Origin: Candidatus Moduliflexus flocculans
GTDB lineage: Bacteria > Moduliflexota > Moduliflexia > Moduliflexales > Moduliflexaceae
NCBI GenBank assembly: GCA_000739515.1
Contig: DF820455.1
Span: 1,258,203 to 1,304,711 of the forward strand
Length of the DNA: 46,509 nt
Direction of reading: 5' to 3'
In this document: one piece after another, positions 1 to 46,509 of the stretch
Numbering within the stretch: position 1 is the first letter of the stretch
Layout: the number at the start of each line of letters is the position of its first letter
Translations under genes and position numbers: made by a program
The notes under the pieces: generated by a model
What the model saw: only the letters and a program-made list of their open reading frames with translations
Told to the model about the DNA's origin: nothing
Databases searched by the model: none

Positions 1-1247
1 TCAACGCCCGCGTGCCGGGACGGTGGAGCGAAGTCGTCGCAGCAGGCACGGCGTCGGCGGAAGAAGTCACGGCGCGGACGCTCTATGAGCCAGTAGCCGA
101 CACGCAGGCCAATGAGACATCCGATTCCGAAACAGGCGAGAGCGAGGAAGAGTCCGAACCATCGTATTATGAAGTGATAGACTCGCTGGCAAAGCAGATG
201 CAGCCGTTGCTCGAGGCTGACCCGGTGCTTGTACTGGATTTTACGAACCTGCAAGGCCGCGTGACCGGAATGGGGGTGAATTTAGCAGACAGCATCACAA
301 GCGAATTGAGAAGCTCGGAATATACCTTTCTGCGTCCGACGGAAAATCTTTGGCAATCTGTCTCTGCGACTGGCTTCGAGCAGCGGACGCCGGAAGTGTT
401 AGCACAATTCAAACAAGCCACTGATGCGGTCACCATCGTGACTGGAATGTATCTGATTGTCGGCAATCGCTTCCATATCACGGTCAGCGCATGGAACGCC
501 GACACCGGCGAATGTATCGGCTCGCAGGCGGTGAGTCTATCGAATGAACGAGTCAGTTCCTATTCCGGCTGGGAATTAAACAGCATTCCGTTTGCGGATG
601 TGGTGAAAACCGCCTGGAAAAACATGAACCTCGCAACGGATCACGGCACGACTGATCCGATAGTGTATCCAGAAAACAGCCTGCGGGATGTCTATTACCG
701 GCTCAAAACCTTTGCGGAGTTTGGAGACGTTGCCAGTGCGTTTGGCGGTGAGGTGTTCCTTTCAGGGCCGCATGCGAACGCGGCGCTGAACCTCGACGCG
801 AAAGATGCCTTTGGGCATTATAACCCGGCGTTTGTGGTCTGGCTCGGCGAGACGCTGATTCCCGGCGCGACCGATTCCGCGTTCCGCGAGGCGACGCAGG
901 GTGTCTATGACGAGTATTTCCGCAAGCTGGCGCGGAATGCGTATTTCGTCTATCGCAAGGCGCTTGCGGAACTGAAGAGCGATCCGAATGCGATGGAAGC
1001 GCGGAAACAGGCGTATTTAGACGCGATCAAAACCGGGAAACTCTATGAATATTGCTACGAATCCTGCGCGATTGCCGAAGCGGCAGACCTGAACGCGCCG
1101 GAAGAGGATTTCGACGGCGGCGTCGCCTGCTCGGTTTCTTGCTTCTTAGTGCGGCGCGCGATTGATGGCACGTTCGATGAGTTTTACGGCGTGCTGCTGA
1201 AACTGCTGAAAGCCTATGACAGCGAGTTTTTGAGCCAGAATCCGTAA
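1..1247 (+). CDS. Hypothetical protein, 5'-truncated at the window edge. The N-terminal part carries a CsgG/LpoB/TolB-N-like periplasmic motif (VLVLDFTNL...GVNLADSITSEL...YLIVGNRFHITVSAWNADTGECIGS).
   Basis: The reading frame is open from the first base. The ORF track gives 12..1247, but codons 3..11 carry no stop. The motif identification comes from my recall of that domain family and is not verified. Confidence 0.45.
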   Translation, partial: NARVPGRWSEVVAAGTASAEEVTARTLYEPVADTQANETSDSETGESEEESEPSYYEVIDSLAKQMQPLLEADPVLVLDFTNLQGRVTGMGVNLADSITSELRSSEYTFLRPTENLWQSVSATGFEQRTPEVLAQFKQATDAVTIVTGMYLIVGNRFHITVSAWNADTGECIGSQAVSLSNERVSSYSGWELNSIPFADVVKTAWKNMNLATDHGTTDPIVYPENSLRDVYYRLKTFAEFGDVASAFGGEVFLSGPHANAALNLDAKDAFGHYNPAFVVWLGETLIPGATDSAFREATQGVYDEYFRKLARNAYFVYRKALAELKSDPNAMEARKQAYLDAIKTGKLYEYCYESCAIAEAADLNAPEEDFDGGVACSVSCFLVRRAIDGTFDEFYGVLLKLLKAYDSEFLSQNP

Positions 1248-1265
1248 TATAAATAGAGAATCAAA

Positions 1266-1298
1266 CCTCACAGGTTTCAAAAACCTGTGAGGTTTGTT
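1266..1298 (+). terminator. Family-1 palindromic hairpin CCTCACAGGT-tttcaaaa-ACCTGTGAGG followed by TTTGTTG. Terminator-like or REP-like.
   Basis: A perfect 10-bp inverted repeat read directly in the sequence. It sits 19 bp after the stop of the preceding gene. Near-identical copies occur at 9764-9795 and 32326-32352. Confidence 0.6.
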
Positions 1299-1320
1299 GC
1301 CATTCCTGACAGGTGTGAAT

Positions 1321-2452
1321 ATGGAACAGCGCACGGTGATGATGGTTGATGATCAGCCCGATGTGTTGAAACCCTTGATCGAGTTTTTAGAAGGATCGGG
1401 GTTTCGGATTATCGTGGCGCAAAGCGGCGAGGCGGCGCTCAACCGGCTGAAAAAATTTCCGCTGCCGGATGTGATCCTGATGGATGTGCTGATGCCGGAG
1501 ATGGACGGTTTTGCGACGTGCCGGTCGATCAAAGAGATTGGTATCGCAAAAGATATTCCAGTGCTGTATATGACCGCGTTATCGGATACGGTCGAGTTAG
1601 TGAAGGGATTCCAGGCAGGCGGCGTGGATTATCTGACGAAACCGGTGCAACATGATGAAGTGTTCGCTCGCCTTCAGACACACCTGAAGATTAAGCATCT
1701 CCAACAAGAACTTCAGGAAAAAAATGCCGTATTAGAAACGAAAAACCGCCAGTTAGAAGAACTGAACGCCTGCAAAGACAAATTTTTTTCGATTTTAGCC
1801 CACGATTTGCGCGAGCCGTTTAATTCCTTGCTCGTGCTTACCGAACTCATCATTGACAATATCGAAGGATGGGAACCCCAGAACATCAAATCTATTGCCC
1901 AAAAAGTCCGGACCTCGGCGGGAAATCTGTATGAATTGCTTGAGAACCTGCTCACCTGGTCGCGTATTCAGCGGAACATGATGGAGGTGCATCCGCAGCG
2001 CATCAATCTGACCCATGTTGTCGCTCAAAACATCTCTCGTCTGGAAGTCTCAGCCCAAAAAAAAACAAATTCACCTTTATAACCAGATGCCGTCAGAATT
2101 ATTTGCGTATGCTGACGCGCAGATGGTGGATGCGATTTTACGCAATCTCCTCTCGAATGCCTTGAAATTTACGCCTGCGAACGGCGCGATTACGATTTCG
2201 GCAGAATCGGATGGCACAATGACCGCTGTTTCGGTGGCGGACACCGGCATCGGCATTCCTGAAACGATGTTGCGAGATGTGTTCCGCGTTGATGTCAAAA
2301 TCAGCCGCAAAGGGACTGCCGGAGAAACCGGGACAGGGTTGGGGTTGGTGCTGTGCAAAGAATTTATTGAACAGAACAATGGAACGCTGAATGTCACGAG
2401 CCACGTCGGGGAAGGGACGACCTTTACATTCACGCTGCCGTTGTCGCAGTAA
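1321..2452 (+). pseudogene. Hybrid response regulator / histidine kinase (REC - coiled coil - HisKA - HATPase_c) interrupted by a single-base frameshift in an A9 homopolymer (2057-2065).
   Basis: ORF 1294..2082 carries the REC domain (VMMVDDQPD...ILMDVLMPEMDGF) and the H-box (ILAHDLREPFNSL). ORF 2015..2452, in the +1 frame, carries the N, G1 and G2 boxes (LLSNALKFT, DTGIGI, GTGLGLVLC). The two frames join cleanly if the A run is 8 rather than 9. ATG 1321 is chosen as the start; GTG 1315 or TTG 1294 are alternatives. Confidence 0.75.
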
Positions 2453-2495
2453 TTCAGTGACGTTACGCAGCAGGTTCGATACGAATGGCCGCACA

Positions 2496-2639
2496 CTCCC
2501 CTACTGGGAGCAGGGTTGTGACGTTCTCTCACCTCACCCCCGGCCCCTCTCCGAAGGAGAGGGGAGACGCCCTCCCCTTCGGGGAGGGGGGGGGAGGGGT
2601 TTCCGGGAGAACGTCACAGTCCTGCCTCCTGGGAGGGGA
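2496..2639. repeat. Composite GC-rich inverted-repeat element. Roughly 32-bp imperfect terminal inverted repeats (cccctactgggagcagggttgtgacgttctc / gagaacgtcacagtcctgcctcctgggagggg) flank two internal tetraloop hairpins (cccctctcc-gaag-gagagggg; ccctcccc-ttcg-gggaggg) and a G9 tract.
   Basis: Inverted repeats and hairpins read directly from the sequence. The element lies in the 330-bp gap between the frameshifted HK gene and the giant kinase gene. Confidence 0.6.
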
Positions 2640-2784
2640 ATGGTCGGCGGCGCGACGTAATATCAGTAATTCGGTTTCTAACGTTTTTTTGATGCCTCGT
2701 CGCCTTTCAGGATGCCAGGGTGGTTAAGTTCCCAACTGCGCCAACGGCGCAACTCATATTAGCCCGTTCTGTGCGAAAAATAGT

Positions 2785-5700
2785 ATGAATGCCGCATTTC
2801 AGCCATTTATCGCGCCGCCGCTGTTATTGTATGACGGAGAGAATTCGCGCATTTATCGCGCAGAACTCGTTGAAACTCATGCGCCCGTCATTCTGAAAGT
2901 CCTTCGTTCCGATACCCCCACCCAACGCCAGCGCATTCAATTTTATAACGAATACGATTTTACCAAAGATTTGACCATTACAGGCGTGCGTTCTGCCTGC
3001 GGTCAGACGATCATCGAGCGGCATGATACACTGATTTTGCATTATGTGGATGGCTGCACGCTGAAGGAATGGCTGACGCACACTCCGCGTGCGTTGTCCG
3101 ATTTGCTACGAGTGGCGATTCGGATCGCGCAGATTCTCGGCGAAATTCACCAACATCACCTGATTCACAAGGATATCAACAGCCAGAATATTTTGATCCA
3201 ACCGGAACAGCAGAATGTGACGATTATTGATTTCGGCATTGCGTCGAAAGTGAGCTTAAAAATGCCGCATCTCGGCCACCCTGACCTGCTGGAAGGGACG
3301 CTGGCCTATATCTCGCCGGAGCAGACCGGCAGGATGAACCGCGTGGTGGACGAGCGCACCGATCTCTATTCTTTAGGCGTCACGCTGTATGAGATGTTTA
3401 CCGCGCATCTGCCGTTCGAGTCAGACGACCCGATGGAATTGGTGCATGCACATCTTGCCAAAACGCCGACCTCGCCGAATCAGATCAATCCCGAAATTCC
3501 TGATGCGCTTGGCCGCATTTTATTAAAGTTGTTAGCTAAAAATGCCGAAGACCGCTATCAATCGGCGTTTGGGCTGAAATGGGATTTGGAACAGTGCTTG
3601 GCGCGCCTTGAGACGTCATCTGTTTCCGCAATTGACGCGGAATTTCAGCTTGCGCAGCGCGACATTTCCGGCAAACTTCACCTGCCAGAGCGGTTGTATG
3701 GCCGGGAGCAGGAAATTGAAATCTTGCGGCAAGCATTTGAGCGGATCGCAAGCGCTTCTTCAAATGCGGCAGGGCATTCGGGGAAGGCCGAGTTACTGTT
3801 GGTTTCCGGCGTTGCCGGCGTTGGAAAATCGGCGTTAGCGCACGAGATGCACAGTCCGGTTGCCGCGCAACAGGGCTATTTTATTCAGGGCAAATTCGAT
3901 CAATTCCAGCAAGATATTCCGTATAGCGCGTTTATTCAAGCATTCGAGCAATTCGTCGAGGCACTGTTGACCTTCCCGGAAGCCGAACTCCGGCGCTGGC
4001 GCGACGCACTTCTTGCGGCGGCGGGGGGCATCGGCAAAGTGCTGACCGAATTGATTCCGACCTTAGAGTTCATTATCGGCAAGCAGCCAGAACTACCGGT
4101 TTCAGACAGCATTTCCGTTCAAAATCGTTTTGATTATGCGCTGCGCTGCTTCATTGGCGCCATCGCCCGCGCCGACCACCCGTTAGTGATTTTCTTAGAC
4201 GATTGGCAGTGGGCGGATTGGCCGTCTATCAAGCTGCTGGAAACGCTGTTGATGGATAAGACGCTTGAGCATCTCCTGATCATTGCGGCGTTCCGGGAAA
4301 ATGAGGTCGTTCCGACGCATCCATTTCTCCTGGCTGTGGAGCAGATCAGACAGACCGGAAGAGGCGCGCAGACGCTCCAGATCAAAAATCTAACCTTTGC
4401 CGATGTCTGCGCGTTGCTGGCGGACGCGCTTCAAAATCGCGCAATTGCTAACGTGCAGGGGTTAGCGCGGTTAGTGTATGGCAAGACGCAAGGGAACGCT
4501 TTTTTTACGCGCCAATTTCTGATCGCGCTGTATGAAGATGGCTTGCTGACGCTTGATTCCGAACAAATGGCGTGGCGCTGGGATATCGAGCAGATTCGAG
4601 AGAGAGCCATCTCAGATAACGTGGTCGCGCTGCTCACGCAAAAAGTGCAAAAGTTTTCCGCCGCGACGCAGCGCGCCTTATCCTTCGCGGCCTGCATCGG
4701 CAATCAGTTCCCCCTCTCCACCTTAGCCATCATTGCCGAACGGGAAGCGGCTGCCGTCAATCAGCTCTTAGAACCGGCAATTCTTGAAGGGTTGCTGCTC
4801 CCGAATCATCTCCATTTTCACCGGGCTGATCCGACGACCCTGCTCTATCGGTTTGCGCATGATCGCATCCAACAGGCGGCGTATACTCTTGTTCCCGATG
4901 CGGAGAAGCAGGCCGCACACTTGCGAATCGGGCGGCTGCTCCTCTCGAATATTCAGAAACATCAGTTCAGCGCAGATTCGGCTGAAATGGCGCGTTCGCC
5001 AGAACTTGACGAACGCCTGTTCGAAATTGTCAACCATTGGAATCTCGGACGGCACTTGATTGAAACGGCGGCAGAAAATATCGTGTTGGCGCGTTTGAAC
5101 CTGTGGGCAGGGCAAAAAGCCAAAGCGTCTGCCGCGCATGAATCCGCGCTGCATTATCTCTCCATCGGGATTGAGAACCTGCCAGAAGATGCCTGGGAAC
5201 GCTGGTATCCATTGACCTTTGCACTCTACCGTGAACAGTATGAATGCGCGTATGTATCAGGGAATTTCGAACAGGCGGAGCAACTATTTTCAATGATTTT
5301 GACTCATGCTCATTCAACAATAGATGCGGCAGCGATCTATAATATTCGCTTGATCAATTATGTCGGAGTCGCAAAAGAGCATGAATCATTCGATATTGGT
5401 CAGAAGGCGCTGCGCTTGTTCGGGATGAGCTTACCTGAAGGCGATCTGAATGCCGAGATTGTCAGAGAATTAGAGGCGATTCAGATGCGTTTACGCAACA
5501 AAGCGATTGCCGATCTTGTGCATCTGCCGCTCGTCACACATCCAGAATGCCGTGAAGCGATCAGAATTTTTATGAACCTTCTTACGCCCGCTTTTATCAG
5601 TAATCCCCTGTTATTCAAGTTTCTTATTGCGAAAGTCGTGCATATTAGCTTAGAAGAGGGTTTAACTCCAGAAATGCCCCAGGTATTCGCCGGATATGCC

Positions 5701-8700
5701 TCATTATTGGAAGAGATGTTTGACGATTATCACACCGCTGCCGAATTCGGGCGATTAGCGATCCGCCTGAGCGAGCGTTTTGATAATCCCTCGCAAAAGT
5801 GTCGAACGTACCATACAGTTGCAATATTTATCAAGCCTTGGATAAAGCCGTTGCATTCCAGCACGGCGTTAGCCCGGCAAGGCTTCCAATATGGGATGGA
5901 ATCGGGCGAATTCGCGTATGCGGTTTATTGTCTGACGGTGGTGGCATTAATGCGGCTGACGCAGGGCACGGAATTGAACAGCGTCTTGCAAGTGTTTATC
6001 GAGATGGATAACATTTCTCAAAAAGCGCGCTACTATGGAATTGTGGAAAATATTCTCGCCACGCGGCAATTAGTTATCTGTCTTCAAGGACATACGGCCA
6101 ATCCAGGAACGTTTAATGATGAACACTTTTGCGAGGAGACATTCTTAGAGCAGATGAAGATGTCTCCTGTGGCTCGTTGTGAATTTTATACATATAAATT
6201 ACAAGCGTTTTATCTGTATGAGCGTTATGAAGACGCCTGGCGCATGGCACTTCACGCTGAGCCGCTGTTGCCTTCTATGGCTGGAATTGTGGCTGAAGCC
6301 GAGTATAATCTGTATGCGTCATTGACGCTCTGCGCTCTGTATTTAGCGGCGGATTCGCTGGAACAACAGCAATATCGCGAACGCTTGCGGGTAAATCAAC
6401 AACGGATGCAACGCTGGGCTGAGAATTGCGCTGAAAATTTCAGGCACAAATATCTGCTGATAGAAGCCGAAATCGCCAGAATCGAAGGGCGAGATTGGGA
6501 GGCTGTTGCTAACTATCGTCAGGCCATTGCCGAAGCCCGACAGCAGAAATTCCTCCAAAATGAGGCGATTGGAAATGAATTGTTCGCCAAATTCTGGCTC
6601 GCGCATGGGGACGAGCGTTTGGCGAGCGCCTGTCTCGCCGATGCGTATGATGGCTACCGGCGCTGGGGCGCTGATGGCAAAGTCGCTGACCTGAAAGCGC
6701 GTTATCCGCATCTGCTTATCAGAATGTCATTTGCGCAGCGTCCTTCGGGACAGGAGACCTCTCAAACAGACACGTCCAGCAACAGCACGACCGGCGCGAT
6801 GCTGGATGTCGCGACGGTCTTGAAAGCGTCACAGACGCTTTCCAGCGAGATTGTGCTGCCGGAATTGCTGAAAAAGATGATGCGGCTCGTGATGGAAAAT
6901 GCCGGGGCGCAAAAGGCGGCGCTGTTGCTCGAACAAAATGGCGTCTGGTTGGTGGAAGCTGAGAGCAGGATGGACAATGAAGAAATCGCGACCTTGCAGG
7001 CGCGTCCGCTTGACGAGCGTGATGGACATGCCGCGCCAGCCTTTGCACAGGCGATTATTACGTATGTCATGCGGACACAAACGCCGGTCGTGCTGCATGA
7101 TGCGGCCAATGAAGGCGTCTTCATTCATGATCCGTACATTATCGCACAACGTCCGAAATCTATTCTCTGCCTCCCGCTCATCAAGCAGGGACGGCTCGCC
7201 GGAATGCTTTATCTTGAAAATAATCTCGCGACCGGAGTCTTTACGCCCGTTCGGCTTGAACTATTAAACGCGCTTTCGGCGCAGATGATGATTTCGATTG
7301 AAAACGCGCTGCTGTATGCGACGCTTGAAAACAAGGTCAAAGAGCGCACGCGCGATTTAGAAACTGAAAAAGAAAAATTGCAGATCAGCGAACAACACGC
7401 GCAGGAATTAAAAGAGGCTGCCGAAACCGCCAATCGCGCGAAAAGTACCTTTTTGGCGCATATCAGCCATGAACTGCGCACGCCATTAAACGGCATTTTA
7501 GGCTATACTCAGTTGCTTCGCAATGATATTGGACTCGCCGGAAAACAACGCGACGCGGTGGCGGCGATTCATCGAAACGGAGAGCATCTGCTGCTGCTCA
7601 TCAACGATTTGCTTGATCTCTCGAAAATCGAATCGCAAAAGATGGAATTGTTCTTACAGACGTTTCCGCTGCCACTCTTTCTACAGAATCTAGTGGAAAC
7701 CAACGCCGATCGCGCCGCGCAGAAGGGACTGCGCGTCTATGCGGAGCTTTCGCCCGATCTCCCGCCCTTTGTGCATGCCGATGAGCGCCGTCTGCGGCAG
7801 ATACTCTTGAATCTGTTCAGCAATGCCATCAAATTTACGCATCATGGCTCAATCGTATTGCGTGTGTATCCTATCGAGGAGAGCAATCAGTCATCTTCTC
7901 CGCGCATTCATTTTGAAATTCAAGATACAGGCATTGGCATTGCCACCGAACATCTCTCGCAAGTTTTTATGGCATTTTTTCAGGTGAATCATCAATCCGC
8001 CTACGAAGGAAGCGGGTTAGGACTCACGATCAGCCAGCAGCTCGCGCGCCTCATGGGAAGCGAATTACGCGTCAACAGCACGGTCGGCAAAGGCAGCGTG
8101 TTCTGGTTCGAGGTGCGCCTTGCTGCTGCGGCAAACGCTTATGCGAACATTGCGCCGCCGCAGCGCCACATCCTCGGCGTTCGTGGCGAACAACGCAAAA
8201 TTCTGATTGTGGACGATCATGCCGGAAACCGGCAATTTTTGCAGGCATTGCTGCTCCCCTTAGGGTTTGACGTTCGCGAAGCCAGCAATGGACAGGAAGC
8301 AATTGAAATCGTCAGAACATGGCAGCCAGACGCGATTTTGATGGATTTAGTGATGCCGGTCATGGATGGATTCGAAGCGACCCGCCATATCCGCACTCTG
8401 AAAACTCACCCTGTTGTTATCGGCATCTCGGCCAGCGTGCTGACTCCGGCACGTCAAAATAGCTTTGCGGCAGGCTGCGATGATTTTTTGCCAAAACCGG
8501 TCTCATTCATCGAGCTATTGGACTGTTTGCAGCGGCATTTAGCGTTAGAGTGGGTCTATGCAAACACCGACGCAGACGACCTGGAAACGAAAGACGTTCG
8601 ACCGCCGAAAACAATCGTCTCTCCGACAACGACTCCTTCTCAGGATGTGCTGCTGAATATTTTACGATGCGCGGAAGGCGGCGACGTGACAGATTTGCAC

Positions 8701-8829
8701 GACTTGCTGGACGACTTAAAGAATGCCTCACCTGAGTTGCTTGCGTTTGTTACGAAGATCGAATCTCTCGCGAATCATTTTCAATTCGAGCGTATTCGCG
8801 AGTTCGTGAGATCATTGCTGCCCGTTTGA
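2785..8829 (+). CDS. Giant multi-domain sensor protein: Ser/Thr protein kinase + AAA/NTPase (Walker A GVAGVGKS) + long helical/TPR-like region + GAF + coiled coil + HisKA + HATPase_c + receiver domain + roughly 90-aa C-terminal tail.
   Basis: Kinase subdomain motifs HKDINSQNILI, DFGIA and YISPEQ. P-loop VSGVAGVGKSALAHE. H-box AHISHELRTPLNGILGY. N/G boxes LLNLFSNAIKFT, DTGIGI and GSGLGLTIS. REC motifs ILIVDDHAGN...ILMDLVMPVMDGFE. The ATG at 2785 is the first start in the ORF. Confidence 0.9.
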   Translation: MNAAFQPFIAPPLLLYDGENSRIYRAELVETHAPVILKVLRSDTPTQRQRIQFYNEYDFTKDLTITGVRSACGQTIIERHDTLILHYVDGCTLKEWLTHTPRALSDLLRVAIRIAQILGEIHQHHLIHKDINSQNILIQPEQQNVTIIDFGIASKVSLKMPHLGHPDLLEGTLAYISPEQTGRMNRVVDERTDLYSLGVTLYEMFTAHLPFESDDPMELVHAHLAKTPTSPNQINPEIPDALGRILLKLLAKNAEDRYQSAFGLKWDLEQCLARLETSSVSAIDAEFQLAQRDISGKLHLPERLYGREQEIEILRQAFERIASASSNAAGHSGKAELLLVSGVAGVGKSALAHEMHSPVAAQQGYFIQGKFDQFQQDIPYSAFIQAFEQFVEALLTFPEAELRRWRDALLAAAGGIGKVLTELIPTLEFIIGKQPELPVSDSISVQNRFDYALRCFIGAIARADHPLVIFLDDWQWADWPSIKLLETLLMDKTLEHLLIIAAFRENEVVPTHPFLLAVEQIRQTGRGAQTLQIKNLTFADVCALLADALQNRAIANVQGLARLVYGKTQGNAFFTRQFLIALYEDGLLTLDSEQMAWRWDIEQIRERAISDNVVALLTQKVQKFSAATQRALSFAACIGNQFPLSTLAIIAEREAAAVNQLLEPAILEGLLLPNHLHFHRADPTTLLYRFAHDRIQQAAYTLVPDAEKQAAHLRIGRLLLSNIQKHQFSADSAEMARSPELDERLFEIVNHWNLGRHLIETAAENIVLARLNLWAGQKAKASAAHESALHYLSIGIENLPEDAWERWYPLTFALYREQYECAYVSGNFEQAEQLFSMILTHAHSTIDAAAIYNIRLINYVGVAKEHESFDIGQKALRLFGMSLPEGDLNAEIVRELEAIQMRLRNKAIADLVHLPLVTHPECREAIRIFMNLLTPAFISNPLLFKFLIAKVVHISLEEGLTPEMPQVFAGYASLLEEMFDDYHTAAEFGRLAIRLSERFDNPSQKCRTYHTVAIFIKPWIKPLHSSTALARQGFQYGMESGEFAYAVYCLTVVALMRLTQGTELNSVLQVFIEMDNISQKARYYGIVENILATRQLVICLQGHTANPGTFNDEHFCEETFLEQMKMSPVARCEFYTYKLQAFYLYERYEDAWRMALHAEPLLPSMAGIVAEAEYNLYASLTLCALYLAADSLEQQQYRERLRVNQQRMQRWAENCAENFRHKYLLIEAEIARIEGRDWEAVANYRQAIAEARQQKFLQNEAIGNELFAKFWLAHGDERLASACLADAYDGYRRWGADGKVADLKARYPHLLIRMSFAQRPSGQETSQTDTSSNSTTGAMLDVATVLKASQTLSSEIVLPELLKKMMRLVMENAGAQKAALLLEQNGVWLVEAESRMDNEEIATLQARPLDERDGHAAPAFAQAIITYVMRTQTPVVLHDAANEGVFIHDPYIIAQRPKSILCLPLIKQGRLAGMLYLENNLATGVFTPVRLELLNALSAQMMISIENALLYATLENKVKERTRDLETEKEKLQISEQHAQELKEAAETANRAKSTFLAHISHELRTPLNGILGYTQLLRNDIGLAGKQRDAVAAIHRNGEHLLLLINDLLDLSKIESQKMELFLQTFPLPLFLQNLVETNADRAAQKGLRVYAELSPDLPPFVHADERRLRQILLNLFSNAIKFTHHGSIVLRVYPIEESNQSSSPRIHFEIQDTGIGIATEHLSQVFMAFFQVNHQSAYEGSGLGLTISQQLARLMGSELRVNSTVGKGSVFWFEVRLAAAANAYANIAPPQRHILGVRGEQRKILIVDDHAGNRQFLQALLLPLGFDVREASNGQEAIEIVRTWQPDAILMDLVMPVMDGFEATRHIRTLKTHPVVIGISASVLTPARQNSFAAGCDDFLPKPVSFIELLDCLQRHLALEWVYANTDADDLETKDVRPPKTIVSPTTTPSQDVLLNILRCAEGGDVTDLHDLLDDLKNASPELLAFVTKIESLANHFQFERIREFVRSLLPV

Positions 8830-8845
8830 CAAGGCTGCCAGCAAT

Positions 8846-9355
8846 TTACACTTCACGCGAATGAGCGGTTTGAGAAAATTTTAGCTGGTGGACATTATTC
8901 AGATATGTATGCTCGCTTGTGCTTAATAGTTGGAGCATTTGGGCTTTTTTGGCCGGATTGAGAATATCATCGAGCGTAATATTGGCGATAATCCCCATGA
9001 TGAATTTTTGGATTTCCCCCCAGATTGGCGAGATCTGACACGTGTCTGCCTGACCGCATTGCGCGGCATCTATCAGGCAATTCACCATATAAATTTTCCC
9101 TTCAATCACTTCGATAATGTCGCGCAGGCTGATCAATTCAGGCGCCCGCGATAATGTAAATCCGCCGCCGCTGCCGCGCCGCGAAAGCAGTATTCCGCCA
9201 CGACAGAGGTCTTGTAGAATTTTTCCTAAATACGATTTTGGAATCTGGCTCTGTTCCGAGATTTCGTCAATCGAAACATATTGCCCTCTGGCATGTTGCG
9301 CAATATAAAACAGCGCCAAAATGCCATAATTCCCGCGCGCAGTCAATTGCAGCAC
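8846..9355 (-). CDS. Rrf2-family (IscR/NsrR-like) transcriptional regulator with a three-cysteine cluster-binding motif (CLIDAAQCGQADTC).
   Basis: N-terminal winged helix matches the Rrf2 pattern (LQLTARGNYGILAL...VSIDEISE...IPKSYLGKILQDLCRGGILLSRRGSGGGFTLSR). GTG 9353-9355 gives a canonical Rrf2 N-terminus. The ORF-track start at 9382 is TTG and adds 9 atypical residues. Confidence 0.8.
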   Translation of the reverse strand: MLQLTARGNYGILALFYIAQHARGQYVSIDEISEQSQIPKSYLGKILQDLCRGGILLSRRGSGGGFTLSRAPELISLRDIIEVIEGKIYMVNCLIDAAQCGQADTCQISPIWGEIQKFIMGIIANITLDDILNPAKKAQMLQLLSTSEHTYLNNVHQLKFSQTAHSREV

Positions 9356-9763
9356 GACGTATCCCCCTCTTCTTAATGGCAAGGCTGTGAAGTTCTCGTT
9401 CCGCGTGGAACGAGGGGCAGCGCAACCCTCACAGGATTTAGAACGTCACAACTCTGCCTTCTTAATGGTCGAAGAATGTAATGCAGGTTTCTGTTGTGCT
9501 GTATGGCCGAATGCGAAGAAGTCAAGAGCGCAAAAAAGAAAAAGCCGCCCCGCTGTGAGATCAGAAAAAACGAGGGACGACAGGGTTGTTATCGCATTAT
9601 TCAATGACATTGGAGCCGGAGAACGCGTGTCAAATCTTGAGTTGACCGCAATATCAAAATTTCGCGCTCCTCATCGAATCTTTCGTCGTTTATATCAAGA
9701 GAGAAACCGCTTGACCGATTTATCAATTTAGTAAAATGCAAAAAATACATTCGCACAACAGAC

Positions 9764-9795
9764 CTCACAGGTCTCGAAGACCTGTGAGGTCTCCA
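9764..9795 (-). terminator. Family-1 hairpin copy (CCTCACAGGTCTCGAAGACCTGTGAGG). Its TTGTTG tail lies on the minus strand, so it is oriented as a minus-strand terminator.
   Basis: Perfect 10-bp stems. It lies in the divergent Rrf2/alr intergenic region, with no annotated minus-strand gene upstream of it. Confidence 0.5.
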
Positions 9796-9923
9796 CCACA
9801 AACATATTTTTTACATTTTACTTATGAATGAATTCTTTTGTAATTTTCGAGATATCCTGTTTGAAATCCAACTCGGAACGCGCAAAATTTTTCTTGACGG
9901 AAATTGCTGGCGGCACTTCAGCG

Positions 9924-11129
9924 ATGAATATGGCCAATTTACATGAGTATTTTACAACCTATCACCGCCCGGTCTGGGCGGAAATTGATTTGGATGGCAT
10001 CGAACATAATTTGCGGGAATTCCGGCGCATTCTCCCGGCGCAGACGCAGATAATGGCGGTCGTCAAAGCCGACGCTTACGGACATGGCGCGTATCAGGTG
10101 GCGCAAACGGCGTTGCAATCGGGTGCATCGTGGCTCGCGGTGGCATTGGTCGAAGAAGGCATCTGCCTGCGGCGGAAAGGGATTACCGCGCCGCTTCTAC
10201 TGCTCGGCATCTCTGCACCTGGCACGGAACACGCGGTACTTGAACATGACCTGCGCCCGATGGTCTGCACGGTCGAATCGGCGCGGCGCTTTTCGGAATG
10301 CGGCCAGGCGATGCAAAAAACCGTTCAGTTTCACCTGAAGCTCGACACCGGCATGGGGCGCGTCGGCGTTCGTCCCGACAATTTGCCTACATTGCTCGAC
10401 ACGATCAGCGATCTGCCAAACCTTGAAATGGAAGGCGTGTTCACACATTTTGCGAAAGCAGACGAAACCGATAAAACCTATTCTCATTTACAAATCCGGC
10501 GGTTTCAAGAGTGCCTACATCGGATTCGACAGGGCGGATTCGCGCCGCGCTTCTGCTATCTTGCCAACAGCGCGGGCACGATGGAATTGCCGGACGCTCA
10601 CGCTGATATGGCGCGAATCGGCATTTCATTATATGGCATGTATCCGTCTGCCGAGGTTGATCCCGCTATTGTGCATCTCAAGCCGGTCTTGTGTTGGAAA
10701 ACCCGCGTTGTGCATCTCAAAACGCTGCCGCCGGGAGAAGCGGTCAGCTATGGCGGCCTGTTCGTGACGCAACGGCCAACCGTTGTCGCCACGCTGCCAG
10801 TCGGTTATGCGGACGGCTTTCGGCGACGGCTCTGGAAACAGCATTGGCATGTGCTGATTCGCGGGCAACGCGCTCCGATTATCGGGCGCATCTGCATGGA
10901 TATGTGCATGATTGATGCGACCGACATTCCCGGCGTGATGGTCGGCGACGAGGTTGTCTTAATTGGTTCACAGGGCGCGGAAACGATTCTAGCTGACGAC
11001 ATGGCCACCGCGCTTGACACGATTAACTATGAAATCACCTGTCTTGTCGGCAAGCGCGTACCGCGCATTTATCGGCGGCAGGGCGAAATCATTGGCATCG
11101 AAAGCCTGTTAGGCGAGCACGCTGCCTGA
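9924..11129 (+). CDS. alr: Alanine racemase (PLP-dependent).
   Basis: PLP-lysine motif AVVKADAYGHGA. The RPVWAEIDLDGIEHNLR N-terminus is typical of Alr. Length from ATG 9924 is about 400 aa. The ORF-track start at 9828 is probably too far upstream. Confidence 0.85.
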   Translation: MNMANLHEYFTTYHRPVWAEIDLDGIEHNLREFRRILPAQTQIMAVVKADAYGHGAYQVAQTALQSGASWLAVALVEEGICLRRKGITAPLLLLGISAPGTEHAVLEHDLRPMVCTVESARRFSECGQAMQKTVQFHLKLDTGMGRVGVRPDNLPTLLDTISDLPNLEMEGVFTHFAKADETDKTYSHLQIRRFQECLHRIRQGGFAPRFCYLANSAGTMELPDAHADMARIGISLYGMYPSAEVDPAIVHLKPVLCWKTRVVHLKTLPPGEAVSYGGLFVTQRPTVVATLPVGYADGFRRRLWKQHWHVLIRGQRAPIIGRICMDMCMIDATDIPGVMVGDEVVLIGSQGAETILADDMATALDTINYEITCLVGKRVPRIYRRQGEIIGIESLLGEHAA

Positions 11130-11149
11130 CGTGGTATTTCTTCACATTC

Positions 11150-12115
11150 ATGACATCTGAAAAATTTGAAACGCGGGGCAACGTGCATCATCAGGCGTAT
11201 CACATGCCGTTATCGTATGCGATCAGCGATACCTTTTCAGATGACCTGCGCGAGCCTCATCGCTATAAAATCGCGTTGATCACGTCAGGTTCGGGCATTC
11301 TCACGCTCGCGAACGAACGCCGCGCGTTTATCGCACCTTCCATCCTCTGTTTAAGCGAAACTTCCGCCATGCGCGTCGAAAAAGCGGCAAGCGTTGCGCT
11401 GCATCTCGTGTATTTTCACCCGACGGTCATCAACAGAACCTTGACATTTGCGAGCATGCGCACTGAGTATCGCGATATCTATTCGCCAGAAGCGATGGAT
11501 TACAGTTCGCTGCGTCCGTTTCGGCATCAGCATCATGCCGGATGGCTGCACAATTTAGGGTTGGTAGAAGCGCAACGCCTTCAGGAGATTTTCAACGCGC
11601 TTGCGCGACAATTGGAAACGCAGCCCGACGGCTACTGGCCGTGCCGGTCGAGAACCTATCTGATTGAACTGCTGTTCGCGCTTGCGCAACTCTATTTAAA
11701 CGAAACGCATGAGCAGGAAATCGGGCCGCAATGCGTGAAATTCGAATTGCCGACGCCGCCGGAGCAGCCAGAGATTTATCCGGTGTTAGTGCATTTGCTG
11801 AATAATTATCATAAGCGCATCACGATTCCAGAATTGAGCAAGACGTTTCACACGAACAGAAATTCCCTGAGCCAGAAGTTCAAAAAAGCCACAGGAACGA
11901 CAGTGGTGGATTATTTAAGCAAAGTGAGAGTGCGAGTGGCGTGTCAGTTGTTAAAAGATTCAAGCCTGCCGATTGTCGAGATCTCCGAGCGCACGGGCTA
12001 TGTAGATGTCACGCATTTTGGCCGGACATTCCGAAAATACACCAGCCTTTCGCCATCTGAATATCGCGACCGTTATCAAGGTGAGGTTTCGTTAAGGCCG
12101 CATCAGGAAAACTAA
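11150..12115 (+). CDS. AraC/XylS-family transcriptional regulator: N-terminal sensor domain plus C-terminal double HTH.
   Basis: C-terminal region ITIPELSKTFHTNRNSLSQKFKKATGTTVVDYLSKVRVRVACQLL...ISERTGYVDVTHFGRTFRKYTSLSPSEYR matches the AraC HTH signature. Confidence 0.8.
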   Translation: MTSEKFETRGNVHHQAYHMPLSYAISDTFSDDLREPHRYKIALITSGSGILTLANERRAFIAPSILCLSETSAMRVEKAASVALHLVYFHPTVINRTLTFASMRTEYRDIYSPEAMDYSSLRPFRHQHHAGWLHNLGLVEAQRLQEIFNALARQLETQPDGYWPCRSRTYLIELLFALAQLYLNETHEQEIGPQCVKFELPTPPEQPEIYPVLVHLLNNYHKRITIPELSKTFHTNRNSLSQKFKKATGTTVVDYLSKVRVRVACQLLKDSSLPIVEISERTGYVDVTHFGRTFRKYTSLSPSEYRDRYQGEVSLRPHQEN

Positions 12116-12204
12116 ATATAACGTCCCGCGAACATCCTCGTTGCTCGCTGACAAGACAAGCGAACGAGGATATGTTCGCGGGACGAAAAAGGAGTACCAG
12201 GACT

Positions 12205-13533
12205 ATGAAATTTCCATCTGATTTTTTGTGGGGCGTTGCGACGTCATCGTATCAAATCGAAGGCGCAGTTGCTGAAGACGGGCGCGGTGAGTCTATCTGG
12301 GATCGCTTTGCCGCGCAGCCGGGCAAAATCAAAGACGGCAGCAGCGGCGCGGTGGCCTGCGATCATTATCATCGCTATCGCGAAGATGTCGGGCTGATGC
12401 GGGAATTAGGCGTCAACGCCTATCGGTTCAGCATCGCCTGGCCGCGTGTCCTGCCGAAAGGCTTCGGACGCGTCAATGACGCCGGTCTCGATTTTTATGA
12501 CAAATTAGTGGATGAATTGCTGAAATCGAAGATTACTCCGGCAGTCACGCTCTATCACTGGGATTTGCCGCAAGCGCTGCAAGATCGTGGCGGCTGGGGG
12601 CATCGTGACACGGCGCAAGCATTCGCGGAATTCGCGCAGGCAGTAGCACGGCGGCTGGGGGACCGCATCCCGATCTGGTTTACGCATAACGAAATGTGGT
12701 GCACGGCGTTTTTAGGCCATGCCAACGATATGTACGCGCCCGGTTACTCAAACTTCGCCTTAGCGCTGCAAGCGGCGCATCATGTGCTGGTATCGCATGG
12801 GCTGGCTGTGCCGGTGCTGCGCGAAGAATGCGCGAAGACCGCAAACATCGGAATTGCGCCGAATATTGCCTATCCGCTTCCAGCCACAGACGCGCTGTCC
12901 GATGCAGAAGCGGCGCGGCGTTTTGATGGCTTTTTCAATCGCTGGTTTCTTGATCCGCTCGCCGGAAAAGGTTATCCGCAAGATATGTGGGAATGTTATA
13001 AAGGATATACGCCGCATATCGAAGACGGCGATTTTCAGATTATCGCCGCGCCGCTCGATTTTCTCGGCATCAATTACTATAATCCGGATCGGATTGCCGA
13101 TGATCCGGCTGGCGTCCTGCCGCCATATACGCGCCAGATTCCTGATCCGACGCTGAAACGGACGGCGGATCGCGAGATTTACGCGCCGGGCTTATATGAG
13201 TCGCTGACGCGGCTTCACCGGGATTACGGCTTCCCGGCGATGTATATCACGGAAAACGGCGCGGCGTATCCTGATGCCGTTGCGGAAGACGGCGGCGTGC
13301 ATGACGCCGAACGGATCGCGTTTTTACAAGCGCATTTCGAGCAGGCCGCGCGAGCGATTGACGCGGGCGTGCCGTTAAAAGGCTATTTTGTCTGGTCGTT
13401 AATGGATAACTTCGAATGGTCGCAAGGCTACACCCTGCGTTATGGCCTGACGTATGTGGATTTTGCGACGCAGCAGCGCATTTTCAAAGACAGCGCCCGC
13501 TGGTATCGAGAGTTTATCGAGACGCAAAGATGA
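12205..13533 (+). CDS. bglA: GH1 beta-glucosidase.
   Basis: Motifs FLWGVATSSYQIEGA, TLYHWDLP and YITENGAA (catalytic nucleophile). An AGGAG RBS lies 8 nt upstream of ATG 12205. Confidence 0.9.
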   Translation: MKFPSDFLWGVATSSYQIEGAVAEDGRGESIWDRFAAQPGKIKDGSSGAVACDHYHRYREDVGLMRELGVNAYRFSIAWPRVLPKGFGRVNDAGLDFYDKLVDELLKSKITPAVTLYHWDLPQALQDRGGWGHRDTAQAFAEFAQAVARRLGDRIPIWFTHNEMWCTAFLGHANDMYAPGYSNFALALQAAHHVLVSHGLAVPVLREECAKTANIGIAPNIAYPLPATDALSDAEAARRFDGFFNRWFLDPLAGKGYPQDMWECYKGYTPHIEDGDFQIIAAPLDFLGINYYNPDRIADDPAGVLPPYTRQIPDPTLKRTADREIYAPGLYESLTRLHRDYGFPAMYITENGAAYPDAVAEDGGVHDAERIAFLQAHFEQAARAIDAGVPLKGYFVWSLMDNFEWSQGYTLRYGLTYVDFATQQRIFKDSARWYREFIETQR

Positions 13534-13535
13534 TA

Positions 13536-13620
13536 GAACGCGGATGACGCGGATTGCGGATTCTCGCAAAAATTATTTTTATCATCGAAAATCCGAACAA
13601 TCCGCGTCATCCGCGTTCTC
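13536..13620. terminator. Family-4 long hairpin, GAACGCGGATGACGCGGATTG ... CAATCCGCGTCATCCGCGTTC. It sits between two convergent genes and probably acts as a bidirectional terminator.
   Basis: A 21-bp perfect inverted repeat with an AT-rich roughly 40-nt interior. A related copy lies at 38516-38605. Confidence 0.6.
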
Positions 13621-13632
13621 TTTCCAAAACGC

Positions 13633-14355
13633 TTACTCGTTCGTTTTAATCACGACCATCATTTTGTCTTTCAGCAGCGCGGCAAAGGCGTCCGCGTCTT
13701 CCGTTTTGCCTTCATATAAGCCGTAGTGAATCGGAATCGCGATTTTGGCCTTCACGTCGAGCGCGGCGTCCGCCGCCTCCTGCACGCTGTTCATCGTGTA
13801 GGTCTGTCCGAGCGGCAGCAGCGCAATGTCGCATGCTATCTCTTTCATCTCCGGGATGCGTTCCGTATCGCCGGAATGATAAATTCTTACGCCGTCAGTC
13901 GTGAAAATATAACCGACCCAATTATTCGCTTTCGGATGAAATTTGGTTTTTACAACATTGTACGCCGGAACGACTTCGACGGTGAATCCGTCTTGCTCCC
14001 GTTTCATGCCAGGCTCAACCGCGATTACCGTCGCTTTTTCGAACTGTTTTTGCAGGGTTTCGGCGACATCTTTCGGCGCAAAAAAGACGGTGGTGTCTTT
14101 CATCACCTTGCGGATGTCATTCGGCGAAAAATGATCTTCATGGGCATGCGTAATGAAAATGAAATCCGCCGGGTCGTCTTTTTCTAATTGCAGCGGATCA
14201 ACATACAATGACTTCCCGTCCATTTCGATTTTAACGGTCGCCTGACCGAACCAGTGAATCTTTTCCGCCATCTGCTCCGGCGTGCTGGCGGCCAGCGCAA
14301 ATGACGCGCACATCAATATTCCTGCAATCATCATGAGAAAAGCAGCATTTTTCAT
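13633..14355 (-). CDS. Secreted metallo-beta-lactamase-fold hydrolase.
   Basis: N-terminal signal peptide MKNAAFLMMIAGILMCASFALA. HxHxDH motif ITHAHEDHF, with downstream conserved His/Asp. Confidence 0.75.
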   Translation of the reverse strand: MKNAAFLMMIAGILMCASFALAASTPEQMAEKIHWFGQATVKIEMDGKSLYVDPLQLEKDDPADFIFITHAHEDHFSPNDIRKVMKDTTVFFAPKDVAETLQKQFEKATVIAVEPGMKREQDGFTVEVVPAYNVVKTKFHPKANNWVGYIFTTDGVRIYHSGDTERIPEMKEIACDIALLPLGQTYTMNSVQEAADAALDVKAKIAIPIHYGLYEGKTEDADAFAALLKDKMMVVIKTNE

Positions 14356-14409
14356 AGAATCTCCTTTGTTTGATAATTATACCAATTGCGGTCAATTTTC
14401 GCCTGTTCA

Positions 14410-14442
14410 CCGTAGAGACGCTCCGGCGGGGCGTATCTACGA
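14410..14442. repeat. Degenerate family-3 palindrome (GTAGAGACGC...GCGTATCTAC).
   Basis: 8/10 match to the GTAGAGACGC/GCGTCTCTAC arms seen at 39199 and 41971. Confidence 0.35.
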
Positions 14443-14922
14443 GAGAGATGATCTTTTCAGGCACAATTGGCATTCGTTCATTTTACAGATGCGAGCCTTG
14501 ATTGCCATAAAGCTTCATCGGAGTGTTCAAGGTTCGCACCGCTCCCATCACACCGGCTGACATCGGCCTCGCTTCCTCCAGCCACGCGCCGCAGAACCGC
14601 ATTGGCATCAGAAACATTTCCGAATATGCGCCTTAATTTACAACACATTGGAAAAAATACAAGAGCAAATTCGCAGCAAAATTCTGCATATCATCACATT
14701 TTTTTCGCCCGTTCTGAAACGCGCCGCATGAACACGGCGAACGCGGAAAGGCGAAAAAATTTCGTCCTCCATGCGCATGGAGAACTTTTCTCTTTTAATA
14801 CTTGACTTTCCTCTGGCCTCTTTAAAAATAGTGTCTCTATCCGATTTTATGCTGGAAACGGCATTTTTATACCACGAAAACACGCAGCAATTACATACAC
14901 GTTCAAGGGAGGAACATGGTCT

Positions 14923-15672
14923 ATGTCAGGTCATTCCAAGTGGCATTCCATTCGCCACAAAAAGGGGAAAATTGACGCGCAGCGCGGCAAGATTTTTACG
15001 CGCTTAATTAAAGAATTAACAGTTGCCGCCAGAATGGGCGGCGGCGATCCGAACGGCAATGCGCGGCTGCGCACCGCGATTGCGGGCGCAAAGGCGGCCA
15101 ATATGCCGGCGGATAACATTGATCGCGCCATCAAAAAAGGCACGGGCGAACTCGAAGGCGTCTCGTATGAAGAAATCACGTATGAAGGCTATGGCCCGGC
15201 GGGCGTCGCGGTAATGATTGACGTGATGACGGACAACAAAAACCGCACCGTGGCGGATATTCGGCATATTATCAGCAAAAACGGCGGCAACCTCGGCGCG
15301 GCCAACTGCGTAGGCTGGATGTTCCATCGCAAAGGCGTGATTCAAGTGAGCGCCGAAGACGCCAACGAAGACGAGTTATTAGAAATCGCGCTCGATGCTG
15401 GCGCGGAAGATATGACGAACGAAGGAGATACGTTCCAGATTTTGACCGCAGTCGAAAATTTCGAAGATGTGCGCAGCACGCTTGAACAAAAGGGGATTCC
15501 GATGCTGAGCGCGGAACTGAGCCGCTTGCCGGAAAATACCGTCAAAATCACCGACGCGAAAGAAGCGGCCAAAGTGATGAAACTGATGGATGCGCTGGAA
15601 AATAGCGACGACGTGCAGAACGTGTACGCGAATTTTGACATTCCTGAAGAGATTCTGGAAAGCCTGGAATAA
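14923..15672 (+). CDS. yebC: YebC/PmpR-family transcriptional regulator.
   Basis: MSGHSKWHSIRHKKGKIDAQRGKIFTRLIKE is a hallmark of the family. An AAGGGAGG RBS lies 10 nt upstream. Confidence 0.9.
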   Translation: MSGHSKWHSIRHKKGKIDAQRGKIFTRLIKELTVAARMGGGDPNGNARLRTAIAGAKAANMPADNIDRAIKKGTGELEGVSYEEITYEGYGPAGVAVMIDVMTDNKNRTVADIRHIISKNGGNLGAANCVGWMFHRKGVIQVSAEDANEDELLEIALDAGAEDMTNEGDTFQILTAVENFEDVRSTLEQKGIPMLSAELSRLPENTVKITDAKEAAKVMKLMDALENSDDVQNVYANFDIPEEILESLE

Positions 15673-15678
15673 CGGCGC

Positions 15679-16176
15679 ATGAGAACGCTCGGCATTGATC
15701 CCGGCTCGCTGAAAAGCGGCTATGGCGTGGTGGATGAGCAGCAAGGGCAACTGACGATGGTGGAGTACGGCGTGATTCGGACGAAATCCGACGCGCCGCT
15801 CGCTGAGCGCCTCTTGACGATCAGTCAGCGCGTGCGTGAATTGATTGACCGGTACGCGCCTGACGACGTCGCCGTTGAAGAAGTGTTTATGGCGACGAAC
15901 GCACAATCCTCCCTGAAATTAGGACAGGCCAGAGGCGCAATTCTCCTGACTGCCGCGCAAGCCGGGATCAGCGTGGCGGAATATACGCCGCTGCAAGTCA
16001 AGCAATCGGTCGTGGGGTATGGCCGGGCCGAAAAAACGCAGGTGCAGCAGATGGTCAAAGTCTTGTTGCGCCTGACCGAACTGCCGTCGCCGGACGATGC
16101 GGCGGACGCGCTCGCCATCGCGATCTGCCACCATCATTCGGTGAAAATGAATCGTCAGCTTGCGCAGGGACGATAG
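15679..16176 (+). CDS. ruvC: Holliday-junction resolvase RuvC.
   Basis: N-terminal MRTLGIDPGSLKSGYGVV with catalytic Asp. C-terminal DAADALAIAICH. Confidence 0.9.
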   Translation: MRTLGIDPGSLKSGYGVVDEQQGQLTMVEYGVIRTKSDAPLAERLLTISQRVRELIDRYAPDDVAVEEVFMATNAQSSLKLGQARGAILLTAAQAGISVAEYTPLQVKQSVVGYGRAEKTQVQQMVKVLLRLTELPSPDDAADALAIAICHHHSVKMNRQLAQGR

Positions 16177-16222
16177 CCCGAAAAGAAAATTAAACACGAC
16201 ATATCTTTGAAAAGGGTTGACT

Positions 16223-16816
16223 ATGATCGCTCGACTGACTGGCAAACTCGCCCTGAAAAACCCTGATGAAATCCTGCTTGATGTCGGTGGTGTCGGTTAT
16301 CAGGTGTTCATCCCGCTCTCCACGTTTTACGAACTCCCGGAACGGGGCGAACTCATCACCCTCCAGATTTACACCGCCATGCGGGAGAACGCCATCGAAC
16401 TGTTCGGCTTTCTCACGCTCAAAGAAAAAGAAATCTTCAAGCTCCTCTTAAATGTTTCAAAAATCGGTCCAAAGTTGTCATTAAATATCTTATCGGGCAT
16501 CGCCTGCGACGACCTGACCGCCGCGCTCGCCAGCGGCGACATTTTGAAGTTGCGCGGCATTCCAGGCATCGGGCAGAAAACCGCTGAGCGGATGATTCTC
16601 GAATTAAAAGACAAAGTGCCGAAAGCGCAGGCCGCCGCCGGACAGGACGTCGCGCTGCCGGGCGAACTCTTCGACGATGCGCTCTCCGCGCTGCTGAATC
16701 TCGGCTATAAACGCCCGAACGCCGAACGCGCCGTCAAACGTGCCATCACCGAAGCCGGGCGGGATACGCATCTTGAGGAAATTATCCGGCTGTCGTTGAA
16801 ATATATTGCGTTGTAA
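16223..16816 (+). CDS. ruvA: Holliday-junction helicase subunit RuvA.
   Basis: MIARLTGKL...ILLDVGGVGYQV... matches the RuvA N-terminus. HhH motifs IGPKLSLNILSG and IPGIGQKTAERMILEL. Confidence 0.9.
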   Translation: MIARLTGKLALKNPDEILLDVGGVGYQVFIPLSTFYELPERGELITLQIYTAMRENAIELFGFLTLKEKEIFKLLLNVSKIGPKLSLNILSGIACDDLTAALASGDILKLRGIPGIGQKTAERMILELKDKVPKAQAAAGQDVALPGELFDDALSALLNLGYKRPNAERAVKRAITEAGRDTHLEEIIRLSLKYIAL

Positions 16817-16823
16817 CATTGAA

Positions 16824-16975
16824 ACCACGAAACACACAAAATACACGAAAAAAATCGAACACTGATAACCTGATTGGACTGATTGACACTGATTTTTTAT
16901 CAGGATTGTTCAGCATGATCAGTCCAATCAGTGTTCTATTGATTTTTTCGTGTCGTTCGTGTGTTTCGTGGTGAA
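16824..16975. repeat. Roughly 150-bp nested palindrome between ruvA and ruvB. Outer 45-bp imperfect inverted repeat, inner perfect 14-bp inverted repeat (CTGATTGGACTGAT/ATCAGTCCAATCAG), central CTGATTTTTTATCAG. CTGAT recurs four times at 8-10 bp spacing.
   Basis: Read directly from the sequence. It occupies the entire ruvA-ruvB intergenic gap. Confidence 0.6.
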
Positions 16976-16986
16976 TTATTCACAGA

Positions 16987-18057
16987 ATGGATACCGAAAA
17001 ACGTTTAGTCAGCCCGGATCACCGTGCCGAAGATTTCGATGTCGAGCGGTCGCTGCGCCCGCAGCATATTGACGAATACATCGGCCAGCAAAAGCTGAAA
17101 GAGACGCTGTCCATCTTTATTCAGGCCGCCAAAGAGCGCGGCGAGGCGCTGGATCATGCGCTGTTTTATGGCCCGCCGGGGCTTGGCAAAACGACGCTTG
17201 CGCATATCATCGCCAAAGAGATGAACGTCAACATCAAAACCACGTCCGGGCCGGTCATCGAACACGCGGGCGAATTGTCGGGCATTCTGACCAATCTCGC
17301 CGAGAAAGACGTGCTGTTTATTGACGAAATTCATCGCCTGAACCGCGTTGTCGAAGAAAATTTGTATCCGGCAATGGAAGATTTTCAGTTGGATCTGATT
17401 GTCGGGCAGGGGCCGAACGCTCGCTCGATCAAGCTGAATATTCCGCATTTCACGCTGGTCGGCGCGACGACCCGCGTCGGGCTGATGACCTCGCCGATGC
17501 GCGACCGCTTCGGCATCATTCATCGCCTCGAATTTTATACGCCGCAGGAATTGCAGCAGATTGTCACGCGCTCGGCGCATATTCTGAAAATCGAGATCGA
17601 GCCGGAAGGCGCGAACGAAATCGCGCGACGCTCGCGCGGCACGCCGCGCATCGCGAATCGCTTGCTGCGGCGCATCCGCGACATCGCGCAAGTCAAGGGC
17701 AAGAACGTCATCACGCTGGAAATCGCGAAGCTCGGATTGAAAATGTTGGAAGTTGATGAAATCGGGCTTGACTTTATGGATCGAAATCTGTTATTGACAA
17801 TCATTGAAAAGTTCGATGGCGGCCCGGTCGGGTTGGATACGCTCGCTGCCGCAATCAGCGAGGAAAAAGACACGATTGAAGATGTGTACGAGCCGTTTCT
17901 GATTCAATGCGGATTCGTGGAACGGACGCCGCGCGGCAGAAAAGCGACGAAATTGGCATACCAGCATTTCGGGCAAACGCTGCCGCCGCAAAAACAGCCG
18001 GGAAGTAGTCAGCCGTTATTGTGGACAGGGGAAGATCAACCATTAATCATTACCTAA
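16987..18057 (+). CDS. ruvB: Holliday-junction branch-migration ATPase RuvB.
   Basis: Walker [16 protein letters not shown]. Conserved LEQYIGQ-like N-terminus. Length 356 aa. Confidence 0.92.
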
Positions 18058-18069
18058 GGAGGGACACGT

Positions 18070-19347
18070 ATGCGAAATACGCTTGCCATGATTCTTGCAG
18101 GAGGCCAGGGAAGCCGCCTCACGATTTTTTCAAGCTCTCGCGCCAAGCCCGCCGTGCCGTTTGGCGGCATTTACCGGATCATTGATTTTGCGTTGAGCAA
18201 TGTCATGCACGCAAAAATCAACGTGGTCGGCGTACTGACGCAGTATCGGCCCAGTTCGCTCATGGATCATCTGAAAAAAGGCGATCCGTGGGATTTCGTC
18301 GGGCGCAACCGCGAAATTAAAGTCCTGCCGCCGTACACCGGAACACATAGCTCGGACTGGTACAAAGGAACAGCAGACGCGATTTATCAAAATCTGTGGT
18401 ACATCAAGCGCTACAAGCCGAAAAACGTGTTGATTCTCGGCGGCGACCATATTTATTATATGGATTATTGGAAAATGGTGGCGTATCATGAAGAAAAAGG
18501 CGCTGATTTGACGATTGCCACGATGAACGTGCCATACGAAGAAGCCAGCCGGTTCGGGATTATGACGGTGAACGAAGAAAATCGGATCATCCGATTTCAT
18601 GAAAAGCCGAAAGAACCGGAAAGCACGCTGGCCTCAATGGGCATTTACGTGTTCAATGCCGATATTTTGACCCGCAAATTGATGGCGGACGCCAAAGACC
18701 CTGGAAGCCAGCACGATTTCGGCAGCAATATCATTCCTGAAATGATTCAGGAAAATCGCGTGTTTAATTACGTGTTCGAAGGCTATTGGAGAGATGTCGG
18801 CACGGTGCAATCGTTCCTTGACGCCAATATGGATTTGTTGAACCCCGCCTCCGGCCTTGATCTCGGCAAATGGGATGTGCATACGAACCTGGAAGAGCGG
18901 AACGTCGCGGATCGTCCGCCCGCCAAAATCATGTCGAACGCCAGCGTTTCGAACTCCATGCTGTCGCGTGGCTGCGTGATTGACGGCGTCGTGGAGCAGA
19001 GCATTCTGTCGCCTGGCGTGATCATCGAAAAAGGCGCGGTCGTGAAAAACGCGATCATCATGCACGATTGCGTGATTCGCGAAAACGCCGTGCTTGAAAA
19101 TGTCGTGACCGACAAAGATGTGATCTTCGGCAAAGGTTCTCAGGTCGGCGTCAGCGGCGAGAATGTCCCCAATCGCATCTACCCCAAATACCTCAACACA
19201 GGCATCAGCATTTTCGGTAAAGGCGCACGCGTGCCGGACAATGTCAGCATCGGACGTAACTGCGTCATCTTTCCGCTTGCGAACGAAACCCATTACACCG
19301 GCACAACGGTGGAAAGCGGCGATAGCGTCGGCGCGGAAGACGCGTAA
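18070..19347 (+). CDS. glgC: Glucose-1-phosphate adenylyltransferase.
   Basis: MILAGGQGSRL...PAVPFGG.YRIIDFALSN is the canonical GlgC N-terminus. An AAGGAGGG RBS is present. Confidence 0.9.
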   Translation: MRNTLAMILAGGQGSRLTIFSSSRAKPAVPFGGIYRIIDFALSNVMHAKINVVGVLTQYRPSSLMDHLKKGDPWDFVGRNREIKVLPPYTGTHSSDWYKGTADAIYQNLWYIKRYKPKNVLILGGDHIYYMDYWKMVAYHEEKGADLTIATMNVPYEEASRFGIMTVNEENRIIRFHEKPKEPESTLASMGIYVFNADILTRKLMADAKDPGSQHDFGSNIIPEMIQENRVFNYVFEGYWRDVGTVQSFLDANMDLLNPASGLDLGKWDVHTNLEERNVADRPPAKIMSNASVSNSMLSRGCVIDGVVEQSILSPGVIIEKGAVVKNAIIMHDCVIRENAVLENVVTDKDVIFGKGSQVGVSGENVPNRIYPKYLNTGISIFGKGARVPDNVSIGRNCVIFPLANETHYTGTTVESGDSVGAEDA

Positions 19348-19361
19348 ATCCCGCCACCGAA

Positions 19362-19397
19362 CCCGTCAGACACCTGCAAGGTGTCTGACGGGTTTTA
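19362..19397 (+). terminator. Family-2 hairpin CCCGTCAGACACCT-gcaa-AGGTGTCTGACGGG followed by TTTTAC. Candidate intrinsic terminator of glgC.
   Basis: 14-bp perfect stem. A second copy with the same GTCAGACACCT core lies at 29760-29796. Confidence 0.6.
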
Positions 19398-19429
19398 CAA
19401 TTCTCAACAACAAGGAGTAAATAAGAACG

Positions 19430-20197
19430 ATGAAACTTTCAACAAAGATTATTCTTACTACTGGAGTAGTAGCAATCGTTTTAGGCGTGTCTATTATTCA
19501 TGCGATTTCAAAAAAAATTGATCCTATAACAGATGCAATAAAACTGATTCTTGAGTCATTCAAAACGCAGAAAATCACGACAGAATATAAAACGTATGCC
19601 ACCGAAATAAAAGGAACAAACCGCTTGCAGCTTGCCACATTAAAAACGCAGGAAATTTTTACAAGAACTGAAAACTTAGATTATGTCTGGGGCTTGTTGA
19701 AATTCAGCGCTTCTGTCGAAATTTCCGCGCCGGTGGAATATACCTTTTATCTTGAATTGAACGACGGCTGGAAATTTTTAATCAACGATCCGGGCAATAC
19801 GCAAGTGACCGCGCTTGATGTCTATGTGCTTGCGCCGCCGATTCAAGCGAACGCCCCCGCGATTCATGTCTCCGAATGGCAAATCAAAGACGGCGAAACG
19901 AGCGTAATGATAGACGAAGGCGAGATGAAAAATAACCTGATTCGAGAGTTGGAAACCATCTGTCAGGGAGGCATCAGAGAAAAAATAGAGCAAGTCCGCC
20001 CAACTGTTCGCGATGAAGTCAGTACATTTGTCACGACCTGGTTTGTTGAAAACCGGTTCAAGGATTCCCCGATCAAGCCGCGCGTGGCGGGCGTTTATTT
20101 CGAGGATGAAGCCTTGCCGTCAAATGTGGCCGCGCTCTTGAAATTATCGCAAACCGAAACCATTCAACAGACGCCGAACGCAGGCCAAAACCTCTAA
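19430..20197 (+). CDS. Membrane-anchored hypothetical protein: one N-terminal transmembrane helix, then an extracytoplasmic domain. Possibly DUF4230-like.
   Basis: A strong AAGGAG RBS. N-terminal hydrophobic segment IILTTGVVAIVLGVSIIHAI. The first ~250 nt of the gene are conspicuously AT-rich relative to its neighbours. Confidence 0.6.
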   Translation: MKLSTKIILTTGVVAIVLGVSIIHAISKKIDPITDAIKLILESFKTQKITTEYKTYATEIKGTNRLQLATLKTQEIFTRTENLDYVWGLLKFSASVEISAPVEYTFYLELNDGWKFLINDPGNTQVTALDVYVLAPPIQANAPAIHVSEWQIKDGETSVMIDEGEMKNNLIRELETICQGGIREKIEQVRPTVRDEVSTFVTTWFVENRFKDSPIKPRVAGVYFEDEALPSNVAALLKLSQTETIQQTPNAGQNL

Positions 20198-20360
20198 TCA
20201 GCCATTAGCGCGTAGCGCTTGAAGTCTTGTAGATATGCCAGGTTGCGAGGAATCATTCGCCGTAGGCGATACGCTACGCGGTAGAATGCGCGGCGATTTT
20301 GATATTCTACAACACTCAAAGCCCTACGGGCTAAATTATTACAGGAAAGGAATCGTTGTC

Positions 20361-22106
20361 ATGCCAACGCTGAGAACTCAACGTATTCGCGTCATGATTT
20401 GTTGTCTGTTGTTCATCTCGGTCGTTTCATGTGGAGGAACTGATGATAGTCAGAAACCAACGCCGACGCCTGCCGCTCAATCGAATCTTCCCGGCGAGCC
20501 GACAGCCGCGCCCTCGCCGCAACCGACAGTTACGCCATCACCACAACTGACCGCGCAGCAAGACGCGCAGCGGATGGTCGTGCTGTTGAATTACCTGCAA
20601 ATCGCCTTGCTCAAAGTCGCGCATTACCAGGATCGCGTCATGTTAGATGGGGAATATCGCCATCTGTTGACGAATATCAAGCTGTCCACCATCAGCGATC
20701 AAGCGCTGGTCGCGTTTCTCAATGCGATGGCCGAACAATTCAAGCCATTCCTGCTGACCGATCAGGAAAGAAGGCTGCTCGATCAGCAATATCAGGAATT
20801 CGTCGTCAAGGCCATTTATGCCGACTATGCCCGCCAGACCGCGCAGCAGCCCGGCCTGCCGATGAGTTGTGCCGCCGCCGCATTGGTTCGGATCGGCGCG
20901 TTCCATGAGCATTACCGGCAGCATCTTGCGGAGTATCGTCAAGCGCTTGACAAGAGCGTCTGGGAATTGCCAGCGGAAGCGCTTCAGGTGATTCGCAATT
21001 CGCAAAGCCAATTTTCCGAAATGTACTGGCGATTTATCAAACAGCATCAACTGCCGGATACGTTGAATCCGTCGGAAGATCGCATTCAGCAGCTTATCAA
21101 ATTGCTGGACGAGCAAGACCAGGAAAAACGGCTGCGCTTGCTGCAAGACATGCAAACCGATTTTGCGGCGTTTCCCCCGCTGTGGCATGCGCTTGCGTCG
21201 CTGACGGCGCAAATTCTCCAGCCACAAGACGCCCTCCCGCTCTATCAGAAATTCGACGAGGCCAACATCAATGCGTTCAAATACGATCATGAATCCGCCG
21301 AAGTTCTGATGGAACGGCTGTTGCTGAATGAGGCGGACATGAATACGCAAGAGACGCTGCAACACATCATCGCCTTGTCGCCGGACGATTGGAGAAAAAA
21401 TTTGTTTGTCGCGTTTCAGGCGATGAAACACGCAGACTACCAAACCGCCAGGGACTTGATTCGAAAAAATCGCGACTTCGACAAAGACGAATCGCTTCAT
21501 CTGCGAGTGTTAGGAGAAATCGAAGCCGCCGCTCTTGAGGAACAAGCCTTAGAGCAGTTATTCTCTCAGATGTTTGCCAATGCCAACATTCGCTATCAGG
21601 ATATGCTCGGCTTGTTGGGACAAATACGCGGCGGCGCATTCCTGCAAAAGCAGTTGGACGCCTATCTGAAACCGGCGATTGCTCCGATCTCGTTTGCGTT
21701 GGATACGGCGCTGATTTATGGCGAGGACGAACTCACGATCTCATTTCCCGCGATCTGGTTTCGCAGCCGGAAAAATGCTGCTTCCGTCTCTGCCGGAATC
21801 GTCGGCGAAAGCAAGGAGATTCTGCCGTCAGACCCGAAAAATATCCAGCAAGAACATGATCCGGTTACGCTGACGTTTCCCGGTCTGTTCAAGGCAAAAG
21901 AGTTGTTGAAAAATAACGGGCATAAGACGATGTGGCTGAATATCTCCGATCATCTGCAAACGTCGTCGTTGTTTGTGGATATTTCCGTGAAAGACGTGAA
22001 TGGAAAACCAGCAATCGTGTTTGAGAAAACACAGCTTGCTGTCGGTGGGATTTGTTACGCGGTTTCCGGTTCGACCTGGGATCGAAAGCCAACATGCGAA
22101 TTTTGA
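20361..22106 (+). CDS. Hypothetical lipoprotein. The lipobox signal (ICCLLFISVVSC) is followed by a Pro/Thr-rich linker and a large helical domain.
   Basis: ATG 20361 is preceded by an AGGAAAGG RBS. The ORF-track start at 20235 would place the signal peptide internally. PT-rich low-complexity segment PTPTPAAQSNLPGEPTAAPSPQPTVTPSPQ. Confidence 0.6.
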   Translation: MPTLRTQRIRVMICCLLFISVVSCGGTDDSQKPTPTPAAQSNLPGEPTAAPSPQPTVTPSPQLTAQQDAQRMVVLLNYLQIALLKVAHYQDRVMLDGEYRHLLTNIKLSTISDQALVAFLNAMAEQFKPFLLTDQERRLLDQQYQEFVVKAIYADYARQTAQQPGLPMSCAAAALVRIGAFHEHYRQHLAEYRQALDKSVWELPAEALQVIRNSQSQFSEMYWRFIKQHQLPDTLNPSEDRIQQLIKLLDEQDQEKRLRLLQDMQTDFAAFPPLWHALASLTAQILQPQDALPLYQKFDEANINAFKYDHESAEVLMERLLLNEADMNTQETLQHIIALSPDDWRKNLFVAFQAMKHADYQTARDLIRKNRDFDKDESLHLRVLGEIEAAALEEQALEQLFSQMFANANIRYQDMLGLLGQIRGGAFLQKQLDAYLKPAIAPISFALDTALIYGEDELTISFPAIWFRSRKNAASVSAGIVGESKEILPSDPKNIQQEHDPVTLTFPGLFKAKELLKNNGHKTMWLNISDHLQTSSLFVDISVKDVNGKPAIVFEKTQLAVGGICYAVSGSTWDRKPTCEF

Positions 22107-22136
22107 AGAAACGTTTTTTCTTTCAGGAAAACAGAG

Positions 22137-22463
22137 ATGACATTCCTCGAACGCGCAATCAAATGGTATTTCAGCCGCATGAGCTACGAAGAAAAGGCGG
22201 CGCTGTTAGATCGAAGCGTGGAGTATTTTCTCGCGGGGATGTCGCCGCAGGAAAAGCAAGATTTGCTCGAACGCGTGGCGGCGAAACTGCTCGATGACGT
22301 GGAAATAAAAGACCTGCTGCCGAGTCTGTTGGCGATGATGTGGAAGCGCGTCGGTTCGGATGCCGAACGCGCAAATATTCTTGAAAAAACGTTCAAATTC
22401 GCCTCCGTCACCGGCGGCAAAATCTCTGATACGATGGCGTCCGCATTGAAGCGATTTTTGTAA
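22137..22463 (+). CDS. Small hypothetical protein of 108 aa, helical, with an internal duplicated motif (MSYEEKAALLDRSVEYFLAG / MSPQEKQDLLERVAAKLL).
   Basis: It lies 30 bp downstream of the lipoprotein gene on the same strand. No recognisable domain. Confidence 0.4.
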   Translation: MTFLERAIKWYFSRMSYEEKAALLDRSVEYFLAGMSPQEKQDLLERVAAKLLDDVEIKDLLPSLLAMMWKRVGSDAERANILEKTFKFASVTGGKISDTMASALKRFL

Positions 22464-22605
22464 TGACGCGCCGATGAACAGCCTTGTTCGTCGCGCATAG
22501 AAAAAAACGCATCAATCGGTTGCCCGATACGCGCTTGCGGCGGGCAGGGCTGTCTGCCGGTACGTAAGGTGTTATCATGTAACTGTTACCAAAGGAGTTG
22601 ATGTC

Positions 22606-23541
22606 ATGAACACAAAACAACATGCTGGAAATATGTTTGTTCGTATTGCTTTCTTGCTGTGTCTGTTGGTCTCCTCCGCATTTGCGGAAGATGCGATTCA
22701 GATTTACGCCCCGCCGACGCCGTCGTCCATTCCGTTTATCCTCGCGGCGCAGCAGATGGACGACATAGACATCACGATTTTTGCCGATCACTCGCAGGCG
22801 CATACACTCTTTCTGCGGGGTGATGTGCCGATGTTAGTCACCGGGTTATCGGTAGGGATCAATTTTTTCAAGCAGGGCGTGCCGGTTCAACTCGTGAACA
22901 GCAGTGTCAGCGGCTTGACCTATTTAATCACAAAAGGCAAGCAGGTCAGTAGTTTTAAAGAATTGGCGGGCGAAGATATTTATCTGCCGTTCGAAGGTTC
23001 GCCGATTGAAGAGATTACGAAATTTTTAGCGGAAAAAGAAGGCGTGGTCTGGGGCAAGGAACTCATGCCGAAATACGCGCCATTTCCATCGGCGCTGGAA
23101 TTGCTGAAGGCCGGCAAAATCAGCGTTATCGCCCTGCCAGAGCCGTCAGCTACGGTAGCCGCCGCGCAGAAGGATGTCTTTGTTTCGTTCGGCTATCAAG
23201 AAAAATGGGATGCGTTGACCGGCAGCAGCGGCGGCTATCCGCAAGTCGGCATGTTCGTCAAAAAAGAGTGGGCAGAGCAGCATCGCGAACTGCTCGCGAA
23301 ATTGCATCAGAACCTTCAGGCCTCAATTCAGCGCGTGCAGGAGCATCCTGAAGAGGTGGTCGCCGCGAGTAAAGACTACTTTCAATTCCCGGAAAAAGTG
23401 CTGATTGCCTCGCTCAAACGAACAACCTTTGCGCTGAAAATCAATGCCGATTTGCAGCAAGACGTTTCTGGATATTATCAGACGATTGGACAGCCCTTAG
23501 ATGACTCGTTTCAGAGCTTTTTTTACCGCGATCCGCAATAA
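22606..23541 (+). CDS. ABC transporter periplasmic substrate-binding protein (NMT1/THI5-like, NitT/TauT family).
   Basis: Signal peptide MNTKQHAGNMFVRIAFLLCLLVSSAFA. Gene order SBP, then permease, then ATPase. Confidence 0.7.
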   Translation: MNTKQHAGNMFVRIAFLLCLLVSSAFAEDAIQIYAPPTPSSIPFILAAQQMDDIDITIFADHSQAHTLFLRGDVPMLVTGLSVGINFFKQGVPVQLVNSSVSGLTYLITKGKQVSSFKELAGEDIYLPFEGSPIEEITKFLAEKEGVVWGKELMPKYAPFPSALELLKAGKISVIALPEPSATVAAAQKDVFVSFGYQEKWDALTGSSGGYPQVGMFVKKEWAEQHRELLAKLHQNLQASIQRVQEHPEEVVAASKDYFQFPEKVLIASLKRTTFALKINADLQQDVSGYYQTIGQPLDDSFQSFFYRDPQ

Positions 23542-24262
23542 TCTTTTCGCGCTGGTGTTGTTTCTTGTGGCCTGGGCGGCGGCCTCGCTGTTTTTCCCGC
23601 CGTATATCGTGCCGTCGCCTCTCGCGGTTCTGCGAGAAACGCCGGTCTATTTTCAGCCCGCCATGCTGCATCACCTATTCGTGACGCTCTATCGCGTATC
23701 GGTCGGGTTTGTCATTGCGGTCTGTGGCGGAACGCTTTTAGCGATCATCGCTGCGCCGCTGCGAAAAACCGCGCAATTGACCACGCTGATGAGCCTGTTC
23801 GAAGTGCTGCCGGGGATGATTGTCGGCATTATTTTTCTGCTGATTTTCGGGCTTGGGCATGGCGTTCCCATCGGGTTAGTCGCGTTCTTAACGCTTCCGG
23901 CGATTGCGATTAACACCAGCGGCGGATTAGCGAAAAAAAATCGGCTGTTAGAAGATTATCTGCGCTCTATCGGCGGAACGCGGCGGCACATTCTGCGCAA
24001 TATCTACCTGCCGGTGTTAGTGCCGACGTTGCAAAGCAATCTGACGATGGGGTTCAGCCAGGCGTTAAAAATTGTCATTCTCGGCGAATTTATCGGCTCG
24101 CAGGACGGCATCGGCTATTTGCTGAACGTGGCGAAAATCTATTTCAATATGAACGCGGTCTTTTTTCATCTTTCCATCGTGCTGCTCTTCATGCTCGTCT
24201 TTCAGGTCACTCAGCAATTGTTGTTTCTGTTGTGTTTAGGAAAGTATTTTTATGCCGAGTAA
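23501..24262 (+). CDS. ABC transporter permease (NitT/TauT family).
   Basis: Multiple predicted TM helices. EAA-like loop region. Overlaps the upstream SBP gene by about 40 nt, so the start is uncertain. Confidence 0.7.
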   Translation: MTRFRAFFTAIRNNLFALVLFLVAWAAASLFFPPYIVPSPLAVLRETPVYFQPAMLHHLFVTLYRVSVGFVIAVCGGTLLAIIAAPLRKTAQLTTLMSLFEVLPGMIVGIIFLLIFGLGHGVPIGLVAFLTLPAIAINTSGGLAKKNRLLEDYLRSIGGTRRHILRNIYLPVLVPTLQSNLTMGFSQALKIVILGEFIGSQDGIGYLLNVAKIYFNMNAVFFHLSIVLLFMLVFQVTQQLLFLLCLGKYFYAE

Positions 24263-24947
24263 TGCCGCTTTTCCCATGCTTTCCGTGAACGCGCTAAACA
24301 AATCCTATGGGGCGCGACGCGTGATTGACCGGCTGTCGTTTTCCATTCCAGCCAGAGAGCGTGTCACAATATTTGCTCCATCCGGCGCGGGGAAATCCAC
24401 GCTGATCAATATTCTTTCCGGCGTGGACAAGCCGGATGATGGCGCCTATACGTTTCGAACAGCAGCGCGGCCCAGCACAATTTTTCAAGAGCCGCGTCTG
24501 TTTCCTTATATGACTGTGCAAGAAAACATCTTCTTCCCGCTGCGCGTCCAACAACAACCGATCACGCCAGAACGCCTGGAACGCTATCATGATTGGTTAG
24601 AGGTTTGCAATCTTGCAAGAGACACACACCACTACCCCTATCAGCTTTCCGGCGGCATGAAACAGAAAGTCGCCTTCATTCGCGGCATGATCACGTTCCC
24701 CGACGTGGTGCTGATGGATGAGCCGTTTAAATCTATTGACATGGCCTCGAAACAGCGCATGATGGCGCATTTGCTGAACGCGCATCCGAACATCACGCTG
24801 CTGCTCGTGACACATAACCTCGACGAAATCCCGCTGTTGACGTCAACGCTGTTTGTCTTTCATGAAAATCAATTAGGCCGGTTTACCACGTATTCCGACG
24901 TGGCATCGCTCTCCGTGCCAGAAATCGCGACTAGGATTTTTGGATGA
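24252..24947 (+). CDS. ABC transporter ATP-binding protein.
   Basis: Walker A APSGAGKST. Signature LSGGMKQKVAFIRGM. Walker B VVLMDEPF. Confidence 0.85.
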   Translation: MPSNAAFPMLSVNALNKSYGARRVIDRLSFSIPARERVTIFAPSGAGKSTLINILSGVDKPDDGAYTFRTAARPSTIFQEPRLFPYMTVQENIFFPLRVQQQPITPERLERYHDWLEVCNLARDTHHYPYQLSGGMKQKVAFIRGMITFPDVVLMDEPFKSIDMASKQRMMAHLLNAHPNITLLLVTHNLDEIPLLTSTLFVFHENQLGRFTTYSDVASLSVPEIATRIFG

Positions 24948-25176
24948 GTAACATGGCTGTTGCGATGTAAGTGCTGAGATTCTGTCAAATTCTCCGGGAA
25001 ATTGCAAAGAATTATTTGACATCTTTTATGGAAAATTGCAAGAGGACTTTCGTGCGAGGTTTGCCGCATAGCAACATCCGAAACATCTGTTTCATAATGC
25101 GGAATATCCATTTTTGCTATTCGTCAATTGCTTCAGCAGCCAACTGACTTCACAGGAACAGAGGAGGGCTGAAGAG

Positions 25177-26109
25177 ATGGCAGAACAACGATTTCGATTA
25201 GTGACTCGCAGTGATTTTGATGGGTTAGTGTGCGCGGTCTTATTGAAAGAGCTCGATCTGATTGATGAGATTAAATTTGTGCATCCGAAAGACATGCAGG
25301 ATGGCAAAATCGAGATCACCACAAATGATATTACCACCAATTTACCCTATGTCGAAGGCGTGCATCTTGCATTCGACCATCACCTGAGCGAAACAATCCG
25401 CATCAGCGGCAAAAAAGACAACCATATTATTGATCCCGACGCGCCGTCTGCGGCCAGAGTTGTCTATAATTATTATGGCGGGAAAGCCAGATTCACAGAG
25501 ATTTCCGATGACATGATGGCGGCAGTAGATAAGGGCGATTCCGCGCAATTTACCAGAGAAGAAATTTTACATCCAACGGGCTGGGTGCTGTTGCATTTTT
25601 TGATGGATGCCCGCACAGGTTTAGGTCGTTTCAGGGAATTCCGCATTTCCAATTATCAATTGATGATGGATTTGATCGCCTATTGCAAGGAACATACGAT
25701 CAACGAAATCCTGGCGTTGCCTGATGTCAATGAGCGGGTTGAATTGTATTTTGAGCATGAAGAACGCTTTATTGACCAGATTAAACGCTGCGCGAAAGTC
25801 TATCAAAATCTTGTAGTGCTTGACCTGCGGGATGAAGAAGTGATTTACGCCGGCAACCGGTTTATGATTTATGCGCTCTTTCCGCAATGCAATATTTCGA
25901 TGCATGTCTTATGGGGCGTCAAACAGCAGAATACCGTGTTTGCGGTCGGCAAATCAATCTTGAATCGCACGTCAAAGACCAATATCGGCGAATTGATGCT
26001 CAAATACGGCGGCGGCGGCCATGCAAACGCCGGCACCTGTCAGATTGAGAACAGTCAAGCCAATGCCATGCTTCAGAAAGTGATTGCTGCCATCACGGCA
26101 GAGGGGTAA
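25177..26109 (+). CDS. DHH/DHHA1-family phosphoesterase (NrnA-like).
   Basis: Motif I TRSDFDGLVCAVLL. DHH motif LAFDHH. DHHA1 motif GGGGHANAG. A GAGGAGGG RBS precedes ATG 25177. Confidence 0.75.
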   Translation: MAEQRFRLVTRSDFDGLVCAVLLKELDLIDEIKFVHPKDMQDGKIEITTNDITTNLPYVEGVHLAFDHHLSETIRISGKKDNHIIDPDAPSAARVVYNYYGGKARFTEISDDMMAAVDKGDSAQFTREEILHPTGWVLLHFLMDARTGLGRFREFRISNYQLMMDLIAYCKEHTINEILALPDVNERVELYFEHEERFIDQIKRCAKVYQNLVVLDLRDEEVIYAGNRFMIYALFPQCNISMHVLWGVKQQNTVFAVGKSILNRTSKTNIGELMLKYGGGGHANAGTCQIENSQANAMLQKVIAAITAEG

Positions 26110-26146
26110 TTATCAACCATTCACCATACAGAAGGAGGAAAAACCG

Positions 26147-26413
26147 ATGCATGCGAAAAGACATTTGATTTGCGGCATTCACATCACAGACCGTTTGCAA
26201 CACGCGGTCAAAGTGCAAGAATTACTCACGCAGTATGGAAAGTTTATCAAGACCCGCCTCGGATTGCACGAAGTCGGCGAAGGCAATGATTCGCCGAATG
26301 GCTTGCTGCTGTTGGAATTTCTCGATGATGAAGCGGCATTTACCAAATTTACTGGAGACATCGCCAAAGTCGAAGGGATCGAAGTGCAGAAAATGATTTT
26401 TGAACATCCGTAA
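26147..26413 (+). CDS. Small ACT-fold protein of the TM1266-like family (the family annotated as putative iron-only hydrogenase system regulator).
   Basis: Pattern R.LI.GI.I.DR...V..V.ELLT.YG..I..RLG...........G.L.LE..........TG.I.KVEGI.V... recalled from the TIGR03959 family. A GAAGGAGGA RBS precedes ATG 26147. Confidence 0.5.
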   Translation: MHAKRHLICGIHITDRLQHAVKVQELLTQYGKFIKTRLGLHEVGEGNDSPNGLLLLEFLDDEAAFTKFTGDIAKVEGIEVQKMIFEHP

Positions 26414-26498
26414 GCGAGGATAACATTGGCGTGTCAGGCGCTTCCTGTGCGCCTGACACGCATGAAACGTGTTTCAACATAACCGCGCTGATGATTCT

Positions 26499-28190
26499 TT
26501 ACGTCAGGATCGGCGCATCGTGGCGGTCTTCGTTCATTAATTGTTGTACCTGTTCGATAATTCCGGTGAGTTGCTGGCTCACGCGCCCAATATTCTCCGA
26601 GCTTTGCGCCACCTGCTGCACAAATTGTTCAATTTCCCCGACACCGGCAGAAACAGCGGCTTGCATCACCTGCACCATCTCTTCAATGTCTAAAGTGGCA
26701 ACCGCAGTCTGGTCAGCCAGCCGCCGGATTTCCTGAGCCACCACAGCAAAACCGCGCCCGTATTCTCCCGCTTTTTCGGCTTCAATCGCCGCGTTTAATG
26801 AGAGTAAATTCGTTTGATCCGCGACGCGCGTGATCGTGGTGATCATGCTGGTAATGTTTTGGGCTTTATCGTGAATTTCCTGAAGCTTTTCCGCGATTGT
26901 TCTGGATGCCTGCTCCATATAGCCCATCGAATCGTCCATCCTGGAAATATTGACGTGGCTGATTTTCGCTAAATCGGAGGTCTTCTTTGAAACGGCTGCG
27001 ATAAATTGGCGTCTGGCCTCCGCGAGTTCTCGCTCTTTCGCGGCCTGTTCCTGTTCTTTCAGCGTTTTCGCGCGTGCTTTGGTTTCCGTAATATCAGCCA
27101 GAAAGCCTTCATAATACTGCGTTGTCCCATCAGTGTCACAGACTGCCCGCGCGGAGAGCGCCCCCCAGAAAGGGGTGCCATCGTGGCGTTTTCCCTCAAT
27201 TTCAAGTCCAAAGACATGATCGTGCGTTTGCAGATGAGCGATAAAGCTATTCCACTCAGCAGAAGCCGAAAAAAGATAGCTCCGCAGAGAAGTCACGCGC
27301 TCTTCGAGGTCTTCAACAGAATTGAACCCTAATATTTTTGCCATCGCGGCATTGGTTCGCAACACATTTCCCGTGTCTGGCGCGATTTGAAAGATGCCTT
27401 CCAGCGCATTTTCGAAAATTTTGCGATACCGCTCTTCGGCTTGCCGCAAATCATCAATATTGTTGCGAATCACATCGCGCATCATCGCAAAGCTGGAGGC
27501 TAACGCGCCGAGTTCGTCGCCGCGCCGCGTGTCAATCGTCTGCTCCAAATTCCCCTGCGCAACATGTTCAACGTTTGTTTGCAGGGTGCTGATTGGGAAC
27601 ACCACAGCCCGGCGGATAAAAATAATAATGGCGGCGGAAGTCACGAAAATGCACAAAAACGAGCCAAACACAAACATATTTCGAATGCGCTCTTTTTGCG
27701 CTTCAGACTGTTTTGTATTGACTTTGATAAATGCAACGAAGACGGGTTCGCCGCCTTCATACGCGACAATCGGCGTAGCGCAGATCAAAAATGCGTCTTG
27801 TTTGGCGGTTTGGCGAAACACGCGGGTCGTTTTTAGCTCCGAGGCGTTGCTCGTTTCTTGAATCCAGGCAATGTCAGCGCGCGTTTTTCGAATATCGTCA
27901 GGATGAAGCGCATAATAGACTTTTTGATCGGTGCCAATGACGACGCCGTCTTCGAAGTCTTCCCCCACGATTTCTGTCATCACCTCTTTATTCGAGACAG
28001 ACTCGTAGCGAAGCAGTTGGCGATTCATGAGAATGCCGGGGAGTCGAATCTGCGCATCCATGCGATTATCAATCTCATGCGAAAACCGATTGATGTAGTA
28101 GAGGCCGAGCATCGCAAACGCGACGGCCTCGACCACAATCACCGCCAGACTGATTTTGATGCTCAGACTTTTCAACCAGAGTTGTTTCAT
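26499..28190 (-). CDS. Methyl-accepting chemotaxis protein: 2 TM helices with a periplasmic domain, then HAMP, cytoplasmic PAS and the MCP signalling domain.
   Basis: HAMP ([14 protein letters not shown]). PAS ([14 protein letters not shown]). MCP highly conserved region [34 protein letters not shown]. The start ATG overlaps the stop of the upstream SBP gene as ATGA. Confidence 0.85.
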
Positions 28191-29464
28191 TGTGGCAGAA
28201 CCTTCTGCTTTTGTTGTTCGACATCCTTGAGAATCGCGGGGATGGCGTCAGGTTGATCGAGAAATTTCGCAAACGCATTCAGCCCCAATTCCGCGACATC
28301 CGGGTCAGTCGCTAAATCATAATTAAACGCCCAGTTCGGCGCGGCACGAATCGCGTCAAGAATGCGCTGTTGTAGATCGGAATAAAACGAGGAAGGCACG
28401 TTCATATTGGGCGATAATGCGCCGGACCCCTGGCTCATTTTCTGCTGGGGTTCAACATCCGAAAAATAGACCATCGCTGTTTTCGCAGCCTTCACTTTTC
28501 CTTCTTTCGCTACCGCAATTGCGTCAATCGGCCCTAATGACGCGCCAGGGACCTCTGGCGTCACCGCCGGGAACGGGAAAAAGTCATAATCCTGTCCCTG
28601 TTTCCAGCCAAGCTGCCCATCAAACAGACCGATAATCCATGTTCCCATCAGCGTCATCGCCGCCTCGCCATGAAATAGCTGTTTCGCCGCCTCTGACCAA
28701 TCCAGCATATTGGGGTTCGTTGTCAAATAACCTTGCGAAATCAAGTCTTTCCAGAGCGAAAACGCGGCGCTGACTTCAGGATCGGTATAAGCGGCGTGAT
28801 GCGTCATTAAGCGCTGCCGATATTCCGGCCCGGCAGTGCGCAGAAGCAGATAATCGAACCAGAATTGCGCCGGCCAGCGGTCGCGCGCGCCAAGCGCAAT
28901 CGGCGTGATGCCTGCGGCTTTGATCTTCTGGCAGGCGGCGAGAAATTCCTCCCAGGTGGCGGGAGGCGTCAGATTTAATTGTTGAAAAATCCGCGTGTTG
29001 TAAAACAAGGCAACATAATGCTGCGTGACCGGAATGATATATTTTTGTCCGTTATAGGTACAGGCTTGCCCAATGGCTGCGGGGAAACGCTCATCCATTT
29101 TTTCCGCCGCCCAGATATCGTCAATCGCGTCTAAATATCCCTCTTTCACTAATGCTTGAACGCGCGCTCCAGCCCAATAGGAAAACATATCCGGTGGATT
29201 GCCGCCCGCTAACATGACCTTGATGCTGATTTTGAAGGATTCATGCTCAAATCCTGTCGCTCTGACGGTATATTCGGGATGGATTGCGCTGAACGCGCTG
29301 ACCATGTCGTTAATCCCGCCGCTTAACGCGCCTGTCCAATAATGCAGAAAAATAATTTGCTCCGTTTCCGCCGCAAAAAGCTTGCCTGTGAACATAACTC
29401 CGCTCATGATCACCAGCCATGCCGCCATGTTCTTCAGCCTGAACGTCGCTCTTCGTGTTCGCAT
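28187..29464 (-). CDS. Extracellular solute-binding protein, family 1 (MalE-like sugar-binding SBP), translationally coupled to the downstream MCP gene.
   Basis: Signal peptide. A perfect AAGGAGG RBS upstream of ATG 29464. Typical SBP_bac_1 N-terminal pattern (IIFLHYWTG...[13 protein letters not shown]). Confidence 0.75.
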
Positions 29465-29759
29465 ACGCTCCTCCTTCGTTTTAATGGTTTTTGGATAAGA
29501 CCTCAGAGGCTGTTCTAACAGTCTGGAGTGCCAAAGCTTGCTTTGGCTGACAACGCAAGCAATGAACTGTCATAATGCTCGCATCTATGTATAGAAGGGA
29601 AAGTAAGGTTGTTCGATGAGAAAGTCAATAAAAAAATAGGAAAGACAGAAATGTCTTGTCACAATAATAATCTACGGCAGATTAACTGATGGGTTGAACA
29701 TGCCGCGCTGGAATTACGCTTGACAGAATGCTCGGCGTTCTGATAAGGTTGCGGGGAAA

Positions 29760-29796
29760 CTGTCAGACACCTTAAAGGTGTCTGACAGTTTTTTGG
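29760..29796 (+). terminator. Family-2 hairpin CTGTCAGACACCT-taa-AGGTGTCTGACAG plus TTTTTTGG. A strong intrinsic-terminator-like structure 50 bp upstream of cbiD.
   Basis: 13-bp perfect stem followed by a T6 run on the plus strand. It lies in the cbiD leader. Confidence 0.6.
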
Positions 29797-29844
29797 TTCA
29801 TAATATGTTGTTTCATGATAATGTTGGAAAAGGTTTGAACATGT

Positions 29845-30942
29845 ATGCTGAGAATAGACGATCTGCATGACATCAAAGACGGTCAGCGCCTCCGTTGCGG
29901 CTACACGACCGGCAGTTGTGCCGCCGCTGCCGCCAAAGCTGCCGCGCTGATGCTGCGCGACGGCGCAATTCCTGAATTTGTCGAGTTGGAAACGCCCGCT
30001 GGAATTACGCTGAATTTGCGGGTCGAACAGCCGCGTCTTGAGGCGGATCGCGCTTCATGCTGCATCGTGAAAGACGCGGGCGATGACCCGGATGTGACGA
30101 ACGGCATCGGGATTTTTGCTAAGGTGAAACGCCGTTCTGACGGTGAAATCAGCATTGACGGCGGCGAAGGCATCGGACGCATCACGCGCAAGGGTTTCTG
30201 GGGCGAAGTCGGCGACGCGGCGATTAATCCCGTGCCGCGCAAGATGATTCGCGATGCGGTGCGTCAGGTGGCGGCTCATGGCTGGGACGTGTTGATTTTC
30301 GCGCCGCACGGGCGGGAAATTGCGCAGAAGACCTTCAACCCGAACCTCGGCATCGAAGACGGCATTTCGATTATCGGCACAACTGGCATCGTGCGGCCAA
30401 TGTCGGATGATGCGCTGAAAAAAACGATTTTTTTAGAAATTGATCAGATTGCCGAAACGAGCGCAGCGGAAATTCTGCTCTGCCTCGGCAATTACGGCGA
30501 AAAAATGTCGGTGGCGCTGCCGCGCCGGATGCCGATGGTGAAAATCGCCAATTTCATCGGCGAATCGCTGGCGTACTGTCATAGCAAAGGCTTCCAGCAG
30601 GTAACACTGTTCGGACATGTCGGCAAGCTCAGCAAGCTCGCCATCGGCGCGTTTAATACGCATAACCGCGTCTGCGACGCCCGAATCGAGGCATTCGTTT
30701 ATTATCTCGCCCTTGCCGGAGCGCCGTATGCGTTGCTGCAACAGGTCAACCAGTGTGTCACATCAGAAGATGCGGCGCAACTGCTGATTGATAGCGGCCA
30801 CCGGCAGCTATTCGCGGAGATGCAGCGCGGCTGCGTTGAACGAATTCAACGCTATGTCAAAGACGATGGTTTTATCGTTGACGTGATTTTTTACTCGCTG
30901 CGACATGGAATACTGGTTGACAATTCCCTGACATCTAACTAA
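29845..30942 (+). CDS. cbiD: Cobalt-precorrin-5B (C1)-methyltransferase CbiD.
   Basis: LRCGYTTGSCAAAAAKAAALML is a CbiD hallmark. Length 365 aa. Confidence 0.9.
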   Translation: MLRIDDLHDIKDGQRLRCGYTTGSCAAAAAKAAALMLRDGAIPEFVELETPAGITLNLRVEQPRLEADRASCCIVKDAGDDPDVTNGIGIFAKVKRRSDGEISIDGGEGIGRITRKGFWGEVGDAAINPVPRKMIRDAVRQVAAHGWDVLIFAPHGREIAQKTFNPNLGIEDGISIIGTTGIVRPMSDDALKKTIFLEIDQIAETSAAEILLCLGNYGEKMSVALPRRMPMVKIANFIGESLAYCHSKGFQQVTLFGHVGKLSKLAIGAFNTHNRVCDARIEAFVYYLALAGAPYALLQQVNQCVTSEDAAQLLIDSGHRQLFAEMQRGCVERIQRYVKDDGFIVDVIFYSLRHGILVDNSLTSN

Positions 30943-31144
30943 TTTGGTTTTTGTCATAAGATATTACTGATCCAGTCATTTTCAGGAGTGCAAACGCGTG
31001 CTTGCCGCATGAAGTCGTCACGTCTTTCCCTGACGTTATCAGACCGCAAAAGCAGTCACAGTACCATCCCTCGAAACCGTCGAACAGGAACTTGCGAAGG
31101 TATCGGCGAAATGATTTGCGGAAATCTGCGGTTGACGCATTGTT

Positions 31145-31747
31145 ATGTTATCACTGATCGGCATGGGGCCGGGGCATATTGATTACGTGACGCCAGAAGC
31201 GGCGGCGGCGATTCGACGCGCTGACATCGTCTTAGCGTTCGACCGCGTGGCGGAAACTGCCGAATTGATCAGAACGCCGATTGTGCGGATTCGACGGCTG
31301 GATGACATCTTTGCGCATCTCGCGCCGGAACGCGATGTCGCGTTGCTGGTGTCCGGCGATCCCGGCTTTTTCAGCATGTTGGAATATCTCCACGCGCAAC
31401 GCGTCGAAATCGGGCGCGTGATTCCGGGCATTTCGTCGCTGCAATATTTTATGGCGGCGCTGCGCAAAAGCTGGCACGGCGTGACCTGCCTGAGTTTGCA
31501 CGGCAGAGACGACGATTTGGCGGCGCTGAAGGATGTTCGCATCGCGGCGATGTTGACGGATAAAATCAATACGCCGCAACATATTTCAAAACGCCTGCAT
31601 CAATTGGCATGGCGAGGCCGCCTGTATGTCGGCTCGCATCTCTCCTATCCGAACGAACGGATTCTCGCGGCGCGAATCGGCGACGAGATTGACGACGACG
31701 GCTCGCTTTCGATTGTGGTGGTGGAACGGGATGAAATGGCTTCGTGA
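31145..31747 (+). CDS. cbiE: Cobalt-precorrin-7 (C5)-methyltransferase CbiE.
   Basis: N-terminus LIGMGPGHIDYVTPEAAAAIRRADIV matches the tetrapyrrole methylase fold. It is adjacent to and overlaps cbiT. Confidence 0.8.
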   Translation: MLSLIGMGPGHIDYVTPEAAAAIRRADIVLAFDRVAETAELIRTPIVRIRRLDDIFAHLAPERDVALLVSGDPGFFSMLEYLHAQRVEIGRVIPGISSLQYFMAALRKSWHGVTCLSLHGRDDDLAALKDVRIAAMLTDKINTPQHISKRLHQLAWRGRLYVGSHLSYPNERILAARIGDEIDDDGSLSIVVVERDEMAS

Positions 31748-32306
31748 TGACGAATTCGAGCGCGGCGAGATTCCGATGACAAAATTTGAGGCGCGTGTCC
31801 TCTCCCTTGCGTTGTCAGGCATCGGCGCGGGCGATCTGTTTGTGGATATCGGCGCCGGCACTGGATCAATTGCGGTACAAGCGGCGCTGCTTGGCGCGGA
31901 CGTGTACGCCATCGAACGTGAGGCGGCAGGTGTGGCGCTGATTCAGAAAAATGCTGATAAATTCGGCGTTCGCATTCAAGTTTTGCATGGCTCTGCGCCA
32001 GAACAACTTGCCGAAATTCAGAATATAGACGCCTGTTTTATCGGCGGGAGTGGCGGCCAATTGCCGCAAATTGTTCGCGAAGCGCATCGTCGCCTGCGTC
32101 CCGGCGGGCGCATTGTCGCGAATTTTATCCGACCGGACACGATGACGCAATTCACGCAATTATTGAAAGAATGCGCCTGCGTCAACGTCGAAACCCGTCT
32201 GCTGCAAACGGCTGTCAGCGATTCATTCGGCATGTTGCGCGGGCAGAATCCGATCTTTTTAGTCAGTGGAATCAAATGTAGGGGCGAACCCCTGTGTTCG
32301 CCCTAA
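31731..32306 (+). CDS. cbiT: Cobalt-precorrin-6B C15-methyltransferase (decarboxylating) CbiT.
   Basis: MTKFEARVLSLALSGIGAGDLFVDIGAGTGSIAVQAALLGADVYAIERE carries a SAM-binding GxGxG. The ATG at 31731 overlaps the cbiE end by 17 nt. Confidence 0.85.
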   Translation: MKWLRDDEFERGEIPMTKFEARVLSLALSGIGAGDLFVDIGAGTGSIAVQAALLGADVYAIEREAAGVALIQKNADKFGVRIQVLHGSAPEQLAEIQNIDACFIGGSGGQLPQIVREAHRRLRPGGRIVANFIRPDTMTQFTQLLKECACVNVETRLLQTAVSDSFGMLRGQNPIFLVSGIKCRGEPLCSP

Positions 32307-32325
32307 AAACAACGACCGGATAACA

Positions 32326-32358
32326 CCTCACAGGTTTTGAAAACCTGTGAGGTTTGTA
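32326..32358 (+). terminator. Family-1 hairpin copy (CCTCACAGGTTTTGAAAACCTGTGAGG + TTTGTATG) located inside the cbi operon between cbiT and cbiL.
   Basis: Perfect 10-bp stems. It ends 10 nt before the cbiL start codon. Confidence 0.55.
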
Positions 32359-32368
32359 TGAGATATTT

Positions 32369-33034
32369 ATGAAAACATTGTATGGCGTCGGGGTCGGCCC
32401 CGGCGACCCGGAACTGGTCACGCTGAAAGCGATCCGCGTCATTCGCGAGGCCGATTACATCTTTGTGCCGCGCCCGAAAAAAGAGTCTGAAGGCATGGCG
32501 GAAGCGATTGTGGCGGAACATCTGGCCGGAAAGCAGGTCGTATATCTGCATCTGCCGATGGGCGCGGATAATTCGGAACGCTACCGGGAAATTGCGAGCG
32601 AGATTGACGCGACGCTGCGCGATGACGAAAACGGCGCATTCATTACGATCGGCGATCCGATGGTCTATAGCACATTTGCGTATCTCATGTTCGCGGCGCA
32701 GACGCTCGGCATTCGGACGCGTATCGTGCCGGGCATTCCCTCATTTGTGGCAGCTTCCGCCGCGCTTGGTGAGCCGCTTGCGATTCGCGACGACAGCTTT
32801 TATCTCGCCGATGGCAGCGTTGACGAGGAAATTTTGCGGCGTGTGCAAACAGTCTGTGTGTTGAAACCGCGAAAAGAGTTGGCACACACCCTTGACAAAT
32901 TCGAACAATACGGCTTCGACTATGCGTATCTGAAACGCTGCTCGCTGCCAGAAGAAGAAATTATTCGCGACCGTGACCGCATCGCGCAGGATCGCGACTA
33001 CATGACGCTGTTGTTTGCCAGAAAAAAAGAATAG
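32369..33034 (+). CDS. cbiL: Cobalt-precorrin-2 C20-methyltransferase CbiL.
   Basis: MKTLYGVGVGPGDPELVTLKAIRVIREADYIFVP. Confidence 0.85.
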   Translation: MKTLYGVGVGPGDPELVTLKAIRVIREADYIFVPRPKKESEGMAEAIVAEHLAGKQVVYLHLPMGADNSERYREIASEIDATLRDDENGAFITIGDPMVYSTFAYLMFAAQTLGIRTRIVPGIPSFVAASAALGEPLAIRDDSFYLADGSVDEEILRRVQTVCVLKPRKELAHTLDKFEQYGFDYAYLKRCSLPEEEIIRDRDRIAQDRDYMTLLFARKKE

Positions 33035-33042
33035 AATTCATA

Positions 33043-33080
33043 TAGGGTGCAAAAGCAAGCTTTTGCACTCCTATTTTTCT
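33043..33080 (+). terminator. Family-5 perfect palindrome GGAGTGCAAAAGC-AA-GCTTTTGCACTCC followed by TATTTTTCT, between cbiL and cbiF.
   Basis: 13-bp perfect arms plus a T-run. Other copies at 33841-33891 (tandem/extended), 30983-31011 (degenerate) and 29527-29552 (degenerate). Confidence 0.6.
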
Positions 33081-33083
33081 CGG

Positions 33084-33833
33084 ATGATTTATTTTGTCGG
33101 CGCAGGGCCGGGAGACGTAGATTTGATCACGGTGAAAGGCCGCCGTTTATTAGAAACGGCGGATGTCGTCATTTACGCCGGGTCGTTGGTCTGGGACGCG
33201 CATCTGCGCTTTTGCAAGCCAGAATGCGAGCGCTACGACAGCGCGGGCATGACGCTGGAAGCGGTGCTTGACATCATGGCGCAAGCCGAAGCCGCCGGGA
33301 GAATGACCGTCCGGCTGCATACCGGCGATCCGACGATTTACGGCGCAATCGGCGAGCAGATGGCGGCGTTGGATCAACGCGGCATCTTATATGACATTGT
33401 GCCGGGTGTCAGTTCCTTTACCGCCAGTTGCGCTGCCGTGAAGCGGGAATTCACCGTGCCGAATGTCAGCCAAACTATCATCGTGACGCGCCTCGAAGGC
33501 CGCACGCCCGTTCCGCCTTTGGAATCATTAGAATCGCTCGCCGCGCATCGCTGCTCGTTGGCAATTTTTTTGTCGGTGCAAGATATTGAAAATGTCGTCG
33601 TCAAACTCAAAAGCGGCTACGGGCGCGACGACGTGCCGGTAGCGGTCATCTATAAAGCAACCTGGCCGGAGCAGCAGATTGTGCGCGGCACGCTCGCTGA
33701 CATTGCCGAACACGTCCGCGCCGCCGGAATCAAAAATTTTGCGCAGATTCTCGTCGGCGATTTTTTGAACGCCCACGGCGAACGCTCGCTGCTGTATCAC
33801 CCCGACTTTTCGCATGGATTCAGACAGAATTAA
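33084..33833 (+). CDS. cbiF: Cobalt-precorrin-4 C11-methyltransferase CbiF.
   Basis: MIYFVGAGPGDVDLITVKGRRLLETADVVIYAGSLV is the canonical CbiF/CobM N-terminus. Confidence 0.9.
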   Translation: MIYFVGAGPGDVDLITVKGRRLLETADVVIYAGSLVWDAHLRFCKPECERYDSAGMTLEAVLDIMAQAEAAGRMTVRLHTGDPTIYGAIGEQMAALDQRGILYDIVPGVSSFTASCAAVKREFTVPNVSQTIIVTRLEGRTPVPPLESLESLAAHRCSLAIFLSVQDIENVVVKLKSGYGRDDVPVAVIYKATWPEQQIVRGTLADIAEHVRAAGIKNFAQILVGDFLNAHGERSLLYHPDFSHGFRQN

Positions 33834-33840
33834 TGCTTTC

Positions 33841-33891
33841 CAGGAGTGCAAAAGCTTGCTTTTGCGGCAAAAGCAAGCTTTTGCACTCCTG
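33841..33891. repeat. Family-5 palindrome in extended/tandem form (CAGGAGTGCAAAAGCTTGCTTTTGC-GGC-AAAAGCAAGCTTTTGCACTCCTG), between cbiF and cbiG.
   Basis: A 51-bp near-perfect palindrome read directly. Confidence 0.6.
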
Positions 33892-33899
33892 ATGCGACA

Positions 33900-34865
33900 A
33901 TGAATATTGCGTGTTTGACATTCACCCATCGCGGATTTGAATTAGCGGAACGCTTGCAAGGCTCGTATCAAGGGCGCGTGGAAGTGTTTGCCAAGGAAAC
34001 CTATAAAGATGAACTTCCGCGCATTTTCGAGGAATTTGAGGGCGTCGTGTTCGTGGCCTCCACCGGCATCGCGGTGCGGCTCTCTGCGCCATTTCTCAAG
34101 GGAAAAACCAAAGACCCGGCGATTGTCGTCGTGGATGATATGGGACGATACGCCATCAGCCTCGTTTCCGGTCATCTCGGCGGCGCGAATGCGTTGGCGC
34201 AGGAAATCGCGGAATTGCTCGACTGCCAGCCGATTATCACGACTGCTTCCGATGCGCGAAAAATCGAATCTATTGACCTGTTTGCGCAAAAGCATCATTT
34301 AGTCATCGCAGACATGCTGGACGCCAAGCTGATTACTGGCATGATGGTGGACGGCAGGCCGATCCGCCTTGACAGCGAAATTCCGGTGACGCTCGATTAT
34401 ACGCATCTCTCCGACGATGAATACGATGGGTGCATTTACGTGACATCGCAGCGCCATGTGGAAAGTAATGTGCCATGTTGCGTATTGCATCCGAAAACGC
34501 TCCATGTCGGGCTTGGCTGCCGCCGCGGCAAAACGGCGAAAGAGATTATGGACGCCATTACGCAGGTGTTTCAGGAAGAAAATCTCTGCCTCAGCAGCAT
34601 TCGCTCGATTGCCACGACCGAAATCAAGCAGGAAGAGCCGGGCATTCTCGAAGCCGTCAATCGGCTCGGCGCGGAACTCCGCATCTTCACACATTCGCAG
34701 ATTCGCAGCGTGCAAGACCGTTTTGTCAGAAGCGAATTTGTCGAACGCACGATTGGCGTCAGCGCTGTCAGCGAGCCGTGTGCCTATCTCGCAGGCGGCG
34801 ACGTGATTGTCGGCAAAATCGCGATGCACGGCGTCACAGTGGCCGTTGCGAGGGAAACGCCATGA
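33900..34865 (+). CDS. cbiG: Cobalt-precorrin-5A hydrolase CbiG.
   Basis: MNIACLTFTHRGFELAERL... together with the C-terminal CbiG domain. The ATG at 33900 follows the palindrome. The ORF-track start at 33846 lies inside the palindrome and is unlikely. Confidence 0.8.
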   Translation: MNIACLTFTHRGFELAERLQGSYQGRVEVFAKETYKDELPRIFEEFEGVVFVASTGIAVRLSAPFLKGKTKDPAIVVVDDMGRYAISLVSGHLGGANALAQEIAELLDCQPIITTASDARKIESIDLFAQKHHLVIADMLDAKLITGMMVDGRPIRLDSEIPVTLDYTHLSDDEYDGCIYVTSQRHVESNVPCCVLHPKTLHVGLGCRRGKTAKEIMDAITQVFQEENLCLSSIRSIATTEIKQEEPGILEAVNRLGAELRIFTHSQIRSVQDRFVRSEFVERTIGVSAVSEPCAYLAGGDVIVGKIAMHGVTVAVARETP

Positions 34866-35449
34866 CGATTTACACGAAAACCGGAGATGACGGCACAACC
34901 AGCGTCATCGGCGGGCGACTGCCGAAAGACGACGCGCGGGTCGAGGCGTATGGCGCGATTGACGAACTGAATTCGCAGATCGGGCTGGCAATTGCCGAAC
35001 TTGACGCAGGGCGAGACGCCGATTTATTGGCGGATTTGACGGAAATTCAGCAACAGCTATTCGATTGCTGTTCCGATTTGGCGACGCTGCGCCCGGAATT
35101 GCGGGCATATCGCATCACGCCGGAACACGCCGAGCGCCTCGAGCCGCGTATTGACCACTACAACGCGCAAACCATCCCTCTCGAATATTTTATCCTGCCC
35201 GGCGGCGCGCGGTTGTCGGCGTTGCTGCATGTTTGCCGCACGGTGGCGCGACGAGCGGAACGGTGCGTTATTACGCTGGAACGCGAAGCGCAAACCGTGA
35301 ACCCTGCCGTCAAAATTTACCTGAATCGCCTCTCTGATCTCTGTTTCGTAATGGCGCGAGCGGCGAATGCGCGGGCAGGCGTGGCGGATGTCTGCTATGC
35401 GCGGAGCAAAAAGATTTTTAAATGCAAGTCGCCAATCATCACCACGTGA
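34862..35449 (+). CDS. PduO-type ATP:cob(I)alamin adenosyltransferase.
   Basis: MTIYTKTGDDGTTSVIGGRLPKDDARVEAYGAIDELNSQIGLA is the canonical PduO-type N-terminus. The start overlaps the cbiG stop (ATGA). Confidence 0.85.
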   Translation: MTIYTKTGDDGTTSVIGGRLPKDDARVEAYGAIDELNSQIGLAIAELDAGRDADLLADLTEIQQQLFDCCSDLATLRPELRAYRITPEHAERLEPRIDHYNAQTIPLEYFILPGGARLSALLHVCRTVARRAERCVITLEREAQTVNPAVKIYLNRLSDLCFVMARAANARAGVADVCYARSKKIFKCKSPIITT

Positions 35450-35695
35450 TCAACCTCAGATTTCACAGAGAAAAAAACCTGCGGCCTCTGCGAAATCTCT
35501 GGTTTCATCGTTCTGAAGAATCGCCGATCATCGCGATTGTGTTTCTTGACTTCTTTCGAAAAAAATATTTGACTTTCTTTTGAAGGCTTCATGGAGTGCA
35601 TAGTCAGAAGCATCATGATTCTCATGATGCGCTGATTGAACATTCCGATGGAAATGGGCTGTCACGCAGTGTTCGAACTGCCTGGCCGCTTAAAC

Positions 35696-38509
35696 ATGCT
35701 TATGAAAAAGTCGTTCATGATTCTCTGGTTGCTGATTGGAACGTTATTCCTCGCCGGTTGTCCCAATCATTATCAAAAGGGAATGACCTATATCGAACAG
35801 GGACAAACTGATTTAGCCATCCAAGAACTCCTCACCGCTCTGCAAAAAGAGCCGAATAACCCTGATATTTATTATCAATTAGGGCAGCTTTATATTCGAC
35901 AGGAAGCGTATCGCAAGGCGCAGGAGATGTTTCAGGCGGTTGTTGATCGTTTTCCGACGTATGCGAATCGCGACGGCGCGTTATATTATCTCGGACTGTG
36001 CCATTTTCAATTCCGCGAATACCCGCTCGCGATGAACGCTTTGGCTGAGGTTGGAATGAAATTTCCAGCCAGTCAGTTCGGCGAGTCCGCGCAGTTCTAT
36101 TATGCGGAAAGCGCCTGGTTTGCTGAGGATGTCGGCAAGGCGACCGGTTCTTATCAAGAACTGTTGCGTCGCTTCCCGACCGGATCATTCTATCCGGTCG
36201 GCTTGTTCCGGCTTGGAGAGTGCCAGTTGACGCTTGGCAATCATGCCGAGGCAGCGGACGCATTCAAAAAATTTCTGGCTGCCGCCGACACCTGGAATGC
36301 CAATGCGATTCAGGGGCGATACGACCTGAATCAATTGATCGAACGCGCCTATTATGCGTTAGGCAAGAGTTTTACTGCCTTGAAAGAACCGGCCAAAGCC
36401 ATCGGTTATTATCGCGATCTGCTGAGTAAATTTCCCAAAAGCGGGTATGCGCCAGAAGTCTTTTATCGCCTCGGCATTGCCTATGAAAGCGTGGGAAATC
36501 AGCAGCAAGCCGTTGATACCTTCCGCACGCTCTTAAAAGATTTTTCCGCCTCGGAATTTGCGGATGACGCTTTATTCCGCCAGGGAAGCGTACAGTTCAG
36601 CGGTCAACAGTATGACGCGGCGCTGGCCTCACTTACGGAATTAATCACCACGTTTCCGAATAGTCCAAACGTGCCGCGAGCGCAGATTATGATCGGCAAT
36701 GTCTTGATGCTGAAAAATGATCCGCTGAAGGCTGCTGACGCCTACGAACAGGCGCTCTCCTATGCGCCGCAGCCGATTGAAATCGGCAGCATTAAAATTG
36801 AGCGCGCGGAAGCCGTTGCGGCGTTACGGCGTCAGATCAGGCTTTCAGCGGCGATTGCGCATTATCAGGCTGATGATTTCGCGAAAGCCGCAGCATTGCT
36901 GGCAGAAATTCCCGCTGAAGAACGCACGACTGAAGAGCATTTTTGGAATGGGGAAATCGCATTTCGCCTGCAAGATTATGCGCAGGCTCGCAGCGATTTT
37001 AATCGCGTGCTGACAAGCCAGGATGCCAAAGATTTGGCGCCGCAGGCGCATTTAGGCATCTTGAAAATTTTATACGCCCAGGAACAATGGCAGGAGGTTT
37101 TGCAGCGTGCGCAAGAGATTCCGCGCGAGCGCCTGACGCCAGAAGTGTTTTTGCTTGCGGGGGATGCGGCGCTGAATCTCAAAGATTTTCCCTCTGCAAT
37201 CACATGGTATGAAGACATTCGCAATCGCTATCCACAACATCCGATGGCGCAAGACATCCTCTATTACGCGGGAATCGCCGCGTACAAATTAGAGAAATTC
37301 GACCAGGCTCGAAAATATTTCAACGATTTGATCCAGCAATATCCTGGACATCGTTTTGCTGGCGAAGCGCAGTTTTATCTCGGCTGGACATTTTTCCGCG
37401 ACGATAATTATGAACAGGCGATTCGCGCGTTTCAACTGCTGATCGAGCGTTTTCCTCAAAGCGAGTTTGTCGTGCAGGCCAGATTAAAAATCGCGGACTG
37501 TTATTTTAACATGGGGCGATATGCCGAATCGCTGCAAGAATATCAACGGATCATGAATGATTACCAGAATAAGCCGGAAATTGTCGGCGAAGCGCAGTAC
37601 GGCATGGCGTTGGTGTATAAAGTGACGGGAGAATACAACCAATATCTCGCTGCCACGCGAGAATTTATCGAGAAAAACCCCAACAGCCCGCTCAGCATCG
37701 CCGCGCAGTTTCAAATTGGCGAACAATATTTTCAGCAAGATGATTACCTGAACGCTATCAATGCCTACCAATGGATTGTGGAGCGTTTTCCCGATAGCGA
37801 GTACGCGGATAACGCGCTCTATCGAATCGGGCAATCCTATGCGCAGCAGAATGATGTGACGGCGGCGTTAGAATATTTTCACAGCCTGATGAATCGCTAC
37901 CCGAAAAGCGAATATCGCCCGACCACACAATATGAGATTGCGGCGCTGTATTTTCACGCAAAAGATTTTGCGAATGCTGCGGCTGAATACCAGACATTCT
38001 TGCAAAGCTTTCCAGCTGATACCAACGTGCCGCAAGCGATGGCTGATTATGGAACATGTCTGATCGCGCTGAACAAGATGCCGGAAGCGTCGAAAGTCTT
38101 CGAGCAATTGCTTCAGCGTTTCCCCACAAGCCCGCAAGCCGAAGGCGCAGGCGTTGTCGTTGGAGAAGCGTATGCCAGCCAGCAACGCTGCGAAGATGCG
38201 GAAGAGGCGTTCGGCGCGGTGTTAAGCGGCTCAGATCAAGGGAAAGCGGCGAAAGCGCAATTGACGATTGCCTCTTGTTATCAGGCGCAGGGCAATGCCG
38301 AAAAAGCGATTGCCGAATATTTTAAAGTGATTTATGTGCATTCCAGCCAGAAAGCCGAAGTGGATCAGGCCACATTCGCGTCGGCAGGCATTTATGAACA
38401 GCAGGGCAAAATAGACGAAGCCCGTAACTTGTATAAAAAACTCGCGGAGACATCTTCCAATCAGGAATTTGTGCAACAAGCGAGACAGAAATTGCAGGAA
38501 TTGCAGTAA
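35696..38509 (+). CDS. Large TPR-repeat lipoprotein, about 935 aa, with tandem TPR/YbgF-like repeats throughout.
   Basis: Lipobox LFLAGC. Many repeats of the pattern A...Y.LG.......Y..A...F...P.S.....A. Confidence 0.75.
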   Translation: MLMKKSFMILWLLIGTLFLAGCPNHYQKGMTYIEQGQTDLAIQELLTALQKEPNNPDIYYQLGQLYIRQEAYRKAQEMFQAVVDRFPTYANRDGALYYLGLCHFQFREYPLAMNALAEVGMKFPASQFGESAQFYYAESAWFAEDVGKATGSYQELLRRFPTGSFYPVGLFRLGECQLTLGNHAEAADAFKKFLAAADTWNANAIQGRYDLNQLIERAYYALGKSFTALKEPAKAIGYYRDLLSKFPKSGYAPEVFYRLGIAYESVGNQQQAVDTFRTLLKDFSASEFADDALFRQGSVQFSGQQYDAALASLTELITTFPNSPNVPRAQIMIGNVLMLKNDPLKAADAYEQALSYAPQPIEIGSIKIERAEAVAALRRQIRLSAAIAHYQADDFAKAAALLAEIPAEERTTEEHFWNGEIAFRLQDYAQARSDFNRVLTSQDAKDLAPQAHLGILKILYAQEQWQEVLQRAQEIPRERLTPEVFLLAGDAALNLKDFPSAITWYEDIRNRYPQHPMAQDILYYAGIAAYKLEKFDQARKYFNDLIQQYPGHRFAGEAQFYLGWTFFRDDNYEQAIRAFQLLIERFPQSEFVVQARLKIADCYFNMGRYAESLQEYQRIMNDYQNKPEIVGEAQYGMALVYKVTGEYNQYLAATREFIEKNPNSPLSIAAQFQIGEQYFQQDDYLNAINAYQWIVERFPDSEYADNALYRIGQSYAQQNDVTAALEYFHSLMNRYPKSEYRPTTQYEIAALYFHAKDFANAAAEYQTFLQSFPADTNVPQAMADYGTCLIALNKMPEASKVFEQLLQRFPTSPQAEGAGVVVGEAYASQQRCEDAEEAFGAVLSGSDQGKAAKAQLTIASCYQAQGNAEKAIAEYFKVIYVHSSQKAEVDQATFASAGIYEQQGKIDEARNLYKKLAETSSNQEFVQQARQKLQELQ

Positions 38510-38515
38510 CAACAG

Positions 38516-38605
38516 AGAGAACGCGGATGATGCGGAGCGCGCGGATTCTCGCGGAAACACAACGCCATCTGTGAAAATCCGCGCCATGCGCGTTATGCGC
38601 GTTCT
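38516..38605. terminator. Family-4 long hairpin (GAGAACGCGGATGATGCGGAGCGCGCGGATTCTC ... GAAAATCCGCGCCATGCGCGTTATGCGCGTTCTC).
   Basis: Imperfect inverted repeat of about 34 bp. It shares the GAGAACGCGGATGA/TCATCCGCGTTCTC termini with the copy at 13536. Confidence 0.55.
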
Positions 38606-38617
38606 CTCTCCGATTGT

Positions 38618-39202
38618 ATGAAACATCAATGGCATTTTTTATGGCTTTTTGTCGGCGCATGCTGCCTGTTCCCGGCTAATCGCGCCGTATCTCAGGACAC
38701 TCAGCCAGAAACGCTTCGATTGCCGGAAGTTGTGATCATCGGCATTGACGAATCGAAAATTCAGCGTCCGATTCCAAAAGTTGAATTGCTTCCCGCGTCG
38801 CTTCCGGTGATGACAACGTCGTGTTTGGATGAGGCGGATGCGTTGGCGTGGCAGGCGGCGTTGGTGGCGCTGCTTCAGCCGCGCAAGGCGGAAAAATTGT
38901 ATCAACAGGCGATTGCGCTTGATCCGGAAGATACAGACGCCTATGCGCGTTTGGGAAAAACATATCAGGCGTCCGGCATGTACGAACGCGCGAAAGATGC
39001 CTATCTCAAGGCCATCGAACGCGATAGCGGCGTCAGCGACATGCATTATGCGTTAGGCATTTTGTATGACAGCCATTTGCGTGAGCCGCAAAAAGCGCTT
39101 GAACAGTATCGTGTCTATCTTGAGCATGGCGGCGCGGATGCGCGGGTGAAATTCTGGATGCGGGAACTTGAGGAGAAATTGCAATCGCCGACAACTCCGT
39201 AG
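38618..39202 (+). CDS. Secreted TPR-repeat protein.
   Basis: Signal peptide. TPR-like repeats (YQQAIALDPEDTDAYARLGKTY..., YLKAIERDSGVSDMHYALGILY). Confidence 0.65.
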   Translation: MKHQWHFLWLFVGACCLFPANRAVSQDTQPETLRLPEVVIIGIDESKIQRPIPKVELLPASLPVMTTSCLDEADALAWQAALVALLQPRKAEKLYQQAIALDPEDTDAYARLGKTYQASGMYERAKDAYLKAIERDSGVSDMHYALGILYDSHLREPQKALEQYRVYLEHGGADARVKFWMRELEEKLQSPTTP

Positions 39203-39226
39203 AGACGCACGGCTGTGCGTCTCTAC
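39199..39226. terminator. Family-3 hairpin GTAGAGACGCAC-GGCT-GTGCGTCTCTAC, between convergent genes.
   Basis: 12-bp perfect stem. A second copy lies at 41967-42000. Confidence 0.6.
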
Positions 39227-39236
39227 GTTGCGGGGA

Positions 39237-39650
39237 TTACGATACGGTTAACGGAATATACACCGTATTGCTGGACGTGCCGTCCCGGTTCTGAACAAAC
39301 ACAGAGAGAATGACTTCGCCTGGTTGAACGAGCACGCTCAGTTGAAATGATGTGGTCAGCGTGCCGGACGTGCCAGAGGCATTCGAGACTCGCCCCTGAT
39401 ACGAATTGCCCTGATTATCGGTAATAAAGGCCGTTCCGTCGTTCATTTTGCCAGAGACGTCAATAAAATTGATCGCTAACACGATGGTCGCGCCAGCATT
39501 GGCGGGGTTGGGCGTGGCTGTGCCCCCATCTGACAATTGCGGCGGAGTTGACGGCCCGGTCGGGCCATCGCTGCCGCCATCGCATCCAGCGAGGGCGATG
39601 ATCAGCGCGAATATTATACCCCACCACACAGACTTCATGCGAAACTTCAT
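39237..39650 (-). CDS. Small lipoprotein of 137 aa. Lipobox LAGC, then a Gly/Ser/Pro-rich linker and a beta-rich domain.
   Basis: An AAGGAGG RBS lies 7 nt upstream of the ATG. It is on the same strand as, and 88 bp downstream of, the HEAT-FGE gene. Confidence 0.6.
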   Translation of the reverse strand: MKFRMKSVWWGIIFALIIALAGCDGGSDGPTGPSTPPQLSDGGTATPNPANAGATIVLAINFIDVSGKMNDGTAFITDNQGNSYQGRVSNASGTSGTLTTSFQLSVLVQPGEVILSVFVQNRDGTSSNTVYIPLTVS

Positions 39651-39738
39651 TCTTATGCCTCCTTTGTTAAATGATTAATATTCTGGATTATCTCGTCGCG
39701 CGGCAACGCCGCGATTCCTCATTCAGCCGAGGAAACTC

Positions 39739-41604
39739 TTATGATGTGAAATCTTTGGCACAGCGAAAACCGATAAAATTGCTCCGGTTGTCTGCCGGGG
39801 CATAAAGTCTGGTCGTGCAAGTGGACTGGTACTCCGGGTGAATCCACGATCCGCCGCGCAACACGATAAAATCTTCGTCATAATCCGGACTTTGATGCTG
39901 ACTCCAGGCATACGGCTTATATCGGTCTGCGGTCCATTCCAAGACATTGCCAGTCATATCATATACGCCGAAAGGACTGATGCCGCTGGGATATTGGCTG
40001 ACTGGCGTCAGATGATGTACGCCGGATTCCTGCGTATTGCAACGGGTATGATCGAATTCGCTCCCCCACGGGAACGTTCTGCCATCCGTTCCTCGCGACG
40101 CTTTTTCCCATTCTGCCTCAGTTGGCAGGCGCTTTCCTATCCAGCGGGCATAAGCGTTCGCTTCGTCCCAGGTAATGTTCACGACCGGAAACGCCTCCAT
40201 GCCGTCGGGGTAGGAATGATTCGGGTCAAACCGTTTGTATTGTGCGTTTGTGACTTCATGCATGTCAATGAAAAATCCATCAAGATACACACTTTGTTCC
40301 GGGCTGGCGTTCGGCGAGCCATTTTCGCGCCCCATAATAAAATGGCCTGGCGCAATATAACACATATTGGCAAACGTATCTTCCGATCGATATTCTAAGC
40401 GAATCGGCGTCTGCGCTTGTGGAATTGTCACAATATCAAGCGTTTTCAGGATGTCGCGGGAAATGCTTTGCAGAAAAGCGTTTTTTTGTTGCTCTAATCG
40501 CGTCAAGATCGGCAAAATCGCAGGCGTCGCGATTTTGCCCAGCGCATAGGCCGCTTTCCAATGCACCATCCAATCGTCATCATGCAGCGCGTGAAGCAGC
40601 GGCTCAAACGCTTGTTCCGATCCAATCTGCCAGAGGGCGCTGACCGCCATGCTGCGCACGTGCCAATTAGGGTCGATCAGGGCGCGGCTGAGAGCTTTGA
40701 TTGATTTTTCGGAACGAAGCTGTCCGAGCGCCCATACCGCGCTTTCGCGCACTTGCCAGACTTCATCCTGCAACGTGGCAACCAATGCTGGCAAAGCGCG
40801 TTGCGAGCGAAGTTCTCCGAGCACCTGCGTGACGCGCTGCCGAATCTGCCAATTTTCGTCATGCAGCGCGAACACTAATGGCTTGATGGTTCGATTCGAT
40901 TCCATGCCCCGCAAGGCTCCAACGGCGCAATACCGCACATGCCAGACATCATCACTCAGGCATTTTACCATGTCTTTAAGCGCTGAGGCCGACCCGATTT
41001 TGCTTAAGACATCAAGCGCCGTACAGCGCACATGCCAGACATCATCGCGCAGCGCTTTGATAATATGCTGCACCACGCCATTCGACGGTGTCAGGCTTAA
41101 TTCGAGCAGCGCGGCTTCGCGAATTGTCCAATCGCCATTTTGTAATGCTTTCGTCAATTCGCCAACGGAACGTTTTAACGAAATCGCTGATGCAGGAGAA
41201 TTCGAAGATTGGCGATGAAGTGGGGAAATCTGCGCGGCACCGTCTGGGATCGGCACCGCTTGTTTCGTCGGCATCGGCTGATCATTTCCAGTTACTGACA
41301 CAACGGGACGGGGAATGGCGTGAGGCGGCGTATCTGACGGAAATGAGGCCGGAAGGGATTTCGGCGCAGAGGGATGATACTGGCGAATGGCAACTGTCGC
41401 GCCGGCTTGCTCTAAATAGACTTTCAGCTTTTTTGTCGCAATTGCGGAAATATTGGCGGCGATCACGCAGGGACAGGATGTCAGAATCGCTTCCGGTGAA
41501 GCGCTCAACCCGCGGATATGTTGAAGCAGCCGGAATACCTTCTCCCGTTCCGTGCCAATAGCTCGCAATTCTACCTCGAATCGAGCGGCGTGTTGACTTT
41601 CCAA
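39739..41604 (-). CDS. Multi-domain protein: N-terminal ribosomal L7/L12 C-terminal-domain-like module, a Pro-rich linker, about 8 HEAT (PBS-lyase-type) repeats, then a C-terminal FGE-sulfatase (SUMF1-like) domain that lacks the catalytic Cys pair.
   Basis: The N-terminus FEVELRAIGTEREKVFRLLQHIRGLSASPEAILTSCPCVIAANISAIATKKLKVYLEQAGATVAI aligns with the L7/L12 CTD ([38 protein letters not shown]...KKALEEAGAEVEV). Repeated DDVWHVR/AA.ALG motifs mark the HEAT repeats. The C-terminal region carries FGE-sulfatase motifs (GNV.EWT.D, RGGSW, FRCA). The start is TTG. Confidence 0.7.
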   Translation of the reverse strand: MESQHAARFEVELRAIGTEREKVFRLLQHIRGLSASPEAILTSCPCVIAANISAIATKKLKVYLEQAGATVAIRQYHPSAPKSLPASFPSDTPPHAIPRPVVSVTGNDQPMPTKQAVPIPDGAAQISPLHRQSSNSPASAISLKRSVGELTKALQNGDWTIREAALLELSLTPSNGVVQHIIKALRDDVWHVRCTALDVLSKIGSASALKDMVKCLSDDVWHVRYCAVGALRGMESNRTIKPLVFALHDENWQIRQRVTQVLGELRSQRALPALVATLQDEVWQVRESAVWALGQLRSEKSIKALSRALIDPNWHVRSMAVSALWQIGSEQAFEPLLHALHDDDWMVHWKAAYALGKIATPAILPILTRLEQQKNAFLQSISRDILKTLDIVTIPQAQTPIRLEYRSEDTFANMCYIAPGHFIMGRENGSPNASPEQSVYLDGFFIDMHEVTNAQYKRFDPNHSYPDGMEAFPVVNITWDEANAYARWIGKRLPTEAEWEKASRGTDGRTFPWGSEFDHTRCNTQESGVHHLTPVSQYPSGISPFGVYDMTGNVLEWTADRYKPYAWSQHQSPDYDEDFIVLRGGSWIHPEYQSTCTTRLYAPADNRSNFIGFRCAKDFTS

Positions 41605-41966
41605 GCGTTCTTTTCTGCTCAGGCCGTCTGCCGCGCGTGTCTATCACGCGCCGCGGCTGGCTGGCAGCATGTCATGTGTACCTATTTTCTCGGCGTCCCG
41701 ATTAAGTGTTCATCAAAAACAGACAATCATCTGTATAGTATAATTATGCAGGTTTTACTGGCGTGTCAAGAAAAAAGCGTCATTGGAGAATGTTGAAGAG
41801 GCAATTGCAGGAGATTGCTCGGCGCTGATTCGAGCAGATATTGATTTTCTTGAAAAAAATGATGCTCGTGCTGTTGGAACGGCGCGTTTCAGGAGCGTCA
41901 GGCGTCATTGCGTCCCCTTGCCTTCGAAGAGATCGCATATTAGGGAACTTTCAAAAGGCCGTAAAT

Positions 41967-42000
41967 CCGGTAGAGACGCGCGGGTGCGCGTCTCTACCGG
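41967..42000. terminator. Family-3 hairpin CCGGTAGAGACGCGC-GGGT-GCGCGTCTCTACCGG, about 30 bp downstream of the MCP stop on the minus strand.
   Basis: 15-bp perfect stem read directly. Confidence 0.6.
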
Positions 42001-42030
42001 CATGGGACAAGTTTCCTGCAATTGGCATGA

Positions 42031-44331
42031 CTAAAAATGTTCAAATTCATTGTCGAGTTCATCATGAAATATGCTGTCCGACCGATGTTTTTCTGCGCTA
42101 TGATGTCGGCGGTGAGGAGTTTTGTCATGCATGTTTCTGTCGTGTTTTTTTTCGAGAAGCGGCGTGGGAGGCGCGCCGGGAACGGCAACTTCTGCGGCGG
42201 CGGCTGATTCGGAGACGTGAAAAAATGTAATCGCCTTTTGAAGCTGTCTGGCCTGAGCAGCCAGTTCTTCCGCGGTAGCGGCCAGCTCGTCGGCAGTCTC
42301 AGCGTTTTCCTGCGTGACTTGATCTAATTGCTGGATCGCGCGATTCACTTGCTCGGCTCCCATGCTTTGCTCGGAACTCGCGGCGCTGATTTCTTGCACT
42401 AAGTCGGAAGTGGTCTGAATGTTGGGAACAAGTTTTGTGAGCATCTCCCCGGCTCGTTCTGAAATAGCGCGGCTGGAATTCGCAAGCGTGTCAATTTCTT
42501 CCGCCGCATCTTTGGTAATATCAGAAAGTTTACGAACCTCTGCGGCAACCACAGAAAAGGCTTTGCCATGTTCTTGCGCTCTGGCCGCTTCAATCGTCGC
42601 ATTTAATGAGAGCAACCGCGTTTGTTGCGCAATTTCTTGAATAATCATGATTTTTTTCGTGATTTCCTGCATGGCCGTGACCGTTTCCCGAACCACTCGC
42701 GCCCCTTCTTCAGCATATTCGACCGATTGCCGGGCAATTTTTTCCGCCTGCACCGCATTATCTGCGTTTTGGCGAATATTCGTTGTCATCTGTTCCATCG
42801 AGGCTGACGCTTGCTCGGTCGAGGCCGACTGATTCGCCGCTCCTTCCGACATCTGCGCGGCGTTCACATTCATCTGCTGACTGCTGATCGCCACGTTATC
42901 AGCGCTCACTTTAATCTGAACCACGATATCCTGCAATGTTTTGCTCATGCTATTGAGTGCGCGCATCAGCGTATCCTGTTCCGAGCGTTCTTGCACTTCC
43001 CTGGTAAAATTTCCGCGCGCCATCTCTTCTGCTAAACTGGTAATCTCCTGGGTGGCAATAATCAATTGATTGACATTCTTTTTAATCGTGTTGAAATCGC
43101 CGCGATATTCTGCGGTAATCAATTCCGGCACATCCCCTTTGGCAATTCGCTCAATCGTTTGTATCGCCACTGTCACCGGCGTCGTAAATGCATCAACTAC
43201 CTGATTGACACCAGAGACGAGTTCGCGCCAACCGCCGCCGAAGGCGGAGACATCGCCGCGCGCGTCAAGCTGCCCATCCTGAATCGCCTGACTGAGCGTG
43301 CGAATCGCCTGAATGACGTTCCGAATATCTGAGCCTAACAGATTCAGATTCTGTTTCGTCTTATTAAAATCGCCGCAGTATTCAGCGGTAATCTGTTCTG
43401 GAATTTCGCTGTTTGAAAGCCGTTCGATATAATTGGCAGTGGTATTAATGGGCGTCACCAACGCGTCTAACAAGTTATTCACGCCGACCATAAGCTCGCG
43501 CCAATTACCCGCATAACCGGACAACTCGCTGCGCGTGGATAACTGCCCAGCTTGAATGGCCTGGATAAGCCCATGCAAATCCAGCAAGGCGCGTTGGATC
43601 GTAGTTTGCATCGTGTGAAATGCGCGGGCTAACGATCCAATTTCGTCGCGTTGGCGGATATCAATGACCTGCTCAAATTGCCCGTCGGCAATGCTATTAG
43701 CCACCTTGACCAGGCTCGTCACCGGCTGCACGATCATTTTGCGTCCCATGACATAGGATAAGGCTAATAATGCGACAAACACAATCAGCGACGCCCAGCC
43801 AACGGAGATGAGATACGATTGGCGCTGCCGAAACATAATTGTTTTGGGCAGCGTGACGCCGATGAGCCAATCCCAGGTCTCAAAATACTTAAAGACCGTA
43901 AAATAGCCAACTCCCGCCTGCTCATAATCCAGCGTCCCGGACTTTTGAGCGAGCATCTGCTGGATGTATGCCTGATTGGCGGCCTGGCTCTCATCCTGCG
44001 CAAATTTTGATTGGAACAGCATTTTTTGTTCTTTAACGGCAAGCACATAATAACCTTCTGTCTGCGATTCAGTTTCCGCCGACATCTTCTGAAGTATCTC
44101 AGTCTGCGCCTGTTGCACGTATGCCGCGATTCCCGTGGCGCCGGAATCTTCCAACAGCTTGATCGTCGCGTCGATTTTTTCGATTTGCGCGGCTAATTTT
44201 AACGATAACAAGCCTGTATTCAGTTCGTAAATAATGGCATTAATCACCCAGGTGCCAATCGCGACCATTAAGATGACCATCGCGAAGAGCAGAGATCCGA
44301 TAAAGACGGATAGTTTCATTTGAATTTTCAT
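42031..44331 (-). CDS. Methyl-accepting chemotaxis protein with a periplasmic sensor domain, HAMP, three tandem roughly 75-aa HAMP-like repeats (poly-HAMP) and the MCP signalling domain.
   Basis: Two TM segments. Triplicated segment ...GYAGNWRELMVGVNNLLDALVTPIN... / ...GGWRELVSGVNQVVDAFTTPVT... . Conserved MCP region LLSLNATIEAARAQEHGKAFSVVAAEVRKLSD. Confidence 0.85.
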   Translation of the reverse strand: MKIQMKLSVFIGSLLFAMVILMVAIGTWVINAIIYELNTGLLSLKLAAQIEKIDATIKLLEDSGATGIAAYVQQAQTEILQKMSAETESQTEGYYVLAVKEQKMLFQSKFAQDESQAANQAYIQQMLAQKSGTLDYEQAGVGYFTVFKYFETWDWLIGVTLPKTIMFRQRQSYLISVGWASLIVFVALLALSYVMGRKMIVQPVTSLVKVANSIADGQFEQVIDIRQRDEIGSLARAFHTMQTTIQRALLDLHGLIQAIQAGQLSTRSELSGYAGNWRELMVGVNNLLDALVTPINTTANYIERLSNSEIPEQITAEYCGDFNKTKQNLNLLGSDIRNVIQAIRTLSQAIQDGQLDARGDVSAFGGGWRELVSGVNQVVDAFTTPVTVAIQTIERIAKGDVPELITAEYRGDFNTIKKNVNQLIIATQEITSLAEEMARGNFTREVQERSEQDTLMRALNSMSKTLQDIVVQIKVSADNVAISSQQMNVNAAQMSEGAANQSASTEQASASMEQMTTNIRQNADNAVQAEKIARQSVEYAEEGARVVRETVTAMQEITKKIMIIQEIAQQTRLLSLNATIEAARAQEHGKAFSVVAAEVRKLSDITKDAAEEIDTLANSSRAISERAGEMLTKLVPNIQTTSDLVQEISAASSEQSMGAEQVNRAIQQLDQVTQENAETADELAATAEELAAQARQLQKAITFFHVSESAAAAEVAVPGAPPTPLLEKKHDRNMHDKTPHRRHHSAEKHRSDSIFHDELDNEFEHF

Positions 44332-44397
44332 ATTTCACCGTAATAATATGTTTGATACGCTCGTTTTCAAGAAAAGAGTCGCATCCGTTGTGCGTGT

Positions 44398-45408
44398 TTA
44401 TTTTTTGCGAATGACTTGCTTACCCTCGTAGTCGTCATAGATGACATTGGCGAGATTCAACACGTCCATAGGGAAGACGATGCCTAAATTTGTGGCGGTT
44501 TTGCGGTTGAGCGCAATGTTGACTTTGCCTGGATATTCAGCTTTGATCGTGTTGATCTCCTCCCCTTGTAACACTCGCGCCACCATCCGTCCACATTGCA
44601 TACCGACCTCCGCCGTATCAATCCCAAAAGCGCAGAGCGTGCCGGCTTGCACCGGAAATTCCCAATAGGAGACCGTCGGTTTTTTGAGATGCTCTCGCTG
44701 CCAGGGATACAGCTCAGTGATCACATTAAGCGCGCTGCCATCGCGTTTACGCGTCGGAGATGAGCGCAGTATCCATCCCACTTCAGGATCGTCGTTATAC
44801 TGCAAAATTGCCTGCTGCCAATCTTCAAACACCTCTGCGTTCACAACAGCTTTGAGCGGAATTTGAAGGCGCTGCAAGGCATCAATCACGCGCTCTTTGG
44901 GCAAGATCGAAAATTTGGGATTATCCAGGAACACCACCTGCTGCCCAGGCTTCAGTGGGGCGACTTTCTGCAAAAATTTATAGCTATTAAAGACCATATC
45001 CTGCAAGGTCGTGTAGGTTCCGGTAATATTGCTGGTGGGCATGCCATCTTCCCCAACAAAGGGTTCAACATTCACCCGAGTGATCACCGGAATCGGAAGC
45101 CCCTTTAACGCGACCAACACATCGCTTAATCCAGAAACATCTAAGATCGCTGAGGGAGCGCTCTCCTGAATTTGAGCGACCACTTGCGTCAAATCACCTT
45201 GAGATGGCACAACAATTTTTTCGATGCGCACATTCTGTTGATCGGTCAAACCGGCCTGGGTCAACCCATTCAACATTTGATCAAAAATTAGGGGGTTGAG
45301 ATTTTGCATATCCAACACCACAACCTTTTTGAGGTCTGCCGCGCCCCCGACATTCGCAGCCCCCAATAGCGCCACAAGCGCTATGCTCATCATCACGATG
45401 CGTTTCAT
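44398..45408 (-). CDS. Periplasmic ABC-type substrate-binding protein of the COG2984 / ABC_sub_bind family, upstream of and co-oriented with the MCP.
   Basis: Signal peptide MKRIVMMSIALVALLGAANVGGAA. Family pattern (...NITG..., C-terminal ALNRKTATNLGIVFPMDVLNLA). Confidence 0.65.
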   Translation of the reverse strand: MKRIVMMSIALVALLGAANVGGAADLKKVVVLDMQNLNPLIFDQMLNGLTQAGLTDQQNVRIEKIVVPSQGDLTQVVAQIQESAPSAILDVSGLSDVLVALKGLPIPVITRVNVEPFVGEDGMPTSNITGTYTTLQDMVFNSYKFLQKVAPLKPGQQVVFLDNPKFSILPKERVIDALQRLQIPLKAVVNAEVFEDWQQAILQYNDDPEVGWILRSSPTRKRDGSALNVITELYPWQREHLKKPTVSYWEFPVQAGTLCAFGIDTAEVGMQCGRMVARVLQGEEINTIKAEYPGKVNIALNRKTATNLGIVFPMDVLNLANVIYDDYEGKQVIRKK

Positions 45409-46130
45409 TGCGTTTCACTCCTGTCGGCTCAGCGTGAGCGCTGAGATATATCATCACATCGCCCGCGACGCCAATCATAAAAAGGGAATAAGAAAAATGT
45501 CATTTGACCAACATTTCCCATAATGCGACTAGAGATAGACAGCAAAAGCGAGCGAAGGATGAAAAAATTTTTCTTCATGTCCGCGTGTTTTTGTACCTGC
45601 AATGATAACCTTCACATCCAATAAACGATTTTCCGCCCTGTTTGCAGCAGTGATGGTAAAAACGATTATAAATCGTACATTGTCAGACTGTTTTCATGAG
45701 AACAACACCCTCGTTTCAACTGATGCCAATTGCATTTGAAAAGATCACTCACTTAAATATTGACATATCTTCATCATCTACAAAATGTTGAATTCAGCGG
45801 GGCGTGAGTGTGTACGCTCTGCTTGAACGCAGTGGCCTATCGAAAAAGTGTGGAGGATAAATTTTACACAGTCGCTTGTCTGTGCGCTCCGTAGCATTCT
45901 TTGCGAACGGTTCGGACACAGAGCATATCATTAAATTAATTATGGAACTTCCCAGGCATGTGTTGGGAGGCTTAACATAGATAGATTCAACTCTCCTTGT
46001 ATAGCCTCCCGCCAATCGTCATGTTTTCGTGTTTGGTGTGAGGCTTGTCTTGTGTTCTGCTCCGATTCAGACAGCCTCTTCAGTTAGTATCGTCAATGAT
46101 CTCTGTGAATTTTGAAGAGGAGGTTTACCC

Positions 46131-46509
46131 ATGATTCGTATCTTCGACGGCTCGAATCAACTGATTGAAGTCGAGAATCCGAAAGCCAAAGGTTCGTGGA
46201 TTCATCTGACATCGCCCACAGATGAAGAATTGCAGCATATCTATAGAATATTTCAAGGGATGGTCCCGATGGATTTCCTCACGGATCCGTTGGATATCAA
46301 TGAACGCTCTCGCATTGAAGTGGATGATCATAGTGTGCTGATCATTGCGCGTTTTCCGGTGTTTAATCAATCGCGCGATATTGCCTTCACAACTCAGCCG
46401 GTTGGAATCATCTATACCGAGGACGCGATTCTGACGATATGCTGCCAGGATAGCGATATTTTTGCTGATTTTATCAACGGAAAGGTCAAAAATTTTTCAA
46501 CGCAATTTC
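46131..46509 (+). CDS. corA: CorA-like Mg2+/Co2+ transporter, N-terminal fragment. The gene continues past the window end.
   Basis: A strong GAGGAGG RBS lies 7 nt upstream of the ATG. The pattern MIRIF...WIHLTSPTDEELQHI...VDDHSVLIIARFP resembles the CorA N-terminal soluble domain. It is partial, so the call is tentative. Confidence 0.5.
   Translation, partial: MIRIFDGSNQLIEVENPKAKGSWIHLTSPTDEELQHIYRIFQGMVPMDFLTDPLDINERSRIEVDDHSVLIIARFPVFNQSRDIAFTTQPVGIIYTEDAILTICCQDSDIFADFINGKVKNFSTQF

Follow-up and report, generated by a model that had tools for sequence, protein, structure and literature searches.

BoxC/PIT/TM motifs are built from a pyrimidine block, a complementary purine block, and a mirror purine block able to fold back as an intrastrand triplex, and they are abundant in many bacteria, often as inverted pairs, and have been linked to local genome instability (PMC4666352). 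In E. coli, 5 loci carry inverted TM pairs (Holder et al. 2015, PMC4666352). TMECO oligonucleotides were examined by CD or NMR for triplex formation, and the E. coli study found no link between the motif and mobile elements, phages, or transposons (PMC4666352).

Bacterial MITEs such as Correia, RUP, and the cyanobacterial Nezha are the other close comparison for the repeats described here, which we call the E family. Like these MITEs, the E family is small (206–309 nt) and non-coding, with terminal inverted repeats and target duplications; it has many intergenic copies, apparent presence/absence differences between close relatives, and a long-hairpin fold. Unlike them, it has unusually long arms (60–70 nt) of two end types, a long duplication (11 bp), no known parent insertion sequence, and interiors that change entirely from one copy to the next, being made up of other families of palindromic repeats. 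The E family is a previously undescribed MITE-like family carrying an already known kind of motif. In the genome paper of Ca. M. flocculans (PeerJ 2015), no repeats are mentioned other than CRISPR and rRNA operons.

We analysed a 46,509-nt stretch of the Ca. M. flocculans genome (the window), in which a GC-rich inverted repeat had been picked out upstream of a giant kinase gene. The complete element at this position, E1, is quite probably a non-autonomous transposon-like repeat (MITE). The family to which it belongs is so far known solely from Moduliflexaceae, namely Candidatus Moduliflexus and Vecturithrix.

Extent and fold of E1

E1 is located between the stop codon (2452) of a response-regulator/histidine-kinase gene (RR-HK) and the ATG (2785) of a gene for a 2014-aa kinase. 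It begins directly past the RR-HK stop codon and finishes 120 nt upstream of the giant-kinase ATG. The kinase matched a Ca. M. flocculans protein at 100% identity. E1 and a partial copy beside it, E3, make up most of the 332-nt RR-HK/kinase spacer. The ends of E1 were set by alignment of its arms to copies in other Moduliflexus MAGs. The features of the family in the window are as follows.

2448–2458: left flanking repeat of E1 (putative target-site duplication), 11 bp, AGTAATTCAGT, holding the RR-HK TAA stop (2450–2452)
2459–2664, plus strand: E1, complete 206-nt MITE-like element, start GACGTTACGCAGC, finish CGACGTAATATC, with the motif GAYRTTACGC at both termini
2459–2528, plus strand: left ("long") arm of E1, a terminal inverted repeat with the extra segment ...TTCGATACGAATGGCC..., then CTCCCCTACTGGGAGCAGGGTTGTGACGTTCTC
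2532–2564, minus strand: motif A (BoxC/PIT/TM kind), CCCCTCTCC-TTC-GGAGAGGGG-CCG-GGGGTGAGG, the first hairpin of the sequence-only reading plus its C-rich 5' flank
2570–2599, plus strand: motif B, CCCTCCCC-TTC-GGGGAGGG-GGG-GGGAGGGG
2607–2664, plus strand: right ("short") arm of E1, GAGAACGTCACAGTCCTGCCTCCTGGGAGGGGAATGGTCGGCGGCGCGACGTAATATC
2665–2675: right flanking repeat of E1, 11 bp, AGTAATTCGGT
2703–2765, plus strand: E3, partial third copy with one arm core (GCCAGGGTGGTTAAGTTCCC) and interior GCGCCAACGGCGCAACTCATATTAGCCC
9378–9458, plus strand: E2, short degenerate copy with left arm core 9378–9397 (GGCAAGGCTGTGAAGTTCTC) and right core 9439–9458 (TAGAACGTCACAACTCTGCC)

The sequence-only reading had placed an inverted repeat with ~32-bp arms at 2496–2639. 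The inverted repeat is present and forms a very stable long hairpin, but its arms go well past this extent and the element occupies 2459–2664. The arms pair across ~60–70 nt, and the whole element is a single long hairpin. Inverted-repeat pairs were detected in the arms (2488–2510/2626–2648) and in two inner hairpins (2544–2552/2556–2564 and 2570–2577/2581–2588). The inner loops, taken earlier for GAAG/UUCG-type tetraloops, are best read as 3-nt loops, GAA and TTC, on stems of 9 bp and 8 bp, respectively. A tract of nine G reported between the arms was found at 2586–2594 and is the sole G or C homopolymer of at least 8 nt in the whole window. The predicted RNA fold of 2480–2660 had an energy of −128.6 kcal/mol, compared with −85.4 ± 4.6 kcal/mol for shuffled sequences (z = −9.3, with 0 of 200 shuffles as good). 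The minus-strand fold of the same segment gave z = −8.4, and with DNA parameters z was −7.4.

The left-arm type of E1 is common to the left arm of the copy at locus L029 and to locus L009 in the alignment (nhmmer E = 8.5e-20). The right arms of E1 and of the L029 copy were 83% identical across 65 nt, and nhmmer gave E = 8.4e-17 for the former. Neither E1 (206 nt) nor the L029 copy (309 nt) has coding capacity, and the overlapping ORFs are all spurious.

The RR-HK gene itself (1294–2452) is split into two frames at an A run at ~2070–2082 (...SAQKK / KQIHL...), and its ortholog in the relative L003 is one intact 377-aa ORF. The split is either a real frameshift/pseudogene or a homopolymer assembly error.

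Copies in the window and in other genomes

The terminal motif of the repeat had been reported to recur at 9441–9463, upstream of an Rrf2 regulator gene, with 20 of 23 bases identical. The recurrence held with a relaxed pattern for which 0.02 chance matches are expected, but its position is 9440–9462 and its identity 19 of 23 without gaps; the motif as written, ..TC.TGCCT.CT, fits neither copy exactly. It is also not a lone motif upstream of Rrf2, since site 9440 is the right arm of the inverted-repeat element E2. E2 gave nhmmer matches for both arms and has a 41-nt interior with a GTTCCGCGTGGAAC hairpin. The Rrf2 gene, on the minus strand with a GTG start at 9355, begins 23 nt downstream of E2, and its Rrf2 domain was confirmed. 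The relative L003 has kept E2 at 7832–7912. This retention says little, because the whole Rrf2–Alr spacer is ~95% identical between the two, and a special conservation of E2 was rejected, since the remainder of the spacer is at least as well conserved. E3 adjoins E1 and finishes 19 nt before the giant-kinase ATG. Aligned with the right part of the L029 copy in reverse complement, E3 was identical at 50 of 63 positions, and a 28-nt interior segment had 1 mismatch.

The Rrf2 ribosome-binding stretch AAGAAGAGGGGGATAC-GTG (9356–9377, minus strand) aligned weakly with the outer GGAGGGGAGT part of the E-family arm (nhmmer E = 0.002, mostly from the arm core). From this weak alignment, the Rrf2 translation start signals may lie in old repeat DNA.

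A whole-genome search for the motif had been proposed, and outside the window the arms were found in other genomes. We scanned 185,579 genomes, one per bacterial or archaeal species, with the arm pattern AGAACGTCACARYYCTGCY and obtained 47 stretches. Seven of these were in three Moduliflexaceae MAGs (two Ca. Moduliflexus and one Ca. Vecturithrix), and all seven matches are the arm of an inverted-repeat element. Of the others, one is an unrelated coding repeat, and the rest appear to be single, scattered matches. An nhmmer arm profile retrieved E1, E2, and further copies with two arms each. E-family arms occur in at least 10 intergenic places in Moduliflexaceae genomes. There are 3 copies or fragments in the 46.5-kb window, 4 stretches in one Moduliflexus MAG, and 3 elements in two Vecturithrix stretches.

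The E-family sequence was not found outside Moduliflexaceae in the collections searched. A metagenome scan with the 18-nt arm core gave 27 stretches; among four inspected and checked by nhmmer, two had real arm context, and these were single arms from one dataset (JFJP01). The viral scan with the arm pattern gave 4 isolated matches, which were counted as chance.

The arms align over ~60–70 nt up to a common terminus, ...GCTGCGTAACATC, and diverge at once outside it. Two end types were observed, a long arm with an extra ...CCATTC..ATCGAA.. segment and a short arm without it; left arms end in TGCT and right arms in TGCC. The left arm cores of different copies are mutually identical at 19 of 20 positions, compared with 15 of 20 between a left core and its own right arm. 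Thus the ends are conserved as sequences, as transposon ends are, and not as base pairs. The spacing of the arms varies among copies (~42, 78, and up to ~180 nt). Their interiors are not related to one another and consist mostly of other palindromic repeats. All copies are intergenic, mostly between same-strand genes, and their neighbours are functionally unrelated (thiM/thiE, a hydrogenase operon with nuoF-like/Fe-hydrogenase genes, MFS/PNPOx, MCP, aldolase, and sugar dehydratase).

The intergenic DNA of M. flocculans is unusually rich in distinct hairpin repeats. The palindrome family (A)ACCTCACAGGTTT..AAACCTGTGAGGT(T) was seen at three intergenic sites of the window (1260–1297, 9757–9794, and 32320–32357), and a copy is present in L003 at 1190–1225, the RR-HK/kinase junction where the window has E1. 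The GGAGTGCAAAAGCTTGCTTTTGC family occurs at 29522–29560, 30979–31003, 33049–33072, and 33841–33891; it is also at the RR-HK/kinase junction in the relative L001 (9920–9968) and nested between the arms of the E-family copy at L019 (~5355–5400). Unrelated palindromic families CCGTCAGACACCT..., AGAACGCGGATGACGCGGATTG..., and ACCACGAAACACACAAAATACACGAAAAAA... were found at 19359–19396 and 29756–29793, at 13535–13621 and 38514–38609, and at 16824–16972, respectively. The interior of the L017 copy (~1190–1280) is filled by a GTCATTGCGAGCG...CAGCGAAGCAATC-type palindrome, and the metagenome contig L052 (~5640–5760) shows the reverse arrangement, with a single E-family arm in the loop of a palindrome of this type. 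In the Rrf2–Alr spacer, L003 lacks a block of ~170 nt (9711–9880) although the two spacers are ~95% identical apart from it. The block contains a palindrome with 45-nt arms (9730–9774/9778–9822) around a ACCTCACAGGTCT...AGACCTGTGAGGT core and thus has the look of a second recent insertion, by a repeat family other than the E family.

Flanking duplications and alternative explanations

Exactly outside the ends of E1, which had been set independently by alignment to other copies, AGTAATTCAGT and AGTAATTCGGT agree at 10 of 11 positions. The L029 copy (309 nt, 5792–6100) has a perfect 11 of 11 repeat, AATTATTTACT, on both sides. In both copies the stop codon of the neighbouring gene falls within one of the 11-mers. 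No other available copy has two intact ends, which leaves n = 2 for the 11-bp duplication. The flanking 11-mers match at 10–11 of 11 positions within a copy, compared with 7 of 11 between copies. By its sequence, this pattern is the signature of a putative target duplication at an AT-rich site, for which we assume a loose preference. Two other repeats were considered as duplications and set aside: a CTTCTTAATGG repeat flanking E2, the bases of which the family alignment puts inside the arms (AATGGTCG is common to the E1 right arm), and GAATGG repeats at ~2483 and ~2638, which also fall inside the arms.

A comparison with the orthologous spacer in related genomes had been suggested earlier. RR-HK and the kinase are adjacent in L003 and L001, and E1 is absent from both; the spacer is 332 nt in the window, 40 nt in L003 (kinase ortholog 85%), and 92 nt in L001 (83%). 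Each of these close relatives has a different small palindrome at the junction in place of E1, a GACCACACAGG...CCTGTGCGGTC hairpin in L003 (1190–1225) and a GGAGTGCCAAAGCTTGC... hairpin in L001 (9920–9968), both of other palindrome families which are also present in the window. The predicted empty site of E1 is GTCGCAGTAATTCAGTTTCTAACG, with one 11-mer and without E1. A clean empty site with a single 11-mer was not recovered at either the E1 or the L029 site, where relatives hold other elements or unalignable DNA; at the sites orthologous to the L029 copy, the element is absent and the junction is unalignable. After the orthologous MFS gene of a JGI relative (L205, ~4305–4400), a palindrome TTCCGCACCGCCGACGTCC...GGACGTCGGCGGTACGGAA is located where L029 has its E-family copy, and this MFS junction carries a different repeat in the L205 and L029 lineages.

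A MITE-like insertion was one of the origins proposed from the sequence, and it is the one the data favour: the copies are dispersed, two have 11-bp flanking duplications, and E1 is absent at its junction in two relatives. E1 is shorter than the ~500–600 bp that bound a MITE, and it has the non-coding character, the terminal inverted repeats, the flanking duplication, and the multiple dispersed copies of a MITE. A DDE-type transposase encoded elsewhere in the genome would recognise the GAYRTTACGC... ends and would insert E1 with an 11-bp staggered cut. Duplications of 10–13 bp point to the IS4 group of the ISfinder classification, which is a lead only. No autonomous partner with the same ends was found in ~140 kb of Moduliflexaceae DNA, where the terminal motif occurred at element ends only. 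The unrelated interiors are unusual and count against a single MITE family, so that nested insertion or repeated cargo replacement is needed as an explanation. E1 would have no dedicated function at the locus. Should the upstream gene be transcribed together with E1, the long hairpin of E1 would act as a passive block of structure within the spacer RNA. Our best reading is that E1 is a neutral or nearly neutral mobile repeat, and that any effect on the kinase gene is a by-product of the very stable spacer hairpin.

One rival explanation is a REP/BIME-type palindrome cluster spread by a RAYT-type (IS200/IS605-like, single-strand) transposase and not by cut-and-paste. The E family resembles REP/BIME in being intergenic, palindromic, and multi-copy, often between same-strand genes, and in having an inverted pair that encloses a linker of variable sequence. 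Short palindrome families abound in the genome, where they replace one another at the same junction and are nested centrally between paired arms; single-strand hairpin chemistry would be consistent with such nesting in hairpin loops. However, single-strand Y1 transposition makes no flanking duplications, and E1 and the L029 copy have 11-bp ones. REP/BIME units measure 20–40 nt and have no target duplication, and E1 departs from both, as its arms of 60–70 nt are far longer than REPs. No GTAG-type REP head and no RAYT gene were seen in the sequences examined, nor was any RAYT association of the family. We consider this origin of E1 very unlikely. A small structured RNA had also been proposed. 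E1 could be, or could have been co-opted as, a functional structured RNA in the 3' UTR of RR-HK or the 5' UTR of the kinase, with an exonuclease block, an RNase III cut, or read-through attenuation between the two genes as candidate roles. The extremely stable fold on both strands would agree with this, both arm mismatches of E1 are G-U wobbles on the plus strand, and in relatives the junction again holds a hairpin, from another family, as though one were tolerated or wanted there. The other evidence makes such a function unlikely, although somewhat less so than the REP/BIME origin. Rfam gave zero matches at the gathering threshold in the whole window, and a permissive search of 2400–2800 gave only miRNA-like hairpin noise, namely many miRNA-precursor hairpins and a best sub-threshold match to mraW (26.9 bits, threshold 50). 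A promoter and terminator scan of 2300–2900 found none, and no T-run follows the stem. The arms are conserved by end type and not by pairing, with 3–5 mismatches in 20 between own-partner arms. Earlier tests in E. coli detected neither promoter nor terminator activity for PIT/TM motifs (summarised in PMC4666352).

The remaining proposal was a pair of operator sites for a shared regulator, with the Rrf2 protein as candidate. Here the arms would be operator half-sites (AGAACGTCACAGCCCTGCC) for a shared transcription factor, e.g., Rrf2, linking control of the giant kinase and of Rrf2. In favour of this, E2 lies 23 nt before the Rrf2 start and L003 has kept it, and the arm core has a TGTGA...TCACA-like dyad symmetry. 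Rrf2-family operators are short dyads at fixed spacing before a coherent gene set, and the E-family arms show neither the fixed spacing nor such a gene set, given arm spacings of ~42, 78, and up to ~180 nt, unrelated interiors, and other copies inside or beside unrelated operons (thiM-thiE and nuoF-like/Fe-hydrogenase). E1 is moreover absent from relatives in which both flanking genes remain, it is 120 nt from the kinase ATG and directly after the stop codon of another gene, and E2 is conserved no better than its ~95%-identical spacer. This is the least probable of the explanations, and we give it hardly any weight.

Triplex-type inner motifs and the meaning of the family

Judged by their block structure, the inner hairpins and the G9 run of E1 are an inverted pair of putative intrastrand-triplex motifs of the BoxC/PIT/TM kind. 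Motifs A and B, which lie in inverted orientation to each other, both follow the three-block design, pyrimidine first, then the complementary purines, then the mirror purines, and their loops fall within the 1–6 nt of the published search criteria (PMC4666352). The third block of motif B is the exact mirror image of its second block. The G9 run (2586–2594) comprises the end of the second block of motif B, its second loop, and the start of the third block. The G9 tract, flagged earlier as a slipped-strand hot-spot, would thus be a component of motif B rather than a free-standing slippage tract, and slippage there may occur.

The inner modules of E1 share with the described BoxC/PIT/TM motifs the block order, the short first loop, the 3-nt second loop, the intergenic location, and the arrangement as an inverted pair; motif A also agrees in its second loop, CCG, which is of type B, and in having GGGGTGAGG as its third block. 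The TMECO consensus CCCTCNCCC-N3-6-GGGNGAGGG-N3-GGGNGAGGG was matched exactly by neither motif, and because of this A and B are regarded as variants of the design and not as members of the strict E. coli sequence family. Unlike TMECO, motif A is shifted by one base in register (CCCCTCTCC / GGAGAGGGG / GGGGTGAGG), and motif B has GGGGAGGG blocks interrupted by a single A, and its GGG loop gives rise to the G9 run. A further difference from the E. coli TM motifs is that the pair in E1 sits within a transposon-like element and that the motif-A core is common in viral contigs.

A blastn search of 2440–2780 against plasmids and phages matched only 2531–2569, at 90–92% identity, in a phage intergenic hairpin and in Cupriavidus and Sulfitobacter replicons; the E1 arms had no match in this search. 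The 21-nt core of motif A, CCTCACCCCCGNCCCCTCTCC, was present in at least 120 viral-contig stretches of IMG/VR (loci L084–L163 and later). Sixteen sites were found in five listed stretches of one viral contig (L087, L106, L116, L135, and L148, all from IMGVR_UViG_3300020057_000061), with varying loop lengths. This core reaches high copy number in single viral contigs, sometimes in tandem arrays with a period of ~72 nt.

The Vecturithrix copy at L031 has the same GGAGAGGG-CCG-GGGGTGAGGT block as E1, beside the same GTCCTGCC arm variant, which makes the triplex-motif cargo seem a feature of long standing in one subfamily. BoxC/PIT/TM motifs, for whose spread there is no explanation yet, might travel as cargo of transposon-like elements and phages. 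This is a tentative proposal with a rather low probability, and the observations bearing on it are an inverted TM pair inside a MITE with a target duplication, the same TM block beside the same arm variant in a second genus, and the viral-contig stretches, at least 120, that hold the motif-A core. In a related reading, the centre of long E-family palindromes would be a preferred landing site for other hairpin repeats, which would explain why the copies have common arms yet unrelated palindromic interiors.

The account of a shared Rrf2 control of the giant kinase was tempting and unsupported, and it is removed by this analysis. The 332-nt spacer upstream of the kinase is mostly repeat DNA which is not present in close relatives. 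The analysis documents a repeat family in a candidate phylum (KSB3, the Moduliflexus wastewater bulking filaments), and E1 is a concrete case of motifs of triplex type, by sequence, within a mobile element. E-family repeats matter for the assembly and binning of Moduliflexaceae genomes and are markers of very recent strain divergence. The most interesting thread, if true, is the spread of BoxC/PIT/TM motifs by such elements and phages.

Follow-up and report, generated by a model that had tools for sequence, protein, structure and literature searches.

A composite palindrome between ruvA and ruvB of Candidatus Moduliflexus flocculans belongs to two dispersed families of periodic-array repeats associated with GxxExxY genes

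Introduction

The spacer between ruvA and ruvB in Candidatus Moduliflexus flocculans is filled by a nested palindrome of roughly 150 bp, which raises the question of whether this structure controls the two genes or is a repeat that has settled between them. The ruvAB genes are SOS-regulated in some bacteria, and the initial annotation of this locus accordingly considered an elaborate operator array, a cruciform-forming element and a MITE inserted into the operon. It also suggested comparing the spacer with that of relatives, and named copies at unrelated loci, or absence from close relatives with no effect on ruvB expression, as evidence against a ruv regulator. Here, we describe the anatomy of the palindrome within a 46.5-kb window (the whole stretch of DNA analysed, 46,509 nt), its presence in relatives, the two repeat families to which its parts belong and the genes that these repeats accompany.

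Results

The spacer is bounded by ruvA (16217–16816, forward strand; assigned from the open reading frame list, with Pfam RuvA_N, HHH_5 and RuvA_C on orthologues) and ruvB (16987–18057, forward strand; 100% identity to RuvB of Ca. Moduliflexus flocculans). The nested palindrome reported there is real and far beyond chance: the RNA fold of 16815–16990 reaches −68.2 kcal/mol, compared with −36.5 ± 3.6 kcal/mol for 200 shuffles (z = −8.75), and the arms were recovered by inverted-repeat search. The predicted hairpin comprises 58 base pairs, fewer than the approximately 70 bp first estimated. Its outer arms (16824–16853 and 16943–16972; 30 nt, 90% complementary) begin after a gap of 7 nt from the ruvA stop codon (TAA, 16814–16816) and end 14 nt before the ruvB ATG. 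These arms consist of CACGAAA units with a 9-nt period, a feature that had gone unremarked, with three 9-nt units (ACCACGAAA, CACACAAAA and TACACGAAA) followed by an A run on the left and TTTTTTCGTGTCGTTCGTGTGTTTCGTGGT on the right. A second arm pair (16848–16866 and 16927–16945; 19 nt, 84% complementary) is offset from the outer arms by a 3–4-nt indel, and what had been read as a single 45-bp outer repeat consists of two parts that meet at this indel, the outer-element arm and the 10 terminal base pairs of a distinct inner element.

The inner element (80 bp, 16857–16936) lies within the outer loop, with AAAAAAT(C) on its left and (T)ATTG on its right. As originally described, its ends are GAACACTGAT (16857–16866) and ATCAGTGTTC (16927–16936), which form perfect 10-bp terminal inverted repeats, the pair CTGATTGGACTGAT and ATCAGTCCAATCAG (16870–16883 and 16918–16931) is perfect, and the centre reads CTGATTTTTTATCAG (16889–16903). 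The left inner arm carries four CTGAT units (first bases at 16862, 16870, 16879 and 16889); across a T5 loop (16894–16898), the right arm has ATCAG at 16899, 16918 and 16927 and a degenerate copy, TTCAG, at 16909. The CTGAT spacings of 8, 9 and 10 nt give a period of about 9 nt and not the 10.5-bp helical turn that had been proposed. We refer to such structures as periodic-array palindromes, in which 3–4 direct repeats of an 8–12-nt unit, its core conserved, make up each arm and the second arm runs inverted to the first; we know of no named system that the 9-nt period fits.

Comparison with relatives separated the two elements. The outer hairpin stands directly upstream of ruvB, without the inner element, in L001 and L002 (RuvB 98% identical) and in L003 and L004 (92%). 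Alignment of the orthologous spacers of L001 and L003, the two closest relatives found, confirmed that the CTGAT element is missing at the same site, which reads AA-TA-TT when empty, and the inner element is thus an insertion in the outer loop. In L001, other genes have been inserted between ruvA and the outer hairpin, which still adjoins ruvB. L005, L007 and L008 have no hairpin, and the ruvA–ruvB gap in more distant relatives is merely 9 or 45 bp. A second Moduliflexus genome (L092) carries the whole composite away from ruv, with ~90% identity by our own count from the alignment. The outer hairpin has been kept beside ruvB through at least three lineages, an observation that we counted against a selfish-repeat explanation, as it would suit a local role.

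The inner-type family was defined here by inverted termini of the form GAAC[A/G]C[T/G]GAT ... ATC[A/C]G[T/C]GTTC and, as a second criterion, by at least three CnGAT units per arm with a 9–10-nt period and a short A/T loop; the ruv inner element has both the termini and the units (four CTGAT, three ATCAG plus one TTCAG, and the T5 loop). A covariance model (R1) built from 26 copies, all from other organisms, scored 70.7 bits on 16853–16940 (E about 1e-12) and matched two further sites in the window. The first (13532–13622; 58 bits, E about 5e-10) is of the CGGAT subtype and lies between convergent genes, starting 1 nt past the TGA of the open reading frame at 12172–13533. The other, more diverged (38515–38608; 30 bits, E about 4e-4), fills the gap between the same-strand open reading frames 35636–38509 and 38618–39202, as at ruvA–ruvB. 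A genome scan located the inner type at more than 106 loci in species genomes of several phyla, with hosts including Bacteroidota, Planctomycetota, Ignavibacteria, Chloroflexota and Moduliflexus/Vecturithrix, and 57 matches had at least three units on both arms; matches in Verrucomicrobiota were of looser build, with long non-repetitive loops. The period is 9 nt in Bacteroidota and Moduliflexus and 10 nt in Planctomycetota, and two pairs of copies, each pair related within one genome, are alike along their whole length. Related copies in more than 100 genomes, together with the composite at L092, place these repeats at unrelated loci and speak against a dedicated ruv regulator. Across 17 gap-free inner-type copies, conservation is confined to the core motif and the spacers have diverged; mismatches concentrate in those spacers and at the variable 'n' position of CnGAT, which is mispaired in 9 of these copies.

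The outer-type family was defined by arms AACCACGAAACACACGAAAnACACGAAA and TTTCGTGTnTTTCGTGTGTTTCGTGGTT around a variable loop, an arrangement that the ruv element shares. A degenerate pattern derived from the right arms of the ruv element, L001, L003 and L092 retrieved more than 120 metagenome loci in both orientations. Where upstream sequence was sufficient, 44 of 110 outer right arms had a matching left arm within 200 nt, and the ruv left arm, which is independent of the search pattern, fits the consensus of these 44 metagenome left arms at 30 of 34 positions. For the remaining ~60% of sampled metagenome arrays, no left arm of the matching type (ACCACRAA) lies within 200 nt, and among these are arrays that flank a GxxExxY gene or face an array of another unit type. 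A simple two-ended transposon model does not predict such arrays. Nesting recurs at an independent locus, where a CACGAAA-type hairpin holds one of the CGGAT type in its loop. Copies are intergenic (52 between tandem, 28 between convergent and 11 between divergent genes), and most begin 0–25 nt past a stop codon. Family members were present in more than 200 independent assemblies, with carriers including the isolates Larkinella knui, Gelidibacter japonicus and Fuerstiella marisgermanici and a Bacteroides finegoldii plasmid record; blastn of the ruv element itself against plasmids gave no match.

We could not find either array family in Rfam or in the searchable literature. At Rfam gathering thresholds, nothing matched anywhere in the window or, as regards these elements, in 13 related loci, and a relaxed scan of 16700–17100 returned generic microRNA-precursor hairpin models alone (33 bits against a cut-off of 211). 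A literature search with the terminal 10-mers yielded miR-29 primer papers alone, and the M. flocculans genome paper (PMC4312070) does not mention these repeats.

Periodic arrays also border genes of the GxxExxY family (TIGR04256/PF13366), in units of 440–460 bp with the layout array, GxxExxY gene, inverted array. CACGAAA arrays flank GxxExxY genes at five loci and CTGAT hairpins do so at five others, one of which was found via a protein search, its CTGAT-type arrays being recognised only later. For 17 GxxExxY genes picked by protein alone, blind to arrays, and 29 control genes, the flank inverted-repeat score exceeded that of every control in 11 of the 17 (Mann–Whitney p = 4.8e-5) and flank periodicity was higher than in controls (p = 6.8e-5), while flank arrays were weak or differently oriented in 6 of the 17. 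Unit types are many and lineage-specific, and the protein clades of GxxExxY track them. Every longer unit that we found with these ends contains a GxxExxY gene, and this is the sole gene family seen recurring between or beside arrays, as judged from the gene content of the loci; beside solitary outer-type arrays no other cargo recurred. In addition, inverted periodic arrays surround one 23S_rRNA_IVP (PF05635) gene that does not lie in rRNA, in the manner seen for GxxExxY genes. Neither the window nor the other Moduliflexus/Vecturithrix loci examined (~46 kb in all) yielded a GxxExxY gene, and viral-contig scans with other GxxExxY queries gave 0 confirmed loci.

The GxxExxY family is large, with at least 8000 candidates in a family search. 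Its function was listed as unknown in one survey (PMC3424549), and our literature search for GxxExxY, PF13366 or TIGR04256 returned no functional study. Residues P69, D70, E80 and K82 do not vary among the 32 sequences compared, and the AlphaFold2 model (pLDDT 93.7) has the Cas4 nuclease core as its nearest solved fold. The fold search returned general PD-(D/E)XK neighbours alone (Cas4, lambda-exonuclease-like enzymes and Hjc), and a PDB sequence search with the GxxExxY profile gave no match. By this modelling, GxxExxY is a predicted nuclease of the PD-(D/E)XK fold with the catalytic P-D...E-x-K intact.

Discussion

We interpret the ruv palindrome as two nested, short, non-coding, dispersed palindromic repeats, and give this explanation as a whole, including a putative GxxExxY partner, a probability of about 0.7. 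Neither element is ruv-specific, and the reading of the palindrome as a ruv regulator is not supported. The outer CACGAAA-type copy would have entered the short ruvA–ruvB spacer in an ancestor of the sampled Moduliflexus species, and the inner CTGAT-type copy would have reached the A/T loop of the outer copy later, either through insertion at AAT^ATT or through recombination between repeats in which a composite copy replaced a simple one; exchange between repeat copies, by recombination or gene conversion, could also underlie the insertion polymorphism. Both families are distributed over the intergenic DNA of many phyla, mostly past stop codons and including sites inside operons. As inverted arrays flank GxxExxY genes and the protein clades track the repeat unit, we infer that the arrays are recognition sites of the proteins whose genes they flank. 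The two hairpins of the ruv spacer would then most likely be gene-less satellites of GxxExxY elements, and such elements may be mobile and mobilised by GxxExxY. Such a relation would resemble those of REP to RAYT, of MITE to insertion sequence and of ORF-less to ORF-carrying 23S rRNA intervening sequences. An intrinsic terminator scan of 16824–16972 found none, with no T run and a stem that is A/T-rich (36% G+C), so transcription should read from ruvA into ruvB. The ruv mRNA would carry the 58-bp hairpin, which could be an RNase III substrate, and the host probably tolerates the element without making use of it.

The alternative that survives best, though we consider it unlikely, is that the outer hairpin has been co-opted as an RNA element of the ruvAB transcript, serving in RNA processing, in 5′ stabilisation of a ruvB mRNA or in translational insulation, and that the nested insert merely lengthens it. 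Its position beside ruvB in three lineages, despite the genes inserted 5′ of it in L001, would fit such a role, as would the arm changes in L001, which are compensatory (CACGCG pairs with CGCGTG), and those in L003, where three of five differences are G-U compatible on the sense strand. The long stems of 23S rRNA intervening sequences, moreover, are cut by RNase III when transcribed (PMC4990558). However, the hairpin family occupies more than 100 unrelated loci in both orientations, L005, L007 and L008 do without the hairpin, and DNA-level processes alone can keep arms complementary. RNA-level selection on inner-type copies was considered and found unsupported: mismatches fall in the spacers and at the variable position of CnGAT, and G:T and A:C mismatches are about equally frequent (~27 vs 24, our own tally over the 17 gap-free copies) with no strand bias, hence no sign of selection on one RNA strand.

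Slightly less probable still is that these are mobile repeats of a known kind, either REP/REPIN sequences moved by a RAYT (Y1 HUH) or MITEs of a TA-duplicating DDE transposon such as IS630/Tc1. Like REP, BIME and REPIN sequences and their RAYTs (TnpA-REP, 'REPtrons'), the arrays are multi-copy, short, intergenic palindromes, often just past stop codons and inside operons, with a single small gene between inverted repeat copies, a repeat family that co-varies with the protein clade, and copies that cluster and nest. Unlike REPs, they lack the GTAG/CGTC tag (GTAG and CTAC are missing from 16700–17000, and the sole CGTC, at 16732, lies inside ruvA and outside the element), their arms are arrays of 8–12-nt direct repeats and not one imperfect stem, and the associated protein is the PD-(D/E)XK-type GxxExxY and not a Y1 HUH enzyme. 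RAYT subclass 2.6 / class 3 was at first attractive for the 'atypical secondary structures' and the CnGA foot described by Quentin et al. 2018. A link to these HuH proteins was rejected, as the REP sequences in the searchable part of that source (e.g. CnGAGCCGCGACCGTAAGGGAGCGG) are unrelated and none of them matches the element.

MITEs and the Correia elements of Neisseria are similar in size (~80–150 bp), in their terminal inverted repeats, which the ruv inner element has in the classical sense, in co-transcription with neighbours and in the ability to nest. Correia elements target TA sites, and RNase III acts on the hairpins that their RNA forms. On either side of the inner element stand TA/TA in L092 and TC/TA in the window, and an empty site of AA-TA-TT would likewise suit a TA target. 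A TA target-site duplication of the IS630/Tc1 kind is nevertheless not demonstrable, since the flanks across 57 copies read AAT[G/A]...[C/T]ATT and are inverted complements (G...C) rather than direct repeats, and so vary together as belonging to the palindrome. The arrays further differ from MITEs in their internal periodic sub-repeats, in that the gene content of the loci revealed no transposase-bearing insertion sequence as a parent, where apart from the one PF05635 gene GxxExxY alone recurred, and from Correia elements in spanning several phyla, not one genus. The initial proposal of a MITE inserted in the operon comes closest and holds in essence, with two amendments: one element is nested in another, and their probable partner is something other than a classical transposase.

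Two other systems offer partial likenesses. Iteron-type arrays, to which small DNA-binding proteins bind, and the multi-site ends of transposons such as Tn7 and Mu also have several short direct repeats per side with the sides inverted, and the motif positions of the periodic arrays are likewise conserved while the spacers drift. 23S rRNA intervening sequences with an S23p / 23S_rRNA_IVP (PF05635) ORF are selfish units of ~430–460 bp in which terminal inverted repeats form a stem around a small ORF, and such sequences (e.g. the 428-nt intervening sequence of Coxiella burnetii) also exist in ORF-less versions, comparable to the gene-less arrays. The ruv element differs in lying outside rRNA, in having no ORF and in being of array types seen with GxxExxY and not with PF05635, and its own cleavage by RNase III would be by analogy.

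It is improbable that the arrays are host-useful sites, such as binding arrays of a chromosomal protein or barriers to transcription or supercoiling at gene ends, where GxxExxY genes prefer to land. The strong preference for gene 3′ ends, the many solitary arrays and the conservation of the core over decaying spacers are what such sites would display, but their presence varies among close relatives, the many lineage-specific unit types co-vary with the GxxExxY clade, and there is no T tract for intrinsic termination.

An SOS (LexA) operator array, one of the readings first put forward, or another dedicated transcriptional operator of ruvB is very improbable. In its favour are the SOS regulation of ruvAB in some other bacteria and the likeness of the repeated CTGAT/ATCAG to iterated binding sites. 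The LexA-box patterns GAAC-N4-GTTC, CTGT-N8-ACAG and GTTC-N7-GTTC are all missing from 16700–17000, where GAAC and GTTC stand ~70 bp apart instead of 4, and the element holds no sigma-70-like promoter pattern. The CTGAT part is missing from the same spacer in the closest relatives, and the same element adjoins unrelated genes in many phyla. Together with the lack of a terminator pattern and of any Rfam match, these results leave the SOS-operator reading unsupported. An assembly artefact is scarcely credible: although the genome was binned from a metagenome (PMC4312070) and assemblers are able to create false inverted duplications, the same composite is present in the independent assembly of L092 and the >200 assemblies with family members include isolate genomes.

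For ruvAB, the reading as two nested dispersed repeats is deflationary: the palindrome would be passenger DNA and not an SOS control region, and annotators should mask rather than interpret it. Beyond this locus, two families of one unusual build (inverted 9–10-nt periodic arrays) occur in hundreds of genomes and metagenomes of several phyla, and the arrays are statistically tied to genes of the large GxxExxY family. A more far-reaching possibility, which we advance tentatively and think somewhat doubtful, is that they form a class of selfish element present in many bacterial phyla, for which we found no description, with a 125-aa GxxExxY nuclease (PF13366) encoded between inverted 8–12-bp arrays that it would itself recognise and the ruv palindromes as its gene-less satellites. 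The arrays, with or without the gene, would spread into gene ends, operon spacers and one another's loops, and GxxExxY may have a counterpart of similar behaviour in the Avd-like '23S rRNA intervening sequence protein' (PF05635). If true, this would give a role to a very large orphan family and link GxxExxY to the long-unexplained origin of rRNA intervening sequences, and GxxExxY genes, free-standing '23S IVS protein' genes and many intergenic hairpins of Bacteroidota, Planctomycetota and related groups may have a common explanation.

A nested palindrome between ruvA and ruvB

The palindrome between ruvA and ruvB consists of two nested periodic-array palindromes (inverted arrays of 8–12-nt units), both without a gene and each from a different family. 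The plus-strand genes yebC (14923–15672), ruvC (15679–16176), ruvA (16217–16816) and ruvB (16987–18057; product 100% identical to RuvB of Candidatus Moduliflexus flocculans, candidate phylum KSB3) are followed by a glgC-like gene (18070–19347, plus strand), and nearly all of the 170-bp ruvA–ruvB spacer is taken up by the palindrome. Repeat searches resolved outer arms of 30 nt (16824–16853/16943–16972, 90% complementary), a second pair of 19 nt (16848–16866/16927–16945, 84% complementary) and a perfect inner pair of 14 nt (16870–16883/16918–16931). Folded as RNA, 16815–16990 reached −68.2 kcal/mol vs −36.5 ± 3.6 in shuffles (z = −8.75), with 58 predicted pairs. The nested palindrome of the initial annotation is thus real, but details needed correcting. 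In the inner element, CTGAT starts at 16862, 16870, 16879 and 16889, and ATCAG at 16899, 16918 and 16927 with a degenerate TTCAG at 16909; the starts follow a period of ~9 nt rather than the one helical turn first described. The outer arms, of CACGAAA type, are periodic too (units ACCACGAAA, CACACAAAA and TACACGAAA), a build missing from that annotation.

History of the ruv site

Comparison with the ruvA–ruvB spacer of relatives, as the initial annotation had proposed, was made on ruv loci retrieved with RuvB homologues (L001/L002, L003/L004, L005, L007 and L008). Two close Moduliflexus relatives, L001/L002 (RuvB 98% identical) and L003/L004 (92%), carry a simple ~70-nt hairpin directly 5′ of ruvB whose arms correspond to the outer arms of the window around a loop AAAAAA(A)TATT..., and this hairpin has no CTGAT part. 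A gene pair encoding a 71-aa protein and a PIN-domain protein lies between ruvA and the hairpin in L001, indicating that the hairpin stays with ruvB. In L005 (RuvB 92%) the gap holds a signal-peptidase gene and no hairpin, while it measures 45 bp in L007 (RuvB 83%) and 9 bp in Vecturithrix granuli (L008); these spacers show a tight ruvA–ruvB junction to be ancestral. The outer hairpin was added in the Moduliflexus lineage, and the inner 80 bp (16857–16936) were added in turn within the outer loop, between AAAAAAT and ATTG. The evidence for gain at the ruv site, as for dispersal of the two families, is direct.

In close relatives the ruv operon is a hotspot for insertions, which comprise the VapBC-like 71-aa/PIN pair between ruvA and ruvB (L001:2012–2621), AAA_21 and RloB genes between ruvC and ruvA (L003:405–2317), and an ORF of 205 aa plus a gene for an S26 peptidase (L005:880–1497 and 2146–2967). 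Just past ruvB in V. granuli, of the sister genus, the ruvB–glgC spacer contains the inner-type terminal motif ATCnGnGTTC (L008:3573–3582), so that the ruv neighbourhood gathered such elements more than once.

Two dispersed families and their nesting

Scanning one genome per species for the inner-type pattern GAACACTGAT-N45–75-ATCAGTGTTC recovered at least 106 loci vs ~20 expected by chance by our own arithmetic, with three or more units on both arms in 57 of the matches listed. Copies share a terminal GAACACTGAT, two to three further nnnnC[T/G/A]GAT units, a short A/T loop and a mirror arm. The length distribution has two peaks, 79 nt in Bacteroidota, Ignavibacteria and Moduliflexus (arms of four 9-nt units) and 67 nt in Planctomycetota (arms of three 10-nt units), and isolates among the hosts include Larkinella knui, Larkinella sp. 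C7, Gelidibacter, Flavobacterium and Parabacteroides. Copies at the scan loci are intergenic (28 between convergent, 52 between tandem and 11 between divergent genes), most of them beginning 0–25 nt past a stop codon. A covariance model trained on 26 copies, all from other organisms, scored 70.7 bits on 16853–16940 and found three copies in the 46.5 kb of the window, the other two being of CGGAT subtype: 13532–13622 (58 bits), between convergent genes and 1 nt past a TGA, and 38515–38608 (30 bits), which, like the ruvA–ruvB copy, fills the gap separating two genes of the same strand.

Among 17 gap-free 79-nt inner-type copies, motif positions are near-invariant and hence paired, spacers are paired in only 3–14 copies, and nine copies have a mispair at the 'n' of CnGAT. 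G:T and A:C mismatches are about equal (~27 vs ~24, our tally), which suggests that the repeated motif is conserved as DNA, rather than the helix of one RNA strand. Four bases outside the termini are also conserved and complementary (AAT[G/A] ... [C/T]ATT), so the TA/TA flanks of L092, from another Moduliflexus genome, are not readable as a target duplication.

The outer type, searched with a degenerate 24-nt pattern based on four right arms (those of L001, L003, L092 and the window), occurs at >120 metagenome loci, usually as AACCACGAAACACACGAAAnACACGAAA, a 15–80-nt loop and TTTCGTGTnTTTCGTGTGTTTCGTGGTT. A matching left arm lies within 200 nt in 44 of the 110 right arms with sufficient upstream sequence, and the left arm of the window agrees with their consensus at 30/34 positions; the remaining 66 have no such arm within 200 nt, some facing an array of another unit (CACAGAT, CACAGAG or CACGGAA) and some enclosing a gene. 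Nesting recurs: L092 carries the same composite, ~90% identical by our count from the alignment, at a non-ruv locus, where it lies past the end of one gene and ahead of an ORF of 1074 aa, and in L145, an unrelated metagenome contig, a CGGAT-subtype hairpin sits inside the loop of a CACGAAA-type hairpin.

Of the initial proposals, that of an inserted MITE-like element is supported once modified to two nested gene-less members of two families. At gathering thresholds Rfam returned no family for the element, and at a relaxed threshold generic long-hairpin models only. Neither a sigma-70-like promoter pattern nor an intrinsic-terminator pattern was found in it, and within 16700–17000 there is no GTAG/CTAC tag, the sole CGTC (16732) lying inside ruvA. 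The REP sequences of RAYT subclass 2.6 and class 3 HuH genes that could be searched are unlike the ruv element. An SOS operator is not supported, as none of three common types of LexA-box pattern occurs within 16700–17000 and the CTGAT part is missing from the L001–L004 spacer.

Association with GxxExxY genes

Some outer-type arms in metagenome loci are 440–460 bp apart and enclose one ~125-aa ORF; in L227, L187, L181 and L124, for example, the arrays touch its start and stop codons. This ORF encodes a TIGR04256 'GxxExxY protein' (PF13366, PDDEXK_3; E about 1e-37 to 1e-43), and inner-type hairpins immediately adjoin such genes in seven further loci (L056, L081, L093, L078, L083, L084 and L020). 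An array-blind set of 17 GxxExxY genes was picked by protein alone (six from IMG/VR, two bystanders in L193, three by protein search from Fuerstiella marisgermanici, Desulfonatronovibrio hydrogenovorans and a JGI contig, and six from plasmid-collection records, five of the latter from named cultured isolates) and compared with 29 control genes. The inverted-repeat score between upstream and downstream flanks exceeded all 29 controls in 11/17 (median 16 vs 9; Mann–Whitney p = 4.8e-5), and flank periodicity at lags of 8–12 nt was also higher (p = 6.8e-5). By eye, most of the other six have short, one-sided or differently oriented arrays, and L240 has none.

The arrays of each GxxExxY gene are built from a unit of their own (CGCGAAAAG, CGAATGAAA, CGGAATAAA, CGCAGATAA, CACGGAT, ACAGGATTA, CGCAAAGG or CACAGAGGA), and protein clades track unit type, with identities of 55–76% within the CACGAAA-like, 52–62% within the CACTGAT and 51–55% within the CACAGAG clade vs 30–45% between clades; L249, a member of the CACTGAT clade, was picked up through its protein, and its CTGAT-type arrays were noticed only afterwards. 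The P-D...E-x-K motif is invariant in 32/32 sequences, and an AlphaFold2 model (pLDDT 93.7) is nearest to the Cas4 nuclease core (4ic1, TM 0.60), followed by lambda-exonuclease-like enzymes and Hjc resolvases. The family's function has been given as unknown, with 'multiple transfers' remarked (PMC3424549). From the association, the co-variation and the intact nuclease motif, we infer that GxxExxY proteins may recognise the arrays and drive their spread; the idea is weakened by the lack of a GxxExxY gene in the 46.5-kb window and in ~46 kb of other Moduliflexus/Vecturithrix loci, and by the many solitary arrays.

Arrays and gene-bearing units cluster and partly duplicate, as in the partial tandem duplication of a GxxExxY 5′ end with its array (L197:1258–1935), a run of arrays, some whole and some halved, with differing unit types (L013:7290–7810) and a GxxExxY gene surrounded by four hairpins (L081:3270–4100). 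CACGAAA arrays are open in one frame, which translates as T-K-H/Y repeats and in several loci runs into the downstream GxxExxY ORF (upstream of the start codons in L124, L181 and L187). At 16819–16974 of the window, the arrays produce two spurious ORFs (51 and 40 aa). Such reading frames are probably without meaning, yet a trap for gene callers.

Other palindromes in the window

A 162-nt G/C-rich nested palindrome at 2488–2649 (predicted RNA fold −125 kcal/mol, CCCCTCTCCGAAGGAGAGGGG-type sub-hairpins) has no sequence relation to the ruv element. The intergenic palindromes 1241–1326 and 9730–9822, the latter nested in 45-nt A/T-rich arms, share a core ACCTCACAGGT...ACCTGTGAGGT and probably represent a further repeat family of this genome. 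Other long intergenic hairpins lie at 12111–12196, 41941–42019, 33841–33891 (a perfect 25-bp palindrome) and 29733–29811 (a stem then a T run, with the look of a canonical terminator).

Analogues and implications

Among described systems, REP/RAYT systems and 23S rRNA intervening sequences come closest. In the 428-nt intervening sequence of Coxiella, a 28-bp terminal stem encloses a small ORF, and the element is a target of RNase III cleavage (PMC4990558). Transcription should read through the A/T-rich ruv hairpin, which lacks a T tract, and by analogy with the Coxiella element the ruvAB transcript may be cut in the stem. A gene for a PF05635 '23S rRNA intervening sequence protein' (Avd-like four-helix bundle) among polysaccharide-synthesis genes of D. 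hydrogenovorans (L243:2099–2479) is flanked by arrays comparable to those of GxxExxY genes. These are inverted arrays of GCACTTTTAAC-like units on both sides, in the same architecture, and the operon also holds another PF05635 gene as well as a GxxExxY gene. The ruv locus as such is ordinary passenger DNA. What merits follow-up is the pattern at the level of the families, with its link to a family of orphan nucleases.

Follow-up and report, generated by a model that had tools for sequence, protein, structure and literature searches.

A terminator-shaped palindromic repeat upstream of cbiD in Candidatus Moduliflexus flocculans, at a site with no recognizable cobalamin riboswitch

The cbiD locus and its upstream hairpin

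The DNA that was analyzed, referred to here as the window, is a stretch of 46,509 nt from Candidatus Moduliflexus flocculans, a member of the candidate phylum KSB3/Modulibacteria, and corresponds to positions 1,258,203–1,304,711 of the forward strand of contig DF820455.1 (assembly GCA_000739515.1). Within it, cbiD (29845–30942, forward strand) encodes cobalt-precorrin-5B C1-methyltransferase (Pfam PF01888, E = 6e-93; 100% identical to the M. flocculans protein) and is the first gene of a cbi cluster, being followed in order by cbiE, cbiT, cbiL, cbiF, cbiG and the gene for a PduO-type adenosyltransferase. A solute-binding-protein gene (28187–29464) is located on the opposite strand, directly upstream of the intergenic region that precedes cbiD. 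An earlier sequence-only reading of this DNA had treated the 380 bp between the two genes as a leader of cbiD; the stretch is as described, but because the solute-binding-protein gene is on the opposite strand it is a divergent intergenic region rather than a single 380-nt leader.

An inverted-repeat search and folding identified a perfect palindromic hairpin on the forward strand at 29757–29791, which reads AAACTGTCAGACACCTT-A-AAGGTGTCTGACAGTTT and has arms of 17 nt each (29757–29773 and 29775–29791) that are 100% complementary. Repeat comparison assigned it to a family that we term A-type, with the core CTGTCAGACAC. The run of six T that accompanies it (29789–29794, forward strand) overlaps the base of the stem, such that the first three T pair with AAA and the next three lie beyond the stem. 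RNA of 29740–29800 was predicted to fold at −31.6 kcal/mol (z = −7.2), and none of 200 shuffled sequences was equally stable. From the end of the T-run to the ATG of cbiD (29845) is 50 nt, and the claims that a strong hairpin plus T6 precedes cbiD, and does so by about 50 bp, were therefore borne out. The hairpin was not listed by a simple consensus terminator scan of the window, presumably because an extension of the stem that tolerates G-T pairs consumed the T-run. It has the stable hairpin and U-rich tract of an intrinsic terminator; however, no co-oriented gene ends upstream of it on either strand, so it does not mark the 3' end of a transcription unit. The site thus resembles a bidirectional intrinsic (Rho-independent) terminator in having an A-tract, a stable hairpin and a U-run, but differs from one in being placed between divergent genes, close to a start codon and at the end of no annotated unit.

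Upstream of the hairpin is the hexamer TTGACA (29720–29725, forward strand), which is also present upstream of cbiD in the relatives L214, L081, L084, L089, L215, L216, L087, L212 and L213 and is absent from that position in L085, L090 and L211. The hexamer is a putative −35 element of a cbiD promoter; its candidate partner TGATAAGG (29741–29748, forward strand), located 16–18 nt past TTGACA, would be a weak or extended −10 that falls short of the consensus criteria of the scan, leaving the promoter assignment of TTGACA without a good −10. Both elements are unchanged in L214. The hairpin starts 31 nt past TTGACA, which is approximately the predicted transcription start. If TTGACA does serve as the promoter, the RNA would therefore begin at the hairpin, and no sensor RNA would precede the hairpin.

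The closest relative, L214, has a CbiD that is 93% identical and has the same leader, including the hairpin and the T6 run. Positions 29530–29844 of the window and 1–315 of L214 are 91.7% identical with no indel over the 315 nt, and the identity is even, at 0.89–0.93 in every sub-region. This is higher than the identity of the two sequences at fourfold-degenerate sites (77% for cbiD, 80% for cbiD and cbiE together; Fisher p = 1e-4), and the cbiD|cbiE and cbiT|cbiL spacers of the same contig are only ~50% identical to those of L214 and have large indels. The excess over the ~80% identity of fourfold sites means that this region is constrained and has some function, in our reading probably that of a promoter and 5' sequence of one of the divergent genes or of both. 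Recent recombination was considered as a cause of the conservation and rejected, as the first 90 codons of cbiD, which adjoin the leader, have a fourfold identity of only 0.70. The hairpin is not favored over the rest of the leader: in L214 it has three substitutions, two of which break pairs and are uncompensated, and hence perfect pairing is not strictly maintained.

A search of genome contigs with CbiD returned distant homologues only (≤59% identity), none of them from relatives of Moduliflexus. The divergent leaders of the relatives' loci were compared by anchoring them on shared motifs, a MAFFT alignment having proved misleading. The distance from TTGACA to the start codon is 38–50 nt in L087, L212 and L213, as compared with 125 nt in the window and 122 nt in L081. 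The extra ~75 nt is occupied by the A-type hairpin in the window, and by an unrelated hairpin of the GTAGAGACGC family, with no T-run, in L081, L084 and L089; the hairpins of the window and of L081 start 31–33 nt past TTGACA. No hairpin was found at the orthologous site in L087, and in L085 cbiD starts 16 nt past a patatin gene with no leader between them. Relatives with 83–89% CbiD identity therefore lack the A-type hairpin at this site, and the differing hairpins, the absence of any hairpin and the absence of a leader together indicate that the site gains and loses palindromes among these relatives. This turnover among close relatives makes a conserved sensor RNA at the site unlikely. In two further loci the leader of cbiD has a C-type element, which in L215 (1140–1260) has a second perfect hairpin (CCTTGCGAAGGTT-tcg-AACCTTCGCAAGG) nested in its loop and in L216 is shortened.

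Palindromic repeat families in the window and in relatives

The segment 29756–29793 matches 19359–19396 over 38 nt with 84% identity. The second site contains another A-type hairpin (19360–19394; AACCCGTCAGACACCT-gca-AGGTGTCTGACGGGTT, then TTTAC), which has a perfect 16-bp stem, starts 13 nt past the stop codon of a glgC-like gene, and has two stem changes relative to the cbiD copy, both of which are compensated. The core CTGTCAGACAC was also found in L090, as a perfect 15-bp hairpin over the stop codon of cbiD, and in L087, as a truncated half-copy after cbiD. Across three full A-type copies, three stem positions differ, all of them compensated, and there are no mismatches. Among the A-type copies, a full T6 adjoins the stem only in the one upstream of cbiD, which also, unlike most family members, follows no gene on either strand.

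The A-type family is one of several. In the 46.5 kb there are 12 perfect hairpins with stems of at least 10 bp (0.43 in shuffled sequences) and nine with stems of at least 13 bp (none in shuffled sequences), and the 12 fall into about four sequence families with the cores GTCAGACACC, ACCTCACAGGT, GTAGAGACGC and GGAGTGCAAAAGC. Intergenic positions account for ten of the 12, and eight of the ten are 0–40 nt past a stop codon, including at three junctions of the cbi cluster. At cbiT|cbiL is a B-type hairpin (32325–32353; ACCTCACAGGT core), which has an orthologous copy in L081 (7644–7676). At cbiL|cbiF is a D-type hairpin followed by T5 (33043–33078, of which 33047–33068 is perfect), such that terminator-shaped palindromes also occur inside the cbi cluster. 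At cbiF|cbiG is a doubled D-type palindrome with perfect arms of 25 nt (33841–33891), which has an orthologous copy in L089 (5097–5147). A degenerate D-type copy (GGAGTGCcAAAGCTTGCTTTGGC...) is present within the upstream region of cbiD itself (29522–29560) and is 82–91% identical to 33841–33891 and 33049–33071. The other intergenic perfect hairpins are at 1262–1296, 9760–9792, 26429–26461, 39198–39227 and 41967–42000, and stem lengths across these and the hairpins above range from 10 to 25 bp. By family, we counted two A-type copies in the 46.5 kb, in addition to those in L090, L087 and L214, three B-type, two C-type and four to five D-type copies; this census covers the window and the relatives' loci and thus a handful of copies.

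The arms of several of these hairpins are themselves palindromic, such as ACCT-CAC-AGGT, and GCAAAAGC-TT-GCTTTTGC, which is doubled into 25-nt arms. The B-type hairpin at 9760–9792 is also part of a more elaborate arrangement upstream of alr (start 9828), where the segment 9712–9822 has a promoter-like TTGACC-15-TAAAAT followed by the hairpin, which is embedded in a 45-nt imperfect inverted repeat (9730–9822). Like cbiD, alr therefore has a family hairpin in its 5' region.

Repetitive extragenic palindromes (REPs) are short, occur as several families per genome and are located mostly near the 3' ends of ORFs (PMC3733652, PMC2817692), and a terminal unpaired tag, GTAG or CGTC, defines the classical REP (PMC3733652). 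The elements of the window were compared with REPs as extragenic palindromes of 20–40 bp that have tens to hundreds of copies per genome, a GTAG or CGTC tag and an association with RAYT (an IS200/IS605-like Y1 transposase). In size and location they are alike, as the window elements are 29–51 bp long, mostly intergenic and just past stop codons. As with the REPs and BIMEs of proteobacteria, they occupy gaps between unidirectional or convergent genes and could plausibly be present in transcripts as RNA hairpins, and elements of this type show turnover by presence and absence, as well as nesting, between close relatives. They differ, however, in that their stems are perfect and in that A-type elements lack the unpaired tag: neither motif occurs in the cbiD copy, the copy at 19360 has CGTC within its stem, and the C-type has GTAG within its stem. 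No Y1 transposase domain was detected in the 30 ORFs of the window that were scanned with Pfam. The paper describing the M. flocculans genome does not mention palindromic repeats (PMC4312070), and REP-like terminator-shaped repeats would appear to be new for the KSB3 phylum, in which none had been described.

A palindrome of the form GTCAGACACC...GGTGTCTGAC was also identified in at least 120 metagenome stretches (L091–L170 and others; for example, L146 at 1015–1265 and 10426–10750). About 85% of these palindromes extend to GGTGTCAGACACC-loop-GGTGTCTGACACC, mostly on high-GC (0.66–0.74) soil contigs; in sample Ga0182736 there are up to six copies per 12 kb, in both orientations, and in L146 the copies at 1015 and 1176 are preceded by GTAG. 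None of the metagenome palindromes had Moduliflexus flanks, and the scan is uninformative on copy number in M. flocculans. The GGTGTCAGACACC palindromes look like a REP family of an unrelated high-GC organism, and the 10-mer that they have in common with the Moduliflexus palindromes may be a coincidence.

Search for a cobalamin riboswitch

The sequence-only reading had noted no recognizable cobalamin riboswitch and no B12-box core upstream of cbiD, and both observations held in covariance-model and motif searches. With the Rfam models for RF00174 (gathering threshold 31.5 bits), the AdoCbl-variant RF01689 and clan CL00101 among those tested, a scan of the whole window at the gathering thresholds gave no matches, and a scan of 29300–30000 at E ≤ 10 gave no riboswitch, only hairpin-shaped microRNA look-alikes. 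A B12 box (AGYCMGGNGACCKGCC-like) was not found in the leader of cbiD with up to three mismatches allowed.

These searches had a clear positive control. RF00174 scored 97 bits in the KSB3 relative L212 (68% CbiD identity), at 9587–9836 (forward strand), directly upstream of cbiD, where the aptamer is followed by a stem of ~17 bp, U7 and then cbiD. A second match, of 97.9 bits, was obtained in L213 at 6178–6406 (reverse strand), upstream of an operon of hemA, hemL and a DUF1638 gene. Given these scores, the model readily recognizes the riboswitches of KSB3, and its silence at cbiD of the window is meaningful since the same model scores 97 bits in a more distant member of the phylum. The two positions, upstream of cbiD in L212 and of the hem operon in L213, also indicate that placement of the riboswitch varies among lineages of the phylum. 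In six loci from closer relatives (L081, L084, L085, L087, L089 and L090) no Rfam cobalamin riboswitch was matched. The lineage of M. flocculans, then, has no cobalamin riboswitch at cbiD, whereas a canonical one is present there in L212, a distant KSB3 member.

It had been suggested that the leader might hold a divergent variant of the riboswitch. This suggestion is not supported, and that of a hidden or degenerate riboswitch was rejected, given that blastn and nhmmer searches of the leader with the KSB3 aptamers of L212 and L213 found nothing significant, in agreement with the Rfam scan at E ≤ 10 and the B12-box search. Nor is the hairpin a remnant of the riboswitch terminator of L212, to which it has no sequence similarity. 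The cbiD site of the window has in common with a cobalamin riboswitch (RF00174, CL00101) and its intrinsic-terminator platform the position upstream of cbiD and a long stem with a U-run, as in L212. It differs in having no aptamer, no B12 box and no antiterminator, and in that the hairpin sequence is a dispersed repeat rather than a leader-specific helix.

Possible functions of the hairpin

In the reading that we consider rather probable, the cbiD transcript starts with a REP-like palindromic element, the hairpin, whose effect is constitutive and which does not sense B12. By this account, a short perfect palindromic repeat specific to the lineage, which doubles as a terminator-shaped stem-loop, would have lodged in the promoter-proximal 5' region of cbiD. 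Transcription from the TTGACA box would begin at about the position where the hairpin starts, and the mRNA would carry, at its 5' end or close to it, a highly stable stem-loop with U6 behind it. From this combination would follow constitutive partial termination of transcription that derives from further upstream, capping of the 5' end of the message by the stem-loop, or both; any such effect would be independent of ligand, and B12 would not be sensed.

Some stem-loops at the 5' terminus stabilize mRNA, as exemplified by the leader of E. coli ompA. The cbiD hairpin would be alike in that, with TTGACA as the −35, it starts a few nt from the predicted 5' end, as would the hairpin of L081, but it differs in that the U6 directly after the stem would also favor termination, and its start site is a predicted one.

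A strong hairpin with a T-run ahead of a B12 gene can mimic an orphan riboswitch platform and is easily over-read; here it is one of many repeat-derived hairpins. Within KSB3, the canonical cobalamin riboswitch is used at cbiD in one lineage and is missing in the Moduliflexus lineage. The window also shows that perfect palindromic repeats of several families, with quick turnover, populate the intergenic regions of this uncultured filamentous bulking bacterium; by inserting into 5' regions and at operon junctions, they could affect how operons are expressed.

The sequence-only reading regarded the leader as an attenuator expression platform, and the rival explanation closest to that idea is a conditional attenuator specific to the clade, in which transcription starts upstream of the hairpin and a protein, small RNA or metabolite gates termination at the hairpin and U6, the repeat having been co-opted as the expression platform. 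We regard this as doubtful. The terminator shape of the hairpin stands, the leader is more conserved in L214 than synonymous sites are, with no indel and with T6 kept, and the riboswitch, stem and U7 that control cbiD in L212 indicate that premature termination upstream of this gene is used in KSB3. However, other observations speak against it. Folding of the leader with the terminator gave −67.6 kcal/mol, as against −46.5 kcal/mol with the 3' arm blocked, a cost of 21 kcal/mol; the 5' arm can otherwise pair only with the 6-nt UGACAG (6 bp), and the fold contains no competing antiterminator of comparable stability. The 170 nt upstream of the hairpin (29583–29752) fold no better than shuffled sequences (z = −1.15), and no Rfam family was matched even at E ≤ 10. 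The best promoter-like site from which a longer leader could be transcribed (29547–29576) holds three of the five L214 substitutions of its segment, these being within its two hexamers, and with both hexamers mutated in L214 its candidacy as a leader promoter is weakened. With TTGACA as the promoter, in turn, the transcript would start at the hairpin. In addition, the leader is absent from the clades of L081, L087 and L085. The further suggestion that another attenuation mechanism operates at this site was for these reasons not upheld, as the hairpin is a copy of a repeat, is missing in relatives with 83–89% identical CbiD, and has no antiterminator. A more specific history, in which a mobile palindrome was co-opted after loss of the riboswitch as the terminator of a new attenuator specific to the clade, with the sensor in the 315-nt leader, seems unlikely to us.

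A leader peptide or hidden ORF was examined as a further candidate and rejected, as no frame is open in both the window and L214, the changes in candidate ORFs are non-synonymous, and no leader peptide or ORF is conserved between the two. The 26 substitutions between 29530–29844 and L214 1–315 are distributed 15/9/2 by position modulo 3 (chi-square p ~0.008), a periodicity that may be due to chance.

In a second rival explanation, the hairpin is an insulator or a true terminator, at which a short unannotated transcript or stray transcription out of the divergent promoter region ends, and cbiD is transcribed from a promoter downstream of the hairpin or overlapping its 3' arm. The scan did identify a promoter-like site in that position (CTGACA-16-TATGTT, 29782–29809), both hexamers of which are unchanged in L214, and other members of the repeat families are located in terminator-like fashion at the 3' ends of genes. 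We nevertheless judge this explanation improbable, since the promoter-like site matches only nine of 12 consensus positions, the conserved TTGACA is upstream and not downstream of the hairpin, no conserved small ORF or RNA family was found upstream, and the promoter-like site there is degraded in L214.

Finally, it is very improbable that the palindrome acts as DNA, either as the operator of a dimeric regulator over the transcription start or as a cruciform or recombination site, because, although the predicted start site coincides with this perfect 35-bp palindrome, whose arms contain the self-palindromic TGTCAGACA and whose surroundings are rearranged, the same core occurs past the stop codons of unrelated genes, the stem changes between copies are compensated, as befits a hairpin and not a fixed protein-binding sequence, and the ORF annotation of the window has no regulator gene adjoining it.

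The gene order around cbiD was itself variable. Almost every relative has a different gene upstream of cbiD (L081, L085, L087, L090, L211–L213, L215 and L216), these neighbors including a 125-aa ORF, a patatin gene, a 47-aa ORF beside restriction-modification genes, cbiC, a GGDEF regulator gene, a DUF6062 gene, a 204-aa ORF with a DUF433 gene beyond it, and HigB. Only L211 keeps the ancestral order cbiA-cbiC-cbiD, and L090 shares with it the adjacency of cbiC and cbiD. Judged from these comparisons of gene order, the 5' side of cbiD is a rearrangement hot spot. On the 3' side, a complete gene of 355–371 aa is located between cbiD and cbiE in L085, L087 and L089 and is split in L081; in the window, the gap between cbiD and cbiE encodes only the last ~23 codons of it (31043–31111; TAKAVTVPSLETVEQELAKVSAK). 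As the full gene is present between cbiD and cbiE in relatives and the window has only its 3' end, 31043–31111 is a deletion remnant. The 356-aa protein encoded beside cbiD in relatives matched no Pfam or NCBIfam family and has QQG repeats, and its N-terminus may resemble the Rpn-type recombination-promoting nucleases. A marginal match (E ~1) of 68% over 63 nt between 29485–29543 and the 3' flank of cbiD at 30945–31003 (TGGTTTTTG...GGAGTGCAAA.GC.TGCTT) would place cbiD between direct repeats that contain D-type sequence. In addition, a 28-nt segment of the leader that ends at TTGACA (29693–29720) is 86% identical to 29985–30011 within cbiD (GCTGGAATTACGCT being exact; E = 0.05 within the window), and this match may be a trace of past rearrangement.

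Follow-up and report, generated by a model that had tools for sequence, protein, structure and literature searches.

A dispersed REP-like palindrome in the cbi operon of Candidatus Moduliflexus flocculans

Copies of a short palindrome, family-5, are found in the cobalamin biosynthesis (cbi) operon of Candidatus Moduliflexus flocculans. The same element is dispersed in Moduliflexota and in other anaerobic lineages, most of them filamentous. We consider it probable (roughly 0.7) that family-5 belongs to a new sequence family of REP/REPIN-type extragenic palindromic repeats and was inserted in a compact operon, with no part in cobalamin regulation. Copies lie beside unrelated housekeeping genes in several phyla, which argues against a cobalamin-specific control element. 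Coordinates refer to the 46,509-nucleotide stretch of contig DF820455.1 that was analysed, here called the window.

The host operon, for the anaerobic cobalamin pathway, occupies positions 29845 to 35449 of the forward strand. Pfam assignments bear out the gene order proposed in a first-pass annotation: cbiD (29845-30942), cbiE (31145-31747), cbiT (31731-32306), cbiL (32369-33034), cbiF (33084-33833), cbiG (33900-34865) and pduO, encoding a PduO-type adenosyltransferase (34862-35449). This order is common to the related loci L117, L119, L120, L139 and L140. Exact-sequence look-ups with the window CbiF, CbiD and PduO proteins matched no record. Hairpins had been placed between nearly every gene, which is an overstatement. 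The genes of the cbiE/cbiT and cbiG/pduO pairs overlap, leaving four internal spacers, of which three do contain an intact hairpin and the fourth contains a relic. Uninterrupted helices of at least 12 bp, from several repeat families, occur in 14 of the window's 25 intergenic gaps. Hence, palindromes are not peculiar to the cbi operon. An apparently super-structured gap at 2083-2784 was rejected because the region is mostly coding sequence. Searching the whole window with Rfam 15 identified no family at gathering score; at a relaxed E-value, there were generic miRNA-hairpin matches far below threshold.

Family-5 is represented in the window by two intact elements and two relics. One intact element, a single unit (collapsed dimer), lies in the cbiL-cbiF gap (33042-33074), as judged by folding and by a covariance model (E about 1e-8). 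Its full sequence, AGGGTGCAAAAGCAAGCTTTTGCACTCC, has two mismatches to the family consensus. The element is arranged as ATAGG-GTGCAAAAGC AA GCTTTTGCACTCCTAT, with one bulge, followed by TTTTTCT. The hairpin has a 13-bp stem and folds at -17.4 kcal/mol (z -6.4 against shuffles). Its first base is 7 nt past the cbiL stop codon and its last base is 9 nt before the cbiF ATG. The hairpin previously described here as a perfect 28-bp palindrome is real but, because of the bulge, imperfect.

The second intact element is an inverted dimer in the cbiF-cbiG gap (33841-33891), recovered by inverted-repeat search, folding and the covariance model. The two arms (33841-33865 and 33867-33891) are 25 nt each, 100% complementary and separated by 1 nt. 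They read GGAGT-GCAAAAGC-TT-GCTTTTGC, then G, then GCAAAAGC-AA-GCTTTTGC-ACTCC. The dimer begins 7 nt past the cbiF stop codon, finishes 8 nt before the cbiG ATG and folds at -42.5 kcal/mol (z -7.2). An earlier description of a 51-bp extended or tandem version at this junction is confirmed; the palindrome is perfect.

Degenerate copies had also been described upstream of the operon and between cbiD and cbiE. Both are present but are half-site relics, each with one mismatch. The relic upstream of cbiD (29525-29547; GGAGTGCCAAAGC TT GCTTTGGC; covariance model E 0.73) has its half-site at 29525-29537 and has lost the 3' outer arm. Its inner hairpin, GCCAAAGC-TT-GCTTTGGC, is retained via a compensated A>C / T>G change. 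The other relic, GGAGTGCAAACGC, is on the forward strand at 30985-30997, in the 202-nt cbiD-cbiE spacer, and is without a 3' partner arm. Neither relic folds better than shuffled sequence (z -0.6 upstream of cbiD and z -0.05 between cbiD and cbiE). T-runs, said to follow some copies, are found after only one family-5 copy in the window, that between cbiL and cbiF.

We compared the number of matches in the window with expectation. Half-sites with up to two mismatches occurred seven times, where 1.55 were expected, and none of 100 shuffles reached seven. All seven fall within 29525-33889. The inner palindrome matched four times, against 0.19 expected. The covariance model, run with filters off over the 46.5-kb window, detected no family-5 copy besides those in the cbi cluster. 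All four copies or relics are confined to a run of five adjacent spacers in one operon, with none in the remaining 42 kb. As a rough count, 5 of the 12,650 placements of four copies among 25 gaps put all of them in those five spacers (about 4e-4).

Each family-5 unit consists of a 5-nt tag, GGAGT, and an 8-bp hairpin (GCAAAAGC, a loop of 2-5 nt, then GCTTTTGC). Two inverted units, tags outside, make up the long form. The 28-nt form is a collapsed dimer, with both tags on one hairpin. In such single forms, the stem is 13 bp and the loop 2-8 nt. Half-sites are 2, 3, 4, 5 or 8 nt apart in singles and 21-460 nt apart in dimers. Loop length and sequence vary by genome: loops are 2 nt long in the window lineage, 4 nt in Caldilineaceae and 5 nt in Anaerolineales HSG25, and read TGT/ACA in all Desulfobacteraceae contigs. 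These genome-specific loops indicate amplification or homogenisation inside each genome. Inverted dimers with complementary loops are found in other phyla (loci L015, L021, L037, L082, L091, L100, L102 and L106). Across loci, dimer partners are separated by 1 to 460 nt of unrelated DNA. The spacer is 1 nt in the window (33841-33891), 1-7 nt in L015, L021, L082, L100 and L106, 28 nt in L117, 36 nt in L120 and 100-460 nt in L102, L122, L126 and L127. Pairing is maintained in family-5. Compensated pair variants are present at 29530 in the window, in L043 (GGTGT/ACACC), in L133 (GGGGTCC/GGACCCC) and in L010. Changes on both sides were observed at three pairs, in 13 cells, and that cell count was attained by 0 of 500 shuffles.

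Whether copies are restricted to cobalamin loci had been posed as a check, with scattered copies unrelated to cobalamin genes named in advance as the refuting outcome. This refuting outcome was observed; copies are scattered and unrelated to cobalamin genes. A genome scan, using a pattern that fixed the inner 10+10 bases only, returned at least 116 matches and, among the matches listed, about 27 of 116 also had GGA...TCC flanks. The flanked matches came from Moduliflexota, Caldilineaceae and Anaerolineales MAGs or genomes (those of Anaerolineales with Mb-scale contigs among them), from three Desulfobacterales assemblies and from one Acidobacteria MAG. The same GGAGT/ACTCC ends are present in all of these lineages, which amount to at least three or four phyla. 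Among the matches listed, several MAGs had copies on 4-6 contigs each. Overall, copy number looks low to moderate, and seems low. The exact full pattern was identified on 18 metagenome contigs in the whole metagenome collection and on none of the viral contigs scanned. Using the window Cbi proteins as tblastn queries against 24 + 18 other element-bearing loci, we found no cbi homologue in 42 of 42. The neighbouring genes encode RNase III, MutL, GatB, NAD synthase, starch synthase, PEPCK and the like, with no family enriched. All 25 elements examined were intergenic or overlapped just an over-extended ORF start. According to crude ORF calls, the flanking genes were co-directional in about 13 cases, convergent in 5 and divergent in 3. 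A literature search for the element sequence returned unrelated primer or coincidental matches alone.

Between relatives, family-5 is gained, lost and rearranged. In L117 and L118, positions 33842-33891 are identical to the window, with 0 substitutions in 50 nt, though the operon is 89.7% nucleotide-identical. The cbiL-cbiF element of L117 is a dimer with a 28-nt spacer, as opposed to a single unit in the window. The difference of 46 nt is bounded by a direct repeat of GCAAAAGC plus 1 further nt. The cbiD-cbiE spacer of the window is without a homologue in L117, where there are 93 nt of unrelated sequence. In L119 and L120, with CbiG 61-64% identical, a diverged family-5 copy is found at the same cbiF-cbiG junction. 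In L139 and L140, that junction is tight and without the element (the L140 gap is 5 nt). L141 and L142 have other palindrome families, unrelated repeats or an extra ORF at these junctions.

The first-pass suggestion of REP-like repeats is supported as sequence identity, since family-5 is dispersed, extragenic and present in single and inverted-dimer forms beside unrelated genes. Briefly, a REP unit is 20-40 nt in length, with a stem of 5-13 bp and a loop of 2-20 nt, and inverted pairs with tags outside are named HH dimers (PMC3733652). Family-5 agrees with REPs in its short palindrome size, its extragenic placement near coding ends and its HH dimers. With REP elements, among them E. coli REP/BIME and Stenotrophomonas SMAG, it shares the 20-40 nt extragenic palindrome, the 5-13 bp stem and the short loop. 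Also shared are a short conserved tag adjoining the hairpin, singles and inverted dimers (tags outside, spacers of 1 to about 100 nt), possible foreign DNA between dimer partners, genome-specific variants, a preference for co-directional or convergent gaps close to stop codons, and a family size that can be below 100. The tags differ. Two large REP super-families are GTAG- and CGTC-tagged (Di Nocera et al. 2013; PMC3733652). Whereas these REP tags are unpaired, GGAGT of family-5 pairs with ACTCC at the opposite end. The flanks of 23 family-5 singles contained no GTAG/CGTC or CTAC/GACG consensus. Also unlike REPs, family-5 has a 13-bp stem common to several phyla, a seemingly low copy number and no repeat-flanked RAYT gene in about 400 kb around its copies.

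Similar comparisons were made with two other systems. As in REPIN-RAYT systems (Bertels and Rainey 2011, PMC3116915; PMC3337134), two inverted units form one long hairpin, the replicating unit, and singlets are doublet remnants. The window and L117 show such a conversion between cbiL and cbiF. However, REPINs number tens to hundreds per genome and are accompanied by a single-copy RAYT, while no RAYT was found near family-5, which is distributed across phyla. One preprint describes REPIN-RAYT systems as mostly vertically inherited (bioRxiv 10.1101/2022.05.22.493013). Correia/NEMIS MITEs of Neisseria are likewise short, non-coding repeats that lie beside genes, are co-transcribed and fold as long hairpins. 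Some family-5 copies resemble two terminal modules that enclose 100-460 nt. A paper cited in PMC3733652 deals with RNase III cleavage of Neisseria mRNAs. Unlike Correia/NEMIS, family-5 has no target-site duplication and no conserved internal sequence, and its minimal element is just 28 nt. In 29 of 37 elements there was no flanking direct repeat; in the other eight, repeats were only 1-2 nt, which is chance level. As in MITEs, the ends are inverted repeats, but the target-site duplication expected of a MITE is absent. Sites of attC type, CRISPR repeats and IS200/IS605 ends were dropped on reading of the sequence; there is no R'/R'' core and no array, and the ends are symmetric, not co-oriented.

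Other origins for the cbi hairpins were weighed. The annotation had raised a palindromic operator, by which a dimeric transcription factor would bind duplex DNA at several positions in the operon as part of a cobalamin regulon. Symmetry and the several copies within one operon would suit this. In addition, an Rfam search detects no cobalamin riboswitch in the window, while one is present in L119 and L120, so another regulator could be imagined. Yet the 42 other loci contain no cbi genes and their neighbours are functionally unrelated, copies occupy gaps within the operon instead of a promoter, and compensated changes keep pairing, not sequence. The half-site distance ranges over 2-8 nt in singles and reaches 460 nt in dimers, which suits a hairpin and not a duplex operator for a dimer. 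With fixed spacing and association with related genes both absent, a shared cobalamin operator was rejected and we give the idea almost no credence. That the hairpins are ordinary intrinsic (Rho-independent) terminators, sharing sequence by chance, is very unlikely. The cbiL-cbiF copy does fit a terminator consensus scan (33045-33070, with the stem followed by CTATTTTTCT) and, of 37 distinct elements elsewhere, 11 carry five or more T in the 8 nt past the stem on one strand. However, the other 26 have no T-run on either strand, nor does the cbiF-cbiG copy. Among the family-5 sites of the window, 33045-33070 alone combines a stem-loop with a U-tract. Many copies lie between co-directional genes of one operon. 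Moreover, independent terminators would not have a common 13-bp stem across phyla, or make inverted dimers with inserted DNA.

Selection is harder to dismiss, though we regard it as a minority possibility. Here, the cbi copies would be domesticated, not merely tolerated, and kept as post-transcriptional controls (decay barriers, an RNase III processing site, a partial terminator) that set the ratio of Cbi enzymes. Selection for a local function would also be consistent with the clustering in one operon and with the copy that L119 and L120 have at the same junction. L117/L118 keep the 50-nt palindrome without change against about 10% nucleotide divergence, a recognisable copy persists at cbiF-cbiG in L119 and L120, and the four copies or relics are in one operon and nowhere else in the window. 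Hairpins start 7 nt past stop codons and one has a U-rich tail. Effects on mRNA stability, attenuation and RNase III processing are reported for REPs and related repeats in PMC3733652 and its references. Conversely, the tight cbiF-cbiG junctions of L139 and L140 lack the element, those of L141 and L142 hold unrelated repeats or an extra ORF, and two of the window copies are decayed relics that no longer fold. The cbiL-cbiF copy is differently built in relatives that are 90% nucleotide-identical. Intramolecular correction or gene conversion can also conserve a perfect palindrome. The first-pass proposal of engineered differential mRNA decay is not demonstrated; junctions in relatives are compact or carry different repeats, and the cbiL-cbiF copy of a close relative is structurally different.

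If family-5 is a REP/REPIN-type repeat, as we favour, it may spread or be homogenised via a single-stranded hairpin intermediate. A trans-acting enzyme would then recognise the hairpin, for which RAYT-like tyrosine transposases are a precedent. In about 400 kb around the copies, neither a HUH...Y motif regex applied to ORFs nor phmmer with approximate IS608 TnpA and E. coli RAYT query sequences gave a match. Pfam annotation of 45 + 85 + 10 neighbouring ORFs and of 20 further window ORFs revealed no transposase among the families listed; where a listing covers the 25 most frequent families, a lone transposase could escape it. Effects on mRNA, such as a decay barrier, an RNase III site or a weak terminator, are plausible, and would be a by-product once hairpins are transcribed within an operon. 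Located 7 nt past the stop codons of cbiL and cbiF, the hairpins could block 3' exonucleases. At 25 bp, the perfect duplex is long enough for an RNase III substrate, and a fraction of transcripts may end at the cbiL-cbiF copy, which has a U-rich tail. Combined, such effects would make the levels of cbiD-L, cbiF and cbiG-pduO independent of one another.

Other hairpins accompany family-5. As had been described, a family-1 hairpin lies between cbiT and cbiL (32325-32353; ACCTCACAGGTTTT G AAAACCTGTGAGGT), with 14-nt arms that are 100% complementary (-21.3 kcal/mol, z -4.7). Family-1 is a second REP-like family. Further copies are at 1262-1296 and 9762-9790 in the window, in Moduliflexus MAG locus L065 and in L124, and L117 has a compensated variant, GGTCTT..AAGACC. 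A family-2 hairpin with 17-nt arms, followed by TTTTTT, is located 53 nt upstream of cbiD (29757-29791; -31.6 kcal/mol, z -8.3), with a second copy at 19360-19394. From its sequence, the hairpin upstream of cbiD looks like a terminator or insulator. A small palindrome, GGGCGAAC..GTTCGCCC, occupies the cbiT 3' end (32282-32303), up to the stop codon (32304-32306). In the cbiT-cbiL alignment, homology between the window and L117 is lost upstream of the family-1 hairpin. The cbiT 3' ends differ, with CbiT lengths of 191 aa (window) and 184 aa (L117).

A bolder interpretation, which we hold only tentatively and think doubtful, is that GGAGTGC-tagged hairpins are a REPIN-like system that moved between phyla of filamentous anaerobes, travelling with a hairpin-specific enzyme. 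Build-up in the cbi operon would then mean that copies either hopped locally or were recruited as an RNA processing signal. The phyla concerned are Moduliflexota, Anaerolineae/Caldilineae, Desulfobacterales and possibly Acidobacteriota. Filamentous members of these phyla are already suspected of gene exchange (PMC6390638). If true, such movement would set family-5 apart from REPIN-RAYT systems, whose inheritance is described as largely vertical.

Our analysis removes a tempting false lead; there is neither a cobalamin operator nor designed punctuation of the operon. It also records a previously undescribed family of REP-like repeats from uncultivated lineages, with no relevant match in Rfam or in a full-text sequence search. 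That an identical, tagged 13-bp stem is common to phyla may be of interest to specialists. If a cognate enzyme exists, family-5 is a handle for finding it. For annotation, repeats of this kind explain odd spacers, altered gene ends and recombination breakpoints in these genomes.

Comparison across loci showed that family-5, a palindromic repeat with GGAGT/ACTCC ends, is a dispersed hairpin repeat with copies inserted in the spacers of the cbi operon. It turns over between relatives with its pairing conserved. In the window, Pfam identifies CbiD (29845-30942), CbiE (31145-31747), CbiT (31731-32306; 191 aa), CbiL (32369-33034), CbiF (33084-33833), CbiG (33900-34865) and a PduO-type adenosyltransferase (34862-35449). 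For CbiG, a metagenomic protein shares 98% identity, and proteins including one labelled candidate division KSB3 share 58-65%. The rest of the window holds ordinary chromosomal genes (alr, ruvABC, yebC, ABC transporters, MCP and TPR proteins), with no transposase among them. An Rfam search found no cobalamin riboswitch upstream of cbiD (29465-29844); one is present upstream of the same operon in two related loci, L119 (4364-4625) and L120 (5643-5892). A hairpin of another family, family-2, with 17-bp arms and a T-run, lies 53 nt 5' of cbiD.

The structures in the operon are real. In the cbiL-cbiF spacer (49 nt), the copy AGGGTGCAAAAGCAAGCTTTTGCACTCC is a hairpin with one bulge (-17.4 kcal/mol, z -6.4). 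It differs from the consensus of the first-pass annotation at two positions, and so is not the perfect 28-bp palindrome described there. The extended copy between cbiF and cbiG (33841-33891; 66-nt spacer) is a perfect palindrome, its 25-nt arms enclosing a single central base (-42.5 kcal/mol, z -7.2). Its layout is (GGAGT-GCAAAAGC-TT-GCTTTTGC)-G-(GCAAAAGC-AA-GCTTTTGC-ACTCC): two small inverted hairpin units, each with a 5-nt tag on its outer side. Alternatively, it folds as a single stem of 24-25 bp. The short copy is one hairpin bearing both tags. Both intact hairpins begin 7 nt past a stop codon, of cbiL and cbiF respectively. T-runs had been reported after some copies; the cbiL-cbiF hairpin has one, but no other family-5 copy in the window does. 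Two degenerate copies had also been proposed. The half-site GGAGTGCAAAAGC indeed matches with one mismatch at 29525, upstream of cbiD, and at 30985, in the cbiD-cbiE spacer, but neither relic folds better than shuffled sequence. At 29525 the inner hairpin is kept by a compensated change (GCCAAAGC/GCTTTGGC). Allowing up to two mismatches, the half-site occurs seven times in the window (1.55 expected), always within 29.5-33.9 kb. A covariance model with filters off found no further copies in the window.

Other hairpins are abundant. A hairpin of family-1, a separate repeat, was correctly placed between cbiT and cbiL (32325-32353). The spacers do hold hairpins, but their placement between nearly every gene was somewhat overstated, because cbiE/cbiT and cbiG/pduO overlap. 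At least four palindromic families besides family-5 occupy intergenic spacers of the window, with repeats at 1262-1296, 9730-9822, 13535-13619, 19360-19394, 26429-26461, 38514-38609, 39198-39227 and 41967-42000. Of its 25 gaps measuring at least 20 nt, 14 contain an uninterrupted helix of at least 12 bp. A high density of intergenic hairpins characterises the genome as a whole rather than the cbi operon.

Some observations concern other elements. A G-rich nested palindrome cluster 3' of a kinase (2500-2640), GTGACGTTCTC ... CCCCTCTCC GAA GGAGAGGGG ... CCCTCCCC TTCG GGGGAGGG ... GAGAACGTCAC, looks MITE-like; a similar G-rich motif is found within a composite family-5 copy of L122. In the kinase region, a Response_reg+HisKA ORF (1294-2082) precedes an ORF in a different frame (2015-2452) that by eye resembles the HATPase portion of that hybrid kinase. 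The overlap of the two frames covers an A9 run (2056-2064), and the arrangement represents a sequencing error or else a frameshift, the latter phase-variable or marking a pseudogene. An unrelated stretch of some 50 nt, TAACCGGCGTGCAAAAGCAGAGCGAAGCGGCGCTTTTGCACGTCCGAGTTG, recurs almost unchanged in at least 25 genomes of many phyla, including Proteobacteria, Nitrospirota, Armatimonadota, Patescibacteria and Actinomycetes (loci L002, L006, L008, L009 (1080-1112), L011, L027, L028, L032, L035, L038, L040, L041, L050, L053, L063, L068, L069, L071, L083, L084, L092, L094, L099, L105 and L114). It resembles a piece of a mobile element that has been widely transferred; Rfam gave no match for the L009 locus.

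Family-5 is widely dispersed. Scanning one genome per species, with just GTGCAAAAGC...GCTTTTGCAC fixed in the pattern, returned at least 116 loci. About 27 among the 116 matches listed carry GGA...TCC flanks, which the pattern does not require and which chance would supply at about 1 in 4096 per match. Among the matches listed, such flanks occur in Ca. Vecturithrix and Ca. Moduliflexus on the Moduliflexota side, in four assemblies of Anaerolineales, two of them with Mb-scale contigs, in three of Desulfobacterales, and in single MAGs of Caldilineaceae and Acidobacteria. Both the family-5 and family-1 hairpins of the window recur in L065, a locus from a Ca. Moduliflexus MAG; with the CbiG matches, this assigns the window to a Moduliflexota-like genome. 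The exact full pattern was found in 18 contigs of a metagenome collection and in none of a viral collection. Copies are intergenic, lying between co-directional (about 13), convergent (5) or divergent (3) gene pairs. Flanking genes are diverse (RNase III, MutL, GatB, NAD synthase, starch synthase, PEPCK, glycosyltransferases, response regulators), and Pfam showed no enriched family among these housekeeping neighbours.

These data bear on the earlier suggestion of a palindromic operator for a dimeric regulator. Homologues of the window Cbi proteins occur at none of 42 element-bearing loci among the matches listed and metagenome contigs. Each genome has its own loop length and sequence: loops measure 2 nt in the lineage of the window, 4 nt in Caldilineaceae and 5 nt in Anaerolineales HSG25, and all Desulfobacteraceae contigs share a 3-nt loop (TGT/ACA). 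Inverted dimers recur in other phyla, with loops complementary in every case. End modules stand 7, 28, 36, 100-113 or 390-460 nt apart, separated by unrelated sequence that includes other nested repeats. Sub-families share solely the outer GGAGTGC...GCACTCC stem, with differing interiors (L142:2174-2216; L065:5111-5139; L102:1203-1265 and 4912-4974; L123:3307-3351; L133:5151-5177). Taken together, the genome-typical loops, recurring dimers, variable module spacing and outer-stem-only sub-families exclude a duplex operator and point to the behaviour of a repeat family. The operator or regulon reading is rejected. Among the sub-families, one hairpin occupies the cbiG-pduO junction in another relative, one is made of tandem GGAGTGC heptamers and one has two compensated pairs (GGGGTCC/GGACCCC). 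At L133:4555-5139, family-5-type hairpins bracket the gene of a 194-aa protein that lacks both a Pfam match and an HUH motif.

Pairing is conserved. In the model-aligned set of 106 distinct sequences, 99.8% of cells form pairs. The window relic (29530) carries a compensated variant, as do L120, L043 (GGTGT/ACACC), L133 (GGGGTCC/GGACCCC) and L010. Three pairs (13 cells) changed on both sides, a cell number reached by 0 of 500 shuffles, with slid controls at 0-2, in a set biased by its mode of discovery and with palindromes counted on both strands. The pattern supports a requirement for the hairpin, and does not separate DNA from RNA.

The REP-like reading was borne out as to kind of sequence. 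REPs are extragenic palindromes of 20-40 nt with a 5-13 bp stem and a conserved end tag; dimers with tags outside (HH) predominate, spacers run from 1-5 to about 100 nt, DNA may be inserted between partners, singletons are remnants of dimers, sites lie between co-directional and convergent genes, and families number from thousands to fewer than 100 (PMC3733652). Family-5 resembles them in each of palindrome size, stem, end tag, HH dimers, inserted DNA, singles as remnants and gene orientation, and its seemingly low copy number would fall within their range of family sizes. However, its tag is GGAGT and paired, whereas the REP tag is GTAG or CGTC and unpaired. REPINs are defined by a RAYT gene that has the repeats on both sides (PMC3116915, PMC3337134); in about 400 kb around family-5 copies, a weak test at that extent, none was found. 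The lack of target-site duplication speaks against a classical MITE, and the lack of a T-tail at most copies against intrinsic terminators. No Rfam family matches. Together, the comparisons support a REP-like nature for family-5, whose sequence probably defines a new family within a known kind of element. Its sharing by several phyla is unusual for REPs. As a lead, this agrees with the extensive gene exchange suggested for filamentous bacteria including Desulfonema and KSB3 (PMC6390638).

Relatives reveal turnover. L117 and L118 share 89.7% nucleotide identity with the window over the stretch that begins at cbiE and extends past pduO. About five substitutions would be expected in the cbiF-cbiG palindrome (33842-33891), which shows none. 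The single unit of the window at cbiL-cbiF corresponds in L117 to a dimer with a 28-nt spacer, in a gap of 96 nt; the two differ by 46 nt deleted or inserted, delimited by the direct repeat GCAAAAGC, and by 1 nt more. In the cbiT-cbiL family-1 hairpin, a compensated pair sets the window (GGTTTT/AAAACC) apart from L117 (GGTCTT/AAGACC). Neither the relic-bearing cbiD-cbiE spacer nor the cbiD 3' end aligns to L117/L118: homology to L117 (2-616) begins only at window 31140, and the spacer measures 202 nt versus 93 nt. This suggests a breakpoint of recombination or replacement at this spacer (30943-31144). The cbiT 3' end (32282-32306) is also unlike L117, with a small palindrome GGGCGAAC..GTTCGCCC running into the stop codon (191 versus 184 aa); it seems to have been remodelled by repeat insertion. 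In L119 and L120 (CbiG 64% and 61% identical), a diverged family-5 element occupies the same cbiF-cbiG junction, nested amid other repeats. Among L139-L142 (CbiG 58-62% identical), cbiF and cbiG overlap in L139, L140 has a 5-nt junction in a generally compact operon, and the junctions of L141 and L142 hold other palindrome families or an additional ORF. Thus, judged from L117-L142, several repeat families have recurrently landed or been retained in the operon spacers, and the operon works without the repeats.

All four copies and relics of the window fall in five consecutive spacers of one operon, a clustering expected by rough count in 5 of 12,650 placements among 25 gaps. Moreover, the cbiF-cbiG copy persists in relatives at 61-64% CbiG identity. 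Local hopping, local duplication or retention by selection for an RNA function could each account for these facts; we consider the selected function unlikely. For the dispersed repeat, a trans-acting enzyme may propagate or homogenise copies through a single-strand hairpin. In the polycistronic mRNA, very stable stem-loops would form 7 nt past the cbiL and cbiF stops, the former with a U-rich tail, and RNase III could plausibly act on the perfect duplex of 25 bp. REP structures can shield the mRNA upstream of them against 3' exonucleases and can also attenuate transcription (literature cited in PMC3733652). Liang, Rudd and Deutscher reportedly found in 2015 that REPs within about 15 nt of a stop can lower translation of the upstream gene. 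Functional effects of the hairpins on the cbi operon are plausible.

Follow-up and report, generated by a model that had tools for sequence, protein, structure and literature searches.

A conserved KSB3 gene pair encoding a bL12-CTD-like, HEAT-repeat and FGE-like protein and a predicted lipoprotein

We analysed a stretch of 46,509 nucleotides from Candidatus Moduliflexus flocculans (KSB3), hereafter called the window, and all positions given below refer to it. Two open reading frames lie on its minus strand, at the coordinates reported in an earlier note on this DNA. Gene 1 (U14_01098; 39739..41604, minus strand, stop codon included) encodes a protein of 621 aa from a TTG start codon at 41604, and gene 2 (39237..39650, minus strand), which has the same orientation and follows after an 88-nt spacer with no terminator-like site, encodes a predicted lipoprotein of 137 aa. 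The deposited U14_01098 protein is 609 aa long and begins at L13, cutting off strand beta-1, but comparison with orthologs supports the TTG at 41604 as the correct start. The gene 1 product has no signal peptide, nor is there room for one 5' of the start codon, and its only hydrophobic span is a strand within the folded N-terminal domain; the protein is therefore cytoplasmic. It is made up of three interaction modules of known types: a head with the fold of ribosomal protein bL12's C-terminal domain (CTD), a HEAT solenoid, and a C-terminal domain like that of formylglycine-generating enzyme (FGE), of C-type-lectin-like fold. We are highly confident of this anatomy and of the statements that the protein is neither an FGE nor a ribosomal protein. 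The combination had been thought to correspond to no characterised function, and none was found in Pfam, NCBIfam, PADLOC, the PDB or a literature search; the publications found on FGE-sulfatase domains with HEAT repeats, or on Ribosomal_L12 domains in non-ribosomal contexts, were domain censuses alone.

The region upstream of gene 1 contains a putative sigma-70-like promoter (41740..41769, minus strand; TTGACA-18-AATTAT, identified by a 10/12 match to the consensus) about 135 nt before the start codon, followed by a stable hairpin in the putative 5' leader (41615..41667, minus strand; -30.8 kcal/mol, z -3.5). Rfam models gave no match over positions 39100-42100, even at a permissive threshold. 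A Shine-Dalgarno sequence (AAAGGAGG; 39658..39665, minus strand) stands 7 nt before the ATG of gene 2. The earlier note described the pair as bracketed by hairpins, and two exact copies of a REP-like palindrome, GTAGAGACGC-N8-GCGTCTCTAC, do flank it: one at 39199..39226, where the lipoprotein and TPR genes converge, with no T-run after it, and the other at 41970..41997, 3' of a methyl-accepting chemotaxis protein (MCP) gene and 5' of the operon promoter. These were the two exact matches in the window (none of 100 shuffles gave two), with folding energies of -26 and -32.5 kcal/mol. However, the motif was absent from all 106 loci fetched, so these palindromes are species-specific elements that do not belong to the conserved unit.

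The head domain (residues 8-75; 41380..41583, minus strand) matched the Pfam family Ribosomal_L12 over residues 9-73 with an E value of 7e-4 and a score of 20.3 bits, short of the 25.9-bit gathering score, and the single-sequence match is therefore not decisive alone. The family profile of the domain reached bL12 in the PDB with E=7e-7, the beta-alpha-alpha-beta-alpha-beta fold of the bL12 CTD is present and the bL12 core residues are retained. The proposed relationship of the N-terminus to the L7/L12 CTD thus holds for both fold and detectable sequence homology. The same region had also been called a factor-binding module, which is not to be taken as meaning that it still binds factors. Among the factor-contact residues listed in PMC5887453 (V66-V68, K70, L80 and E82), four of the six EF-G contacts are not conserved in the family: V66 is replaced with E/K/G, A67 with K/Q/T, L80 with A and E82 with S, while a deletion removes K81. 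Only two positions keep their character, that of V68 (hydrophobic) and that of K70 (basic in 24 of 32 sequences). The family has a conserved surface of its own, formed by R8, E12, S36-P37, C44-P45-C46, N51 and S53, in which C46 is invariant, C44 is found in 29 of 32 aligned sequences, and C-P-C takes the place of the A-P-A of bL12. Unlike bL12, a protein of about 120-130 aa in total with an N-terminal domain (NTD), the gene 1 product carries its CTD-like domain at the N-terminus of 621 aa and lacks the dimerisation and uL10-binding NTD, since the head begins at residue 8 with nothing before it. A reading of the head as a ClpS N-degron adaptor was rejected on sequence, although the fold is related.

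The head is joined to the rest of the protein by a low-complexity Pro/Ser/Thr/Ala-rich tether (residues 76-139; 41188..41379, minus strand), the proline-rich linker of the earlier note, with 22% Pro and 16% Ser. Its length varies from 16 to 92 aa among orthologs, with 15% pairwise identity, and a head on a disordered tether of variable length resembles the bL12 CTD on its hinge. The HEAT solenoid (residues 140-400; 40405..41187, minus strand) comprises seven 31-aa repeats, rather than the eight or so suggested previously, with the motif D-x-x-W-x-V-R and a C-terminal cap. The repeats start at residues 156, 187, 218, 249, 280, 311 and 342, an exact 31-aa spacing, and matched the Pfam families HEAT_2 (E=2.6e-43) and HEAT_PBS (E=1.8e-20). 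The repeat type is that of the PBS-lyase-type HEAT proteins NblB, CpcE/F and YibA (HEAT_PBS E=2e-20). However, the matches to NblB and CpcE were sub-threshold and far under the equivalog cut-offs, M. flocculans has no phycobilisomes, and the Trp at repeat position 4 is a conserved feature that sets the gene 1 family apart from them.

The FGE-like domain (residues 412-617; 39754..40371, minus strand) was identified by the Pfam family FGE-sulfatase (PF03781, E=7.7e-50) and was matched by FGE chains in the PDB at E values of about 1e-22 to 1e-24. It belongs to the same domain family as FGE itself (SUMF1 and the bacterial structures 2q17, 6muj and 6s07), with which it has the GGSW, LEWT and GFRC motifs in common. 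In the HMMER alignment, however, the catalytic residues C336 and C341 of human FGE both fall in insertions absent from the gene 1 product, the loop is three residues shorter, and 31 of 32 family members have no Cys between W587 and C596. The loss of the catalytic pair proposed from the single sequence is thus borne out against both human FGE and the 32 members of the family. In the absence of this copper-binding pair the domain cannot make formylglycine in the manner of FGE, and it is probably a binding module. The gene 1 product also differs from FGE in its N-terminal modules, absent from the enzyme, and in having no sulfatase context. Residues H589, C522 and C615 are invariant, with H589 adjoining the deleted Cys336 position; C596 does not vary among the 32 aligned sequences but is replaced with Ser in a close relative (P0276), and C596 and C615 align with the structural disulfide cysteines C346 and C365 of human FGE. 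Mean pairwise identity is highest for the FGE-like domain (66%, versus 60% for HEAT, 55% for the N-terminal domain and 15% for the linker); such conservation speaks against a diversifying sensor and implies a fixed ligand.

The best solved relative of this domain by sequence is CalU17 (PDB 7ml6 and 6vqp; E=3e-30) from the calicheamicin gene cluster, for which a literature search found no paper. CalU17 and the FGE-like domain have the same short loop (RGGSWMNFRYQVRC versus RGGSWIHPEYQSTC) and no Cys pair, but CalU17 is a single-domain protein with Asn at the H589 position. The second-best relative is SUMF2/pFGE (PDB 1y4j, E=4e-28), a paralog of human FGE that has the FGE fold without the Cys pair; although non-catalytic, it retains the binding of sulfatase peptides. 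SUMF2 is, however, a single-domain protein of the ER lumen, with no HEAT repeats, bL12-like domain or lipoprotein partner. The EgtB equivalog scored 110 bits against a cut-off of 360, the aligned portion being the C-terminal FGE-like part alone, and neither a DinB-type iron-binding domain nor any other metal-binding partner domain was found in the gene 1 product. The GldK/PorK equivalog scored 106 bits against a cut-off of 350, and the gene 1 product has no lipoprotein signal.

The assignment of gene 2 as a lipoprotein is based on the lipobox L-A-G-C that ends its predicted signal peptide (...IIALAGC23), following a predicted N-terminal helix at residues 3-21, and lipidation is predicted on these grounds. 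C23 is invariant in 16 orthologs, and the preceding residue is Gly in 15 of them. The orthologs were drawn from the fetched loci (a word-indexed search gave five relatives) and are 40-93% identical, with C23, T31, P33, P37 and L39 invariant. The signal peptide is followed by a Gly/Pro tether with an invariant P-T-G-P and a putative Ig-like sandwich of seven beta strands, modelled from a 6-sequence alignment with moderate confidence (pLDDT 72.7). The earlier description of a beta-rich lipoprotein downstream of gene 1 agrees with this lipobox and model. A fold search with the model returned generic Ig-like matches and no functional lead. We also considered whether the lipoprotein corresponds to the beta-rich segment of the KSB3 paralog P0208, as in a split protein, and rejected this (hhalign probability of 0.2%).

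About 40 full-length orthologs of the gene 1 product were found, and all named sources are KSB3. The lipoprotein gene lies immediately downstream of gene 1 in all 13 loci with readable downstream DNA, so the gene order singled out for checking is conserved, and the two frames overlap in L087/L088 and L092. The most distant relative with the full architecture (P0141) has no lipoprotein gene downstream. A convergent gene for a 194-aa TPR protein is present in the window and in six locus records (L001/L002, L087/L088, L004 and L092), of which L001/L002 and L087/L088 are near-duplicate pairs; a gene for a 957-aa BamD/YfiO-like TPR lipoprotein is present in the window and in three loci. The contig of P0036 carries both TPR genes, and both are absent from L003, L005 and L006. 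MCP genes adjoin the gene pair in several loci. One ortholog (L006) is located near TIR_2 and phage-like genes. The window itself is an ordinary chromosomal, housekeeping context. PADLOC identified no defence family, with generic HEAT matches alone, and no NTPase, vWA-MoxR, effector or reverse transcriptase was found in the window or in most loci. No sulfatase gene was found, either in the window or among the neighbours in the fetched loci. A contig scan with the full-length alignment was keyed on generic FGE peptides (EWEKAARG and GNVLEWTxD) and is uninformative on phyletic distribution; among the matches listed were unrelated FGE-domain proteins, aligned over residues ~228-621, and no family members.

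An exhaustive HMMER search with the profile of the N-terminal domain revealed a set of non-ribosomal bL12-CTD domains with 355 cluster representatives at E<=1e-3; a word-indexed search with the 80-aa profile gave no matches. These domains occur in tandem arrays, in fusions to TIR (P0130) and as cytoplasmic tails of membrane proteins, the single-pass members of which carry an SH3_3 or an FGE-like domain in their outer part, and some of the proteins are mis-named 'ribosomal protein L7/L12' in databases. Relatives of the gene 1 product with NACHT-HEAT-FGE, kinase-FGE and caspase-FGE architectures also turned up in the analysis. Two paralogs, P0208 (CSB45_00335 / CSA57_14185; bL12-like-TM-FGE, in KSB3) and P0213, resemble the gene 1 product in layout: the bL12-like domain is N-terminal and carries the same P-C motif, the linker is long and the FGE-like domain is C-terminal. 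One P0208 source is the same metagenome-assembled genome as that of the ortholog P0035. They differ in having a transmembrane helix and a beta-rich segment in place of the HEAT repeats, and in lacking a lipoprotein neighbour. The transmembrane helix places their FGE-like domain, by prediction, outside the cell.

As an explanation of the whole, we tentatively suggest that the gene 1 product acts in the cytoplasm as a non-enzymatic adaptor, in partnership with the lipoprotein; the following client-binding mechanism is in itself possible but doubtful. The FGE-like domain would keep an ability ancestral to the FGE family, that of holding an extended peptide of an export-bound protein, for which SUMF2/pFGE provides a precedent. 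The likeliest client would be the precursor of the co-encoded lipoprotein, and the segment held would be that following the Cys predicted to be lipidated, with the invariant P-T-G-P..P-x-L motif. The HEAT solenoid would serve as a platform, and the tethered bL12-like head would recruit a second cytoplasmic partner through its family-specific conserved surface. The renewed fusion of bL12-like and FGE-like domains in a different KSB3 protein, P0208, supports the adaptor reading. The proposed contact between adaptor and lipoprotein is weakened by the location of the latter, which is in another compartment once exported. The lipoprotein motif differs from the FGE recognition motif CxPxR, and the missing lipoprotein gene downstream of P0141 also argues against the lipoprotein as client. 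Furthermore, since the FGE-like domain of P0208 is predicted to lie outside the membrane, such a domain need not bind a cytoplasmic precursor, and at the invariant H589, C522 and C615 a catalytic or metal site may have gone unrecognised.

Several other explanations deserve to be weighed against an adaptor. The strong Pfam match and annotations at the source, for example 'formylglycine-generating enzyme required for sulfatase activity', would point to a genuine FGE maturing a sulfatase, but the catalytic cysteines are missing across the orthologs and no sulfatase gene was found in the window or the fetched loci, and this is extremely unlikely; FGE-type chemistry of the gene 1 product is refuted by the missing pair. 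We give little credence to a new enzyme, in which a different metal or redox site, built from the FGE-like domain and perhaps also the head's CPC motif, would modify a substrate, possibly the lipoprotein. The conserved cysteines and histidine (H589, C522, C615 and C46 invariant, C596 in the 32 aligned sequences and C44 in 29/32) and the other chemistries of the FGE-fold enzymes EgtB, OvoA, SenA and PvdO are consistent with it. However, a metal-binding partner such as DinB is missing, C596 and C615 correspond to structural rather than catalytic cysteines, C596 is Ser in P0276, and all equivalog scores are far under their cut-offs. An immune-type sensor of biological conflict is unlikely. In it, the FGE-sulfatase-like (FGS) domain would sense an invader molecule, the HEAT repeats would provide the scaffold, and multimerisation or an adaptor role would fall to the N-terminal bL12/ClpS-like domain, as has been suggested for systems of multicellular bacteria. 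Kaur et al. (2020; PMC7159879) reported that FGS domains are always C-terminal to other domains, as in the gene 1 product, that HEAT repeats form superstructures, and that L12/ClpS domains are inserted in such systems. KSB3 bacteria are multicellular filaments (PMC4312070), and the FGS conflict systems (PMC7159879) and targets of diversity-generating retroelements (DGRs) such as TvpA (2y3c) likewise have an FGE-like module C-terminal to repeat or adaptor domains in multicellular bacteria. The NACHT-HEAT-FGE, kinase-FGE and caspase-FGE relatives, the TIR fusion of the N-terminal domain (P0130), and the TIR_2 and phage-like genes near L006 point the same way. In contrast to those systems, the gene 1 product has no NTPase, vWA-MoxR, effector, variable region or DGR, and such partners (or a reverse transcriptase) are missing from the window and most loci. 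Its PADLOC matches are to generic HEAT alone, its FGE-like domain is the most conserved region and not hypervariable, and its gene, like the partner gene, is conserved in the manner of an ortholog, in a housekeeping context.

The genuine homology and fold of the head, and its layout on a flexible hinge like that of the stalk, could also be explained by a mimic of the ribosomal stalk, with the tethered head binding translational GTPases or the uL11 region and titrating factors or acting co-translationally, for example on the nascent lipoprotein. The basic residue at the K70 position in 24/32 sequences, the contact of the bL12 CTD with the L11 NTD (PMC3505967) and the translational coupling with the lipoprotein gene in some loci would be compatible with this. 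However, the EF-G contacts V66, A67, L80 and E82 have given way to polar or small residues that vary, K81 is lost, there is no NTD for anchoring to uL10, and relatives of the head occur in very diverse non-ribosomal contexts; we therefore regard this mimicry as quite unlikely. A component of an envelope or gliding-related apparatus, formed together with the lipoprotein and the periplasmic TPR proteins encoded nearby, is as improbable as the immune sensor. KSB3 filaments glide (PMC4312070), the 194-aa TPR gene recurs in six locus records and the 957-aa gene in three loci besides the window, the gliding/T9SS lipoproteins GldK and GldJ are of FGE fold (their NCBIfam matches were sub-threshold), and MCP genes are adjacent in several loci. 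Against it, the gene 1 product carries neither an export signal nor a membrane span, L003, L005 and L006 lack the TPR genes, and the GldK/GldJ scores are far under cut-off (106 versus 350 bits). Because MCP genes are very numerous in KSB3 genomes, the MCP adjacency is weak evidence.

The gene 1 product is not a new kind of protein: each of its three modules is a known building block, and FGE-fold proteins without the Cys pair are very common. The pair nevertheless provides a clean and conserved case of a ribosomal-stalk head domain recruited into a non-ribosomal protein, and in a single phylum, KSB3, this head has been fused twice independently to FGE-like domains. It is very unlikely, in our view, that the head is a cytoplasmic output or docking domain coupling sensing modules to the translation apparatus or another GTPase. 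If it did dock on ribosomes or translational GTPases through its remodelled surface, it would act as a free 'stalk arm' through which protein synthesis is tied to the status of the envelope or of a ligand; a related possibility is that the lipoprotein, as a specific client, is handled co-translationally. The pair also exposes a broad population of non-ribosomal bL12-CTD domains, and the binding partner of the head, once found, would explain many proteins together. KSB3 bacteria are uncultured gliding filaments that cause bulking in reactors, and a conserved cytoplasm-to-envelope gene pair in this phylum is a reasonable candidate for a role in its envelope biology.

The product of gene 1 (39739..41604, minus strand; 621 aa, TTG start at 41604) is identical to GenBank GAK49874.1 (U14_01098), named 'hypothetical protein' and 'Sulfatase-modifying factor enzyme-like domain-containing protein' in UniRef. 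The deposited U14_01098 (609 aa) begins at L13 of the ORF and, with 41569-41604 (minus strand) left out, loses beta-1, the first strand of the bL12-like domain, and with it the invariant R8. In their alignment the orthologs begin where the TTG at 41604 lies, so that the deposited start is probably 12 codons too late. A promoter-like site precedes the gene (41769-41740), and a stable stem-loop in the putative leader (41615-41667, minus strand; -30.8 kcal/mol, z -3.5), for which Rfam gave no match, has its 3' end about 10 nt ahead of the TTG start's weak ribosome-binding region and could modulate translation initiation.

The family comprises about 40 full-length orthologs with 50-85% identity, and all those with a source name are from KSB3, the candidate phylum of Candidatus Moduliflexus flocculans, to which the window belongs. 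In the 32-sequence ortholog alignment used for the conservation figures, all three domains were conserved, with mean pairwise identities of 55% (N-domain), 60% (HEAT region) and 66% (FGE-like domain). The N-domain and the HEAT region are joined by a flexible tether rich in P/S/T/A (15% identity, 16 to 92 aa), in agreement with the proline-rich linker of the earlier note. About eight HEAT repeats had also been proposed; the repeats were recovered with Pfam (HEAT_2, HEAT and HEAT_PBS, E=2.6e-43 to 1.8e-20), but they number seven, at an exact 31-aa spacing and with the motif D-x-x-W-x-V-R. HEAT-only proteins of about 455 aa, encoded in the metagenome loci L093-L099 and carrying neither a bL12-like nor an FGE-like domain, are about 33% identical to the HEAT region and keep its repeat register.

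The N-terminus had been aligned with the L7/L12 C-terminal domain from the sequence alone, and this relationship was confirmed. Pfam Ribosomal_L12 matched residues 9-73 below threshold (E=7e-4; 20.3 bits, gathering score 25.9), and with a profile of 31 orthologous N-domains the only significant matches in the PDB were bL12 chains, aligned end to end (1ctf, E=7e-7, followed by the T. maritima, M. tuberculosis and mitochondrial proteins). The confident AF2 model (pLDDT 90.7) has the bL12 CTD topology beta-alpha-alpha-beta-alpha-beta, and Foldseek placed bL12 CTDs at ranks 1-13 (TM 0.78-0.86), with ClpS next (TM about 0.64). On the basis of these profile matches, the predicted topology and the Foldseek ranking, the N-domain is a true bL12-CTD homolog. 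In the register of the profile-to-PDB alignment, the bL12 core is kept (F54, V56, L58, G62, V68, V72, G77-L78, L86, P91, L94 and V98, bL12 numbering), and C44-P45-C46 stands where bL12 has A-P-A, C46 being invariant and C44 present in 29/32 sequences.

Pfam FGE-sulfatase matched residues 412-617 (E=7.7e-50). The closest solved sequence relative of this domain was CalU17 (E=3e-30), followed by the Cys-less SUMF2/pFGE (E=4e-28); true FGEs ranked behind both, with E values of about 1e-22 to 1e-24. The absence of the two catalytic cysteines, as originally noticed, was borne out: in the alignment with human FGE, C336 and C341 both lie within insertions that the gene 1 protein lacks, and no Cys between W587 and C596 is conserved across the 32 orthologs. 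FGE-type chemistry is therefore excluded, and a true FGE with it. C596 and C615 align instead with C346 and C365, two structural cysteines of human FGE; C596 is replaced by Ser in one close relative (P0276).

Gene 2 (39237..39650, minus strand; 137 aa) follows after an 88-nt spacer, in which there is a strong Shine-Dalgarno sequence and nothing resembling a terminator. It encodes the beta-rich lipoprotein previously described, with an LAGC lipobox, an invariant P-T-G-P..P-x-L segment after the predicted lipidated Cys and a predicted 7-strand domain matching only generic Ig-like/E-set folds (TM 0.4-0.55). A homolog lies directly downstream of the gene 1 ortholog, on the same strand, in 13/13 locus records with downstream DNA (the window, L001-L006, L087-L089, L091, L092 and L097, of which L001/L002 and L087/L088 are near-duplicate pairs), with overlap between the two frames in L087/L088 and L092. 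On the P0036 contig, represented by gene calls only, an opposite-strand ORF is called at this position; the lipoprotein is present in L091, a same-clade relative. Gene 1 is strictly paired with a gene for an exported lipoprotein.

The hairpins reported around the pair are present, as two exact copies of the palindrome GTAGAGACGC-N8-GCGTCTCTAC (39199-39226 and 41970-41997; -26 and -32.5 kcal/mol; two matches in 0/100 shuffles), but they do not belong to the conserved unit. Since they have no T-runs and the motif is absent from all 106 loci examined, they are species-specific REP-like elements located at the gene ends by chance. A third, imperfect copy of the GTAGAGACGC palindrome (14412-14440), beside a metallo-beta-lactamase-fold gene (13633-14355), fits a REP-like element dispersed in the M. 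flocculans genome.

The wider gene context is not conserved across orthologous loci, with one exception: about half of the loci also carry a TPR gene pair converging on the operon, even though proteins of these loci are about 55% identical to each other. In the window, it consists of genes for a BamD/YfiO-like TPR-repeat lipoprotein (35636-38509, plus strand; 957 aa) and a periplasmic TPR protein (38618-39202, plus strand; 194 aa). L006 is the only ortholog locus of defence or prophage flavour, the pair adjoining (8690-12754) genes for Peptidase_M15_4, a TIR_2 protein and DUF5131/GP88 phage-like proteins. Housekeeping genes (alanine racemase, GH1 glycosidase, yebC-ruvCAB, sugar nucleotidyltransferase, ABC transporters, MCPs) make up the remainder of the window, among them a cobalamin cluster (29845-35449, plus strand: CbiD, three tetrapyrrole methylases, a methyltransferase, CbiG and Cob adenosyltransferase). 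As listed, ORF 34475-35449 shares about 390 nt with CbiG and has a Pfam match beginning only at residue 132, so its true start probably lies further downstream. A 2014-aa protein (2785-8829, plus strand) combines Ser/Thr kinase, AAA_16 (STAND-like ATPase), GAF, HisKA, HATPase_c and receiver domains in a one-protein signalling chain, and five plus-strand ORFs of 255-623 aa (12-1247, 19430-20197, 20235-22106, 22606-23541 and 25114-26109) had no Pfam match at E<=1e-5. An Rfam search of 39100-42100 at a permissive threshold gave no match.

The earlier reading is therefore supported, with minor corrections: the gene 1 product is a cytoplasmic protein of three modules, neither an FGE nor a ribosomal protein, with a highly conserved FGE-like domain, and it is a lineage-specific new architecture built from known parts. 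FGE and pFGE bind unfolded sulfatase segments, and by analogy the FGE-like domain may bind a fixed ligand, of which an extended peptide is the most plausible kind and the precursor of the partner lipoprotein the prime candidate. The protein would then be a non-enzymatic adaptor, with the HEAT solenoid as a platform and the tethered bL12-like head recruiting a second partner.

Four rival explanations are less probable than such an adaptor. Against a translation-linked stalk mimic stand the bL12 residues reported in contact with EF-G (V66-V68, K70, L80 and E82; PMC5887453): across the 32 sequences, V66, A67, L80 and E82 have given way to a varying set of polar or small residues, K81 is missing, and among the contact positions only V68 is still hydrophobic and K70 still basic (in 24/32). 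An FGS-type conflict sensor is another candidate; Kaur et al. 2020 (PMC7159879) noted insertions of L12/ClpS domains, and 'FGS' domains at the C-terminus, in conflict systems of multicellular bacteria. Against it, PADLOC detected no defence family. An envelope or gliding component would be in keeping with the gliding of KSB3 filaments, the mechanism of which is unknown (PMC4312070). In favour of a new enzyme, H589, C522 and C615 are invariant in the family; against it, an NCBIfam scan of gene 1 matched EgtB, GldK, SenA, NblB and similar models only far below threshold.

The bL12-like domain extends well beyond this family. An exhaustive search with the N-domain profile yielded 355 cluster representatives at E<=1e-3, almost none of them ribosomal-protein-sized (examples are P0129, P0130, P0132, P0134, P0152 and P0234, in the range P0129-P0274). 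Among them are arrays with up to 7-8 copies in tandem (Pfam Ribosomal_L12 scores above 400 bits), proteins in which the domain is fused to TIR, LRV repeats or dockerin, and a Signal/TM-SH3_3-TM-coiled coil-bL12-like type, one member of which carries the NCBI name 'ribosomal protein L7/L12', which looks like a misannotation. In a further type, a bL12-like domain that shares the P-C motif stands at the N-terminus and is followed by a long acidic linker, a TM segment and another domain; in P0208 and P0213, this C-terminal domain is FGE-like. P0208 is from KSB3 and shares one source MAG with the gene 1 ortholog P0035; the two domains have therefore been combined twice in the phylum, across the membrane and in the soluble HEAT form. 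A divergent SpoU-family RNA methyltransferase gene lies directly upstream of the P0208 and P0213 genes (L107 3912-4694 and L109 3774-4541), which could mean either that the two loci share synteny or that the genes are functionally linked to RNA or translation. Both L12 and FGE-type domains are also among the accessories in a census of cyanobacterial orthocaspases (PMC8283722), and our literature search found no functional study of any non-ribosomal bL12-CTD domain. This broad, unstudied family is the most useful lead to emerge from the analysis of gene 1.

Follow-up and report, generated by a model that had tools for sequence, protein, structure and literature searches.

An ABC_sub_bind-type binding protein gene paired with a poly-HAMP chemoreceptor gene: a probable sensory cassette in Candidatus Moduliflexus flocculans

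The window analysed here, a stretch of 46,509 nucleotides from Candidatus Moduliflexus flocculans (contig DF820455.1), carries two neighbouring genes on its minus strand. The upstream gene (44398–45408, minus strand; 336 aa) was identified by ORF, Pfam and an AF2 model as encoding an exported, divergent solute-binding protein (SBP) of an ABC_sub_bind (PF04392) subfamily, and the downstream gene (42031–44331, minus strand; 766 aa) was identified by ORF and Pfam as encoding a transmembrane methyl-accepting chemotaxis protein (MCP). The two ORFs are separated by exactly 66 bp (44332–44397), as a preliminary description of this DNA had claimed without stating the strand, and GGTGA stands 4 nt ahead of the MCP start codon. 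No minus-strand terminator-like hairpin was found in this spacer, where the scan gave only a plus-strand hairpin, and a promoter-like match at 44370–44343 (minus strand) was not significant against shuffles. Because the promoter/terminator consensus scan gave no excess over shuffles and was therefore uninformative, it is the 66-bp spacing together with the shared strand that suggests co-transcription of the two genes. An Rfam scan of 38000–46509 at E ≤ 1 gave nothing in the 722-bp upstream spacer, and its sole match, PAGEV, was sub-threshold and attributed to chance (18 bits versus 61).

The binding protein matched the Pfam ABC_sub_bind profile at 48.3 bits (cutoff 25.9) over aa 45–321, corresponding to profile positions 20–290 of 293. 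Its AF2 model (pLDDT 90.6) showed the two-lobe class I (cluster B) periplasmic binding protein fold, and the best Foldseek matches were 3LFT, 3LKV and 6HNI (E 2e-14 to 1e-13); the top five were all ABC_sub_bind members, with TM-scores of at most 0.71 (query-normalised) and 0.80 (target-normalised), and LuxP was also among the structural matches. A profile of the subfamily searched against the PDB found 3LKV at E 7.5e-12, and the family assignment made in the preliminary description was thus upheld. A hydrophobic stretch at aa 2–24 indicates a signal peptide, MKRIVMMSIALVALLGAANVGGA (about aa 1–23; 45340–45408, minus strand), with a cleavage site predicted from its residues and, on inspection, no lipobox cysteine. 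The N-terminus of the AF2 model is a lone helix (aa 2–20), and pLDDT fell below 50 only at residues 18–23. At the other end, the Pfam match stops at aa 321, just before a subfamily-specific extension of 15 aa, VIYDDYEGKQVIRKK (aa 322–336; 44401–44445, minus strand), which has the lowest column entropy and is thus the most conserved segment of the protein. Alignments of the subfamily to solved ABC_sub_bind proteins stop within a few residues of the C-termini of the latter, while the tail is kept in a Fusobacteriales homologue at 33% identity and also in lipoprotein relatives. This extension may serve as a docking element. An exact look-up in the assembly collection returned no record of an exact copy of the binding protein.

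The MCP, whose start MKIQMKLS is kept in homologues, consists of TM, sCache, TM, HAMP, two HAMP_2-containing repeats, HAMP, MCPsignal and a C-terminal EFEHF, with Pfam scores of 90.6 bits for MCPsignal (PF00015; cutoff 34.6), 69.5 bits for HAMP and 165 bits for HAMP_2. Hydropathy placed TM1 at 44230–44313 and TM2 at 43744–43818 (both minus strand), and the periplasmic sCache domain (aa 35–171; 43819–44229, minus strand) was delimited by hydropathy, Pfam, AF2 and Foldseek. When scanned alone (aa 36–172), it scored 33.5 bits on Pfam Cache_3-Cache_2 (PF17201; cutoff 27.7), and its AF2 model, of moderate confidence at pLDDT 76.6 with a shallow alignment, showed a PAS-like alpha/beta fold of two helices and five strands. 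The best Foldseek matches were chemoreceptor sCache domains, 5G4Y and 4K08 (E 2e-4 to 4e-4), the former titled as a carboxylic-acid-recognising Cache domain; we take both to be direct sensors of carboxylates. Given this Cache fold, the MCP might sense ligand directly through its sCache pocket, with the binding protein as an accessory (a scavenger or buffer, or a competing modulator) that does not activate the receptor, and the title of a 2026 paper reports competition for ligand between an MCP and periplasmic SBPs (PMC13556227). We consider this unlikely on account of the conservation patterns described below.

Between TM2 and the signalling domain lies a chain of HAMP units (all on the minus strand). 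A first HAMP domain (aa 198–251; 43579–43740; 52 bits on the isolated segment) is followed by repeat copy A (aa 254–336; 43324–43572; self-alignment score 215, HAMP_2 found on sub-segments) and repeat copy B (aa 345–427; 43051–43299), each comprising a HAMP-like unit and a HAMP_2 core, and then by a last HAMP unit (aa 436–490; 42862–43026; E 5e-4 with Pfam HAMP when scanned alone), which aligns to the first with a score of 56. The MCP is therefore a poly-HAMP receptor, as had been described, with at least three consecutive units (HAMP, HAMP_2 twice, HAMP), all matched by Pfam on isolated segments. The three tandem repeats of about 225 bp that were described with it turned out to be two copies of 273 bp. 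Copies A and B share 48% amino-acid and 59% nucleotide identity at a period of 273 nt (91 aa); a repeat search at the DNA level recovered two copies at 273-nt spacing with 70% identity over 88 nt, and Tandem Repeats Finder on 41000–46509 gave no 225-bp or 273-bp array, merely two trivial short repeats. The duplication thus shows mainly at the protein level, its 91-aa unit equalling two HAMP-sized segments. Homologous MCPs carry 0, 1 or 2 copies, and one two-copy protein has an extra unit inserted.

The signalling domain (aa 531–687; 42271–42741, minus strand; Pfam) has a hairpin tip, LLSLNATIEAARAQEHGKAFSVVAAEVR, that is nearly invariant across homologues, and candidate methylation sites, as matches to the motif [ASTG]xx[EQ][EQ]xx[ASTG], occur at aa 503, 510, 651 and 685. 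After a linker of about 47 aa, the protein ends in the pentapeptide EFEHF (42034–42048, minus strand), with EFERY, EFEHY or KFERF as its counterpart in six homologous MCPs. By analogy with the E. coli NWETF paradigm and PMC7390727, EFEHF is a candidate CheR/CheB tether. No che genes were found within the window.

The pairing of the two genes was conserved in relatives. At all 12 non-redundant loci from other assemblies, a member of the subfamily adjoins a protein with the same TM-sCache-TM-HAMP module, which matched that of the window MCP at phmmer E 1e-40 to 1e-84; the receptors, from different genera, are 11 MCPs and one histidine kinase/PP2C protein, and sensor-module identity between them is 49–69% in most and 39% in the most distant. 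As the search for loci started from the binding protein, this count states how regularly the binding protein has the receptor beside it, and not the converse. The metagenome scan yielded 3 loci and the genome scan 6, and two further relatives (P0129 and P0130) lie on contigs too short to give gene context. Homologue searches with the MCP sensor region found just 3 and 7 proteins, those from the profile search being short fragments only, so the sensor-module family was assembled from the retrieved loci. KSB3 genomes have been reported to encode over 60 MCPs and to devote an unusually large part of their genes to signalling (PMC4312070), which would favour chance neighbours without functional relation in a lineage rich in both kinds of gene. 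However, MCPs make up about 1% of genes, yet one particular sensor module stands at 12 of 12 loci spanning different genera and including a kinase version; adjacency without function is thus extremely improbable and effectively refuted by the conserved pairing.

The kinase version is informative about what the binding protein is paired with. At locus L017, the TM-sCache-TM-HAMP module (37% identity over 241 aa, E 3e-52) is carried not by an MCP but by a HAMP-HisKA-HATPase-REC-SpoIIE protein, and the binding-protein gene still lies directly upstream of the receptor gene, indicating that the partner is the sensor module and not the output domain. Distant members that share the C-terminal tail adjoin LuxQ-like dCache_3 (LuxQ-periplasm) hybrid kinases. 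Among the loci examined, kinases were partners at three and cyclases at none; the statement that the family frequently serves as a sensor partner of kinases and cyclases was not found in the literature searched, and the table of SBP-receptor pairs in a 2021 review, in the part available, lists no ABC_sub_bind member.

Canonical ABC_sub_bind members are transport proteins; the solved ones bind Trp, Tyr or Phe and act in uptake, and fusions to a BPD_transp_2 permease occur within the family. Moreover, most SBPs known to stimulate MCPs are transporter components (PMC8050422). The binding protein could accordingly be an ordinary component of an ABC importer encoded elsewhere, lying beside the MCP through co-regulation or chance, or serving both roles as MBP does with Tar. 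We regard this as very unlikely. No ABC ATPase was found beside the window gene, nor within 8–10 kb at 11 of the 12 related loci, and the only one, at locus L020, is an SBP-independent and unrelated MacB/FtsX-type exporter gene about 6.7 kb upstream. Furthermore, the neighbour always carries one specific sensor module, identity to the transport members is 17–20%, the subfamily has its own C-terminal extension, and transporter operons do not resemble arrays in which up to 10 paralogs stand without a permease. Elsewhere in the genome there could be a cognate COG4120/COG1101-type transporter, the neighbourhoods covered being 8–10 kb. The sole ABC system of the window, an NMT1/BPD_transp_1/ABC_tran operon (22606–24947), was considered as the cognate transporter and rejected, since it is of another type, comes with a binding protein of its own and is some 20 kb distant. 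With adjacency in every retrieved locus, a module kept across an output swap and no cognate ABC ATPase nearby, the earlier idea of a sensing partner was supported.

The subfamily is a small divergent branch of ABC_sub_bind: at E ≤ 1e-30, a search of 1.84 billion representatives gave 51 clusters. The nearest relatives of the window protein are from Moduliflexota (KSB3), and the conserved 15-aa extension is the mark of the branch. In relatives, each receptor is accompanied by 2–10 tandem binding-protein paralogs, which vary in the N-lobe and hardly at all at the C-terminus; for nine paralogs from a single genome, identity was 38% at aa 28–125 (N-lobe), 67% over the remainder and 86% over the last 37 aa. 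The positions that determine ligand selectivity in solved ABC_sub_bind members fall on variable columns of the subfamily alignment: A246 and Y262 of VC_1101 (PMC6816091) align to W249 and T265 of the window protein and vary among the paralogs. This pattern fits a varied pocket combined with a constant docking face, while gene conversion, instead of a docking constraint, could account partly for the high C-terminal identity of tandem paralogs. The conservation of the sensor module while the binding proteins diversify would be hard to explain if the receptor pocket alone set specificity. Binding protein and module are moreover strictly inherited together even where the output domain is swapped, which argues for a functional complex; both points speak against direct sensing by the MCP.

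The genes lie side by side, their pairing is kept in relatives and there is no transporter nearby; for these reasons the binding protein is most likely a detachable ligand sensor of the receptor. Alongside the observed gene order, domain content, predicted fold, conserved pairing, absence of nearby transporter genes and conservation pattern, we propose that the two genes probably form a sensory cassette, in which the binding protein represents a branch dedicated to signalling within a transporter family, is not a transport component and docks on the sCache domain. The physical interaction, docking surface and output pathway would be as follows. The exported protein would bind a small molecule in its interlobe cleft, and would then dock, or shift its seating, on the periplasmic sCache domain of the MCP. 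From there the signal would run via TM2 and along as many as six HAMP-sized units until it reaches the signalling domain, which would control a CheA/CheW-type pathway, and adaptation would be provided by the methylation sites and the EFEHF tether. More tentatively, the IYxDYEG-tailed branch as a whole might consist of dedicated receptor adaptors, whose conserved C-terminal face plugs into one conserved sCache module (dCache in distant members). Diversification of the N-lobe and cleft would then yield arrays of as many as about 10 interchangeable proteins, and with them a combinatorial range of ligands for one chemoreceptor or kinase. The window would contain the minimal one-to-one version, and such sensing could be a main substrate-sensing route of filaments in the non-flagellated, gliding Moduliflexota.

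Sensing via a binding protein is a known principle, established for BasB/BasT, CosB/CosT, LuxP/LuxQ and TorT/TorS (PMC8050422), and within the accessible portion of the literature the ABC_sub_bind family was not previously reported in that role. On the best reading, the window cassette would be analogous to BasB/BasT or LuxP/LuxQ. BasB/BasT and CosB/CosT of Halobacterium salinarum (Kokoeva et al. 2002, summarised in PMC8050422) likewise have a binding-protein gene immediately upstream of the transducer (MCP) gene, a binding protein tied to a signalling gene and not to a transporter, and a Cache-like extracytoplasmic receptor domain; there the binding protein mediates chemotaxis, as it would in the proposed cassette. 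These archaeal systems use Peripla_BP_6 and OpuAC binding proteins with dCache-like sensors, while the window system is bacterial and combines an ABC_sub_bind protein, a small sCache domain and a poly-HAMP chain, with multi-paralog arrays in relatives. In LuxP/LuxQ of Vibrio and in TorT/TorS, too, the gene of a membrane sensor lies beside that of a type I periplasmic binding protein which serves signalling only, as proposed for the window protein, but that sensor is a kinase instead of an MCP, and LuxP and TorT belong to Peripla_BP_4 and Peripla_BP_1, respectively, not to ABC_sub_bind.

In the E. coli pairs MBP-Tar, RBP/GBP-Trg and DppA-Tap, the ligand-loaded binding protein docks on the periplasmic domain of the MCP, as proposed here, and Trg accepts several binding proteins, for which the multi-paralog arrays per receptor would be the counterpart. 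E. coli MCPs also end in a CheR/CheB-tethering pentapeptide, as the window MCP may do with its candidate EFEHF. However, the E. coli binding proteins are true parts of transporters, with their genes in transporter operons, and dock on a four-helix bundle, unlike the window pair, which has no cognate transporter nearby and an sCache receptor domain. TrpX, VC_1101 and CD0873 (3LFT, 3LKV and 6HNI) share the Pfam family and the two-lobe class I fold with the window protein, but they are aromatic amino-acid transport proteins (CD0873 being a lipoprotein), lack the VIYDDYEGK C-terminal extension and have selectivity residues that are not kept in the window protein. With several HAMP units lined up between membrane (or input) and signalling domain, the MCP resembles Aer2-type poly-HAMP chemoreceptors, and its best NCBIfam match was the Vibrio Aer2 model NF041847. 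Membership of Aer2 was rejected, as the match reached 247 bits where the cutoff is 1200, and neither a PAS match nor a PAS-haem domain was found; unlike Aer2, the window MCP is transmembrane with a periplasmic sensor.

For most chemoreceptors and sensor kinases the ligand is not known, and indirect sensing is thought to be widespread and is documented in few systems; the gene-adjacent SBP-chemoreceptor examples in the available part of the 2021 review are archaeal. If our proposal is true, it adds a bacterial, signalling-dedicated branch of a transporter family, and the IYxDYEG tail with its defined partner module could be used for annotating similar systems. Since soluble binding proteins lend themselves to ligand screening, they make a tractable target, and knowledge of the ligands could help to explain sensing by the bulking filaments of anaerobic wastewater reactors, which were seen gliding only in glucose or maltose gradients (PMC4312070).

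The window also contains a first binding-protein/MCP pair at 26499–29464 (minus strand), composed of an SBP_bac_1 protein of 425 aa (28187–29464, minus strand; Pfam 118 bits) and a HAMP-PAS-MCPsignal chemoreceptor of 563 aa (26499–28190, minus strand), whose gene overlaps the SBP_bac_1 gene by 4 bp. The two pairs are unrelated, as had been noted, since phmmer with the sensor module of the second MCP misses the first pair. The suggestion that such pairs reflect a preferred sensing strategy found qualitative support: both MCP genes of the window are directly preceded by a binding-protein gene, and at related loci MCPs with other sensor domains are likewise preceded by SBP_bac_3, PBP_like_2 or another ABC_sub_bind gene.

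The binding-protein gene (44398-45408, minus strand, 336 aa) and the MCP gene (42031-44331, minus strand, 766 aa) are adjacent and separated by exactly 66 bp, as the preliminary description had it; the strand needed correcting and is minus for the two genes alike. The binding protein scored 48.3 bits against the Pfam ABC_sub_bind model, which is low but above the cutoff of 25.9 bits, and on the TrpX equivalog of NCBIfam it scored only 40 bits against a cutoff of 390. Its AlphaFold model, built with 24 homologues, was confident (pLDDT 90.6), and the five best PDB matches were all solved ABC_sub_bind proteins (3LFT with L-Trp, 3LKV and 6HNI/6HNJ of CD0873; E 2e-14 to 4e-13), followed by ribose-binding protein, LuxP and LacI-type folds. 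Because these best matches are solved family members at 17-20% identity, the family assignment first made from the sequence is correct, and the protein is a far-diverged ABC_sub_bind member. The solved proteins bind aromatic amino acids, whereas their selectivity residues are not conserved in the binding protein. At the N-terminus there is a hydrophobic signal-peptide-like segment without a lipobox cysteine.

The MCP carries TM1 (aa 7-34), a 137-aa periplasmic domain, TM2 (aa 172-196), a first HAMP (aa 198-251), two 91-aa repeats (aa 254-336 and 345-427), a last HAMP (about aa 436-490) and MCPsignal (aa 531-687). When scanned alone, the periplasmic domain matched Pfam Cache_3-Cache_2 at 33.5 bits against a threshold of 27.7, and its model (pLDDT 76.6) was closest to the sCache chemoreceptor domains 5G4Y and 4K08. 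Aer2, the top NCBIfam match of the MCP, fell far below its cutoff, and the MCP has no PAS domain. The three HAMP-like repeats of roughly 225 bp described earlier were about rightly located, but their count and period were wrong: a repeat search of the MCP DNA gave two copies at a spacing of 273 nt, whose identity is 48% at the protein and 59% at the DNA level, and Tandem Repeats Finder detected no long-period array in the region. Each 91-aa repeat consists of two HAMP-sized units, with one Pfam HAMP_2 match per repeat. Homologous MCPs hold zero, one or two copies, with an extra inserted unit in one two-copy protein, and the 91-aa unit is a modular, duplicable spacer. The C-terminal end (42034-42189, minus strand) is a Pro/His/Lys-rich linker of ~47 aa followed by the pentapeptide EFEHF, which resembles an NWETF-type CheR/CheB tether; six homologous MCPs have the conserved counterpart EFERY, EFEHY or KFERF.

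The pairing was then counted over all retrievable loci that encode a relative of the binding protein, 12 of them non-redundant and all selected through the binding protein. In every one of the 12, at least one binding-protein copy adjoined a protein with an N-terminal TM-sCache-TM-HAMP module matching that of the window MCP (phmmer E 1e-40 to 1e-84), and chance adjacency of the two genes is effectively excluded. Copy number and order varied. A single binding-protein gene precedes the MCP in the window and in L014, two do so in two Moduliflexus MAGs, three in L020 (array 10001-13351) and six in L019 (array 7365-16820). On UASB270 scaffold 5 an MCP is followed by seven tandem paralogs, with a binding protein-MCP pair at a separate site, and on scaffold 7 the MCP precedes the binding protein; a 7.3-Mb Vecturithrix contig (L003/L009, JAXGYF010000001 4.91-4.94 Mb) has about ten paralogs with an MCP at either side. 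A partly decayed copy of the cassette occurs on a 10-Mb contig (L010, 8867-11486), where there are minus-strand binding-protein fragments and an intact binding-protein gene, after which come a 119-aa truncated sensor fragment and then DDE transposase genes.

The most telling locus is L017 (4640-8483; GCA_041556575.1), in which a binding protein of 44% identity lies directly upstream of a 910-aa HAMP-HisKA-HATPase-REC-SpoIIE protein. The first 238 residues of this kinase are 37% identical (E 3e-52) to the sensor module of the window MCP. The sensor module is thus kept while the output is swapped, and therefore the binding protein is tied to the sensor module rather than to the output domain. 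In this locus the binding-protein gene is itself preceded by a gene for a Ser/Thr protein kinase. With the pairing kept in 12 of 12 loci and the binding protein following the sensor module in L017, the central interpretation of the preliminary description, that the binding protein is the sensing partner of the MCP, holds, and indirect sensing via the binding protein is the best-supported model for the cassette. The sCache fold of the receptor would also be compatible with direct ligand binding by that domain, the binding protein being an accessory, which we consider unlikely given the constant pairing. Still less probable is that the exported binding protein serves a transporter whose permease is unlinked; within 8-10 kb of the loci no ABC ATPase was found, save a MacB/FtsX-type exporter in L020, which is of a type that does not use binding proteins.

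Indirect sensing of this kind has precedents. SBP-dependent receptor activation is established. According to a 2021 review (PMC8050422), genes of chemoreceptor-stimulating SBPs usually belong to transporter operons, the gene-adjacent exceptions being BasB/BasT and CosB/CosT of Halobacterium; the genes of kinase-partner SBPs such as LuxP and TorT adjoin those of their sensors. No ABC_sub_bind member is among the SBP-receptor pairs in the parts of its Table 1 covered, and in the eight papers that a full-text literature search for ABC_sub_bind, PF04392 or COG2984 returned, judged mainly by titles and abstracts, there was no receptor partnership. Since SBP-dependent activation and gene-adjacent pairs are established, the cassette is of an already known kind; it is a clean, apparently undescribed and conserved SBP-receptor cassette with a recognisable hallmark, and would operate by a known principle.

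That hallmark is a 15-residue C-terminal extension, VIYDDYEGKQVIRKK, which is found in the close branch of the binding protein, falls outside the stretch to which the Pfam model and the solved family members align, and is the most conserved portion of the protein. It is kept in a Fusobacteriales homologue at 33% identity and in lipoprotein-type relatives from other samples, and two distant members bearing it adjoin hybrid histidine kinases with LuxQ-periplasm/dCache_3-type sensors. Kinase partners were thereby seen in three loci, L017 included; of the kinase and cyclase partners that the preliminary description named for the family, no cyclase was seen. Among nine paralogs of one Vecturithrix genome, identity was 38% over residues 28-125, 67% over residues 126-336 and 86% over the last 37 residues. 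The most variable columns of the subfamily lie in loops after beta strands, and the selectivity residues of VC_1101 and CD0873 align with positions among them. We infer that this pattern may reflect a ligand cleft that diversifies and a docking face that stays constant; part of it could instead be due to gene conversion between the tandem copies. Multi-paralog arrays are a notable variant found in relatives outside the window, in which between 3 and about 10 paralogs accompany one or two MCPs of the same sensor module (also in L001, 2845-11011). In L019, PDDEXK_2/HTH_Rpn_C genes (Rpn-like nucleases) interrupt the array at two points and may be what drives the duplications.

Each of the two MCP genes in the window is immediately preceded by a binding-protein gene. 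The other pair, already pointed out earlier and confirmed here, consists of an SBP_bac_1 gene directly upstream of a HAMP-PAS-MCP gene (26499-29464, minus strand); the two share 4 bp (28187-28190), suggesting that they are translationally coupled, and neither an ABC permease nor an ABC ATPase was found next to this pair. Furthermore, three of five bystander MCPs with other sensor domains in the related loci were preceded by an SBP_bac_3, a PBP_like_2 or a different ABC_sub_bind gene. Support for SBP-MCP pairing as a preferred strategy is suggestive yet anecdotal, a binding protein having been the basis on which the loci were chosen.

The nearest relatives of the binding protein belong to Candidatus Vecturithrix and Candidatus Moduliflexus (candidate phylum KSB3/Moduliflexota). 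An exact look-up of the window protein itself gave no record, and the top match, at 93% identity, came from a metagenome contig. When 1.84 billion cluster representatives were scanned in full with HMMER, 9147 proteins matched at E<=1e-3 and 758 at E<=1e-10, against only 51 at E<=1e-30. Published KSB3 genomes each encode >60 MCPs and lack flagellar genes, and gliding of the filaments was seen only in glucose or maltose gradients (PMC4312070). One of the representatives, P0193 (734 aa), is an MCP in which two N-terminal TM helices and a signalling domain are followed by a C-terminal domain that matches the binding-protein subfamily (E 3e-20); since no TM helix lies between the latter two, the SBP-like domain would be cytoplasmic, and the protein is either a genuine fusion or two genes merged in gene calling. 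Others (P0184, P0198, P0178 and P0196) carry 2-5 tandem canonical ABC_sub_bind domains per 900-1500-aa protein, in some cases fused to an N-terminal BPD_transp_2 permease domain.

Upstream of the binding-protein gene is an unusually long spacer of 722 bp (45409-46130), ending at a divergent CorA-like gene that starts at 46131. The spacer had no Rfam match, no convincing promoter signal and no family-matching ORF; a single promoter-like site lies at 45503-45474(-). On the other side, 426 bp downstream of the MCP gene and on the same minus strand, a gene (39739-41604) encodes a 621-aa protein in which an N-terminal region weakly matching the Ribosomal_L12 C-terminal domain precedes a block of HEAT/PBS-lyase repeats and, at the C-terminus, an FGE-sulfatase domain (formylglycine-generating enzyme-like). 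No Pfam match at E<=1e-5 was obtained for three sizeable ORFs (255, 623 and 411 aa; 19430-22106 (+) and 12-1247 (+)). The remaining window is ordinary chromosome, with ruvCAB, a cobalamin cluster, alanine racemase and a GH1 glycosidase. It also encodes a 2014-aa multidomain signalling protein (2785-8829, plus strand) with Ser/Thr kinase, AAA_16 ATPase, GAF, HisKA-HATPase and receiver domains, preceded by a REC-HisKA fragment gene (1294-2082).
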